Source of the DNA: Hormiphora californensis
Lineage: Eukaryota > Animalia > Ctenophora
Length of the DNA: 64,000 nt
Direction: 5' to 3'
Assembly (NCBI GenBank): GCA_020137815.1
Contig: CM035357.1
Coordinates: 806,001-870,000, forward strand
Shown here: in pieces, positions 1 through 64,000 of the stretch
Numbering within the stretch: position 1 is the stretch's first letter
How the letters are laid out: each line of letters begins with the position of its first letter
Translations under genes and position numbers: made by a program
Notes under the pieces: generated by a model
What the model saw: only the letters and a program-made list of their open reading frames with translations
Databases searched by the model: none
What the model was told of the DNA's origin: nothing

Positions 1-7
1 TCCCCAG

Positions 8-594
8 GTGACAGTGTAGCGGTGGTAGGTCTGTACTCAACTAAACACAGCGGGGAGAGCGTCTACAGAATTCTAGATGTCCTCTCCGTTACGCCCATCA
101 CAGTTCCAGTTCCTTGCCTCCTTCCCGGATCTCTAAGAGATATCTGCGAGGCACGGAATCGATCACCATGGCAACTCCTCTCCTTGTTAGCATACTGTAT
201 CACACCTGCCGACACACCACAGGGTACTACCGCGGATGATTATTGAATTTTAATATCTGATATGTCCCGCAACATTATGTTTTGTGAGGCACTGACTGTA
301 CATCGCGCACCCCGCAAGTACTCTTCGTACCCCGCCTTCGGCCCGGTACGAAGAAGACGGTCTTATAGGAGACAAATTATATTCCACTCATTTCATTCAA
401 TACGTATTTCCCCCACAGGTGCATTTCACACATTGAAGCAGCTCCTTCTCCTGGCCCTAATCAGGACCCCAGCCCCCATCACCAGTCCAACCTCCCCACT
501 ATTCCTTGGCACGGCCCACCCACGACACACCCCAACCCTGAATATTCTGGTACAAGCACGAGACACACGGGCTGTAGCTAGAGTACTGGATCAC
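8..594 (+). pseudogene. MCMDC2: Partial MCMDC2 copy A (exon 5 at 8-223, truncated exon 6 at 419-594); paralog or alternative haplotype
   Basis: Encodes the same peptides as exons 15743-15958 and 21697-21896 with only synonymous differences seen. The intervening intron is largely different and lacks the MITE/LINE insertion. Exon 6 breaks at ...VLDH and joins upstream-type sequence. Confidence 0.75.
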
Positions 595-3330
595 CGCGAA
601 AAACAGTGAAAATAGGGGTATACGAACTCGGCAATTAGAAGGAGTAGAAAGGTGTTCTAGGGTGCGTTCGAAAGCTGTCGAGGTCCTAAAGTAATTGGAA
701 TGTAATTGGAAGTAATTACATGTAATTAAAATGTAATTAAAGGGTATGCATGTAATTAAAGGATCTAATGACCCCAAATGACAATTCAGACATATTTTGA
801 CATATTTGGAGGCCCTGAGACCAGCGGGTGGCCAAATTTAATCCGGTTTCGGGTCGGCTGACGTAAAAACTCCGCGTTTTGGTCGAGATAAACCTATAAG
901 CCATAAATAATCTCAGACGACAATAAACTGAACAAAATGTAAACATAACTGACATTTACACACAAATACAAAGAGCCCCCCTTCCCATGTGCTGCCTCCC
1001 GTAGCAAGGGAGGAAGTTCCACACCTGTCAACACCCAATTAGACCCCTTAGAGATAACCATATGAGGTGAAACAACATCATTGTTCATGATTTTCCACGT
1101 AGTGTCATAATAGTCAAAAATAGAAAATTGATTTTCGGGTCAGAGGGCCTTTAAAATCTGGTGCCTTTCATTGCTAACAATTCGTAGTTTTAGCGCGCGC
1201 GACGGGTTAGGCTATCCGTTAGGGTCTGGTTAGGGTTGGTTTGGGGTTATCGGTTAGGGCTATCGATTCTCTATCAGTTACCGTTTAGTTTACTCAAATT
1301 GGCCATGTGGTTGAGTGGCTATAGCCGTTTGAAAAAGTCGGTCTAAGTGTACTCTTTTGGCAGCGCGCACCTGTAAACACGCTGCAAGGCACCCAGATTA
1401 TAATCGCGCCCGAACAGAACTTTTGTTTTAGTTCCACTTTGTTTTTAGTTGAAAAGCGCTGCCTTATCCGCGGCGTTTGCACTTTGCCGATGTTTTTAGC
1501 ATTTTTATTTTTTGCAAAAATGTCTCTGTTTCTTGGCACGCGTGATGGCTACAATCCCCTCTTATTCGTAAATCGTACGAATCGTACCCCCACAAGGAAG
1601 CCGGAAGCGCCTGCAGAGTATGCCAACTTTGTTTCCCTTCCAGACTCAGTAAAGTTACATTTACATTTACATAATATCCATTTACTATTTAGCTTCAAAA
1701 TAAACGGGTTATGGACGACGAGCCTTTTCTGCCTGTTATACGTTGGCTTCTCCATTGTGATTCAATTGGAAAATTACGAAATCAGGTACTGACTTTACTT
1801 TTTATAATAATAAATACTAGTAGGCCCGTTCGCCCTACGGGCGAATTTCGGGGAAATGGTAGCTTGATTAGGGAACGCTGACATCACCTGCACCATCCGT
1901 TCCTAGCCTATCTCTCACTTTCTCCCTTCTCATGGTGTTGTACGCTCTGGGCTTCCTGACAATGTCAAGGTCGAATTTAAGAGATCAATGTCAGGGAGGT
2001 ACAGTGCTGTTCCAGAAACTCATCACGTGAAAACTTGGCCGCTATGTAGCCAATTCAGAGATTTCTATATTCGACTGGAGTAATCACCCTTGGGCGAGTT
2101 GGGCAAAGGCTTTACCGTAAAGCTATCCTCAGTGGTTGATTGGCTCGCTTGAACACGTTGGCGTAATCTGTCATATTCTCTAGCCTGCTCTCTGACAGCA
2201 GCAGATCTTCTGGACCCATATAACCGTTGTCGAATAGCGCTTGGGGTGGAAGAGCTAGACATCAGGATTCAGGACAGAAGTAAAAGAATGCACGTGCAGA
2301 ATTGAATTCCCCCTTGGTACCCAGTTCTGCAACCGGGAGAGATCTCTCCAGGTCGCTCTAATAATTCACGTGCAAGACTTGTACTTAGTGTAGTTGCTAG
2401 GTGATCACCGTTACACAATTTGCTTAGTAAGTAGTATGATGGTGAAATAGTTTATAAAGTTCCAACTTCACTTCAGATCAACACAACAAAGATCCTCCAA
2501 CGCCTTATCCTTGACATTGATACAATACCGCTCTTGGAATTTAACAGTTTACTAGCAACTGCCTTATCGGAAACTACCCTCTGTTCTGTTCCATGGTTCA
2601 AGATATCTTATTTGAGGAGCTTGATGACTTGTTACCTCTAAAAACGAGCTGCATGTCGTGGTTCGTCCAAGCTCTGTTGTCCATGTTCCGAACCCAGCAC
2701 CTGATTCAAACAGCCTTGTAAGTTGACCAACTTGATATCACCATATTATTATCTTGACCCTGAAAAACTATTTTTTCATCAGCATCATACCTAATCATCA
2801 CATATTCTTGCCAAGTTGGCTGTTATTCGCGCGCCCCGCGGGCGAATAACAGTCTTGTTTTTATAAAATAAAATAAAAGTCTTGTTTTTGTAAAATAAAA
2901 TAAAAGAGTTTGTACAAAACAACACATATTCACCGTACTGCAGGTGAACTTTTGGGGTTCAGTCGTCAGTATCACGACACCTCCACACCATACACACAAT
3001 CCACCAAGTACAGATGCCCCATTGAGACGTGCAAGGGAAACAATGATCCCGCTCACATCAGGTTGTTATCCAATGATTATTTTTATCAGGTTGCCACTTG
3101 TCACATAATTACTTGTATATTCTACTCCCATTCTACAGCATTTCATGGGCATTTAATTGAGATCATGGTTATGAATTTCATGCTTTTTAATTGGAATACT
3201 TACTTGGATCCGAACCGGCCTGTCATTTTTATCCTTATAAAGTATGAATTATACTCCGATCAATTCAAATATATTGTTGTTGGCTAGATTTCTATGTTAA
3301 GATACAGTTTGATCGGGAGAGGTTGCTATT
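595..3330 (+). pseudogene. MCMDC2: Partial MCMDC2 copy B (upstream region plus exons 1-3, frameshifted); direct repeat of 5831-8463
   Basis: Near-identical to 5831-8463 but with many 1-2 nt deletions, including in exon 1 (gagccttttctgcc vs gagccttttcattgcc). After ~2570 it also carries substitutions and a ~115-bp insertion (~2807-2920). Confidence 0.7.
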
Positions 3331-4335
3331 GTGTTTGTTGAATGAAGGAATGAAAAATGATTTCAAATTTGACAAAAAATTATGGAAAAAGTTACCAAGA
3401 AATTGATCCAAGTGCTCCCATGATTTTTATTCTCGCAACTATCACCGTTTTCACGGGACAACTCGCTAACCCTTACCAACAATCCGTGGCCCACCTTGTA
3501 CAAACACGAACATACAAAACACGAACTACAAAACACGAACATATACCACGAACATTCAAAACACGATCATAACAGTTACTAGAACATCGGGACAAATAAA
3601 TAGACCAACAAATCAACCCACCGACACAACCCATGACACCCCATGACACCCCATGACACACTCATGATACACTCATGAGACGTTGAAACACCTAAAAACG
3701 TCTCATGAGCGATCATGATACACTCATGATACCAGATACATCATGAGCGCTCATGAGAGGAACGGACAGGTTCTTCCGACTTACCGACGCAAATTTATCC
3801 AGAAAAATTGAGACAAAAATCGGAAATTTTCACAAAAAAAACTGAATGATGAGTTCAAAATTTGAAGTCTAGCACCGCGCACCGCGCGTTACGTTCAATG
3901 CAGCGCTCATCTCATCGAAATTTTCCGTTCAAAATGTTAAGCGGCGAACGCGAACAGAACGGAAAACGTTAAAGGTCCTCTGACTCGAAAAAACAACTTT
4001 GTCTAAATTGACAGTGCATGAAAAATCATGAAGATCCCAGGTTATCTCACACTCTACGGATTCCTCCTTCCCCCTCTAATTAGGTGTTAAAAGGTTGCCC
4101 CACGCCACCCCTTCCGAGCTGAGGCAGCACATAGGACCTCTCCCCCCTTTGTGTTTACACACAAAAAACTGATTACATTTACAAACAATGACATTACTGA
4201 CAAGTGTGATATCATAAATTATCCATGATACATAAAAAGGAAATCTCAAAACACGTTTCTTCAAATTAGTGAATGATTTGTATTTAAATACATGAATTAA
4301 CACATGAAAATTAGTATCAAATACTTTTGTCAATC

Positions 4336-4870
4336 CCTCAGAGCACACTAGATACCCTCAGAGCACACTAGATACCCCTCAGAGCACACTAGATACCCCT
4401 CAGAGCACACTAGATACCCCTCAGAGCACACTAGATACCCCTCAGAGCACACTAGATACCCCTCAGAGCACACTAGATACCCCTCAGAGCACACTAGATA
4501 CCCCTCAGAGCACACTAGATACCCCTCAGAGCACACTAGATACCCCTCAGAGCACACTAGATACCCCTCAGAGCACACTAGATACCCCTCAGAGCACACT
4601 AGATACCCCTCAGAGCACACTAGATACCCTCAGAGCACACTAGATACCCCTCAGAGCACACTAGATACCCCTCAGAGCACACTAGATACCCCTCAGAGCA
4701 CACTAGATACCCCTCAGAGCACACTAGATACCCCTCAGAGCACACTAGATACCCCTCAGAGCACACTAGATACCCCTCAGAGCACACTAGATACCCCTCA
4801 GAGCCTACTAGATACCCCTCAGAGCCCACTAGATACCCCTCACACCCTGATAGATACCCTCAGAGCCTGC
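4336..4870. repeat. 21-bp minisatellite (ccctcagagcacactagatac), about 24 copies, degenerating to ~5150
   Basis: Direct tandem repeat; source of the spurious CSEGYLV ORFs. Confidence 0.95.
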
Positions 4871-6963
4871 TAGATACGCCTCAGAGCCTACTATAGCCTC
4901 AGACGTTATTAGATACCTCTCACATCCTATATGAAAAACTGGGAAATACCTCTCATATGTTACTAGATATTATTATATCCCCAGACCCTTCCAAACACCC
5001 CTCTGACCCTCTCAATACCCCTCAGACCCTGCTAGAGACTACGAGTTTGTTACCCATCTCTTAGCCGCCTCTAGATATACCTCAAACCCTACTGGACACC
5101 CGTCAGAGTGTATAATATGACCCTCAGATCCTACTAGATAAAGTCGATGGATCTGAGAGGTATCTAGAAGGGTCAGAGGAGTGTCTAAAAGGGTCAGAGG
5201 GTTAGCTGCTAACGTATTTAGAAATTCTGAGGTCCTATACTGGATCCGAGGGAAGGCGGAGGGTATCTACTAAGCTGTGAGGTGTAGAGTTGAAGGGGTA
5301 TCTAGAATTAAGGGTCTAAGGGAAATCCCCCCCCCCCCCCGGATGTTTAGTAACAACAGAGGGTCATCTACCAGGGCGTTTAACCTAACCATTGCTCTAT
5401 TCCTAGAAATAACACCTGTACCGGTTTACAAATCAACCCAAGGAGTAAAGACAACCTTTAGCATAGATTGTGTGTAGCAGAATTTATTAAGTCAAGGGTC
5501 ACAGAAATTCATAAGATACTTAATATTGATGTGAAAATGTCAACTTAATTCGGGGCCTGGCAAGGCCCCCCGACCCGAATATAAACCAAACTCAACCCAT
5601 CCCCCCTAAAACATCCCCCCTAAAACTAAAACAACGGGGCCGAGCCGACAGGCCCTTAATACCAGATGAAAAAAAACCATAAACCATAACCATAGATATT
5701 TTTAGAGTGAAAGTTTTGAAGCCCCCTGAAGTAGTAGAGAGGTGTTCTATGGCTCGTTGGAAAGGTCTCGAGGTCCCGCGACGTATAGGGGGTGTGGCGA
5801 TGGCCATACCCAAACCTATAAGGGGTAGGACGCGAAAAACAGTGAAAATAAGGGGTATACAGAACTCGGCAATTAGAAGGAGTAGAAAGGTGTTCTAGGG
5901 TGCGTTCGAAAGCTGTCGAGGTCCTAAAGTAATTGGAATGTAATTGGAAGTAATTACATGTAATTAAAATGTAATTAAAGGGTAATTGCATGTAATTAAA
6001 GGATCTAAATGACCCCAAATGACAATTCAGACATATTTTGACATATTTGGAGGCCCTGAGACCAGCGGGTGGCCAAATTTAATCCGGTTTCGGGTCGGCT
6101 GACGTAAAAACTCCGCGTTTTGGTCGAGATAAACCTATAAGCCATAAATAATCTCAGACGACAATAAACTGAACAAAATGTAAACATAACTGACATTTAC
6201 ACACAAATACAAAGAGCCCCCCTTCCCATGTGCTGCCTCCCGTAGCAAGGGAGAGAAGTTCCACACCTGTCAACACCCAATTAGACCCCTTAGAGATAAC
6301 CATATGAGGTGAAACATACATCATTGTTCATGATTTTCCACGTAGTGTCATAATAAGTCAAAAATAGAAAATTGATTTTCGGGTCAGAGGGCCTTTAAAA
6401 TCTGGGTGCCTTTCATTGCTAACAATTCGTAGTTTTAGCGCGCGCGCGCGGGTTAGGGCTATCCGTTAGGGTCTGGTTAGGGTTTGGTTTGGGGTTATCG
6501 GTTAGGGCTATCGATTCTCTATCAGTTACCGTTTAGTTTACTCAAATTGGCCATGTGGTTGCGTGGCTATAGCCGTTTGAAAAAAGTCGGTCTAAGTGTA
6601 CTCTTTTGGCTAGCGCGCACCTGTAAACACGCTGCAAGGCACCCAGATTATAATCGCGCCCGAACAGAACTTTTGTTTTTAGTTCCACTTTGTTTTTAGT
6701 TGAAAAGCGCTGCCTTATCCCGCGGCGTTTGCACTTTGCCGATGTTTTTAGCATTTTTATTTTTTGCAAAAATGTCTCTGTTTCTTGGCACGCGTGATGG
6801 CTACAATCCCCTCTTATTCGTAAATCGTACGAATCGTACCCCCACAAGGAAGCCGGAAGCGCCTGCAGAGTATGCCAACTTTGTTTCCCTTCCAGACTCC
6901 AGTAAAGTTACATTTACATTTACATAATATCCATTTACTATTTAGCTTCAAAATAAACGGGTT

Positions 6964-9900
6964 ATGGACGACGAGCCTTTTCATTGCCTGTTATACAGTT
7001 GGCTTCTCCATTGTGATTCAATTGGAAAATTACGAAATCAGGTACTGACTTTACTTTTTATAATAATAAATACTAGTAGGCCCGTTCGCCCTACGGGCGA
7101 ATTTCGGGGAAATGGTAGCTTGATTAGGGAACGCTGACATCACCTGCACCATCCGTTCCTAGCCTATCTCTCACTTTCTCCCTTCTCATGGTGTTGTACG
7201 CTCTGGGCTTCCTGACAATGTCAAGGTCCGAATTTAAGAGATCAATGTCAGGGAGGTACAGTGCTGTTCCAGAAACTCATCACGTGAAAACTTGGCCGCT
7301 ATGTAGCCAATTCAGAGATTTCTATATTCGACTGGAGTAATCACCCTTGGGCGAGGTTGGGCAAAGGCTTTACCGTAAAGCTATCCTCAGTGGTTGATTG
7401 GCTCGCTTGAACACGTTGGCGTAATCTGTCATATTCTCTAGCCTGCTCTCTGACAGCAGCAGATCTTCTGGACCCATATAACCGTTGTCGAATAGCGCTT
7501 GGGGTGGAAGAGCTAGACATCAGGATTCAGGACAGAAGTAAAAGAATGCACGTGCAGAATTGAATTCCCCCTTGGTACCCAGTTCTGCAACCGGGAGAGA
7601 TCTCTCCAGGTCGCTCTAATAATTGCACGTGCAAGACTTGTACTTAGTGTAGTTGCTAGGTGATCACCGTTACACAATTTGCTTAGTAAGTAGTATGATG
7701 GTGAAATAGTTTATAAAGTTCCAACTTCACTTCAGATCAACACAACAAAGACTCTCCAACGCCTTATCCTTGACATTGATACAATACCGCTCTTGGAATT
7801 TAACAGTTTACTAGGCAACTGCCTTATCGGGAACTACCCTCTGTTCTGTTCCATGGTTCAAGATATCTTATTTGAGGAGTTTGACGACTTAGTTACCTCT
7901 AAGAACGAGCTGCATGTCGTGGTTCGTCCAAGCTCTGTTGTCCATGTTCCCGACCCAGCACCTGATTCAAACAGCCTTGTAAGTTGACCACACCATATTA
8001 TCTTGACCCTGAAAAACCATTTTTTCATCAGGCATCATATCTAATCATATCACATATATTCACCGTACTGCAGGTAAACTTCTGGGGTTCTGTTGTTAGC
8101 ATCACGACACCTCCACAACCATACACACAATCCACAAAGTACAGATGCCCCATTGAGACGTGCAAGGGAAACAATGATCCAGCTCACATCAGGTTGTTAT
8201 CACATGAGTACTTTTATCAGGTTGCCACATTGTCACATGATTATTTTTATATTCTACTCCCATTGTACTGCATTTCATGGGCATTTAATTGGGAGATCAT
8301 AGTGGTGAATTTTATGCTTTTTAATTGGAATACTTACTAGGATCCGAACCGGCCTGTCATTTTTATCCTTATAAAGTATGGAATACTCCGATCAATTCAA
8401 ATATATTGTTGTTGGCTGGATTTCTATGTTAAGATACAGTTTGATCGGGAGGGGTTGCTATTGTGTGTGTGTGTTAGTATGATGTCATGATAATGTGTTC
8501 AGTAGTGTTCAGTAGTAGTGCTTACATTCGTCAATATGTCACTGATGAGATCGCAAGATCGAAACATTTGTTTGTAAACCAACGTGTTTCTATTTGTTGT
8601 ACCTACATTCGTTAATGCTGCTTCCAAATGCCTCTATCTCGTACAAGTGTATACACGCGTTTGTGTTCTGATGTTGCCTGATCACAACAACTTTCACAAG
8701 ACGTACTGATCCACACTTTATTGTGTGAGATGCATTAACAGTATCCAGTGTTAGAGTACCACAAAGAATCTCCTTTCCACTGATCATATCCTCTATGTAA
8801 ATCTGGGCTCCTTTAAACCGGTAGTAGTGCGAGTTGTTGGTGTGGGTAGGGTAAATAACGACGTGGTTGATCCACGTTGGCCATCTCAACAACACTTTTA
8901 GCCATATCGCTTGGGTGCTGCATTCGGAGTGGGCGTAGGTTCCAAAATTTCCATCAATGGAATGGCTAGCCTGTTCTGAACGAAACGTGGACGATAGTTT
9001 GGCATCTTCGAAAGGGACTTGGGACTGCTTTATGCACAGGGTTGGGTTTATTACAGCCATTATAATTAATCCTAGAGTAAGGGTGTTGGCCATTCTTGAA
9101 AATAAATACGTTGTTAGCTGCTATTCAGGCATAAATGCTATTTATAGCCGAAATTTAAAAAAATATGTTTGCCCAAGAGAGCCACAAAAAGTGTTAGAAT
9201 GCCGAATACAAATGATATGGTTAGATTGCGAGCTGGCTATTGATATTCTCTCTCTCTCCATCTCTCCCCCTCGCATAATGGGCTAAGCGATTACGATGGA
9301 AGAATGAAGATTTAGAGAGAATGATATGGTTTACCTTTGTGAGCAAGGACAAGTATAAGCAAGGAAAAGTATAAGCCCGTGCCCCGTTTTAATAGCATTC
9401 AATCGCCAGATGGATTATATCCAGAGAGAGAATTATAAGCATAGAGCATTATAATGAGCATTATAATAATGAGCAAGGAAAGGTATAAGGCTCTCTCCCC
9501 CTCCTCGCATATAATGGGTGACCTGATCACGATGGAAGATTTTAGAGAGAATCTTATGTTTTACCTTAGTGAGCAAGGAATAGTATAAGGTCCGTGCCCC
9601 ATCAATCGTCAGATGGGTTATATCCAGAGAGAGAATTATAAGCATTATTATGCATGCGCACGTGGATAATATTATTATATCGCGTTGTTATGTTCTAACC
9701 TAAAGTGCGTTTCAAACGACTTGACCTGAGATTCCTGGAAATTCAGGATTTCCCCTTTGTAAATACACGCGCAATGCGCCAAATTCCAAGAATTACGGGT
9801 CAAGTCGCTTGAAACGGACTTTAACCCTAAGTTCGGTGAAACAGGGTCGAGCAAGGCAAATATATCGTGAGGGATGTCACGGACGGCTAATAATAATAGT

Positions 9901-12900
9901 TTTGTCCAGGATTAAAACTGCCACCTCAATCCCCTCCATCTAACAGATATATTTCTCTACTGCCGGATTCAAACCGCCTCCATTTATAAAAATACAGTCG
10001 GACCCCGATTTAACGGCCCCCGATTTAGCGGCACCCCGATTTAACGGCAGGATAAATTTCCCCCAAAATTTTTTTTGAAATTTTTTTGAATTTTATTTTT
10101 GAAAATTTTTTGAAAAACCACGTCCAAATCGTGTTTGGAATCGGGGTATCTTATTGTATGTATTGCCGGTAATTAGACGGTTCAAAACGAACAGATATGT
10201 GATCCCCATGAGGCCCATCGAATCGCAATTTTGACGCTTGTTAAACTTAAACTGGCCTGATGGGGATCACGTATCGGTTCGTTTCGAACCGTCTAATTAG
10301 CGACAGGACGTGCGATAAGATGCACTGATTTGAAACACGATTCGGACGTGGTTGATATACCTTTGAAAAATTTTCATAACTTTTTTTGCAATATTTTACA
10401 GAATGATTGTCAATGCTTTGATCGGTGCTCCCCATGAATTTTCAGAGAAAAATATATTTTGAAATTCAAATTCTTCCTCACCCCGCTTAAAGTGCCCCGA
10501 TTCGGCATGGTATCACGTATCAGCTCGTCTAATTAGCAGCAAGACATGCGATAAGATACACTGATTCGATAAACGATTCGGACGTGGTTGATATAGAAAA
10601 CTTAGAAAATTTTTATAACTTATTTTGAAACTATCCTGAAATTACATACTTTCTTTTTCTAATCAGAAATGATGTAATCAATACATGAACATTGCATTTA
10701 ACACTTAGAGGTGTTTTAGTATAGCATTTTGGACAAAAATAGGGTTTTATGGGCCAAATATGCTCTACCCCGATTTAACGGACACCCCGATTTAACGGAC
10801 AAAACCCTTTCCCCCGAGGGTGCCGTTAAATCGGGGTCCGACTGTAGTACAAATATAGTACAAACTAGACCAAAAAACAAAAGAAATTTGTTTGGAAAAC
10901 CCGTGGCCTTTTGTCGATACTTGACGCTGCGGGAAATGCACCCATAATCTGAGCTACTAGGTATTGTTGTGCCATCTCTCTCTAAGTTCTCACACACGCA
11001 CATTCTCTCTCTCACTCTTCCACACGTCTTGCTCTGACGAAGGGTGCAATTCCCGCAGCGTCAAGTATCGACAAAAGGCCACGGGTTTTCCAAACAAATT
11101 TCTTTTGTTTTTTGGTCTAGTTTCTCAGGATTTTTGTAAACAGGTATCGTAAATATGCAAATAATGGCTAAACAGTGTGAGATACGACTTTTTGTCCGGG
11201 GGACGACCCCCCATAAATCGACCATTCTGCGTCGAAATATGTCCATGAAAACTTTCTAGGACCAGCTGAAGTGGAAATATTCAGAATATGCACTAAATCA
11301 TGAATCGGCGCATAAATATGCAAATAACGGCTAAACGGGGCGAGATACAACTTTTTGTCCGGGGGACAACCCCCCATAAATCGACCATTCTGCGTCGAAA
11401 TATGTCCATGAAAACGTTCTAAGGCCAGCTGAAGTGGAAATATTCAGAATATTCATGAAATCATGAATCGGCACATAAATATGCAAATAACGGCTAAACG
11501 GGGCGAGATACAACTTTTTGTCCCGGTGACGACCCCCCATAAATCGACCATTCTGCGTCGAATTATGTCCATGAAAACGTTCTAAGGCCAGCTTAAGTGG
11601 AAATATTCAGAGTATTCATAAAATCATGAATCGGCGCATAAATATGCAAATAACGGCTAAACGAGGCGAGATACAACTTTTTGTCCGGGGGACAACCCCC
11701 CATAAATCGACCATTCTGCGTCGAAATATGTCCATGAAAACTTTCTAGGACCAGCTGAAGTGGAAATATTCAGAATATTCATGAAATCATGAATCGGCAC
11801 ATAAATATATGCAAATAACGGCTAAACGGGGCGAGATACAACTTTTTGTCCCGGGGACGACCCCCCATAAATCGACCATTCTGCGTCGAAATATGTCCAT
11901 GAAAACGTTCTAAGGCCAGCTTAAGTGGAAATATTCAGAGTATTCATAAAATCATGAATCGGCGCATAAATATGCAAATAACGGCTAAACGAGGCGAGAT
12001 ACAACTTTTTGTCCGGGGGACGACCCCCCATAAATCGACCATTCTGCGTCGAAATATGTCCATGAAAACTTTCTAGGACCAGCTGAAGTGGAAATATTCA
12101 GAATATGCACTAAATCATGAATCGGCGCATAAATATGCAAATAACGGCTAAACGGGGCGAGATACAACTTTTTGTCCGGGGGACAACCCCCCATAAATCG
12201 ACCATTCTGCGTCGAAATATGTCCATGAAAACTTTCTAGGACCAGCTGAAGTGGAAATATTCAGAAAATGCATAAATCATGAATTGGTACATAAATATGC
12301 GAATAACGGCTAAACGGTACAAGATATGACTTTTTGTCCGGGGGAAGACCCCCCATAAATCGACTATTCTCCGTCCAATGCGACCAATGAAAAGCCGCTA
12401 TCATAAGTAGAACTTGAGATATTCAGATATACATATTGTCATAATTATGTGCATATTACTCCTTAACGGTAAAAGTTAGAGAAAATTGTCCCAAGTAAGA
12501 CCCCCCATAAATCGAATATTTTGCGTCGGTTAGAACCGTTGATTTCTCTCTAGTATGAGTCATTACCGAGATATTCATAAATTTGTACATAAATTATGCA
12601 TAATTAATGACTTAATGATCTCCAATCAAGATCCCACATACTTTATGACACACAGAATAACTAGAGTAACCTAAGTTTTAAATTTCAGGGCTCTAGCTTT
12701 AGCCGTTTTTCCAGGCGAATGTTTGCAAAATGGTGGTGCCTTGTATGTATGTATGTATGTATGTATAGTGTCTACACAGGGTGTGTTTGGGACCCCCCTC
12801 GTAACTTTTGAACGAAACGACCGATCCACTTGAAATTTATATCACTAAAAGTAATGGTAGAGGTACCTATAACTACAAAATTTCAGCTCGCTAGCTTATC

Positions 12901-15900
12901 GGGAACATGGTCAAACAGGCGCTCAAAAAGGGCGTTTGTCGCATCCGTATGGTATACTGCACTGGCCCCCACTGGGGGGGGGGGGGGGTAAATGAACTTC
13001 TCGCGTCGGACTTAATTGTTTCAGAGTCATGATTTGTTATGACTGGGGATATTTTTCATGCTGGGGGCTGTGCCCCCAGACCCCCCTAAGGCCACGGGGC
13101 ACTTGCCAGTGCAGTGATATATAGTACAAAGATATTTCTTATCCCGGCAGGATTCAAACCGCATTCATTTAGTACAAATATATTGCTTATCCCGGCAGGA
13201 TTCAAACCGCCTCCATCCAATATTTAGGTGCCGGCAGGCACCTCCGACCCGAAGAAAACAGCAAAAAACGAAAAAAAGACCCAAAAATGCCGGCCCTATT
13301 AAGAACAAAGAAAGGTCTTTTTTTTGGGGGGGGGGGGGGGGCAAAAAACATGTCAACGATTGTGGCCACACCGTTTGAGATATCGACTTGAAATTTTGTA
13401 GGCATGTTCTTGTAGTATTCCTTTGTGTCATGACGTTGGCGGATTTTTGAATTTTTTCCCTGCCCGGGTGAATGCCGAAGGCATTCACCCGGATGCCTTT
13501 TTACTTTGTAAAAAGGCATAGCAGGGTTAGAATTCGAAAACGACATTTTGGCATACTAACTAATCGGTAGAGGGACATTTTTTGGTCACACTTTCGTTGC
13601 GAGGGCAACGGTGTAGCAACTAGAGCCGCGCGCACAGTGACGAGCTACTCCTTCATCAAACACCTCATTGACACAGTTTGATGGACGTGTGTGCGCGCCA
13701 CTCAACAAAACATGAAATGCTCTGCCGCGCGTTTCGCGTGTTACATACACATTTTCATCTTTCGAGTCGAGTGTGAGATGTTAGATAAGTAGTTAAGTTG
13801 GAATGTCAAAAGCTGGTTAGCAAGTGTCATGTGATTGGGAGTTAGCTAACTCTAAGCTATGTGAGAAGTATACTGACAGCTAGATCGTATGCATCTCACA
13901 TTACATTATGACCAAGCCTTGATCCTGTTGGCAGTGACAATGTCACTGACATGTGAAACGGTAGGGCAGGGAAACACAGCATTATGAATACATAATGCAA
14001 TAATTCTTGTTAATTAATTAATTAATTATAGGTAATTAAAAACGGTGCAAGGGCACCGTGCCCCTGCACATTGCGTGTTATGTCCCTTGCACCGCGCCCT
14101 TGCACCAAATTCTATTTTCCGTTCTGCTTAAAATATCGACTTGAAACTTTGTAGGAATGTTCTTCAATCATAAAAGATGATGTTCGAAAAGTGGGAATAG
14201 TCAAAATTAATTAATTAGTTAGTTAGAGCCGTGCAAAAAATGGAATTTGGTGCAAGGGCAGGCAATGTGCAAGGGCAAATGGTGCAAGGGCAGCCCTTGC
14301 ACCAATTTTATGATCGAACTGTGTCCACACCGTTTAATATTTTGACACGAAACTTTCTATGCATGTTCTAGTAGCATAACTACGAGTACTAGAAGAGCCG
14401 TATGATTAATATATCAATTAGGTAATTAATTATAGGCAAATTAATTAAAATTTGCCCCTGCACAATTTGTGCAAATTTCCCCTGAACATGTGCCCTTGCA
14501 CCATTTTGTTTGCGCATGCACTAAATTATATTTTCCGTTCTGCTTAAAATATCGACTTGAAACTTTCTAGGAATGTTCTTCATGCATAAAACATATAATA
14601 TAATGTACAGAAAGTGGGAATAGTCAAAATTAATTAATTAATTACTTAGAGATTAATTTTGGGGTGGCCCCTGCACAATTTTGGCAAATTTGATATTCAA
14701 ACTTTGAGCCTTTGTGAAAGTAATGAAAATTATTTATTTCAGGTTATGATGAACAATAAGCTATAAAAACGCCCCTTTTTGTTACACAAGCCTGTGCTTG
14801 GTATCGAAGACACCTCACACTCTGTCGCCGGGCGACCTTCGCGTGCACACGCTGGCAAGGGGTAACTTCGTAACCAAAGCCTGTGCATTGTGCATAATGA
14901 AATGGATAAATTTTCATCCAGTTGCTGGTGATAGAACTCGATAGAGTTCGATTGATTTACCATGACAACGGAGTTGGTTACCATACTAACCAGAGAATTC
15001 GTTGTAAAATAGTCCTTTCTTGCTATAAACTCGGCCTTTAGATAGAAAATTGATTTTATTCTACTCGCACTAATGCAAGGGCATTTCACAGTTTGGTGCC
15101 GTTATTTTTGTCTCTATTTTTAATAGGATTTTGGGATTAGACTGAAAGTATGGGATCATTTGAGAAGTAGTGAAGATTTGAAAATGTTAGCAACTTGCCG
15201 GTTCGACAAACTAAACCCATATGATTCCAACTTCGGGTCGGACGAGGGGAAGCTTGCCTTTTGCGAACATATTACTTATCCCTCACCAGGATTCAAACCG
15301 CCTCCTCACGCGAGAGTGATGTCATCAGCACCAACCTCCGGTGTTTGTTCTGTGGAGAGGGTCTCTTTGAGGACGTGACGTCACGTGTCATTGGAGAGAG
15401 GGTTGAAGCAAGTATCGGAGTCAAGGGAGAGGGATATTTCGTGACACAGACCATCAAGATGATTGTCAGGGATGAACTTATACAAAACTTGTTTTTAGGT
15501 AAACTATCAACTGATTCAGTCGTCATTTCATTACACATCTGGTAAGAAAGGATTGTTTCTCTTAACTCAGGAAAGTATTTCGCCCTCATCCCCCAGCAAA
15601 GTATTTTCCACTCACCCCTCGTCCCCCAGTAAATTTGTTCCACCACCCCGCATCCCCCAGTAAATGTGTTCCCCGGCCATTCCTCACCCCCAGTTAATTT
15701 GTTCCCCTCATCTCAAACTAAATTTATTCCCCTCACCCCAAGGTGACAGTGTAGCTGTGGTTGGTCTGTACTCAACCAAACACAGTGGGGAGAGTGTCTA
15801 CAGAATACTAGATGTCCTTTCCGTTACCCCCATCACGGTTCCAGTTCCTTGCCTCCTTCCCGGATCACTGAGAGATATCTGCGAGGCACGGAATAGGTCA

Positions 15901-18900
15901 CCATGGCAACTCCTCTCCTTGCTAGCATACTGTATCACACCTGCCGACACACCACAGGGTACTATACAGATTAGTAAAGACTTTACATATATGTATTTTT
16001 TAAAAAACCCGGTAGTGACACCACATTTTATCTCACTCTTTCATTCAAATTTCAATACGTATTTCCCCCACATAGTAGAGTCGATAACTACATCGACCTC
16101 TCCCAATTGTTCCAGTTTTTGTTACATCAGTTTGGAGCCTCGACACGATCTCTAAACAGGTGTTACTTTTTCACAAACTGTTTTCATCTTGGTGTAATCA
16201 GCAGTTGAAATGTTGTTGATAATAACAAAAACCTGACTAAATTTTTTCGACTTGGGGTAAAACCATGGGTGTCAAAAGTTAGCTCTAGGTCCCCTGAGTA
16301 ACCATCCGGAGACTCCAAGAGATATTTCAAGCCGTTCTCCTGTAATCATTAATCCCGGTAGAGCATATTTGAGTATGGACGTACGTGCAATTGCCTACAA
16401 CCTCAACTTTAATGTATAACGTTAATGTGCGTCTCTCTCTTTTCTCCCCCTTGAGAAAGAGTTATCTCGCGCGGCGCAACCGCACGTGCGGTTTTTCCAG
16501 AGAGAGTGAGAGACATACAATAACATGTAAATAGCCTGCCAGCGCTCACGTACGTCCGCATTGTATTTTTTCTCCACCGGGATTAATGATTACGGGAGAA
16601 CGGCTTGAAATATCTCTTAGAGTCTCTTTTGACACCCATGGTTTTACCCCAAGTTGAAAAAATTTAGTCAGGTTTTTGTTATGATCAGCAACACTTCAAC
16701 TTTTATTGTGAAAAAGTTAGAACGGGAAAATTTATAAATCATAACGAGCTCATAGGGCTCCACCAACAGGGTAAAAACCCGCGGTTACAGGCGGCACCCT
16801 CAGGACACACCTTAACAGAGTCTATTAAAATTACTATACGGTAATTTTGTAAAATACACACAGAAACACAAGTCCATGAAAAATCTCTCAGCCCGTGCTG
16901 TCTCCCAAACACTGCCACCGTGTACACCGAAGAGTTGGGCAGGCGAGGTGAGTTGACGAGTTGACGAAGATGTGTTGCAGCTGGTATGCCAGCAGGATAC
17001 AGGTAGAGGTCAAAAGAACCACTGAGCGCATGTATATGGAGGAGGTAACATAGGGGGGGGGGGGGGGGGGTAATTAGAAATTAAACCTAGTCACCAAGAG
17101 AGTTGAAAATGTGGCATTTGAAACGTAAACAAAAGCTATCATACGAAGTAGCTTGTCTAATCTCATATGGGATAGAATTCCATGCTTTAACAGATCGGTA
17201 GAAAAAACTGTTACGGAAAGTACTGGTGCAAGGGTCAACAGTACACTTGATAGTTGTAGTATCGACCCCGTCAACAATATCTTTATTCAGTCTAGACCTG
17301 TAAGAGTAATCCGTAGGGAGAATATAACAAATATAACCCGGGAGGCCGTACGGAGCTAGGCCATGGATAATCTTGAATAAAAGTTTCATATCGTTGAAAT
17401 AAAATTGCTCACGAATGGGTAAAATACGAAGAGTCACTAGTTTATCGTAATAATCACGCTCACTCCAACTATCAAGGGGGCTAACACCATACACCCACTT
17501 AATGCATCTTTTTTGAGCAGCCTCCAGATCATTGAGAACACCCACGTGGTGTGGGGTCCAGATTGGAGAGCAGTGCTCAAGAAATGAGCGCACCAGGGTA
17601 ACATAGAGGGTACGTTTTTGGTGAGGGTTTACAATCATATACATAGTTCTACGTAATAAGTTAAATCTGTCAGTAAACTTACCAAGAATGTACTGACAAT
17701 GGTACCTCCAGTCGAGATCCCGGCATACATAGATACCGAGATCTCGCTGAATATCCACATTATCGAGCACAACTCCGGCAAGTTTGTAGGAGTAAAGATA
17801 GAAAGGTAGCTGACTCCAAGTGGCAACCCAATAGCTCGTTCGGGTAGAGACTACCTTACACTTACCCGGGTGAAACACCATCTTATTGGTAACTGCCCAA
17901 GATTGTAGACAATCTACTGTGAACTGCAAATCCAAGTGTTCCTGCAGGCAGGCAACCTTACTCCATACTTTCAGGTCATCTGCATACAACAGCATTTTGG
18001 TGTTACCTACGAGGCACTCAGTGATGTCGTCAATAAACATAACAAATAGAAGCGGCCCTAGCAAACTACCCTGGGGAACACCACTAAGAACAGAGAGAAA
18101 AGAAGAAAAACACCCTCCTACAACCACTCTTTGAGTTCTACCCATAAGATACACCCTGATTAATCCCAGAAGTTTGCCATCAATACCAAATCTATTACGG
18201 ATTTTACTCAGAATCAAGTCGTGATTAACTGAATCAAACGCCTTGGAGAAATCAAAATATATAATATCGGTAGCAACTCTCTCATTATCATTAGAAATCA
18301 AATCATCGAGGAACAGGACGAGTTGAGTCAGACACGACCTACCAGGTAGGAAACCATGCTGTCTACTGTCAAGCTTACTAATACAAACGCTAAGTAAACG
18401 GTTATAAATCAATCTCTCTAGGATCTTCATAATGATACAAGTAAGCGATATAGGTCTGTAATTGCGCACATCCTTGGTGTCCCCCGACTTATGTACAGGC
18501 ACCACATTAGCAGCTTTCCAGATGTTGGGAAGAGCAGAACTATTGTATGCCTGGTTATAAAGTATCGAGAGGGGATGCGCCAAGGGACCAGCACATTCCT
18601 TATAGATAACGCTATGAATGTCGTCAGGGCCTGCAGCTTTGCGAGCATTAAGCTTAGACAAAACATCGTAAATCTCACTAGCACTGAACTCCATAACGTA
18701 ACCATTATCCGTAATATCCGGTAACACACTATAATCACTAGCGGTAGAAAAATTAGATGCAAAACACTCGTTAAATAAGTTAGCTTGCTCAACCCCACTA
18801 GATCTAAAAACCTCTCCATTGTTAACAATAGGTGGAATACGTGTGGTCTTAGAGTTAACCTTGACCTGGCCCCAGAAGCGCTTGCTAACGCTGTCTCTGT

Positions 18901-21900
18901 TGTCCATGTCAAGGCTCCCCCTGAGCTTCACATCCTCCAGACGCTTCAAACTTGCCCTGGCGGCCTTCCAATTACTCAGGTCAATCTCACTACCGGTCCT
19001 TTTGGCTCTAAGTCTAAGATTCTCCTTTCTCTTTCTGGCATGCTCCCACTCCATATCGCGTCCAAGAGGTGCAAGCGATGGCTTGGTAATCTTGGTCGGG
19101 ATATGAGTCTCGGAGAGATCATTAATGAGACTGTGGAAAGCATCCCAGTTAGAGTGGATATCTCCGGACAGGACCCTCAACCAGTCAATAAAACTAAGAT
19201 CAGCTTTAAAGCCCTCCCAGTTAGCCAAATCAAAACACTTGATCTTCCTACGAACAACAGTAGTACGCTTCACATCAAAATTAATATTAAACGATATAGC
19301 AAAATGGTCACTGAGGCAGAGCTCATGCTGATCATGTATACTAATATTTGACACACACCTGGGATCATTAGAGAAAAGCAAATCTAAAGTATTACCCTTG
19401 CAGTGAGTGGGGGAATTAATGAACTGTGAATGACCGAGGTCACCCATCAGATAAGAGAGAAAGAGTTCCTCCACTCCACTGCGTGGCTGGGCCTCAGGCC
19501 AAATAATTCCAGGAAAGTTGAAATCACCAATGATAACATGCATACAGAACTTTCTACTCTGGAATAAAATATCAAAATGCTCTTTAAAAGAATTAAAATT
19601 AACAGAACCAAGATTTCCTACCCTGTAAAAAGTAGAGATACAGAGCTTCTTGCCGGAGGGAAAAGAAAGAAAAATAGATAGAAGCTCCGCTCTCACGCTG
19701 ACCTTAGAAAACTTAAAGCTAGAAACATCTAAGTCCTCTTTATGGGCAATGAGCACCCCACCCCCGTTCCTCCTAAACTTTCTAGGGTTCGATGGATCAT
19801 GGGGATGAGATTGCTCACTCCTGTCAACACGATAAACTTTAAAATTACGGGGGAAAATACAAGAAGAGCTAATTTTAACTTTCAGCCAGGTCTCGTTGAA
19901 GATAACGATGTCAAAATCATGTCGGTAGACAAAATCCCGGATCTCACCAACCTTAGTCATATCCAGAGGGGGCGAGTCAGAGTCTAAGTGACCTGTTCTC
20001 ACCAGCCCCTGGACATTATTATACAATACTTTAAGCTGTCTGGGACCGGGGTTTTGAATAGAGACATTGGATATAACTACTAGCATGAGGTTAATAATAG
20101 ATAAGGGGAAAGGGGGACATGCGCTCAGTGGCAGACATACCTCATCGTAGCAGCTGCAACAGTACCTCCGCCGTCCCGTCACACCGTCACCCGCGTCAAC
20201 ATTCATAAACATAGTCATGGCAGTGAGAGGGAAAGGGCAGGCAGGTGTTAGTAAATCATTATAAATATCGACCAGCACAAGAGAGTGCATATTATGATAG
20301 AATCATAATTACACTCTCAAGGTTCGAAAAATCAACAATATTAATTAATTACCAATCACACATAAAAATTCCAATATCACGTATACAGATAAGCAACCAA
20401 GTAGTTAGTACAGACGAAAAGTGGGTTATCAGGATAAACACAACCTTTAAATAAGATAAGACTGAGTATATAAGTAGGAATACAAGAAGGATAACTGTGT
20501 GAGAAAATATATAAAAATACGCACTGTCATGACAATCACTCTCACAAAAGCTGCTCCTCGCTGATGATGTTGTGTCGAATGTCCTCAGTGCCATCCTCTT
20601 TCTTGATCTTCACAGTGAAAAGGTGGTGCCCCGAAAAGTAAGCCCATAAAACCCCAGGTACATTCTCAAGTGCTTCCTTCCTCTCCACAAGTCCTCTAGA
20701 CATCCTGTGAAAAATGCCTCCACTCTTCTTCCCCGTCTGGTGATAAGTAATACGGTTTCTAATCTTACCCCTGTTGTCCTTTGTCATGATGGTGTCTTTC
20801 AGACTCGCCCTGAGAAACACAACAGTGACAGTCCGCGGCTTGCCCTTGTCCTTGCCACGTCGCGGAGCATTGCGGTGGCAAATGCTCAAGTCAGTAGGTC
20901 CTATGTTGGTATGGGCTACCGAGAGAGTGTCAAGGACCTGTTCTTGTAAGTCAGCTGCGGTCTCCTCACTGCCAGGATCCTGTAGTCCGGAGATGATCAC
21001 TGTGTTTCGACCAGAGTATGCTTCAGATCGGAGGTGCCTTTCCTCATGGGCTCTGATGTGATCCTCAATCTCTACACCCCTGGTTCCACTGACACCTTCC
21101 TTCCTGTCTGATTCAAGACGGTCCATGCGTTCCGAGAGACTGGCTACCTGATTAGACAACTCTAATCTCAACTTCCTCTCAGCATGGAACTCACCAATCA
21201 TGCCAAGCAGCAACTGGGCGGTATCAGCACCAGGCAAAAGAGCACATAACTGGTCGGTCGTAGTAATTTGGGCACCAGCATCAGAGCAGAGAAAATTAAT
21301 ACCAGTTGACGTGGTAGTACTATCAAGCGTCACAGTGGCGGGAGGAGTACCAGCAGGTTCATTGTTAGCAAGATGTTTGGCATTTAAGCGTGTAGCGTGG
21401 TCGTGCTGAGTCATGTCTGCCTACCCAAACCCTACCCCTCTAACTCAACTTGAAAAAATTCAAATTGAAAAGTCCGTTGGAGATAGATGATCGCAAGATG
21501 CTATCAGCTATCGGCAGATATTGGAAGAGCAACGTTAGCTGAGAGAAAGATATGGATATGAGAAAGATTACACCAAGATGAAAACAGTTTGTGAAAAAGT
21601 AACACCTGTTTAGAGGTCGTGTCGAGGCTCCAAACAGATGTGACAAAAACTGGAACAATTGGGAGAGGTCGATGTAGTTATCGACTCTACTAACAGGTGC
21701 ATTTCACACATTGAAGCAGCTCCTTCTCCTGGCCCTAATCAGGACCCCAGCCCCCATCACCAGTCCAACCTCCCCACTATTCCTGGGCACGGCCCACCCA
21801 CGACACACCCCAACCTTGAATATTCTGGTACAAGCACGAGACACACGGGCAGTAGCTAGGGTACTGGATCACCTCGCCAGTCTTGCACCTCTAGCTGTGA

Positions 21901-23882
21901 GTATTTAGTAAATATTTACTCGGAGTTCACCTTTTTGTACAATCTAAGAAAGAAATTGTCGCGGATTAGCTGAAGATAAAAGTAATGTTTTCCTAATAAA
22001 TTGGAACTTTTCAGAGTCGTGCCGGTGTGTTACCCTTGAGTGGTGGTCGTGATGGACCAACCTTATTTTGTGGCCCCCTTCTCTCCGCCCCTGGTGGGTT
22101 ACCTTGTTATCCTAATTGTATATGACTCACAGAATCTGAGTTCGACCTTTTCACGGTCCCCTTGAAACGTTTAGCGAGGTCTTTGGGAATGGCCGTGGTA
22201 TAATGGTATTTAGTTTCCCATTTTGTCTCACTCGATATTATTTCGTTTAGCCGGAGTGGCATTAGTGGGGGATGTCGAGAGCTTCTCTAAAGCCGATACT
22301 GAATCTCTCTCCTCTGCTCTACAAAACAAAGCCGTTATTATTGGGAAACGAAAACACGAAGTAATAATACCTTCATTGATCCCTCTCAACTTGTGCAGGG
22401 TGTGCCTGATTTTGTGAACTCCACACTGATTGTGGAGCCGTGTGGAGTCGATAATATTTATGATAATACTCCTTTTTCTACCCCCTGCCTTTGTAACTAC
22501 CTATATTCATTCCCCAGATATTCCCTCTCAAGTCGTCTACTTATCCCCAGATATTCCCTCTCAAGTCGTCTATCTGGGGTTACCACCGGGAGGGATCAGG
22601 ACGGAGAAAGAACAAAGCAACCATGTCCTACCTATCTTGGGATATTGTTTATAATGTAAGTGGAGCCCCTTCTAGCCATTGAACCCCTCCCCTCCCTTAG
22701 ATAAAATCTTACAACTTGGACATTTCTTATCACGCAACGTAACTCCTCAGATTCGACACTCGAACAATCAAATCATCCCATTATGTGCCTATTATCTCTT
22801 CCTCTTCATGTGATCAGTCATAATCCCACAATTAATATCCCGTTTTGTTTTAGCCCGTAGCAGAGATGCCTGGAGAGGAGGATGCCCTACTGAATTCAGA
22901 TCAGGAAGTTGTGGAGAGCTTGGTACCTGAGTGTGATTTAGCATCATATCTCACCATTGCCTCCACAATTAACGTCCAGGTATAAACCTTACCATTGCCT
23001 CTACTATTAACGTCCAGGTATAAACCTTACCAAATGATATATACCTCTCTGTGGTCCTCCTGCCCATAGAATGTGCATTTGTAACACTCACATACACACA
23101 CACATTTGCAACACAAGTTCTTCCAACATTTTATAAGTTCTTCCTCCAACAACAAACTCCCAGTTTGACGAAGCGTGTACCCGGTTAATAGAGGGTTTCT
23201 GTGTTGCCGCTAAATCGGTGAGGTATGGTAGCGGTTGTGAGCTGCCCGTTAACGCCAGTTATACACTTCACCTCCTGGCAGGGAACCATGCCCGAATCAA
23301 TTTTAGAGAAACGGTATGTAAGGTTTGAAGGAGTTTGACGCCCCCTCCCCCCGTTTGATGTAGATCTTCTCCTTTTCATTTGGTCTGTCTGGCGCCGCGA
23401 CCCTATCTGAGCGCCGCCAGACAGCATTTGTTAAATAGTTTGAATCTCGACAATAACTTTGCGCTTTGTAGGTGTTAGATGTTGATGCGGTTGCAGCGTT
23501 GAAGCTGTACGATGAATGTCTATCATCTCACCAGCAGTATTCAACAGTGGATTCTCCCAAAACAACTCCCATCAAACCAGGTTAGGATTCAGAATTTAGA
23601 ATCCAGATCTTTTCGTGCGAAAACTTCCGGGTCGAAGAGTTGAGTACAGCTGCAGTAGGGACGGCAGTACAGCTTGGTATCAAAAGTAGAACCAGATGAA
23701 AACAAAGTGTGCAGTTTACTAACAGATTTCATAATTTCACTTTGTGATCACTAAACCAACCAGGTGAGGAGGAAGCGATAACAAGTGATAAGATCGACAG
23801 TGATATGGAGGAGTTCTACAGTCGAGTTGTTAACTTTTGTACCACCTATAATCCTGGTTTTATTGTTAACAATGAACAATGA
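6964..23882 (+). CDS. MCMDC2: MCM domain-containing protein 2 (meiotic MCM paralog), about 14-15 exons
   Basis: Phase-compatible GT-AG exons: 6964-7041 (MDDEPFHCLLYSWLLHCDSIGKLRNQ), 7736-7978, 8074-8192 (YTQSTKYRCPIETC), 15290-15498 (LRCLFCGEGLFEDVTSRVIG), 15743-15958, 21697-21896 (GAFHTLKQLLLLALIRT), 22015-22093, 22251-~22360 (GVALVGDV), unresolved exons 22399-22810, ~22864-22979, 23164-23313 (NHARINFRE), 23472-23580, 23764-23882. Collinear with human MCMDC2 as recalled (YTQGARFLCSDEAC, GTYNLLKLCLLMSLVQT, EAHARLNLRNKV). Confidence 0.85.
7073..7600 (-). mobile_element. Non-autonomous Helitron-like element in MCMDC2 intron 1 (5' end undefined; duplicate starts at 1817)
   Basis: Minus strand reads ttcgccc-gta-gggcgaa (hairpin), 8 nt, CTAG, then T, which is the canonical Helitron 3' terminus. 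Confidence 0.55.
8590..9093 (-). CDS. Secreted F-type lectin (fucolectin/F5-8 type C-like) domain protein; intronless, nested antisense in MCMDC2 intron 3
   Basis: 167-aa ORF with signal peptide and F-lectin fold motifs: A-x-LSST, A-x-x-SIDGN, AHS, WLKV, V-V-IY, CG, C..LYEIEAFG. Confidence 0.8.
   Translation of the reverse strand: MANTLTLGLIIMAVINPTLCIKQSQVPFEDAKLSSTFRSEQASHSIDGNFGTYAHSECSTQAIWLKVLLRWPTWINHVVIYPTHTNNSHYYRFKGAQIYIEDMISGKEILCGTLTLDTVNASHTIKCGSVRLVKVVVIRQHQNTNACIHLYEIEAFGSSINECRYNK
9250..9645. repeat. Diverged ~150-200-bp direct duplication upstream of the nested lectin gene
   Basis: ctctccccct..cgatggaaga..tttagagagaat..gtgagcaagga..tatatccagagagagaattataagcat occurs twice. 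Confidence 0.75.
9701..9823. mobile_element. Small MITE with ~26-bp TIRs
   Basis: taaagtgcgtttcaaacgacttgacc ... ggtcaagtcgcttgaaacggacttta. Confidence 0.6.
9995..10844. mobile_element. Tc1/pogo(Tigger)-type MITE, TA TSD
   Basis: TA|cagtcggaccccgatttaacggc ... gccgttaaatcggggtccgactg|TA; a one-ended relative is at 52700-52775. Confidence 0.9.
10862..11123. mobile_element. Inverted-repeat element (~81-bp arms), probable Penelope pseudo-LTR remnant
   Basis: 10862-10943 is the reverse complement of 11043-11123; a decayed hammerhead-like core ctgacga-(ggg..ccc)-gcag-cgtc overlaps the right arm. Confidence 0.5.
11150..13118 (-). mobile_element. Helentron/DINE-like non-autonomous element with an internal 163-bp tandem array (about 8 copies, 11150-~12520)
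   Basis: Terminal gccagtgcagt (13105-13115) with inverted partner actgcactggc (12956-12966), a (GTAT)n microsatellite at 12743-12766, then 163-bp repeats starting 11151, 11314, 11477, 11640...; matches the DINE-1/HINE layout. Other end is missing. Confidence 0.65.
13223..15269. mobile_element. Non-coding element X, copy 1 (TA-flanked, asymmetric subterminal inverted repeats, terminal hairpin)
   Basis: Same ends as copy 2 (56749-61328): TA|tttaggtgccggcaggcacct-ccgacccgaag ... cttcgggtcgga..gcgaaca|TA. Confidence 0.85.
17087..20290 (-). CDS. LINE ORF2: APE endonuclease plus reverse transcriptase
   Basis: 1067 aa uninterrupted; NETWL, GGGVL, GDFN, LDL, SDH (APE); NYRPISLT, QHGF, DFSKAFD, GVPQGS, YADD (RT). 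Confidence 0.97.
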   Translation of the reverse strand: MHSLVLVDIYNDLLTPACPFPLTAMTMFMNVDAGDGVTGRRRYCCSCYDEVCLPLSACPPFPLSIINLMLVVISNVSIQNPGPRQLKVLYNNVQGLVRTGHLDSDSPPLDMTKVGEIRDFVYRHDFDIVIFNETWLKVKISSSCIFPRNFKVYRVDRSEQSHPHDPSNPRKFRRNGGGVLIAHKEDLDVSSFKFSKVSVRAELLSIFLSFPSGKKLCISTFYRVGNLGSVNFNSFKEHFDILFQSRKFCMHVIIGDFNFPGIIWPEAQPRSGVEELFLSYLMGDLGHSQFINSPTHCKGNTLDLLFSNDPRCVSNISIHDQHELCLSDHFAISFNINFDVKRTTVVRRKIKCFDLANWEGFKADLSFIDWLRVLSGDIHSNWDAFHSLINDLSETHIPTKITKPSLAPLGRDMEWEHARKRKENLRLRAKRTGSEIDLSNWKAARASLKRLEDVKLRGSLDMDNRDSVSKRFWGQVKVNSKTTRIPPIVNNGEVFRSSGVEQANLFNECFASNFSTASDYSVLPDITDNGYVMEFSASEIYDVLSKLNARKAAGPDDIHSVIYKECAGPLAHPLSILYNQAYNSSALPNIWKAANVVPVHKSGDTKDVRNYRPISLTCIIMKILERLIYNRLLSVCISKLDSRQHGFLPGRSCLTQLVLFLDDLISNDNERVATDIIYFDFSKAFDSVNHDLILSKIRNRFGIDGKLLGLIRVYLMGRTQRVVVGGCFSSFLSVLSGVPQGSLLGPLLFVMFIDDITECLVGNTKMLLYADDLKVWSKVACLQEHLDLQFTVDCLQSWAVTNKMVFHPGKCKVVSTRTSYWVATWSQLPFYLYSYKLAGVVLDNVDIQRDLGIYVCRDLDWRYHCQYILGKFTDRFNLLRRTMYMIVNPHQKRTLYVTLVRSFLEHCSPIWTPHHVGVLNDLEAAQKRCIKWVYGVSPLDSWSERDYYDKLVTLRILPIREQFYFNDMKLLFKIIHGLAPYGLPGYICYILPTDYSYRSRLNKDIVDGVDTTTIKCTVDPCTSTFRNSFFYRSVKAWNSIPYEIRQATSYDSFCLRFKCHIFNSLGD
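20542..21414 (-). CDS. LINE ORF1 (coiled coil plus RRM-like domain)
   Basis: 290 aa upstream of ORF2; heptads LSNQVASLSERMDRLES, then NTVIISGL..ICHR..PRTVTVVF. Confidence 0.85.
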   Translation of the reverse strand: MTQHDHATRLNAKHLANNEPAGTPPATVTLDSTTTSTGINFLCSDAGAQITTTDQLCALLPGADTAQLLLGMIGEFHAERKLRLELSNQVASLSERMDRLESDRKEGVSGTRGVEIEDHIRAHEERHLRSEAYSGRNTVIISGLQDPGSEETAADLQEQVLDTLSVAHTNIGPTDLSICHRNAPRRGKDKGKPRTVTVVFLRASLKDTIMTKDNRGKIRNRITYHQTGKKSGGIFHRMSRGLVERKEALENVPGVLWAYFSGHHLFTVKIKKEDGTEDIRHNIISEEQLL

Positions 23883-24278
23883 GCGTGTGTCAACTGAGTT
23901 GTTTTTGAATTCTGATGTCTAAACTCTGAGTAAAAGTCTGTTGTCTTAAAGTGTTGTAAATTGTTGTAAGATCATCATCTGTCAATATATGTTAAAAATT
24001 TCAATCAATTCCAATTTCAATTAATAGTTTAATCTGTCTTTATCTCAACTCCCTGCACACAATAATGAAACTTCCCTATTGCTTTTCTCGACCCTCTCTA
24101 ACCGTGAACCCCTATCAACAACTTCCCTGTAACCCTGGTTATGCAGTATCCTAATTTCTCAAACTTCCCACATAGCTCCCCCTAACAATGTTAGTATGTA
24201 ACTTCCCGTCTTCCCACAATATAGCTATCCGACACAGCACCTTCTAACATCACCGACTTCATATTAGCTATCCCAAGG

Positions 24279-27200
24279 ATGGCGGAGAGTGTCAAAGTCA
24301 TTGTGCGATGTCGACCAATGAACGAACGGGAACGCAACCTCAACTGCAAGGCGTGTGTATCGTGTGATGATAAGATCAATCGTGTCAGTATTTTCAAGAA
24401 CGAAGATAAAACAACTCCTCCAAAGAACTTTACATTCGATGGAGCGTATTATACTAACAGTACCACGAAACAGATTTATGAGGATGTGGCTTTTGCGCTG
24501 GTTGATGGAGTACTGGAGGGCTACAATGGAACAGGTAGGAATGTTGTATAGGTCAATTATTACAAAGGAAAAGTTTTCAAAAAGAGGTACAATTGTTTCA
24601 CAAAATTAATTAATCATCAGCTCAAGGTTATATTTTATGGTCATTGGTCAATTGATCACAATAATTTCCTTCAGATGGTAGAATTAACCTTTCTCAATTT
24701 TGAAAAAGCTCTCCTCTCCTCTCTTCAAACACCTTTCCTCCCCTCTCTTCACAGTTTTTGCCTACGGTCAAACGGGATGTGGAAAGTCATTTTCAATGCA
24801 AGGAATTACAGATCCACCCGAGCAGAGAGGAATCATTCCCCGGGCATTTGAGCACATTTTCGAAGCTATAGATGTTGATGAAGAAGGAACAAAGTTCCTT
24901 GTTCAAGCGAGTTATCTGGAGATCTATAATGAGGAAATACGGGACCTGCTGGGTAAGTTTTTTAGTTACCATGGTTACCAGTGATGGGTAAGTTGTTTAT
25001 TAGTTACCATGGTTACCAGTGAACTTTTTAAACTAATAGGCACTGGAAGTCTAAATACCGCCTGAAAGCAGAAGACTAGTATAAAACATGACATTTCTTC
25101 CAGGCAAGGACACGAAAGCTAAATTGGAACTCCGGGAATCACCGGATAAGGGTGTTTACACACAGGGGCTCTCCCAACACATAGTCAAAAGTATCTCAGA
25201 GTGTATCAAGCTAATGGATAAAGGTTGGATGTCCCGATCTACTGGAGCTACACTGATGAATGCTGAGTCGTCAAGGTAACTAATATTGGTTACCATAGCA
25301 ACTCATTGGTTGACATGGTAACTAATATTGGTTACCATAGTAATTTCCTCTAATTGATAGTTTCCTGGTAAAGCTGTTTCTCAATCCCATGATCTTCCTG
25401 CAGGTCCCATTCCATATTTGCAATCCGGATAGAGATGTGCAACACAGATGAGGCAAATGCTGATGATGAGAAAATTAAAGTTGGAAAACTCAACCTTGTC
25501 GATTTGGCTGGATCGGAACGACAGGGAAAAACAGGTAAACTTGACACCATGACCCCCTTCTGGCCATAACATAATAATCAAGATCACTGTTACCTACAAA
25601 ATAACTGTTGGTGGAAACCGTATTTTAACAGCTTTAGATAAAATCTAAAATCCTTTGCTTCAGGTGCAACTGGTGATAGGTTGAGGGAGGCTACCAAAAT
25701 CAACCTCTCCCTCTCGGCCCTTGGTAATGTCATCTCTGCGCTGGTAGATGGGAAATCAAAACACATACCCTATCGAGACAGCAAACTGACTCGGCTACTT
25801 CAGGTATAATAACAGTGGGAAGAGGGTACGTCAGGGTACTAGTAGATCTGCCTAGTACCTGCATGCGGTAAATATCTAGAAATTGAGGTTACCTATCGTA
25901 CTAACTTTTCTTATCCCTTCATATCTTATACATTCTTTCTAGTTTCTTTCTGTTTTTCCCATGTTACTAATGGTGCTGATTATTTGTGGTTAACCCCATT
26001 TTAGGATTCCCTCGGTGGAAATACCAAGACGATGATGGTGGCATGCATATCTCCAGCTGATAACAACTATGATGAAACAATGAGTACCCTCCGCTATGCC
26101 AACAGAGCGAAGAACATCAAGAACAAACCGAAGATCAACGAGGTACGTCAAGGTTACCATGCCACCATGGGGTGTTACCGTGGTTACCATGGGGTGTTAC
26201 CATGGGGTGTTATCACGTGGTGTAACAATTATAATACCCATGAACATATTATGAAGATCTAGAACAATCGCCTCAGCTCATTTTACTGTTCAAGAATTAA
26301 TAAATCCAGTGATATTCACCTCTCTCTCTACCAGGACCCCAAGGATGCATTACTCCGAGAGTACCAGGCTGAGATTGAGAAACTGAAAGCAATGCTGGAA
26401 GGGAGGATGCCAATGACCCTAGAACAGGCTCCCCCTCCCCCTGCTGTTGTGACAGAAGAAGACGATTCGATGAGGCGAGAGTACGAGGAACAAATCGAAA
26501 TGCTTAATGTAAGTTATTTGTGTAAATTTGTAACGAATCGGTTTGAGCAGCATATAAATCGATTTATTAATTACTTGATTAACGAATTAATTGCAGAGGA
26601 AACCTAGGAATATGGGGCTAATCATCTTCGTTTTCCCCATTACTCTTCACATTTGTCTCCCTGTCTATGAAGTGTAATGAGATCGACACATGCATGTTAC
26701 ATGTTGCACTCGACTGTGTAATCTGTGACGTGCCCCTCTGACGATATATTGTAGGGTAAGCTGGGGTGAAATGGCCCGCGGGGTAAAGTGGCCCATGTAT
26801 GGGGCAAAGTGGCCTTAGTTATTACATGTGGTCACGTGACTTTTTCTCCAGCGGAGACCTGCTCGTTCTGTTCCAAATTTTCGCTTTAAAACTGCTGTCA
26901 TTTCTGTTTGGGTTGGCCGATTTTAATTTTGCAAAAACTGCCAGTTAGGCTTTATAATCCTCTAAAACGTGGTATAAAAATTTTTGAAGAAATTGGCATT
27001 TTTGTTGTCTTAATTGTCAATTTTGTGAAATCGGGGCGAATATGGCCCACTCTCCGGGGCAAAGTGGTCCGGTCTGGGGCAAAGTGGCCCACCTCTAGGA
27101 CCAATGAAATGGCGCCTGCAATACCACGTGATATTGGAATGCACAAAAATGTAGTACAGACGATCAAATTAGGGGCAAAGTGGCCCATGTTCCGGTGCAG

Positions 27201-30200
27201 AACATGGGCCACTTTGCCCCTAGTTTGATCGTTTCGTCTAACAACACCAGGCACGTGATAAAATCGAGCAATGCTATTGGCTTGGGCCACTTTGCCCCGG
27301 TGCAAATTTTCCAAAAAACGCCTCACCAAACTATTTGAATTGATTAATTAACCCATTAAATAAAACTTGTAGATATTAAAATTTAGCTCGGCTGAAAGGA
27401 AAAGGTTTCATTGGATAGCCTATATAATTTTTTTCTTCCTGCTGTATAAATTGCGTATTTTAGAACCTAAAACGTTAAAAGTGGGCCACTTTTACCCCAG
27501 CTTACCCTAGAGAAATTGTAAAGAAAAGAGGGCCGGAGTTATGACTGCCTTTCTCGATCCTCTCTCTGTCCTTGAACAAAACAGAGTAATAGGGTAAAAA
27601 GTATTCTGGAAAGTATCCTACTGTTCTGAAATAATGTGTTCTAAAATAATGTGTTCTAACAGACGAACAAACTCTAATGTGTTGCTCAAGCTGTATAGCT
27701 CACTTTGAAATGACACCTTGTACGTAGATCAGAGTCTTACTTCAAATGATCGCAGCTTATTCCGTGGAACTTATATATTTTCAGTTTTTGAAGTATCGTG
27801 AATAATGCTCTTGGACCACCTATGTTAAGTAACAAATTCTCAATTTTCAAATCAAATCAATTTCTCTCAAATCAATTTCTCCTCAGCAAAAATACGAAGA
27901 CGAGAAGATGAGTAAGATAAGGTTGAATGAAGAGATGGAGAAACTGAGACAGGAGTATGAGGAGAGAAAGAGTGAGAGTTCAACCACCCTCACGACCACT
28001 ACTACATCGACATCAGCTGCCGGCAAGATAACTTCTGACATGTAAGATGTTGTTTTTTTTCAAACCGATTTTATTGAATCAAATGGGATACGAGGGTCGA
28101 TCAAGGCTTACATAAAATGATGGATGATGGCTGGGATTTGACATCATGGAGATGGGTGAAGGAGGTTGTCATGTTACGACCCTCCTTTTATACCGGGGAG
28201 CGGTGAGAGAGGGCTGAGCAACGCAAGGGGGAGGGTTTATGGGTACTTGAGCTGCAACCGACCAAACAATTATTGTTCCTAAAATGTCTACAAAATAAAA
28301 TGCATTCATTCCTCTCTAGGGCCCTGTCTCCCATCGGTAGTCTTTCCTCTACACCAACTGCAGCTGCTGTTACTACCCAGGAGATGGCAATGGGAACCTC
28401 CCCTCTCTCTCCAATGATGGATAATGTGGAAGATATTGTTACTCACATGATGTCATCGGTAAGTTTGTTTAAACCCTTTTTACCGTCGCGTGGTGCGGTG
28501 AGACAGGTTCGAACCAGGTAATAGTTAGGTTCCTAATTCTGGGAACCAAATGTATCCTTGAATCGAGGTTAAAAAGCACATAGTTTGTAACTAACTGAGA
28601 CACTGATATCTTCTTCTTTTTGAGGAATTATGACATCGTTTTGCTGCAGGTCGAGACACCAGACGAGGGAATGGACGTACAGAGTGTTACTAGCTCGTTA
28701 GCCTATACTCCACTACCTGATAACACAGAAATGACCGTTCAACTGACCATACAACAGGTACTGCAGTTGTCTTCCAAGTGTGTTAACAGTGATAACAGTG
28801 ATAACCTATTTGTATTGAAAGTCTTTGTACGAGTACATATTGTACTATCTGAGCCCAGCCGTTTGGATAAAACACTTTCTATTATCACACCATGGTTGAT
28901 GGTATCATACTCATTTCCCCCGGCAGGCGGAGGCGTTGACACCAAAACAACTGGCCTCCCTAACCCTGACGCCAGGACAAGTTAGAATATTAGGTTACGA
29001 TGGACCTATAACACCAGCGCACCTGGCATGTCTTGCCCTGACTCCTTCCCAAGTTGCTGGATTGGATCTAACAACAGAACAACGGTCATCTCTCTCAACC
29101 ACTCAGGCTAATGTGGTGAGTTGATGAAAGTGCAGAAAGACCCTCTTTCTCTCACTGCTGCATCACGTGAAGGGCAGTTTTTAGTCTCTTGTTTAGCTCA
29201 CAAGGTCTGTGAGGGTTCGGCAGATTAGTAATAAACTACCCTCAGTTTCAGAATATCATCTTCTAAACTACTCCCTTCATTCCCTGCCAGTTATCTGCAG
29301 TTGATGAACAATGTGAGAGATTGGCTTACAACCAGTTGGTCGCCTATGTGGATCTCCTCAAAAATACCCGACCTCTTTCTCTCGATTTCGACCAGGCTCA
29401 GACGCTCACAAAGGCACAATTGGGTGCTCTTGTTCTGAATAAGGATCAGTCAAAGGAATTCGGGGGTGCTACTAATGCCCAGGTGGGACCATCTGTTGGT
29501 AACGAAGTTACCCCTCCCTTGCCGGCGCGCAAAGCGCACCAAACGAAGGCCGCGAGTGTGAGGTGTCTTCGATACCAAGACCATCTGGGAGTAGGGAGAT
29601 ACACCGAAAGATATTATCTTATATATCTAACTATGTCAGTGACATGCATTAATATTTGACAAAATGTGCCATTTGGCCATTTGAGTTTGGAGTGTATGTC
29701 TGGAGCGCGCGAAGCTTCATTTCAGTTGAAATGGCACATCGCCTACACTGTGCCGCGCACCGCGCACAGCCATTCTTATAATTTTAGATCGGGAACTGAG
29801 TTTCCGGGGACCTCAAATCCAAACAAACGCATTGACATGTTCCCAGTCTGTCGGCTCTCACACCGGGCCGAACAAACAGACTGCGTAGCATGGCAACAAA
29901 TGCAGGCCTCCTATAACACAACGCTAAACACTTACGAGACAGTATGAACATCTGAATCCAGATGATAATAAATCCCTTCAGGAGCTAACATTGGAAGAGA
30001 TAAGTCAGCTGAAGCTGAGTCCTGGACAAATCGCCCAGTTACGATTGACTGATGACCAAATATCTGAACTGGATGAAACGCAGTATGAGGTTGGTGAGAG
30101 ATAGAGAGAGGAGGTAATATTGAGTTTGCATTATGGCCTATACAGACTTTATCCCTGCAAGGAAAACTATGGGGCCTATCATTGATGGATAGTATCGACT

Positions 30201-33200
30201 CGTGTTCTAGAATGATCTATTCGTTATTTAGGACGATCTGAAACTCTAGATACAGCCTTGCTATGTTCTAACCCGCCCGAAACACAGTCTAGCCAGGCAA
30301 ATACAGCCTAGATACAACAACTAACATCATATTACTCTCCTTTCAGACTGTTATGAAAGTGTCCAAGTTGCTGGAGAAACAGGAGTTAATGAATGTGCTA
30401 AGTGACCCCCATCTACAAACTATACCGACCGTCACGGTAATTAATCAATTAGTTTATCAAGTAATTAATTAATTAACTTATATAAATTAACTAAGCGTGT
30501 TCCGAAACAATGTATACTTAGAGTATCCAAATGATTCTAACGCGATATCTGATCCGAGGCAGTATCTAACAACTCTAATTCCCACTCAGTTAACATCGTC
30601 TAGTAATGTATCTAACAACTCTAATTCCCCCTCAGTTGACATCGTCTAGTAATGTATTTAACAACTCTAATTCCCCCTCAGTTAACATCGTCTAGTAATG
30701 TATCTAACAACTCTAATTCCCACTCAGTTAACATCGTCTAGTAATGTATCTAACAACTCTAATTCCCCCTCAGTTAACATCGTCTAGTAATGTATCTAAC
30801 AACTCTAATTCCCACTCAGTTAACATCGTCTAGTAATGTATCTAACAACTCTAATTCCCACTCAGTTAACATCGTCTAGTAATGTATCTAACAACTCTAA
30901 TTCCCCCTCAGTTAACATCGTCTAGTAATGTATCTAACAACTCTAATTCCCCCTCAGTTAACATCGTCTAGTAATGTATCTAACAACTCTAATTCCCACT
31001 CAGTTAACATCGTCTAGTAATGTATCTAACAACTCTAATTCCCCCTCAGTTAACATCGTCTAGTAATGTATCTAACAACTCTAATTCCCCCTCAGTTAAC
31101 ATCGTCTAGTAATGTATCTAACAACTCTAATTCCCACTCAGTTAACATCGTCTAGTAATGTATCTAACAACTCTAATTCCCACTCAGTTAACATCGTCTA
31201 GTAATGTATCTAACAACTCTAATTCCCCCTCAGTTAACATCGTCTAGTAATGTATCTAACAACTCTAATTCCCCCTCAGTTAACATCGTCTAGTAATGTA
31301 TCTAACAACTCTAATTCCCACTCAGTTAACATCGTCTAGTAATGTATCTAACAACTCTAATTCCCACTCAGTTAACATCGTCTAGTAATGTATCTAACAA
31401 CTCTAATTCCCCCTCAGTTAACATCGTCTAGTAATGTATTTAACAACTCTAATTCCCCCTCAGTTAACATCGTCTAGTAATGTATCTAACAACTCTAATT
31501 CCCCCTCAGTTAACATCGTCTAGTAATGTATTTAACAACTCTAATTCCCCCTCAGTTAACATCGTCTAGTAATGTATTTAACAACTCACATTCCCCCTCA
31601 GTTGACATCGTCTCAAGTTACTCAGCTGGATCCACAGCTAGTTGAGAGTCTACCAATAACGGAGGGACAGGAGAAAATAATTAAGGAATTCAAGGATTCA
31701 TTCACCCATGTCGGTAGGTTTTATTTTGTTGCCACAGTATTACACGACTAGTTCACTTCTCACCAACTGTTGTCTGTTATGAAACTTCTTTTCTGATCTG
31801 CATTTCCCCTTCAGAAATGTCGGATCTAGACCTCCTGCCCCTTCTTCCTCACCAAGTAAAACATCTGAAGGTGGATGAATCGTGCAGTCTGGATGCTGAA
31901 CAAACTAAAAAGGTAGCCTTAATTAGGGGCACTCTAGCAGGGTACTTTAGGGTAATGTGGGGAGATCCTAGTAGCGGCTTTTATGTTTTGAGTAAGGGCT
32001 ATTCCCGGGCTACTACATAATAGACTAATGCACTACTATTGTCTAACAGCTCCTCCTATATTTTCCAGGTTGGTAAGGCAATGGAGACTCAGACCTATCT
32101 GGAGAGTTCTGCAATCGCTACCATGTGTGATTTAGAGGAGGGTTTAACTAAGACAGTTACCCTCACTCCCGCCGAGGCAGCTGTCATAACAAAGGAACAA
32201 TTCGCTAAAATCCAGGTATACAGTGCATTCAGCATTGTCTACAGCCTATCAATTCAGGTAGGTTTGGTGATCAAATATGATCTAAGAGTTGATAACCCGT
32301 AACTTATACTGTTCATAAACCATACTGCTGTTCTCAATTTATCAGGGTCAGGCGTTCGCCAGTCACACGAGGTAGTATGAATACAAACCCTAGGACTACG
32401 ACCGTATATAATACTGTTTTTGTAAACAGTATTATCAGCTAGATCGACAACGAATTTTTTCTGTGCAAACAAAACGATGTTAATTTGAAAGTTACCCTTC
32501 CCAGGTGGCGGTTTCCAAACCAGTCTCCATGACCCGGGCAGATGAAGCAGTGACCTTGACTCCCATTGAAATCCACCAAATGGAACTGTCTGACGAGCAA
32601 AAGGAACAGATCAAAGCAAAGAAAGTTAAACGGATCGAGAAACACGGCAAGGCAATTAAAAAGGTAGGGAGTGGGAAAATGGTGGGGTATATCGTGTCAT
32701 GCCCATAGCCGTATTTTGCTAGCATACATTATATAACGTTATCACAATTTCAACCAAATACAGAATAACCACTAATTAAGGGTACGCTAACCAAAATTTT
32801 TTTTCGAGTGCAGGGAAATGTCTCACCGTAGGGTTGTAGGCCATGCCAAGGAGACCTCAAATATGCAATTTGAGCTCTCAAGTCGAATTCACATTTTTGC
32901 TACAGCTGCTTGAAAAATGAACTGAAAATAAGTTTTTGGCATCTTAAAAATACATTTGTAAAGATAGGATCATAAAAATTTGTGGATTTGAAGAGGACAA
33001 ATTTTTGAAATCCGAGCTGATTTCCGGTCCTGAGGTGGATTTCTTTTTTTCCACTTTAACGCCCTATTTGGCAAAGTTCCGAAAACATGTGAAAGCTGTA
33101 AATTGGTGAAAAGTTGCGTCTAACGATTATCTAAGTGGCCATAAATTTTGGGCGTGTCCTTATTTGAGATAAGCTGTACAGAGTTTTTTTGTGAAAGCCG

Positions 33201-36200
33201 TCATTTCAGAAATAAATAAATTCCCTGTATCTCAAAAACGGTTGATCGTAGAGACCTGAGACTATGCTTAAACGATTCAGAAGGTCCGATTTTGGGGGGG
33301 TCTTCTGAGATACATTTTGCTCCTACTTCAACCGTTTTTGCTGTAATTGCGAAAAACAAAAACCCATCTTCGCCATCGTGGATTTTTTGTGATTTTGTTT
33401 TTTGATGATTATAGGGACCCATATGGACCAATTAGTGAAGGAATTAGCTTGTTAAACATTTTTCCATGGTTTCGGTCCTTTCTTAGCTAAAATTCCCTAA
33501 TTACAGGATATTGGAGTTTAGCTTTTGCCCTTTTCATAGAATTTGTTTTTCGCAATTACAGCAAAAACGGTTGAAGTAGGAGCAAAATGTATCTCAGAAG
33601 ACCCCCCCAAAATCGGACCTTCTGAATCATTTAAGCATAGTCTCAGGTCTCTACGATCAACCGTTTTTGAGATACAGGGAATTTATTTATTTCTGAAATG
33701 ACGGCTTTCACAAAAAAAACTCTGTACAGCTTATCTCAAATAAGGACACGCCCAAAATTTATGGCCACTTAGATAATCGTTAGACGCAACTTTTCACCAA
33801 TTTACAGCTTTCACATGTTTTCGGAACTTTGCCAAATAGGGCGTTAAAGTGGAAAAAAAGAAATCCACCTCAGGACCGGAAATCAGCTCGGATTTCAAAA
33901 ATTTTTTTGTGGCTACTCACCTCTTTGTCCTCTTCAAATCCACAAATTTTTATGATCCTATCTTTACAAATGTATTTTTAAGATGCCAAAAACTTATTTT
34001 CAGTTCATTTTTCAAGCAGCTGTAGCAAAAATATGAATTCGACTTGAGAGCTCAAATTGCATATTTGAGGTCTCCTTGGCATGGCCTACAACCCTACGGT
34101 GAGAGATTTCCCTGCACTCGAAAAAAAATTTTGGTTAGCGTACCCTTAACCCTCTTGCTTCTATCGGATCTTCACAACAATTTTCCTGCACAGCTTGTAA
34201 AACAGTCAGCTACGTTGGTTGAAATGAGTGTGGAGCGGAGCACATCACCTCCCGTCCTGAAACTAACAGAGGAACAAGCCAGCCAAGTTCAGGGAATGGT
34301 TGCACCTACCCGGGATCAACAGACTCAGATGAGTATCGAACCTGGCCGTCAACTGGATTCTGAGGAGGTGAGATATTTAACACACGATATTGATCAAGCC
34401 TGAACAACAGGTTATTGAACCAATCGACCGTTCAACGGTACGAGACCGTTCAACGGTACGAGACATTATTATTATTTAAATATCGAATTATAAGAACCTC
34501 GGGAAAGGGTTTTATACCAGAGGGTCCCCTAGAACCCCCCTCTCTCTTCTTTGGAACGTTAGTTATCACATTTTCACCCCTAGCTCCCCCAGTTATATTC
34601 TCACATTTTCTCCCAGCTAACGCCTAACTCCCCCAGTTCTATTCTCACATTCTCTAACTCCCTGATATATCAGTTGGCCGGGGTTGTCCTGACGGAGGCA
34701 CAGATAACTCAACTTGAGATCGGCCCAGATACCAACCTGGACCCAGAACAAAGGGAAAGTGTGGAGGAAGCGAAACAGAGATCTGTGAAACAGGATGCGT
34801 TGAAGAGGCTGAACGAGATACAACCGTTAAATGAGGTTGAGATGGTATTGTCGGAGACACAGGTATTTTATTGTTCTAACTGATCCCTATATAATAATTG
34901 GGAGAGAGGGTTTAGCGAGACACAGGTATTTTATTGTCAGAGAGGGTCTAGCGAGACACAGGTATTTTATTGTCAGAGAGGGTCTAGCGAGACACAGGTA
35001 TTTTATTGTCAGAGAGGGTCTAGCGAGACACAGGTATTTTATTGTCAGAGAGGGTTTAGCGAGACACAGGTATTTTATTGCGAGAGAGGGTCTAGCGAGA
35101 CACAGGTATTTTATTGTCAGAGAGGGTCTAGCGAGACACAGATATTTTAGCTGTCTCTACTTATTCATGCTGTCTTTTTTATTCATCCCTATTGGTCAGA
35201 TGACAGCTGTTTTAGTGTCAGTTTCATTTGGTAACGAAATTACCCCTCTGTAGAGGCATTAGGCATAGGGCATTGCGATAGTAAGGTTTAGGTACGTTTT
35301 AGCGTGCCCGCAATGTGGGGGTAATTGCGTTACCAACAGTTTCATGTATCCCAATTTGATTTAATTCCAGGCTCAAAAGTTGACATCCCGCCAAATTGAC
35401 AACCTGAAACTCACCACTGAGCAATGTGACATACTGGGTCTAGTACCGGGCCAGAGTTTCACCATCGATGAAATCTCCCTGCTTTCTCTAAACGGGGAAC
35501 AGATTATCCAGTTGAAGTTGACAGAGGAGCAGATTGGAATGATGAATGGGGAACAGAGGAATTGTTTATCTGCCCTTACCAACAGGGCCGTCCAGGAGGT
35601 ACGTCATTAAGATCGAAGTCTCTTCAGTCTGACGGGTTCATTTGAAATCGGGAGATCTCCCGTGGTGCAATGGAGCCCGTAATTGTCCTATTGTAGAGTC
35701 TTATTGTCTCTAGCCCTAATCTAATAACAGTTAACTTTCTCTCCAGTTGGCCTACCTAAAAATGAAGGAGGAGGAAGGAGTACTGCGGTTAACGGAGGAT
35801 CAAGTAGCTATGCTGAGTGAGGAACAGATAGCTAGACTGTCTCTGAACCCTGCCCAGACCACTACAGTTGGTATGTTGGTTGATTATCATCATGTAATTG
35901 TTATAGATAATATCTCTGTCTGAATCAGAGTTTGAAATAACTGACAGACACACAGACACACAGACACACAACAAGTACTAGGTGGATCCAATGCTCTGAC
36001 AGATCACACACACACACACTCACAATCACACACATCACTAACACTAAAACATTTCAGAAGGAACCTGCCAGGGAACGAGAGAGATGCTGTGTTCAATATC
36101 CCTGACTGCAACCCAGATAACCCAACTGTCCCTGACCTCCCAGCAGGAGTGTTTCCTAACTCAGGAACAGAAGAGAGCGCTTGCCGGAGCCATGGAGCAT

Positions 36201-39200
36201 CTCCAGAAAGAGAGTGATCTACAGGAGGGTAAGAATGTGGGAGCTGTGACTGTTCAGGTTTTGTGAAGTAGGAATACGTGTCTATTCAGGAAGTAGGTGT
36301 ACGTGTTTGTTAATAAGTTTTAGATCCGATCTGGTATTTTTGATGTACGGCGCATGCTCTCTGAGATCATGAACCTTGGTTCTAGTGACTGCCTCGTGCA
36401 TGAATGTGCCTGTGTATTTTGTCATGTGCCTGTTTATTTTGTCATGTGCCTGTTTATTTTGCCATGTACCCTTAGCCCTGAGGCTCCCAGGGGTTTCCGC
36501 AACGGTAGCAGCGACCACCACGACCGAGAAAAAGAAGATAGAGGATGGTGGAGAGAAGAAGAAAGTCAAACTGGTCCGGTTAACTGCTGAGCAGGTCAGG
36601 ATCTGAGAAATTCTTAGAGAATTACTTGAAAAAGTTCCAAAATACACCTAGGTGATACATGTTTTGTGTTAGGTGCTACATGTTTTGTGTTTTAATTTTC
36701 CCTTTTTTAGGCATCGCTCCTCACAAAAACTCAGCTGATGTCCCTGGTTTTGACTGAGGAACAACTCAATGCCCTAGGCGGCATCTCACAGGATGAAGTA
36801 TGTGATCTGACACCCTCTCAGCTGTCTACCATAGCCTTTACTTCGGATCAGATTGCAGCCTTAAAGATATCCCAGAATCAGGTAATGTGTTATACGGGTC
36901 AGGATTCTTGGTATGATATCCTTCTTGATCTCTCAAAGCGCCTTCAATGTGTGGATGGGATTCTTAGTACCCCCCCCCCCCCCCCCGTTCTGTGCCTTAC
37001 AAGTTAGAGGGTCGTGTATTCATATTGGAGAAATATTTTTAGAGCCTATTTTAGTATTCAAAGGTATGTTGTCAAAGGTATGTTGTACTCAAAGGTATGT
37101 TGTTTGGGGAAAATGAATAAAAGAAAAAAACAAAAAGGTTCAAATGCACAAAGAAATGACTTTATTTAACAACTCTCTCTCCTCCCTCAGCTGAAAGGAA
37201 TGCAGTCGGGTAAAAAGGCAAATGGAACGAAGAAGAGCTCGAACATGCCCCGAGTACAGGTATGTAGATTTCTTGGTTACTAGGGGGACTGGTAACCACT
37301 GATCTCCTGTCATGGTAGTCATGGTAACGTATCAAAATTATTCTGTCGGTAAGGCGGTTATTTTGAAACCAACGATAAGCATTATTTGTGCTGTATGAAC
37401 AATACAAAGCATTATATGACAAATTTGCACAAAAAGCAATAAATAGAAGTATGTATTAGTGAAATTTTCACAGTTAAAACACTCACAAAAACGGCAATTT
37501 TGCATTTGCGGGCATCGCACTATAGACGCATTACCCACGTACTATAGACGCATTATAAACGCATTATAAACGCATTATAGACGCATTATAGACACACGCA
37601 ATATAGACGCAATTTCGTAAGCAGCACTATAATAGACGCAATATAGACGCATTATAACAGCAATATAAACGCATTTTTATAGACGCGACGCAGTATAGCC
37701 GCATTATAGGCGCACTACCCACCCCAAAATCACCTTATAGACGCACTATAGACGCATTATAGACTGACTATAGTAGCACTATAAACGCTACATAGACCCA
37801 TATAGACGCATGATCGAAGCATTATAGACGCAAATCGCTTTTTATAGACGCCGCGTCTATAAAAAACGAGCTTTTTTAAGAAGCACTATAGACGTACTCA
37901 GACGCACGCTGCCATATTTGAGGCGCAGTTGGGCGAACTATAAACGCATTTTTGTCGCATATAAAAGGAAGCAGTATAGACGCATTATAGACGCATTATA
38001 GACGCATGTGCGAGAAATCGATAAAGACGCAATATAGACGCAATTAATAAGAAGGAGAGGGAGAGAGACTAGAGGGAGGGAGGGAGGGAGGGAGGGAGGG
38101 AGAGGGAAGGAGAGGGAAAGAGGGAGGGATACAGAGACAGATCAGACAGAGACAGATGGACACAGATCTGAGACAGACGGACAGAGTAAGATGGAGAGAG
38201 ATTAAGATGGAGAGTGGAGAGAGAGAGAGTGAGACAGAGAGGGAGATAGTAAGCGCGTGTTTGTCCGTCCGTCTGTCTCTGTCCGTTTGTTTCCATCTCT
38301 GTCTTTTTCTGTCTCACTCTTTTTATGTCTCACTCCATCCCTATATCACTATCTTTCCATCTTACTCTCTTTCCATCTTACTCTGTCCTTCTGTCTCAGG
38401 TCTTTATCCGTCTGTTTCTGTCCCTGTACCCCTCCCTCAGTCCCTCCCTCTCCTTCCCTCTCCCTCCCTCCCTCGCCTCTCTCTCCCTCTCCTTTTTATT
38501 TTGCGTCTATATTGCGTCTTTATCGATTTCGCACACATGCGGCTATAATGCGTCTATAATGCGTCTGTACTGCTTCCTTTTATATGCGACAAAAATGCGT
38601 TTATAAAACGCCCAACTGCGCTTCAAATATCGCACTGTAGCCTGGAGTACGTCTAAAGTGCTTCTTTAAAAAGCACGTTTTTTTATAGACGCGGCGTCTA
38701 TAAAAAGCGATTTGCGTCTATAATGCTTCTATCATGCGTCTATATGGGTCTATGTAGCGTTTATGGTGCTGCTATAGTCAGTCTATAATGCGTCTATAGT
38801 GCGTCTATAAGGTGATTTTGGGGTGGGTAGTGCGCCTATAATGCGGCTATACTGCGTCGCGTCTATAAAAATGCGTTTATATTGCTGTTATAATGCGTCT
38901 ATATTGCGTCTATAGTGCTGCTTACGAAATTGCGTCTATATTGCGTGTGTCTATAATGCGTCTATAATGCGTTTATAATGCGTTTATAATGCGTCTATAG
39001 TACGTGGGTAATGCGTCTATAGTGCGATGCCCGCAAATGCAAAATTGCCCACAAAAACATAGCATTCAAACAAAAAACATTTAAACAAGCAAAATGCAAC
39101 TGAAACCAATTAATGTCCTGTTTCTTCATTTATCTCTTCCAACTTTCACTCAAATTGTTTTGCCTGATAGAACACACACCTTAGCACAAATGCAGCCATG

Positions 39201-42200
39201 ACAAATGGAAAACAAACACAGAACGCCCCACTTACAGCATAAAGGGTATACAGCAATTTACTAGAAACCTCCTTCTTCCCTTCCTCCAACCCGTCCCTTC
39301 CATCCCCTATCTCCCTACACTTGATGAGAGGGCTGAGTGCTCGGTTGTTACATGCAGCCTTGTACCTATCACCTCCAGGACATGCCATAACCACCTCAAT
39401 GCCACGTGGAATTGTGGTGAGATTGGTTTGGGGGACACCATATGCCTGCTTGATGTTGCCAGTTGAGCAGGGAACCAGGTGACTGGGTTGAGGGCAGAAA
39501 TCAAGGGCCAGCTCGGTAATATCAAAAAACACGTCCGGCCTGGTGTTTGGTTTGGGGATTTGGGCATAGTACATGGTGCCTTCAGATCCGTTTATCATGA
39601 GACTCCCACATCCAGTATCAGACTTCATATCCATAACAAATACCTGGGAACTGGTAGAATTCTGGCAGGTTACCATGGTAACTGTAGTTTCGTTGGACCA
39701 TCGTGGTGGGTGACCAATGGGTGACGTTATACAGATATCCGACTCACGGCGTCTAATCCTGACAGACAGGCTGGACGGTAGAAAGTGTGCCCCAGGTCCG
39801 ACAACCTCAAACTCCCAAGTATCCTGAACGCTAGCACACTTGGCCCACTTGAGCTCCCCATCCTTTGCCTTTAGACACGACAATTTGTCCCATTCAAGAT
39901 ATTTGCGAAGGAGCAGGGGTGTCTCCTTACTCAGCTCCACAAAGTCCTCCACCGATGTTAACCCCGTGCTAGGTAGTGTTTCGAAGCTAAAGCACTGCCA
40001 TGAGGCAGTGAGGTGGATGTCAGACGGCACCTTCTGACCCAGACCAGTCTTACTGACAAGCATGCACTCACCTGTCACGATTGACCAGATCACATTTTGA
40101 CAGTTGTTGAAGAAACAGAGATCCCAGCATTGGATGATGTTCCCAGTCTGCATTGTTATGATGGTGTTGAAGGTGGTGTAGGTGTAACGACGGAAACACC
40201 CCAGATATGGTGGCTCAATCCACGGTTGAAGGAGGGATGTTGGTGTGTCCTGAGCACTCTCCTGTTCCGGCTGAGATGTGACAATCAGTGCTAGTAGGGC
40301 TAGGTGAAAACAGGACATGATGCTACTCTTTCGGCTGAGAGGAACCATGTTCTAAAGAGGGAGGGGTTTCAAAACTGTAATAATATTCACGACTTAGGAT
40401 CTATAATAAGCCCTCTTAATAATAGGCGGCTAGTTCTATCAGGTATCACTATAGTTGGTCAAATCGAACCATGACTTACCTTATAATACGATCAGTGATA
40501 ATATGTGATCGTATGCAGCATACCAAGGGGGTATAGCAATAGCAAATGCATGGGCTGGGGTATGAAAGTATGAATTATCTAGTTCTCCACTAAATTAGTG
40601 GGATTAAATCCCCCCACTAATCCCCCACTAAGCCCCCCCCCCTCACTACTCAGGAGATGCCACTAGCAGAAGAGGCTGCATATATAAACAATAGTTCTCC
40701 CCTAATCCCCCACCCCCCCCCCCACCCCAACCATCCCAGGAGATGCCACTAGCAGAAGAGGCTGGTCTGATATAGTTCTCTACTAATCCCCACCCCCTCA
40801 CTACTCAGGAGATGCCACTAGCAGAAGAGGCTGGTCTGATATAGTTCTCTACTAATCCCCACCCCCTCACTACTCAGGAGATGCCACTAGCAGAAGAGGC
40901 TGGTCTGATAGGGGATATAGACCAGGAAGAAGCCATCAAACTCCACCAGGCGGCCCTTTCCAAGCTACAACAACTCCAACAAAACATGGTCACTGCGGGG
41001 GAGCAGCGGTCAGTGGTTCAAACTACAGAGGCAACTGCAGCTGGAGGGGGAGCCAAGCGTAGCAAACAGGTGAGTGTGTTTGAATTGCGTTCATGTGGAT
41101 CTGAATTTAAATTGTCGGGTGTGAGGTCAGGGATTAATTGTTCTCTTTTTGGAAGGACTCGGTATTTTAGCACATGTATACAAACTTTTGAAATTTCTTT
41201 TGAATTTATTCACCGTTCTTGGAATTGAAATCCAGATTTACGTCAATGGCCAATGCATAAAACAATACAAATTCCACCTCCCTCTCTGAACGCTCTCCAA
41301 AAGAAAGGGTTAGCATTCCTGGGAGCGGAGCAAAAAGAACCCCCATTATTTTCAGGAAATGAAGGAGCCTAAAGAAACCCATTGTTTTCAGGAAATAAAA
41401 GAGAAGCTACGAAAGAGGCGAGAGGTTGCAGAGGCGAAGAGAAGGAAACTTAGGAAAGCAATGGCAGAGGGAGACGACGACGGAGTAATTGAGGAACTCT
41501 TTAGCTTACAGATGGAGGAGGTAATTAGCAATATTAATTAGTATCAGTAGGTAATTAGCAAATATTAAGGTAATTATATAATTAACTCAAAGTAATACAT
41601 TAACACGAGTGATAAGCGAATAACAAACTAGGAATTTCAAATGAGACAGAATCAAGAGTAACTCTGCCAAATTTTTATCCCCACCCCTGTAGCTACTACA
41701 ATATTTCAACATATTATCATTATGCACATATTTGGCAACTTCTTAACTATAATGATATACGTGACGTGTACGAAACATTTGGTCCCATACCAAGAAGCTA
41801 GCTTACTAAATGGTTTCAAGTCAAATTTTCATCATATTACGCTTTTTGCGCCCTCGTTCTCTCAGGTCATCCAATGAATATAATTTAATGAATATATTGT
41901 AGTTACGTAGAAATACATTATGCAATTGCTTTTTCTTGACCCCCCCCCTCTTACTCGGTCCTCTTTCTCTTAATAAGAGGGCGAGAAGAATATATGAGTG
42001 GCTGCTCTTGATTTCTTCTTTTAGCTATTTGGTTGGCCTGCCCCAGTAAGGTTGACCCTCATTATCTGGGACGAGGTAGATAAGAACACTGAACCATTCA
42101 GGTTGAATAACGTCGCTCCAAACAATAATAACGATAATTAATTTCAGGTTGAGGAGCGGAACCAGAAGTTAATTAAGATCAAGGATCGATACCAGGAGAA

Positions 42201-45200
42201 GGTATGTCTCACCAAACCAAACCAAACCAATTAAGGCCAGAGGGGGGGGTCCGAGGGTCAAAAAATGTACTTTTCTGAGGTTCACATATATGATGTAACT
42301 CGGTGGTAGGAAACTTTTGGGTAGGTTAGCTGTGCACCAAGTGTATCAGGAAGCCTTGTTTTTTGAGGTTAACTTTTGACCGAAAATGTAAGTTAACCTC
42401 AAAAATCTTGTATTTATGTCGCCTTCACAGATAAAAATGGTACCAATCGATAGATCTGATCAAGGAGACCAAATGTTTAAAGTTTCAGAGGTCTAAGCCA
42501 TATAGTTGTTCGAATATTTGAGGTTAACTTATCGCCCAAAAAACAACCTTTTTGGTCTTTTTTCACACCTTACTTTTAAAATCGCCACTACATTCATCTC
42601 ATAGACGGCTAAGAGTTGGGCCTTGAAATTTGGCAGGCATGATCCTTAGATAATAAACTGTGTTTTGAGTGTAACGATTTTTGATTGAGACTTCCGTTCC
42701 CAAGATATTGAGGTTAACATATTTCACATCTGATATTTTTTAGACGTTAACCTCAATATCTTGGGAACGGAGGCTCCAATAAAAAATCGTTACACTCAAA
42801 ACACAGTTTATTATCTAAGGATCATGCCTGCCAAATTTCAAGGCCCAACTCTTAGCCGTCTATGAGATGAATGTAGTGGCGATTCGTAAAAATGTTCCAA
42901 GTTATTCACCAAAAGGCTACTTTTGGTGAAATATGTTAACCTCTAAATTTAAAGAACTACCAGGAATAGCACCATAAAATTGCTCACACATGCTCTCCTT
43001 AGTGATACCTTACTTTTAGAACAGTTTTTATTGTTTCAATACCTGATCTCTAAGAATTAGAGAGGTTAACATTGATTTTGGGCCAAAAGTTAACCTCCAT
43101 TTTCTCCCTATAACAGCGCGCGCAAAATCGATTCCGAGTATGTCATCTGGTCCGGCTCTTCGAGCCGGACCAGATACCGAAAGTGACTTTTTATACCCCC
43201 GGACCCCCCCCCTCTGGCCTTAACCAACCAATTACGAAACCAATTAACAAACCAATTACCAAACCAATTACCAAACCAAACCAAACCAATTACCAAACCA
43301 AACCAAACCAAATCGAAGCAAACCAAACCAAACCAAACCAAACCATTTACCAATTACCAAACCAAACCAATTACGAAACTAATTAACAAACCAATTAACA
43401 AACCAATTAACAAACCAATTACCAAACCAAACCAAACCATTTACCAATTACCAAACCAAACCAATTACGAAACTAATTAACAAACTAATTAACAAACCAA
43501 TTAACAAACCAATTACCAAACCAATTACCAAACCAAACCAAATCGAAGCAAACCAAACCGAAGCAAACCAAACCAAACCAAATCGAAGCAAACCAAACCA
43601 AACCAATTACCAAACCAATTAACAAACCAATTAACAAACCAAATTAAACCAAACCAAAGCAAGCCGAACCGAAGCAAACCAAACTAAATTCACCAAACGA
43701 TCCTACGGTATCGGGCGGCGTGTGGTGCCTGTATTTTAACTAAATATTTTTCACAAGGTACAAGAAATAGACGATCTCAACTCGGAGTTCCAGGCTCAGA
43801 GGGAGGATTATTTAGAGTCGATCCGGGAACAAAGTCAGGAAACTAAGTTGTTACAGCAAATTCTGGAACAGGTAAAGCACATTATTTTACGGTAGCACCC
43901 CCTATCCATATTCCAATGGAATATGGATAGGGTCACAGTTCACATCCTATCCTATGGTCTCTCTCCCTAGTAACAGTAACGATCTCACTTGTGTTCTCTC
44001 TAGTAAAAGTAACGATCTCACTCGTGTTCTCTCTAGTAAAAGTAACGATCTCACTTTTGTTCTCTCTAGTAAAAGTAACGATCTCACTTTTGTTCTCTCT
44101 AGTAAAAGTAACGATCTCACTTGTGTTCTCTCTAGTAAAAGTAACGATCTCACCACGTTTACAGATTCAACCACTTCTCCGACGGGACAGCAACTACTAC
44201 AATTTAGACTCAATAAAAAGGGAATGTAAGTGGAATCCTGAAACTGGATCATGGTTCATTCCGCCTGTAATGATATCCAAAACTAAACTACCTGCCCCTG
44301 ATATGCAGCAATCAAAGGTAATTGGGTTGCATTGAAACACATGAATAATTCAACTGATGTTGGATACAGGCTCAATCAAAGACTTTGGTTAATTATTAAT
44401 ACATTTCGATCAAGTGGACTCCCTACATGATAATATGATTAATTCCCGACTCTAGAGACCAATTAGAGTTTGGATAGTTAACAATGAATTGATTAACTGA
44501 TACAATATGTGCTAATGAATTGATTAATTTATATGTGCTAATACTTTTCCCTCATCTCAGAGTAGTTTGATTCAGCCGGCTCACTTGGATCAAGTTGACG
44601 ACACGAGGATAAGGAACAAACTCATCAACTCAGCTGACAAATCAGATTACTTCAAAAGTACTCGAGCACAGAAAATTCTTGAAGTGAGTGATTATAATGG
44701 GGCCCCGTTATATTATTGGAGCAAGATATATCTTCTCTAGCTGCTATCACACAACACGCCCTAGCCCCTACTGAGCAGATCTCATTCATGAGTTATATTG
44801 ACTTCAGGAACCGACCTGATTGGCTGATGACCAGTCACGTGACCTAAATAACGAGCTCTGATTGGTTGTGTCGGTCGGTTCCTATATTGAGTACATATTA
44901 TCCTCTACTTTGCGAGCAAAAAATATGTACAGCTGCCGAGTCGGGGTAGCTATGATAATATTTAAATAAGATAGAGCGAGCTTATCTCAACGCTCGTGAT
45001 CTCTATATACCAGAGGTCACTACAAGCTTGTATGGTTTGAGTTCTTAACTAGTTATAATGCGATATTTTGCTCGAGTTATAACTCGAGCAAAATTTCGCA
45101 ATCTGCAGATTGAGGGCCTCAATTTGAATCAAAGTATGAGGGCCCTGGATGACAATAAGGCCAAGGTGCGAGAAGTTCTCTGAAAGTTGCAATAGAGAAC

Positions 45201-45772
45201 TTCTCGTACCATTCCATTGAAGAAGTCAGAAGATCTGACTGTGTGATGTTTCTGTATATAATGGGCCGGGTGCATCATCAAAGTGATCTCAGTCGAACTA
45301 CTGAGCTAGGTAACTCGTCATAGTTGGAAATGGACTGCATGGCGGCGCCATACCCCATTTGATCCTCAACAGTGCGCTCAGATAAGTGGATAATATTAAT
45401 TGCATCTCCCTCTCTCCCAGGAGAACAAGTTATTGTCCCAGTCTCTCTAACTCCCTCTCTGTCCCAGTCTCTCTGTCCCAGTCTCTCTAACTCCCCCTCT
45501 CTAACTCCCTCCTTCTCTCCCTCTCTCCCAGGAAAACAATTTATTGTCCCAGTCTCTCTAACTCCCTCTCTGTCCCAGTCTCTCTAACTCCCCCTCTCTA
45601 ACTCCCTCCTTCTCTCCCTCAGGAGAACAAGTTATTGTCCCAGTATCATGGTCGAAGTGGCCCTCCTGGATCCCACTACCTGGACGACGGGGAACTGACC
45701 CTATCTAGAAGGAATGTTCTAGACCCCATTGACAAGAAAAAGAAGAGAAGAAGCAAGCATTTTCTGCAATGA
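24279..45772 (+). CDS. KIF17: Homodimeric kinesin-2 (KIF17/OSM-3), ~33 exons, roughly 1600 aa, with a large repeat insert in the stalk
   Basis: Motor motifs [69 protein letters not shown]17-type tail [55 protein letters not shown], ending [12 protein letters not shown]. All exons I traced join in frame. Confidence 0.9.
26754..27507. mobile_element. pogo/Tc1-type MITE, TA TSD, in a KIF17 intron
   Basis: TA|gggtaagctggggtgaaatggccc ... gggccacttttaccccagcttaccc|TA; internal ggggcaaagtggccc repeats in both orientations. Confidence 0.85.
29496..29578. mobile_element. Micro-MITE with TTGGT termini and 9-bp TSD (others at 35228-35336, 47791-47884, 48434-48511, 52622-52691, ~52820-52889)
   Basis: TSDs gaccatctg, cagtttcat, tgtttttat, gac(t/c)aatct flank ttggt...accaa. 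Confidence 0.85.
30560..31612 (+). repeat. 46-bp minisatellite, 23 copies, each containing a KIF17 splice acceptor
   Basis: Unit tagtaatgtatctaacaactctaattccc(a/c)ctcag|ttaacatcgtc; AG at 30589 through 31601 in 46-bp steps; last copy begins the true exon. Confidence 0.95.
32780..34145. mobile_element. Foldback MITE with ~580-bp arms and TTAA TSD (Kolobok-type termini)
   Basis: TTAA|gggtacgctaaccaaaa ... ttttggttagcgtaccc|TTAA; purine-starting termini favour Kolobok over piggyBac. Confidence 0.85.
34853..35148 (+). repeat. 36-bp minisatellite containing the KIF17 splice donor (about 7 copies)
   Basis: Unit agagggtctagcgagacacag|gtattttattgtcag; true donor 34863, copies at 34926, 34962, 34998, 35034, 35070, 35106. 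Confidence 0.9.
37493..39049. mobile_element. Foldback (Mutator/Merlin-like) element, 9-bp TSD, internal tatagacgcat-type repeats
   Basis: cacaaaaac|ggcaattttgcatttgcggg ... cccgcaaatgcaaaattgcc|cacaaaaac; almost the whole element is an imperfect palindrome. Confidence 0.9.
39146..40348 (-). CDS. Intronless type I membrane protein (signal peptide, PAN/apple-like, ricin-B-like, sushi-like, TM), nested antisense in a KIF17 intron
   Basis: 400-aa ORF; hydrophobic N-terminus ([12 protein letters not shown]), Cys patterns CWDLC..C..C, CL..C..W / CI..C..QVF, C-terminal hydrophobic helix. Domain names are pattern-based. Confidence 0.7.
   Translation of the reverse strand: MVPLSRKSSIMSCFHLALLALIVTSQPEQESAQDTPTSLLQPWIEPPYLGCFRRYTYTTFNTIITMQTGNIIQCWDLCFFNNCQNVIWSIVTGECMLVSKTGLGQKVPSDIHLTASWQCFSFETLPSTGLTSVEDFVELSKETPLLLRKYLEWDKLSCLKAKDGELKWAKCASVQDTWEFEVVGPGAHFLPSSLSVRIRRRESDICITSPIGHPPRWSNETTVTMVTCQNSTSSQVFVMDMKSDTGCGSLMINGSEGTMYYAQIPKPNTRPDVFFDITELALDFCPQPSHLVPCSTGNIKQAYGVPQTNLTTIPRGIEVVMACPGGDRYKAACNNRALSPLIKCREIGDGRDGLEEGKKEVSSKLLYTLYAVSGAFCVCFPFVMAAFVLRCVFYQAKQFE
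40622..40910 (+). repeat. ~69-bp repeat (4 copies) spanning a KIF17 acceptor plus ~30 nt of exon
   Basis: cag|gagatgccactagcagaagaggctg with AG ending at 40653, 40739, 40808, 40877. Confidence 0.9.
42235..43219. mobile_element. TTAA-TSD MITE (Kolobok-type) inserted in an (ACCAA)n tract
   Basis: TTAA|ggccagaggggggggtcc ... ggacccccccccctctggcc|TTAA; internal ~135-bp inverted repeat 42582-42883. Confidence 0.85.
43224..43695. repeat. Compound (ACCAA)n / (ACCAATT)n simple repeat
   Basis: Direct reading; continues the tract at 42211-42230. Confidence 0.9.
43958..44153. repeat. 30-bp minisatellite (about 6 copies) immediately upstream of the acceptor at 44164
   Basis: ctctctagtaaaagtaacgatctcacttgtgtt repeated. 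Confidence 0.9.
45400..45644 (+). repeat. Repeat containing three copies of the KIF17 last-exon acceptor
   Basis: cag|ga(g/a)aacaa(g/t)ttattgtcccagt with AG ending at 45420, 45531, 45622. Confidence 0.9.
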
Positions 45773-46731
45773 GAGATCTATTCAATGAGAGTTATTATGA
45801 TGCAGGTAGGCTTTGTTGAGGCACCCCTTACTCAACAAGGTAGGCTTTTGTATCCGAGTTTTCAGGTCAGACTCGGTGAACTCAGCAAAATATGTTAATT
45901 CCCGAAGCCGAACTATGAAAATGTAGGTCAGATTATTACTAATTGGACCTGTTAATTAACTAATTAATCGATCGTTTGGATACTGATAGTGACATGAAGT
46001 AGAAAGTTGTATAGACGGAGACAGATACTAGATTCTATATTGTGAGCAGATTAGTTATCTTCAGTGTTCATGATCGACCAGATCCTGTCTGGCGTGGCGG
46101 GTCGCCCGACTCCGCATTGGGCCAAAGTTTGATTCCCGACAGTGCGCTCAAATCGGGTCGGCACCGCCACCCCGCCAGACAGTCCATGTCATAGGCGTGT
46201 ATTTCAATTCGGTGCAAATAGTACAGGACAGTTTGTCTTTGTGACTTGGATAAAATATGATGGATTATTGGATCATCATGGATCGAAATCATGATTTGAT
46301 TAATCAGATGTAAAAAGATGTATGTTTTTTGTGTTTCTTTCATGGCTAGTTAATCATTCGTTTGAATTTGAGAGATGCTTCTACTTTATGATACTGACAA
46401 TCATTGCTGATTGGCCAAGTTCAACTACAACGATTGGGCTGAATTTTACATTTACAGTGGTCTTAGGCGCGAAAATATTTATATTTCGTTGCATTTTGTG
46501 CCGCGCGAAAATTCAACTGTGTATTGAACCGCGCGCGGTCAAAATTTAGAATCGAATGTCATGTCTGCTGAACATTTTTTGCCATTTTTTTTCTTCTTTT
46601 TTTACGGTCCTGAGACCTGTGTCACTCAGAACCGAATGCTGAAGTCCTACACCGGCATAGTTTTGGTTACTTTCGATGATACTCTAACTTTTTGAATTTA
46701 AACCAAGCCTTAAAAACACTTAGCTGTCAAA

Positions 46732-49700
46732 ATGCCGCTGTGCTCGCTGAGTGAGAAGTTTGTCACACTGGTTGTAAGCTTCCTGGGTCTGGTGCTCTAC
46801 ATGTTGGTGGGAGCGGCATGTTTCTCAGCGATAGAACTACCATATGAGAAGAACGAGCACAATTTATCAGTTGCAAGGGTTAGTTTTATCGATAAATTGT
46901 CGCTAAACAGAACACTGATAAATCTGACTGGTGATGTTTTCAGTTAAAAGTTGATAATGACTCCGCTGTACCGGCGGTCCAAGCGCTAACATATCGGTAC
47001 AATTCAAGTGCTTGCTTCTCGTTTGAAGCCATTGAGTACCACATTATGGAGGATGACTATAATCACCAAAGAGTGGAAGATGGTTAGTACACAAAACCTC
47101 CTCTAAAATGATATTTCTACCTTAGATTAAATTTTGTTCTACTTTACCGATGATACAACTAGATCCAACAACATAATCTGGTAAGTAATGATGATTTCCC
47201 CCAGGAACCGACCGAATCAGGAAATACTGGTCCCTGATTGGCTGATAACCAGTCACGTGACCTAAATAACCAGTTCTGATTGGCTATTTACTTGTTTCGG
47301 TCGGTTCCTAATTTCCCCTTCCCCCTTCAGATCCGTTAAGTTGGACGTACACCAAATCAGTCATGTTCTCCTTCTCCGTTATGACAACCCTTGGTTACGG
47401 GGATCTGATACCGGTAACAAGGATTAGCAAAGGGATGTCCATGATATTTGGTGTTGCTACAATTCCTCTCTACTTTATAATGGTAATCACCATGCTCGAC
47501 CTCCTCTCCCACTGGGAGCGGGTTCGAACAAACACAGCATTTACCTTTTCATAACGAATTTTCTGTTTATTATTTTTTTCAGATCTGTTAGACTTAGACC
47601 TAAATCAGATCACAGCAAACAATAAATTTTACCAATGTTATGTTATTTAACCAATTATACTTTTCAGGTGATGCTGTATGCAACACAAGGATTGGCTCTC
47701 CTAGATATAATTATTGATTCGTTAATTTCGGAGCGTCACAAATCCAAGGTAAACAAAACTGATATATCATTTGCCTTTCTGTGTTTTTATTTGGTGGCGC
47801 CGTCACCTCTACAACTCAGCCCGCCACGCGGGCTTCGTTTTGGTGCACTACGCGCACGAGTTGTAAGGGTGACTGCGTCACCAATGTTTTTATCGGCCAC
47901 CATGTTTTATTTGGGAATGTAAACACCCAACAGGGTAGCATAGTACATTATTTTATTGACCAGGAACCGACCGAATTAGGAAATACGGGTCCCTGATTCG
48001 CTGATAACCAGTCACGCGACCAAAATAAAGAGTTCTGATTGGTTGTTTACTTGTTTCGGTCGGTTCCTGTTATTGATCTAGCCAATGTCACGCTACTACC
48101 CCCATAAAGTTACCACTTTGTAGTGCCACGTCACCTTTCAACCTCTCAGGTTCGAGCGGGAATCCTCGGTGGGATCTTCCTGATTCTGGTTTTGGTCTTC
48201 ACGGGGGTGTACACAGCACGACATGACATCGACTACCTCAATGCGATGTGGTTTACTTTTGCAACTTTCACCACTATTGGATTTGGAGGTTCGTTAAAAG
48301 TATATGCAGGTGTTGGTCCATAAATCCCCCAGCCTCATAATTTATATGGACTGTATTATATTCGTCTGATAAAACTGAATTGACAAGCAACATGATACAG
48401 TTAGACCTCGATTTATCATACCTCGACTAATCTTTGGTAACGAAATTACGGCATTGCGATAGTAAGGCACGTTTTAGCGTGCCCGCAATGTAGGGGTAAT
48501 TGCGTTACCAAGACCAATCTGCAATCGTGCACAAAAACCCTTCCCTGGAGTTCAGTAATTTGAGGTTTTACAGTACCACACCGAGGATACAAACTCAATA
48601 CTTGCCTAGTAAATGTAAAGGAGGGTTAAAACATAACATCCCGTTTTTCAGATATGGTACCTGATAACACCAGCTCCTTTCACGCGTTTTATTTCATTGT
48701 CTTCACAACGATATCCTACATTGTCATCGCGATGATCGCCCTCTCTCTCCAGGACCACTTCCTAACTGTAAGAATCTTGTTAAAGTTGGACTGTTTGAAG
48801 TTATCAACCCAAAAACAAACCTGTGCACGAGAAGGGGGGATGAAAATTTCCCACTTAACCCCATCTAACCAACGGGTCCGTCTTCTGACGTGTGTATTTA
48901 TTTTCAGATGTATAGAAACGTATCACGACTCAGCCGGAATTTCTGCAAAATGCTTTGTATTTGTGACGTCATACCAACCCAGGTAGGACGGGGCAGAGAA
49001 ATGTACATTATTCTACCTACCTTTACTCCGCAGGCCCTCCGGGCCCTCAGATCTAACAGGATCCGGGCTGGGGGGATTTAACGGGGGGGGGGGCCAACGA
49101 ATTTTTTATATATTTCCTTAATTTTGGAATTTTTTATATATATATAAAAATATATAAAAATATATAAAAATATATAAAAAATATATAAAAATATATAAAG
49201 TTATATAAATAATATATAAAAATATATAAAAATATATAAAATAAACCCTTTTTTCACCCCTTTTACTTTCAAAAAAGGGGATTATTTCCATCTATTGTTC
49301 ACTTGAATATGTTTCATAGAGTTAATTTAAGTGTTTGAGAGGGTGATAGCTGTTTTACATAATTGAGAATGTGTTCAAAAGTGAATTATGCACTGTCAAA
49401 AGTAGAACTGGTGAAGAGAGGTTCCGGCCTAATAATATCTACCAGTTTTGGTGTGATTTCAATCATTTTTTGTATGTTGATCCGTGAATATGTACTAGAA
49501 CTGGTGAAGAGAGGTTGGGATCGCGAAACTAAAAAAACAAATCATTTTTGACGTCATTTTGACGTCATGAAGTTATTGACGCGACGTCACGATGTTACAA
49601 ACGTCACATTGATGACGGAAAATCATCAGGATTATCTAGATGAAGATGCTGACCAAGTTTGAGATCAATTGAATGATATTTGATCCCGCTATGGCGAAAA

Positions 49701-49982
49701 ACAGCTTTCTGTTTTCACACTTTCGGCACAATTTTTTATATATTTTTATATATTTTTTATATATTTTTATATATTTTTATATATTCATATGTATTTTTAT
49801 ATATTTTTATATATTTTATATATATATAAAAAATTATGTTTTTTTTTTCCAAAAAAAAGGTATATAAAATATATAAAAATATATAAAAAATGAGCGTTGG
49901 CCCCCCCCCCCCCCCCCCGATTTAACCCTGTTCTCGCATGGGGCCTTACGGCCCCATCTGGGATTGGTGTGTGTAGTGGACC

Positions 49983-50019
<37 letters not shown>

Positions 50020-50690
50020 GGGATGTGGACTGCATATTGTGCTCATTCCTGATTGTAGTCCACCCTACCTTTATGTTGCAGCTTGTGTTGTACAGCTTGC
50101 TCGAATACTCGACCCTCTCACGATCAAAGAAAGGGTGGGGCATTGTGAGCACCCTAACTACATTTCAAATGCACAGCTCTCTTTGGAAACCACCAAGAGA
50201 GATGCTGACCCTGTTTTCACTGTCTTATAAAATTGTCCCGTCGCATGAGAACAGCAGAAAATTATGCTGGGGACATTCGTTTTAGAACAAAATTTATGCC
50301 ACCACATGACACATTCACACCGACACGATTCTTGTCACTGTCAGTTCACCAAGTAAGGAGAAAAGCTGTTAAATATGTGTCAAAATGTCATAAAATTCCT
50401 CCTTTTGCATTTAATATTTTAAATATAATTCACAACTATTTCGAAACTGATGGCGATATTTTCATTCCCAGAAATTCCCTCTCCACAATGACCCGACTCT
50501 AGGAAGGAATAAATTGCATCACACTGTAATTATTTCAAAAGTGTTGGTTAGATCAATATATATGACACCTGAATATCTCTCTCAGGAGGGGACACCTCGC
50601 ATGACACGACTCAGAGACACACGACGCATTGCTGAAATGGAAGCAGTCCCTTACGATTTGGAAACGGAAGAAGAACGGGCCTTTGCATAG
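46732..50690 (+). CDS. Two-pore-domain (K2P/KCNK family) potassium channel
   Basis: M1 YMLVGAACFSAIELPYE; P1 FSFSVMTTLGYGDLIP (exon from 47331); P2 WFTFATFTTIGFG|DMVP (exons 48150-48288, 48652-); last exon 50586-50690. Confidence 0.9.
47202..47310. mobile_element. hAT-type MITE, 8-bp TSD (others at 44805-44884 and 47961-48069)
   Basis: atttcccc|caggaaccgaccga ... tcggtcggttccta|atttcccc; second copy has ttattga(c/t) TSD. Confidence 0.85.
49057..49930. mobile_element. AT-rich inverted-repeat element in a K2P channel intron
   Basis: (G)n-ccaacg ... cgttgg-(C)n ends with mirrored tatataaaaa / tttttatata arrays; TSD not resolved. Confidence 0.55.
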
Positions 50691-52230
50691 CTCTCATCTT
50701 CTCTTATAATACCGCTAATTAATTATATATCAGCTAATTAATTATACATCAGCTAATTATAATTATAGCTACATCACATTTATAGTTTACTGCTGCATGG
50801 AGTCTTCAGAAATCATTACGAGATGAAAAGTGAAGTCTCTCTTGCTGATGTAAAATGTTAAGGGGATGGAGTGTAATTATACTGCACTGTGTGAGAGACA
50901 ATGATTGTATATGTATAGAGGTGGGGTAGTGAGAGCTTTAGGAGGTGGGTAGAGCGAGGGGGTAGGCGGAGAGATGGGCTGGGTCAATTTTAAGGAGAAG
51001 GCTGTTTTTAGATTTTTTAGATCTGAGAGAAACGATCAGAGTATATAGAGTAGAGAAAGAGAAGCGATCACACATGATGATCTGTGTGTGTGTTCTAGAT
51101 CCAATGTGTGTATCATGGTAGCCCCCCAGCAGCTGTTCAGGTATTAGGTTACCATGGCAACAACGGGGGGGGGGGGATCTATTGCTGTGGTTGACAACGG
51201 AGGGCCCTCCTCTCAGCAGATCTATGTGATTAACAACCAATCTGCTAAATACCACCAGCTGAGGAACAGCAGCTCGTTGGTCTAGAGGAGGTACAGATAT
51301 TATAGGAAGGCTTCAAGATTTGGGTGTGATGGTGGTTTTAGGATTTTAGGAGGGTCGTGGGGTGGTTTTAAGATTTTTGGCGCTTTAACATGGTTTTATG
51401 TTTTTGGTCGGGTGGTGATTTTAGGATTTAGCGGGGGGGATTTTAGGCGTGTTGGTGGTTTTAAGATTTTATCTTTCACGGAGAGACATCCATATAATAT
51501 GGTTTGGTTGACTCCTTCTCCCATCGTAGAAAAAGTCAGAACTCAGAAGGATTAGAACAAACTACAAAGCTTGATGGGTTTGAATCATTCGGGTTGTCTT
51601 TTTTATATTTTAGTTATCTGTTATCTTTTTATCTAGTTTGATTCAGAAAATGTCAGTAGAATAAATTATTAGTTTTATATTTTATTCTAGCTGTATAGAA
51701 CGTGCTGAAAGTGAGAAATCGGTACACCATTTTCAAAGTGAAGCGTACGACGTACGTTGAAGTTACTAAACTAAGAAGAACTTTCTTTTATCCCTCTTGA
51801 TAATAGTATATGTGATTAATCACAATTTCATTCGGTATTACCTGACTAGCGGACTTTTTGATTCGCTCAGATCGAGTCGGTATCTGCCGCTGTGTCATCC
51901 AGTACCCTTTTTTGTGAATCGTTTTATTGGAATACAAAATAGCAGTACATTATATTATTATTATGCCAGCAATTTTATTATAGAGTACTTATAAATTCTA
52001 TAACTATGTACAGCTGTTATATATTCATAGTTGATTAGTATAATTAGTATATAAATTAGAACAACTTGATTGTGCACTTTTACATTTTTGCTGATTTAAT
52101 CAATTAACATTCTGCGTTTGATGACTCCCCCCACTAACGATCTGTAACCATGGTTACCACTAACTGACTCCCCACTAACGGTATGTAACCATGGTTACCA
52201 CTACTTTATACAGGTTTCACCATCTAGCTA

Positions 52231-53363
52231 ATGTTGTGTAGACGTTACGTACCAGGTGCTACTCTCCTACATTCCCCATTCAAAGCCCCTTTCACACAGT
52301 CTCGCACTTTTTTTGGTGAGTTTCTGCAACGTGGAAGTTTTTTTAGAGGTTGGGAATTACAAAGGTGACTGTCACCGCTCTGGTACGGTAAAATGTTATT
52401 TATATAAGTGCTGTTATAAAGGTGATATAGTAGTGTTTCAGATTTTAGTTTCGAGCATTATATATCGTTTATGACGATATCTTTTAAAAGAGATAATGGA
52501 TGTTGTAAATTAGTCACAGATAGACATATTTTCTACCTTGCTAAATTCTTTCAAAATCTCTCTTCTAGTACACTTAATATTTTAATGATCTATCTCCCAT
52601 TATTTAGGCACTATATAATATTTGGTTACGAAGTCACCCCTTTTATTGCATATAATGAGCAATAATAACAGAGGAGTAATTTCATAACCAAATATAATAC
52701 AGTCGGACCCCGATTTACCGGGATGCTCGGGGAAAGGGTTTTGCCCGGTAAATCGGGGTGCCCGGTATATCGGTATATCCTATTATTTAGGCACTTATAT
52801 TATTATAACTATATAATATTTGGTTACGAAGTCACCCCTTTTATTGCATATAATGAGCAATAATAACAGAGGAGTAATTTCATTACCAAATATTAAATAT
52901 TCATTAACTGTACAGGCCGATTCAGAAGATTCAAGAATAACCGAGTTGATGAAGTGCGGCTGAAGCATCTTGGAGCGGACAAGCTTAGTAGCGAATGGAT
53001 ACTATTGTAAGAGATAATTTGTTAAGTGATTACGGCACCACCTTATTTTGAGAGAGAGACAGAGACAAAGACAGAGACAGAGACAGAGACAGAGACAGAG
53101 ACAGAGACAGAGACAGAGACAGAGACAGAGACAGAGACAGAGACAGAGACAGAGACAGAGACAGAGATAATTGAATGTGGTCAAAAATACATTTCTTCCT
53201 CACTGTTTCAGGAACAGAGGGAGAGTAAAGGTGTATGGGCCAGGGTATGACTCTTCTCAGAATTGGTTAACAGATTTCCAGGAAATTGACCAGTGGAACT
53301 TTCAACTAGGTTTCAGATTGACACACATTGACGCATCTGATACGGAAGTTACTGATTTGGGTG

Positions 53364-53454
<91 letters not shown>

Positions 53455-53812
53455 CTCTCTCTCTCTCCCTCTCTCTCCCTCTCTCTCTTTCTCTCTCTCT
53501 CACCCTCTTTCTCTATTTTCAGGCTTCCGTCATCTGCGGAACACCATTTACCTACAACAAGCCACATTCTCAAACTGCAGACACGTCACAGATGCAGCTC
53601 TTCCCAACCTTATCTCAAGCTCGGAGGCTGGATCACTGAAATCTTTAGATCTCTCAGGGACTATGATAACACCTGACTCTCTTGATGTGTTAACCCAGTT
53701 AACATCATTAAAAGTGTTAGATTTAAAAAATTGTGCAGGGTTGGAGAGTTATAAAGAAATAATGTTGGAGACGTTAAAAAGTGAATTGTTAAATTGTAAA
53801 GTTATCATGTGA
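52231..53812 (+). CDS. ATP5S: ATP synthase subunit s / coupling factor B (LRR protein)
   Basis: Exons 52231-52315, 52916-53006, 53212-53360, 53523-53812; basic targeting peptide; NRVDEVRLKHLGADKLSSEWILLNRGRVK and IDASDTEVTDLGFRHL parallel human NKVDYDRIRDVGPDRAASEWLLRCG and IDATDSCIMSIGFDHM (recalled). Confidence 0.8.
53056..53500. repeat. (GAGACA)n (53056-53166) and (CT)n (53368-53500) intronic microsatellites
   Basis: Direct reading. Confidence 0.95.
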
Positions 53813-53959
53813 TTAAGAAGGAGATCTGGGCTAAATGTTTTTATATTAATGTGTAATAATAATAATAATTAATCCCTGATCCTAAAACCCTATACCAAAA
53901 TAACTTTAATTATTTCGCTCAACCCCGAATAATCTCACACTATTAATCCTAGTTTAGCA

Positions 53960-55421
53960 ATGTTGTCCAGAGTTGTTACTCGTGTCCCTACAGCAGCTGC
54001 AGCAGCCCCACTGGTTCAAAGGGCCTGTTACCACAAGAACGTCATAGATCACTACGAAAATCCTAGGTATGTATTTTAATGTTGGGGGATTTTATTGTTA
54101 ATCAAGTCATATTTTCGTTGTCTAATATGGTTTCCTGACCTCACTTACTGTCCCATGTCAGAGTTGTACTACTCAACAGGAGTGTTAATTACTGCTAATT
54201 AATTAAGATTGTACCCCTTTGCAGGAATGTGGGATCCTTCAAGAAGAGTGAGCAGAATGTGGGTACTGGGCTTGTTGGTGCACCCGCGTGCGGTGACGTC
54301 ATGAAGTTACAGGTATTATAGGATGTTGGAGAGACATGACGACTGACGTCATCATGTTGTGATATATGATGTAGTGACATTGGAGATATTGGAGAGATCA
54401 TGTTGTGCCACATGTCCAGTTTACTTCCATATATTACAACACTGTTTTTTTTCGGAAATCAGTATAGAAGTGTCCAGCTAGATCTAACGGTTGGATCTAA
54501 CTGGAAACTAACTAGTTAAATTCTAACAGCACCATATTCTAGTTGAAGGTCGATAAGGATGGTAAGATTATTGACGCAAAGTTCAAAACATTTGGTTGTG
54601 GTTCAGCCATTGCATCTTCCTCCTTAGCAACAGAATGGGTCAAGGGAAAACATGTAAGTCTAGCATAAACCACACGTGAAGATATTCGAATTTAGAGGTA
54701 GAACAATTTGCATTGTGCAATGTGCAGTGTTTTGTCTCCATCTAGAGTGTATGTTACAAAGTGAAACAAGCGGTTTCAGAGAACTACAATTTTAGTGTAT
54801 GTTATGGAGTTTTATTTACACTTTTACTGTTTACATGATCCATTTTGTCTTCACATTATCGTCACATGCTGCATGTCTGTTTCCATCAATAACTTTGCAT
54901 TTCCTAGGTTGATGAAGCTGTTAAGATTAAAAACACAGATATTGCCAAGGAGTTGTGCCTTCCACCTGTTAAACTTCACTGCTCTAGTAAGTATGGGTGG
55001 TTACTAGAGGAGGGGGTGGTTACTGGTTACTAGGGGAGGGGTGGTTACTATGGGGAGTGGGTGGTTACTAGGGGAGGGGGTGGTTACTATGGGGAGTGGG
55101 TGGTTACTAGGAGAGGGGGTGGTTACTAGGGGAGGGGGTGGTTACTATGGGGATTGGGTGGTTACTAGGGGAGGGGGTGGTTACTGGTTACTAGGGGAGG
55201 GGGTGGTTACTATGGGGAGGGGTGGTTACTAGGGGGGTTGCTATGGTGACACCGCCACCTGATTATTGCTCTATGTGTCTACCAAGATACAGTTTGAACG
55301 GTTCAATTTGTGTGTAAAACTAAAAACAATCAGTAGTTCTATCAGATCTCTATTTTCAGTGCTCGCAGAAGACGCTATCAGGGCGGCCATATCAGACTAT
55401 CGAACCAAAAGGACCGACTGA
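53960..55421 (+). CDS. ISCU: Mitochondrial iron-sulfur cluster scaffold protein
   Basis: Five exons giving [64 protein letters not shown]. Confidence 0.97.
54995..55250. repeat. G-rich 17-20-bp repeat (ggggagggggtggttacta) in ISCU intron 4
   Basis: About 12 imperfect copies starting just after the donor. Confidence 0.9.
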
Positions 55422-56183
55422 ACCATCTAAAGAGGGAACGGATAACACTTTGTGTTTACTAAAATTCAGAATTCTCAGACTGGCACTACATGCAGTTTAA
55501 GGTGGACATCTGTACTACAATGTAGTGCCACTAGGATTACGGAGCTGGGGTCAGTGTGCCTTGCTCCAAGTTAAAAACTCTGAAAACCTTTTTTTTATCT
55601 AGTAAAAGCTCTATTTTCTGTTTTTTTGAGCCCCTCTCTTTACCCGTGACCTAAGGAAATTGGGGCTGAGAAACTCAAGATGATATATATTTGGTAATTT
55701 TTGTATACCATGAATATAGGATGAAGATTGAAAGATAGAAAGATAGAAAGATAGATTCAGTATATTGACAGTAAAGAAGATAGTCTCTAGAGAAGGGAGA
55801 TGCTATATAAGAGATTTGTAATACACTAATACAATTCTACCACCCAACTGATTGATTGTTGCTTTGTTCTAATCACGTGATATACCGTAACAATAGAGCA
55901 CACGTGCTTTTATTGGAGTGGGGTCCTCCAGGGACCTCACCCCCGCTCGCATCGCCTCTCGGGCCGCTCCGCGCCTATCTCTCTCTCTCACTCTCTCGCT
56001 TAGCTCTCCTCTCTCTACTCTCGCTCTCTCTCTCTCTCTTCTTTCTCTCTCGATCTCTCTCTCCCTCTCTCTCTCTCCTCTCTCACCTAGCTACCCAAAT
56101 CACTCCACACCACTCTCACTCATATCTCTTCGTCTTCGCGTCTGCTCTCCTCGACGCGCTCTGCAACCCATCCACACTTCATA

Positions 56184-59100
56184 ATGTCTCTTTTGTCGCA
56201 GTTTGAGCTGGCTTGTAAGAGGGTTGAACAGTCTGACATAACCAAGTTTGCTGTTACCGACCTGGTCGAGTTGTATGGCCTCTACAAACAAGCAACGGTG
56301 AGTTATTCTAATTACATTCATAAACATTCATAAAATAGATTAAGTTAGGTACACAAAGTTTCAGCTCAGCAAAAGCTAACACTCAGAAGACAATACGTCA
56401 GCGATTTATATGTGCAGTCAAGTCACGATTAAAAGCAAAATAACTTCATGAATCGCTCATCTCTCTAAAAACACTTGGGTCATTCCTCCAATCGAAAAGG
56501 GAGTTACTATGCTCCACACGATAACCGCGAACAGGTGGCTGATCAGGGATAGTGGATAAGTAGGATCCAAGGGACTGCTTCAGCTCGAGAAGTGAGATAG
56601 ATCCTCTCACTGCACGGGGCAAGGAGTTCCAAATCTGGGCTCCTCTTACACAGAAAGATGCATCATATGGGCCAGAGATGGTTTTGGCTGCGAGGTAATT
56701 ATAACGGGGAATCACTGCCCTAATACCAAGACGGGGGTGCTCATTCTATTTAGGTGCCGGCAGGCACCTCCGACCCGAAGAAAACAGCAAAAAACGAAAA
56801 AAAGAAAAAAAATTTTTGCCCCTGCACAAAAACCCAAAAATGCCGGCCCTATTAAGAACAAAGAAAGGTCTTTTTTTTGGGGGGGGGCAAAAAACATGTC
56901 AACGATTGTGGCCACACCGTTTGAGATATCGACTTGAAATTTTGTAGGCATGTTCTTGTAGTATTCCTTTGTGTCATGACGTTGGCGGATTTTTGAATTT
57001 TTAATTAATTAATTAATTATAGGTAATTAAAAACGGTGCAAGGGCACCGTGCCCCTGCACATTGCGTGTTATGTCCCTTGCACCGCGCCCTTGCACCAAA
57101 TTCTATTTTCCGTTCTGCTTAAAATATCGACTTGAAACTTTGTAGGAATGTTCTTCAATCATAAAAGATGATGTTCGAAAAGTGGGAATAGTCAAAATTA
57201 ATTAATTAGTTAGTTAGAGCCGTGCAAAAAATGGAATTTGGTGCAAGGGCAGGCAATGTGCAAGGGCAAATGGTGCAAGGGCAGCCCTTGCCACCAATTT
57301 TATGATCGAACTGTGTCCACACAGTTTAATATTTTGACACGAAACTTTCTATGCATGTTCTAGTAGCATAACTACGAGTACTAGAAGAGCCGTATGATTA
57401 ATATATCAATTAGGTAATTAATTATAGGCAAATTAATTAAATTTGCCCCTGCACAATTTGTGCAAATTTCCCCTGAACATGTGCCCTTGCACCATTTTGT
57501 TTGCCCATGCACTAAATTATATTTTCCGTTCTGCTTAAAATATCGACTTGAAACTTTCTAGGAATGTTCTTCATGCATAAAACATATAATATAATCTACA
57601 GAAAGTGGGAATAGTCAAAATTAATTAATTAATTACTTAGAGATTAATTTTGGGGTGGCCCCTGCACAATTTTGGCAAATTTGATATTCAAACTTTGAGC
57701 CTTTGTGAAAGTAATGAAAATTATTTATTTCAGGTTATGATGAACAATAAGCTATAAAAACGCCCCTTTTTGTTACACAAGCCTGTGCTTGGTATCGAAG
57801 ACACCTCACACTCTGTCGCCGGGCGACCTTCGCGTGCACACGCTGGCAAGGGGTAACTTCGTAACCAAAGCCTGTGCATTGTGCATAATGAAATGGATAA
57901 ATTTTCATCCAGTTGCTGGCGATAGAACTCGATAGAGTTCGATTGATTTACCATGACAACGGAGTTGGTTACCATACTAACCAGAGAATTCGTTGTAAAA
58001 TAGTCCTTTCTTGGCAGGTGAGTAGAACTTCGCTCCTAATAAAAGGCTGCAATAAAAGGCTGCAGAAAAAGGCTGCAATAAAAGGCTGCAATAAAAGGCT
58101 GCAATAAAAGGCTGCAATAAAAGGCTGCAATAAAAGGCTGCAAGGGATCACGTATCTAACCAGACTAAAGCGGGGAATAGACCGAATCGTCCTACCCTAA
58201 TAGTGTTTCGTATCACGTATCGGCTGTAGAGAGACGGAATCACCCTCCCCTAATTATAGTGATTCGTGTCACGTATCCAACTAGACCATATGCGATAGAG
58301 ACCGAGATAGAGAGCGAGTACGAGTGAGAACTGAGAGAGTGAAAAATCAGAATCACGGTATGGTATCACGTACCATGGTATCCTCTAATGAAAAGCGGTT
58401 ACCAATTGACAATGAGACCTCATCGGTCCCGATACGTGATTCTCTACCGCTATGTATTCTCCATTAGTCTTTCCGTATCGATCCACGATTCAGAGGCAGT
58501 CAGTAACTACTGAGAGTGTTGGTCTAACTGTCTGGCTCCGCGACCCATCTGAGCGCACTTTGAGAATCAAATTGGGGTCTGGCGCCGCCAGACAGTGGTC
58601 TAATGAGGTAGCTACCTACCGGTACGATAGATCCATTGATTGAGCGTGTAGCACAATGACAGGTGAACCACCCAACCACTTGGTTCACCTATCATAGTAT
58701 TATGTGTGATTCCGCTCTACTGAATTGTGTACATAAAGACTATTGGCGAATAACGGTAGAAAATCAGTAATCACGTATTGGCACCGATTAGGTGAAATTA
58801 TAGGTAACCGCCTTTCATTTAATCAACCAACACTCTCAGTAGTTACTGACTACCTCTACTGAATCGTTGATCGATACGGAAAGACTAATGGAGAATACAT
58901 AGCGGTAGAGAATCACGTATCGGGACCGATGAGGTCTCATTGTCAATTGGTAACCGCTTTTCATTAGAGGATACCATGGTACGTGATACCATACCGTGAT
59001 TCTGATTTTTCACTCTCTCAGTTCTCACTCGTACTCGCTCTCTATCTCGGTCTCTATCGCATTATATGGTCTAGTTGGATACGTGACACGAATCACTATA

Positions 59101-62100
59101 ATTAGGGGAGGGTGATTCGGTCTCTCTACAGCCGATACGTGTCGATACGAAACACTATTAGGGTAGGACGATTCGGTCTATTCCCCGCTTTAGTCTGGTT
59201 AGATACGTGATCCCTTGCAGCCTTTTATTGCAGCCTTTTATTGCAGCCTTTTTCTGCAGCCTTTTTCTGCAGCCTTTTATTGCAGCCTTTTATTGCAGCC
59301 TTTTATTGCAGCCTTTTTCTGCAGCCTTTTATTGCAGCCTTTTATTGCAGCCTTTTATTAGGAGCGAAGTTCTACTCACCTGCCCCTTTCTTGCTATAAA
59401 CTCGGCCTTTAGATAGAAAATTGATTTTATTCTACTCGCACTAATGCAAGGGCATTTCACAGTTTGGTGCCGTTATTTTTGTCTCTATTTTTAATAGGAT
59501 TTTGGGATTACGCGAAAACCAAAGAAAACGAATTTTCTGTGTTACGAACGTTTCATGGATAAACCAATCTTCAGACGATAGAAAACATATTCACTTTCGG
59601 TCATAAAACCACCACTACTCCTTTATAAAAACATCCCTATATGAACACACATCAATACAATTAAAATTCCAAAAACCCTATTATTAATTTACATTTATTA
59701 GTTTAAATTTACGTTTATGTCTACATTTTGATATTAATTCCGATCTACTATTCAACAACCCTTTCCCTTTCAAAATATAATATTTCTCTAAACTACATAA
59801 ACCGCATCTCTTTTTTGTCGGGTCATAGGTGTCGGTACTGTCGATCAGTCTCCAGTCAATAGTGTGTCTGATGTCTCTGTCTTTTAGTCTCCAAACATGC
59901 TTTGACAGCTCCGTCGATTGTTTCTTGTCCTCCTTGCTGAAAGATTGCTTATGATTGTAGAAGCGCTCTTTGAAGGTGTTGCCCGCTAACCCGATGTATT
60001 TCTTTTCCCCTTCCACTGACCTCACTGTAGCTTCGTAAATAATTCCCCTCCTCAAACATTTTCCTCCCACTGGGCAATTATTTTTGACTCTGCAGTTGCA
60101 CCCTCCCTCCATCTCCTCCCTAGTATCTCCATTGTTCTGGTCCTCCAGTATCCTCTTGTTCTGCCCATTTATGGAACACTCGATGTTGGGCATACAACTG
60201 TATGAAAGTTTGACTGTGTTGCGGTTTATAAGTTTACTGATAGGTGTTCCCCTGGGGAAGTGCCGGTTAATCAAACTAATGAACCTACTTCCTATCTTTG
60301 TCACCACGTTCATACTCAAGGAACGTGGTGACAAAGATAGGAAGTAGGTTCATTAGTTTGATTAACCGGCACTTCCCCAGGGGAACACCTATCAGTAAAC
60401 TTATAAACCGCAACACAGTCAAACTTTCATACAGTTGTATGCCCAACATCGAGTGTTCCATAAATGGGCAGAACAAGAGGATACTGGAGGACCAGAACAA
60501 TGGAGATACTAGGGAGGAGATGGAGGGAGGGTGCAACTGCAGAGTCAAAAATAATTGCCCAGTGGGAGGAAAATGTTTGAGGAGGGGAATTATTTACGAA
60601 GCTACAGTGAGGTCAGTGGAAGGGGAAAAGAAATACATCGGGTTAGCGGGCAACACCTTCAAAGAGCGCTTCTACAATCATAAGCAATCTTTCAGCAAGG
60701 AGGACAAGAAACAATCGACGGAGCTGTCAAAGCATGTTTGGAGACTAAAAGACAGAGACATCAGACACACTATTGACTGGAGACTGATCGACAGTACCGA
60801 CACCTATGACCCGACAAAAAAGAGATGCGGTTTATGTAGTTTAGAGAAATATTATATTTTGAAAGGGAAAGGGTTGTTGAATAGTAGATCGGAATTAATA
60901 TCAAAATGTAGACATAAACGTAAATTTAAACTAATAAATGTAAATTAATAATAGGGTTTTTGGAATTTTAATTGTATTGATGTGTGTTCATATAGGGATG
61001 TTTTTATAAAGGAGTAGTGGTGGTTTTATGACCGAAAGTGAATATGTTTTCTATCGTCTGAAGATTGGTTTATCCATGAAACGTTCGTAACACAGAAAAT
61101 TCGTTTTCTTTGGTTTTCGTGTTAATAGCTCTCTGAAAAGATTGAGCACTATATATATATAGCCATCAAGCTAATTTTGTATTAGGATTTTGGGATTAGA
61201 CTGAAAGTATGGGATCATTTGAGAAGTAGTGAAGATTTGAAAATGTTAGCAACTTGCCGGTTCGACAAACTAAACCCATATGATTCCAACTTCGGGTCGG
61301 ACGAGGGGAAGCTTGCCTTTTGCGAACATACCGTCTGTTTGGTAATTTGTTGATCTACCGTCTACCGAACCCTCATAGAGCAAATAAATGACGGTGTGAG
61401 CCACACAAGTAACTTAACAAACAAGCATTGGTGACTACCGTCTGCTAACTTTTTGATAACTAACTCCAGTGCTACATCGGGGGGGGGGGGCAAGTTACCA
61501 ACCGATAAATTCTCTCTGGGCAGGGAAGGACCTAGCCTTTTACTGTAACAGTTTCGTACTTCATTATAAATCGAAATGTATACAATTCGCTTTAAAAATC
61601 ACGGGGAAGGGATTTGATAGATTTCTCATTTGTCAAAATGTGACAAAGTGTAGAGAAAGAACATGCTGAGATTTTATATGCTAATTTAATAACTGAGAAT
61701 ATATTATTTCATAGTTGCGGTGAGGTCATTATCTCTATGTATATCTCTTTATATATATTCCCCTCTCTAAGGCTAAGCTAACCTTCTAAGCCGGTCATGT
61801 TCTAACAGTCTTTTAGATAATTGCTAAGAGTCTTAGCGAATTTAGAATTGTTAGACTGCCAGAACATGACCGGCTCGGAAGGTTTACTACCCCTCCTTTA
61901 CTCAATCACCCACCATATTACTGCTTATCAATCTCTGGATGGGTTTTTAAGAAACCATCTCAATTGTGGTGAATTGTTGAGCAAGAAGGAAACTGGAGAG
62001 ACAGAGAGGGAGTGAGAAACAGCGAGACAGAGACACTCAGAGAGATTCCCCTCAAACAACCTGTTCCCCAGCATCCACCCAAACGTTTATTGCTTTTACC

Positions 62101-62198
62101 AGGTTGGTGATTGTAACACGGAGCGGCCGAAATATCCCAACTTCAAAGGAATGACTAGATGGGATTCTTGGAAGGGAAAAGCTGGTAAGGATGGAGTG

Positions 62199-62291
<93 letters not shown>

Positions 62292-62303
62292 ATCTCTCTC
62301 TCT

Positions 62304-62349
<46 letters not shown>

Positions 62350-62559
62350 TTCTCTCTCTCTCCTCTCTCACCATGCCCTATACAAACATATTAATATTCT
62401 GAGAGTCACTCCTTCCCCCTCAACTCTCACAAACCTCGCTTGTACCAAAAGTGGGTATAAGCAAATGAAATCTCACATATATGTGTTCTAGGTACGGAAA
62501 AAGATTCAGCCATGGAACAGTATACCAATCTTGTGGAGACCATGTTTAAAGCGGTGTAA
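56184..62559 (+). CDS. DBI: Acyl-CoA-binding protein (87 aa; exons 56184-56297, 62103-62184, 62492-62559)
   Basis: LVELYGLYKQAT|VGDCNTERP...WDSWKGKAG.EKDSAMEQY: ACBP signature; exon phases are compatible. Confidence 0.93.
56350..56746 (-). mobile_element. 3' fragment of a CR1-type LINE (different family from 16702-21565)
   Basis: NEHPRLGIRAVIP..SFCVRGAQIWNSLP..LSTIPDQP..Y....NSL, typical ORF2 C-terminus. Confidence 0.8.
58013..59384. mobile_element. Foldback DNA transposon, ~510-560-bp arms, 8-bp TSD, 13-bp subterminal repeats
   Basis: cctttctt|ggcaggtgagtagaac ... gttctactcacctgcc|cctttctt; empty site seen in copy 1 (~15014-15021). Confidence 0.92.
58528..58595. mobile_element. Micro-MITE with CTGTCTGGC termini and 8-bp TSD (relatives at ~23385-23424 and 46085-46181)
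   Basis: tggtctaa|ctgtctggc ... gccagacag|tggtctaa. Confidence 0.8.
60313..60948 (+). pseudogene. Penelope RT-thumb remnant plus GIY-YIG endonuclease (mirror copy at 59684-60311 on the minus strand)
   Basis: KLSYSCMPN, CNCR..CP..GKC, GIIYEA..YIG..FKERFYNH, CGLC..EK, LLNSRSE..KCRH; no RT core and no native start codon. Confidence 0.9.
61047..61099 (+). ncRNA. Minimal type I hammerhead ribozyme in the Penelope pseudo-LTR (mirror at 59533-59585, minus strand)
   Basis: ttttctatcgt-CTGAAGA-t(tgg tttat cca)t-GAAA-cgttc-GTA-acacagaaaa: core boxes, stem II, short stem III and stem I pairing. Confidence 0.75.
62202..62370. repeat. (CT)n microsatellite in ACBP intron 2
   Basis: Direct reading. Confidence 0.95.
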
Positions 62560-63726
62560 CTCTTTCCTATAAGATACCATCGTCCATCAAAGACTTTACT
62601 CGATCGCACGTTCTGTGACATTTGAAGTTTGAATGGCAATAACTCATTATGAAGATTTATGAAGTACACTGTATGTTTATGAGATATTATTTAATAAATC
62701 CGAGAGAATGCCTGTGTAACAGTCCCTTGTACGTGATAAATGTATGTGCATGTGTAATGTCACATTTGGCACACAGCCATCCCACTGTGCGGCACGCGCG
62801 AACACCGAACAGAAATGGTGTTGAGATCTTGGCGCGAGTAGCGCGCGCACTTAAATCATATGAGGACGCGCCCTGTTTTTAACGCTGACAAGGGCCATGA
62901 ATTTCGCGCGTTACATTTAGTTTTAGTAAATGCAGCGCATTCGTAATCCAAATGTTTTAAAATTTATTTTATTTTATTTTTTCTTATTTTTTGGTGAATT
63001 TCAAATTTGAGTTTTGAAAAGCGCTGCCTTATCCCGCGCCAGCAACGTTTGCCAATGAAAAGCGCTTGGGTCTGTAAAAAAATCACATGCCAAACAGCGA
63101 CTCAAAAAATTTCAAAAGCCTCCAGGAGCTTCCGTGAGACACACAATTGGCATGCACTGCAGTTCCCTAGTGTGCACGTATTTTGGCGGCACCCGTGAGG
63201 GGAACTGCAGCGTAGGCCAAGATACATGGGTCGCACCACATGATATGCATGACAGCAAGAGGCACCTCCTCTCATACTGTGATGAATCTTATGTGTAAGT
63301 CCTGTGAGTCTCCACTCTCTTTAGGTAACTGCTGTTGTGCTATTAGCCTCGGCCTCTGTCAGAGCATTGGCCTGACCCATTCTCGCTTCTCTCTGTTCTG
63401 CACGCGGAGCGCGCGAGAACTGTGGTCAGAGCATTGGCCTGACAGCTCGGCCTAGAAGCGTATATTAATGTACTTAATTTTTAACTATATTTTATACGTA
63501 TAGTGTAAGAGCGGGAGAGTCATATATTTTCTTATATTGACTTGATATAAATTGTGAAGTTCATATTCATATTCATCTTGTGGAGTAGGGTTTACCGGAG
63601 GAAGGTAGGGCCGCTAAGATATTCAACATTTATACTGTCTCCTTCCAGCGATGTAGAAACGAACCTGACATGTTTGGCTGCCCTGGCGTATCCATGATTT
63701 CTTTTTAATCAATTTACAGATGAAAT

Positions 63727-63956
63727 ATGAACAAAAATGGCTGCCAAATTACTAAGCACTCTATCCAGAGAGTTCCGTCAAGCGACCAGCGGGGCACAAA
63801 GTACGGTTCAAAATCTCGGAGTGACAGCTCGATCACAGTGAACAAAGATTTATCCTTCCTTGGCTATTTCTTCTTTACGGTGTTTCTTCTGGTGATATGG
63901 TCTATCATGCTGATTCCGTCTGCCGTGCACTTCTTCCCGCACATTGTTAGCCATGG
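63727..63956 (+). CDS. Probable first coding exon of a membrane protein (continues beyond the window)
   Basis: Hydrophilic N-terminus, a hydrophobic helix (FLGYFFFTVFLLVIWSIMLIPSAV), then donor gtgagt. Confidence 0.55.
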
Positions 63957-64000
63957 GTGAGTGACATACTTAAATTTTCGATTGTTTATGATGTATTTTC

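Follow-up and report, generated by a model that had tools for sequence, protein, structure and literature searches.

The KIF17/OSM-3 gene of the ctenophore Hormiphora californensis encodes, at residues 531-1309 between the coiled coils of its stalk, an array of seven full units of about 95 aa and one truncated unit that is conserved among ctenophores and may act as a binding platform in ciliary transport, a reading favoured here tentatively. Vertebrate KIF17 and nematode OSM-3 are ciliary IFT motors. The central region of this well-studied motor has so far been called a hinge or left undefined and a probably folded, conserved array of 780 residues was not expected within it. The unit looks like an unclassified small domain of helix-capping motifs related to a rare helical screw, and in ctenophores, the animals with giant compound cilia, the KIF17 gene is a concrete candidate for comb-plate assembly.

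Gene Structure and Identity

In the window, the whole 64,000-nucleotide stretch that was analysed, the gene has 33 exons encoding 1634 aa without an internal stop. The features on either side of the array are as follows.

24279..26142, + strand: kinesin motor domain, exons 1-6, aa 1-345 (88% identity to Bolinopsis)
26335..27979, + strand: neck coil and first coiled coil, exons 7-8 (assigned by sequence pattern and the domain layout of PMC2886353)
27980..28736, + strand: Ser/Thr-rich linker, aa 435-530, weakly conserved (28/96 identical to Bolinopsis)
41392..41469, + strand: basic patch opening the distal coiled coil (81% exon identity with Bolinopsis)
44222..44266, + strand: kinesin-2 tail beta-hairpin motif W-N-P-E-T-G-S-W (consistent with PMC12527917)
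45623..45772, + strand: last exon with the C-terminal basic cluster KKKKRRSK and stop (Bolinopsis and Mnemiopsis C-termini match)

The ctenophore origin suspected in the original prediction was borne out, with 455 of 467 aligned residues the same as in a Pleurobrachia bachei model. The Bolinopsis RefSeq ortholog, with a motor 88% identical to that of the window, is named KIF17, and in a PDB sequence search with this ortholog OSM-3 scored best (520.8 bits) ahead of KIF3B (435.3) and KIF3C (380), the score ranking and the RefSeq name together placing the motor with the KIF17/OSM-3 homodimeric kinesin-2. The tail has the kinesin-2 beta-hairpin, with WNPETGSW, an acidic apex and aromatics at -3/+4 (PMC12527917), and a CC2 basic stretch and C-terminal basic cluster are recognisable by position and charge from the description of human KIF17 (PMC2886353). 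On the same grounds the patch at 41392..41469 is the likely counterpart of the basic stretch in CC2 that inhibits the human KIF17 motor. Motor, neck coil, CC1, basic CC2, tail hairpin and C-terminal basic cluster follow in the same order as in human KIF17 and OSM-3. In contrast, the CC1-CC2 region of the window gene is about 960 aa long (435-1394) including the 779-aa conserved array, whereas in OSM-3 it is described as a short hinge and in human KIF17 as an undefined segment of about 300 residues (PMC2886353), and it spans about 130 residues in a sipunculan KIF17 of 894 aa in all (PMC10779256).

It had been proposed that 17 exons at 28650..37259 add about 815 aa of repeat to the stalk. These exons are present, with AG/GT ends throughout, and join the motor and tail exons in a single stop-free reading frame, and all five peptides originally cited were found in the translation; the length itself is corrected to 829 aa, of which 779 aa are repeat. 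Most of the exons are phase 0-0 as stated (12/17), but all seven introns downstream of the repeat are also phase 0 such that this bias is not peculiar to the repeat. That the repeat belongs to KIF17 is confirmed by the Bolinopsis and Mnemiopsis models, in which motor, repeat and tail form one chain. A P. bachei model (P0002) annotated as a distinct 488-aa protein would suit a separate nested gene, or a chance chain of exons, yet this reading is extremely improbable and already largely refuted by the two chained models, by an intron-free ORF (P0010, presumably ctenophore) that spans exon 21 into exon 27 and so connects the repeat with exon 27, and by the finding that the one clear nested ORF, in intron 26, is antisense and has no match to the unit HMM.

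The Repeat Units

The units, each delimited with the unit HMM, and the basic helix of unit 4 are placed as follows.

28737..29368, + strand: repeat unit 1, aa 531-626, exons 10-12
29369..30430, + strand: repeat unit 2, aa 627-741, exons 12-14
30431..32152, + strand: repeat unit 3, aa 742-841, exons 14-17
32153..34253, + strand: repeat unit 4, aa 842-935, exons 17-19
32610..32663, + strand: basic helix of unit 4, candidate binding site (invariant motif)
34254..34841, + strand: repeat unit 5, aa 936-1029, exons 19-20
34842..35779, + strand: repeat unit 6, aa 1030-1123, exons 20-22
35780..36489, + strand: repeat unit 7, aa 1124-1215, exons 22-24
36571..37196, + strand: repeat unit 8, truncated, aa 1243-1309, exons 24-26

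The repeat contains 45 motifs of the form [LIVM][TSDN]xx[QE] against 10.1 +/- 2.9 in shuffled sequences (n=2000; maximum 21), spaced in the window array by 10 residues 16 times and by 8 residues 10 times. An HMM built from the units detected all eight in leave-one-out searches (21.1-63.0 bits), with none of about 500 shuffles per unit reaching the unit score and the top shuffle at 12.5 bits. The eight units originally counted are seven full units and a partial unit 8 of 67 aa. The units are diverged, as had been noted, with no DNA self-match by blastn and 12-39% protein identity between different units. Unit 3 is off-consensus yet 72% identical across species. Overall the array carries a net negative charge, -38 in the window and -28 in Bolinopsis, and unit 4 is the sole unit with a net positive charge; the motif IKAKK.KRI.KH.K of unit 4 is invariant in 9/9 aligned pieces, all picked for covering that exon. 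Unit 7 is followed by a variable charged linker up to 36570.

Conservation and Origin in Ctenophores

The array lies at the same site in Bolinopsis RefSeq KIF17, with 475/779 residues identical (61%); in the linker beside it the figure is 28/96 (29%). Within the array 105/135 motif L/T/Q positions and 370/644 non-motif positions are identical. Across species, units at the same position are 43-94% identical (22 pairs) and units at different positions 10-40% (231 pairs), the ranges being disjoint, and in a unit tree seven of the eight positions cluster across species with support of 90-100, unit 7 failing to do so. This clustering by position indicates that the array is old and that each unit is constrained separately. 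At the level of sequence such conservation is easier to reconcile with contacts made by individual units than with a spacer of exchangeable parts, although packing between adjacent units could equally explain it.

Units 1, 6 and 8 have a phase-0 intron at one common column, which points to internal duplication in an intron-bearing gene. The array would have been born by this duplication and would have been fixed before the split of the Pleurobrachia and lobate lineages, with the units specialising afterwards. Horizontal acquisition from ALTTAQ proteins is not favoured, given the different period of those proteins and the introns common to the KIF17 units.

The apparent restriction of the array to ctenophores rests on limited searches and published KIF17 descriptions. 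A tail search for the KIF17 of other animals reduced 683 candidates to two proteins, both ctenophore, and in metagenome scans 0/586 and 0/591 pattern matches were confirmed. Alignment A3 retained those 12 rows, out of 29 candidates, that aligned where expected, and gave a profile of 163 positions (unit 4 and the last part of unit 3) that is a weak test for distant repeats; the unfiltered search with it returned 13 matches, 11 KIF17 pieces and two unrelated repeat proteins. No paper describing a ctenophore KIF17 repeat was found in a literature search, and the readable supplementary files of PMC12221973 gave 0 matches.

Predicted Fold and Similarity to Known Repeats

A full unit is predicted to consist of six short helices begun by L-T-x-x-Q capping boxes, two short strands and one long helix of 25-35 residues that would connect to the following unit. 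The capping boxes of unit 1 are spaced at about 8-10-14-10-10-8 and the strands of the unit model fall at residues 2-4 and 46-48. The helical solenoid originally envisaged is upheld in its helical character, but the models show compact separate units with a long helix at the end of each (array pTM 0.26) and the units are predicted to be small helical beads, not one solenoid. The AlphaFold model of the array, built on a shallow alignment, has pLDDT values of about 70-87 in units 1, 5, 6, 7 and 8 and mostly below 50 at residues 113-161 and 183-354, units 2-4 being the least confident. Of five single-unit models only two came near 80, the model of Mnemiopsis unit 1 having a pLDDT of 82. Units 2-4 are, with unit 8, the best conserved units, although units 2-4 fold least confidently. 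A coiled-coil reading of the long helices was set aside on their weak heptad pattern, the fraction of LIVMF at a/d positions being 0.17-0.50 versus 0.38-0.67 in the motor's own coils by a crude count. A complex prediction for two copies of units 5-7, run without an alignment, scored 0.00, which is no verdict for or against pairing.

Foldseek against the PDB gave no match at E<=0.001 for the array model or the single-unit model, a search of a viral structure library gave none and the ESM Atlas gave no usable match, with best Z scores in a wide structure search of 5.0 (array) and 4.1 (single unit). 9ZEM and 7QLR were absent among the structure-search matches listed, and 9ZEM may not be in the libraries searched. 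The searches with these models are thus evidence neither for a new fold nor for one distinct from these structures. In the wide search with one unit, six of the seven top rows were death folds (DED, CARD, PYD), Greek-key domains that like the KIF17 unit model are small bundles of about six helices. The best of these has Z 4.1, with an rmsd of 4.3 across 75 aligned residues and 5% identity, which lies in the tool's common-arrangement range, and Pfam listed no death-fold match for exon peptides or KIF17 proteins; the resemblance of the model to death folds is a lead only.

In keeping with the claim that the repeat is unfamiliar, no Pfam or NCBIfam cut-off was reached. The closest motifs, in bacterial ALTTAQ repeats (PF20080) and the designed HeliScrew, are probably convergent. 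ALTTAQ repeats have the L-T-x-x-Q motif in common with the KIF17 units, and two ALTTAQ proteins reach 37-39 bits with the unit HMM (shuffles <=7). PF20080 gave weak matches to 3/21 exon peptides (E 0.011-0.021, 15-16 bits), the best at 15.8 bits against a gathering cut-off of 26.4, and was absent from the Pfam matches of whole KIF17 proteins, with hhalign of the unit profile against PF20080 giving a probability of 25% over 27 columns. ALTTAQ repeats have an uninterrupted 8-residue period, the spacing of 8 occurring 26 times in the ALTTAQ protein P0003, whereas KIF17 units mix 10 and 8 and, unlike ALTTAQ proteins, end in a long helix. Among PDB sequences the unit profile matched HeliScrew4 best (9ZEM, E 1.1e-10), and HeliScrew and KIF17 unit are alike in their short helices, Ser/Thr N-caps and hydrophobic core, the six short helices of the unit model starting past the motif Thr/Ser. 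However, HeliScrew is a uniform 8-mer, the alignment requires two-residue gaps and the KIF17 unit model has strands and a long helix; P0010 alone had no match to 9ZEM. The helices of a helical screw wind about a single axis, with 2.5-4 units to the turn. HeliScrew was obtained from random sequence, indicating that convergence on the motif is easy (bioRxiv 10.64898/2025.12.04.691947).

Possible Roles of the Array

The array, predicted to form separate helical beads between the coiled coils, may be a platform with multiple binding sites for cargo or for adaptors used in ciliary transport. When the motor is folded and autoinhibited, the array would project as a loop from the hinge while the tail hairpin and the basic patch of CC2 hold the heads, and partners on the beads would load lineage-specific cargo, the basic helix of unit 4 being the best candidate site. 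Since the autoinhibitory motifs are retained, the array is no replacement for the CC2 basic patch or tail hairpin. For human KIF17 one study reports a central region that is non-inhibitory in trans and assigns cargo binding to the tail (PMC2886353), such that a cargo role of the central region would not be family-inherited; one paper has the KIF17 stalk binding ACT (PMC10779256).

Regulation of the motor by the array, in which unit 4 (or another unit) would use its basic helix as an added autoinhibitory latch on the heads or as a second microtubule site, is a rather unlikely alternative. It would draw on the location of the array at the fold-back hinge, on the inhibitory CC2 basic stretch of human KIF17 (PMC2886353) and on the invariance of the unit 4 motif even in the short Mnemiopsis model, but the array is acidic overall, the established inhibitory motifs persist and a single basic motif leaves eight units unexplained. 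A second microtubule site would raise processivity in very long cilia or cross-link microtubules. It is doubtful that the array is a spacer or spring lengthening the stalk for distant cargo or membrane, with conservation for folding and packing only. The modelled knob-plus-long-helix architecture, the peak of conservation at motif positions and a possible four-unit form (the Mnemiopsis model) are compatible with such a role; against it, more than half of the non-motif positions are still identical, there is no homogenisation among units and the heptad patterns of the long helices are poor.

A continuous helical solenoid with its length set by skipping of phase 0-0 exons, as originally suggested, is quite improbable. 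The Mnemiopsis model contains units 1-4 only and lacks exactly exons 19-26, in frame, suggesting that the motor may do without half of the array; this is either an isoform or a model error. With the phase 0-0 exons, the resemblance to the HeliScrew helical screw and the intron position common to units 1, 6 and 8, which would let exons 11-20 or 21-24 be lost in steps of complete units, this model forms the case for such a reading. However, the motif run is broken by a long helix in each full unit and the array has a low pTM. Modularity by exon skipping was not upheld as stated: most exon borders run through units, and five Bolinopsis RefSeq isoforms (computational models) all retain every unit and differ solely by 3-5-residue indels. 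Given the Mnemiopsis model and the absence of exon 23 from the P. bachei model, some skipping may still occur. Exon 23 is included in P0010, and exon 19 in run X1 from another, divergent organism (presumably a ctenophore), of which a contig on exon 18 reads on into exon 19 by hand translation, the coverage of this run being scraps, namely the motor joint 26140-26333 and the one piece on exon 18.

In the binding-platform reading, the connection to comb-plate cilia has the least support of all. It is conceivable, as a long shot, that the hinge became an array of an undescribed small domain carrying comb-plate parts (e.g. CTENO189) distally, with four- and eight-unit splice forms for different cilia. 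CTENO189 is a distal compartmenting-lamella protein with two death domains, and the assembly of the two-storey comb plate through intraflagellar transport is called unsolved in the Discussion of the CTENO189 preprint. The target of such delivery would be the distal storey of the millimetre-long compound cilia, by analogy with OSM-3 in the distal segment of worm cilia.

Gene Structure and Repeat Array

The KIF17/OSM-3 (kinesin-2) gene of Hormiphora californensis is a known motor in a new form, carrying an undescribed repeat domain. The gene model, assembled by hand from the window sequence, comprises 33 exons (24279-45772) joined at AG/GT sites to encode 1634 aa with zero internal stops. As originally predicted, the 17 exons of the repeat region (28650-37259) splice in frame, giving 829 aa without a stop, and they contain all five of the peptides quoted in that prediction. 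Residues 531-1309 form seven units of 94-115 aa each followed by a truncated eighth of 67 aa, and every unit was recovered by an HMM built from the other seven (21-63 bits), the best score among shuffled controls (~500 per unit) being 12.5 bits. The capping motif [LIVM][TSDN]xx[QE] is present in 45 copies, where 10 ± 3 would be expected from chance. Protein identity between units is 12-39%, and their proposed divergence at the DNA level was borne out, with blastn of the window sequence giving no self-match among units.

The array is inserted between the first and second coiled coils (CC1 and CC2), a region that is a short hinge in OSM-3; in human KIF17 it amounts to ~300 residues and is described as undefined (PMC2886353). 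A sipunculan KIF17 of 894 aa is reported with coils at 392-444 and 574-673 (PMC10779256). The motor domain is closest to OSM-3, the basic CC2 stretch of KIF17 is present, and the tail hairpin motif, an acidic apex with flanking aromatics (PMC12527917), is kept. The repeat was met in no named non-ctenophore protein by searches limited to a word filter or to a 163-position profile. In RefSeq the sequence is called simply KIF17 and its annotated domains are those of the motor alone, and no paper on ctenophore KIF17 or its repeat was found in the literature searched, from which subscription journals were mostly absent.

Linkage to the Motor and Tail

A search with a profile built from ten of the repeat exons matched four of 7989 scored candidates, namely the 1655-aa KIF17 of Bolinopsis microptera, a Pleurobrachia bachei model identical to the window at 455/467 aligned residues, and, with weak scores, two ALTTAQ-repeat (Pfam PF20080) proteins. 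With the repeat region there were 25 matches among 7995 scored candidates, every one a piece of a KIF17 gene. The whole gene model aligned exon by exon with Bolinopsis KIF17, five isoforms of which retain all units and differ only by indels of 3-5 residues. P0010, a database ORF without introns, runs from exon 21 into exon 27 with 44-47% identity to the named species, a continuity such as would be expected of a transcript. A contig (RNA by guess) from X1, a sequencing run from another, divergent organism, is 83% identical where it lies on exon 18; the loose end of this contig, translated by hand as VVKKLKKQSA, is the exon 18-19 junction. The suggestion that the exons belong to a separate nested gene therefore fails.

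Conservation and History

Identity between the window and Bolinopsis is 88% in the motor, 29% in the linker, 61% in the repeat, 75% in the distal coils and 70% in the tail. Units at the same position are 43-94% identical across species, as against 10-40% for different positions, and in the unit tree seven positions cluster across species while unit 7 does not. A phase-0 intron lies at one common column in units 1, 6 and 8, with another intron column common to units 1 and 3. From these comparisons we infer that the array probably arose by duplication inside an intron-bearing gene and was fixed before the lineages split, with no later homogenisation.

Exon Skipping and Modularity

The proposal that the array is modular by exon skipping was not borne out in that form. 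Exon 18 is joined straight to exon 27 in the Mnemiopsis leidyi model (1189 aa), a possible short isoform without exons 19-26 and with units 1-4 only, and the P. bachei model is without exon 23. Against general modularity, exon borders mostly fall within units and not at unit edges, and phase 0, found in 13/16 repeat introns, is just as common downstream (7/7 introns). Contigs of unit-5 pieces share three lengths with contigs of pieces nearer to Mnemiopsis than to Bolinopsis, which suggests that the exons absent from the Mnemiopsis model exist in that lineage.

Intronic tandem arrays repeat exon edges, with ~45-nt units at 30570-31602 each ending in a copy of the exon-15 acceptor and ~33-nt units at 34862-35150 repeating the exon-20 donor; repeated acceptors of a similar kind lie upstream of exons 27 and 33. 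Such arrays could be a source of alternative splice sites. Two database sequences, P0011 and P0015, read straight through window intron sites (exons 17/18 and 19/20), indicating that intron positions in the repeat region vary among ctenophores.

Predicted Structure and Likeness to Known Folds

AlphaFold modelling of the Bolinopsis repeat region (802 residues, a shallow alignment of 13 rows) gave a mean pLDDT of 57.7 and pTM of 0.26, with units 1, 5, 6, 7 and 8 at pLDDT ~70-87 and units 2-4 mostly low. For a single Mnemiopsis unit (9-row alignment) two models were near pLDDT 80 and three near 56, the best of the five (pLDDT 82, pTM 0.61) having six short helices, two short strands and one 31-residue helix. 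The array as modelled from these shallow alignments reads as beads connected by long helices.

Death-fold domains were the top matches of a wide structure search, but at Z ≤4.1 they are a weak lead. In sequence comparison, the profile of the units matched HeliScrew4, a designed alpha-helical screw protein (PDB 9ZEM; E 1.1e-10). Since the screw fold was reportedly found starting from random 8-mers and with only one natural PDB example (bioRxiv 10.64898/2025.12.04.691947), it is likely that the repeat and the screw converged on the helix-capping motif. ALTTAQ repeats match the KIF17 units below the cut-off and differ in repeat period. Residues 242-351 of one ALTTAQ-repeat protein, P0003, give a gapless 110-residue alignment to HeliScrew4 (E 3.8e-16), such that PF20080 proteins are likely to be natural alpha-helical screws. 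The term ALTTAQ was not met in the literature searched.

Possible Function

Tentatively, the array may act as a multivalent binding platform that would be looped out of the KIF17 hinge, a reading favoured because units are conserved separately and well past the motif positions (370/644 non-motif repeat positions identical between the window and Bolinopsis), and the inhibitory motifs are kept. The chief alternatives, both rather unlikely, are that the unit-4 helix adds motor regulation or microtubule binding and, slightly less probable, that the array is a spacer. The unit-4 basic motif is unchanged in 9/9 aligned pieces selected for covering its exon. In worm cilia, the distal segment is the part that OSM-3 serves (PMC6406257). 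Comb-plate cilia are up to 1 mm long, and their distal lamella, which contains the death-domain protein CTENO189, is described as a separate assembly whose transport route is still to be found (bioRxiv 10.1101/2022.03.27.486007). By analogy, the array might be linked to comb-plate cilia.

Other Features of the Window

8593-9120, minus strand, F5/8-type-C-like secreted ORF in one exon, weak Pfam match
17090-21420, minus strand, non-LTR retroelement with a 1071-aa endonuclease and reverse transcriptase ORF and a 292-aa ORF upstream
32776-34149, 37493-39049 and 42580-42884, long intronic inverted repeats (introns 18, 26 and 29)
39149-40351, minus strand, antisense intron-free ORF of ~400 aa inside KIF17 intron 26
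46714-47919, plus strand, potassium-channel gene exons just downstream of KIF17 (Ion_trans_2, E 1.1e-11)
53171-53809, plus strand, LRR-containing frame broken by a CT microsatellite, weak Pfam match
59687-60349 (minus strand) and 60283-60945 (plus strand), two near-identical 221-aa ORFs in opposite orientation

The paired 221-aa ORFs, without a Pfam match at E 0.01, presumably resemble a Penelope-type GIY-YIG endonuclease. The intron-26 antisense ORF has no match in Pfam or NCBIfam; it has a signal-peptide-like start, is cysteine-rich and carries a hydrophobic C-terminal stretch. The intronic inverted repeats, with arms of 139-260 nt that are 81-100% complementary, are probably foldback or miniature transposons.
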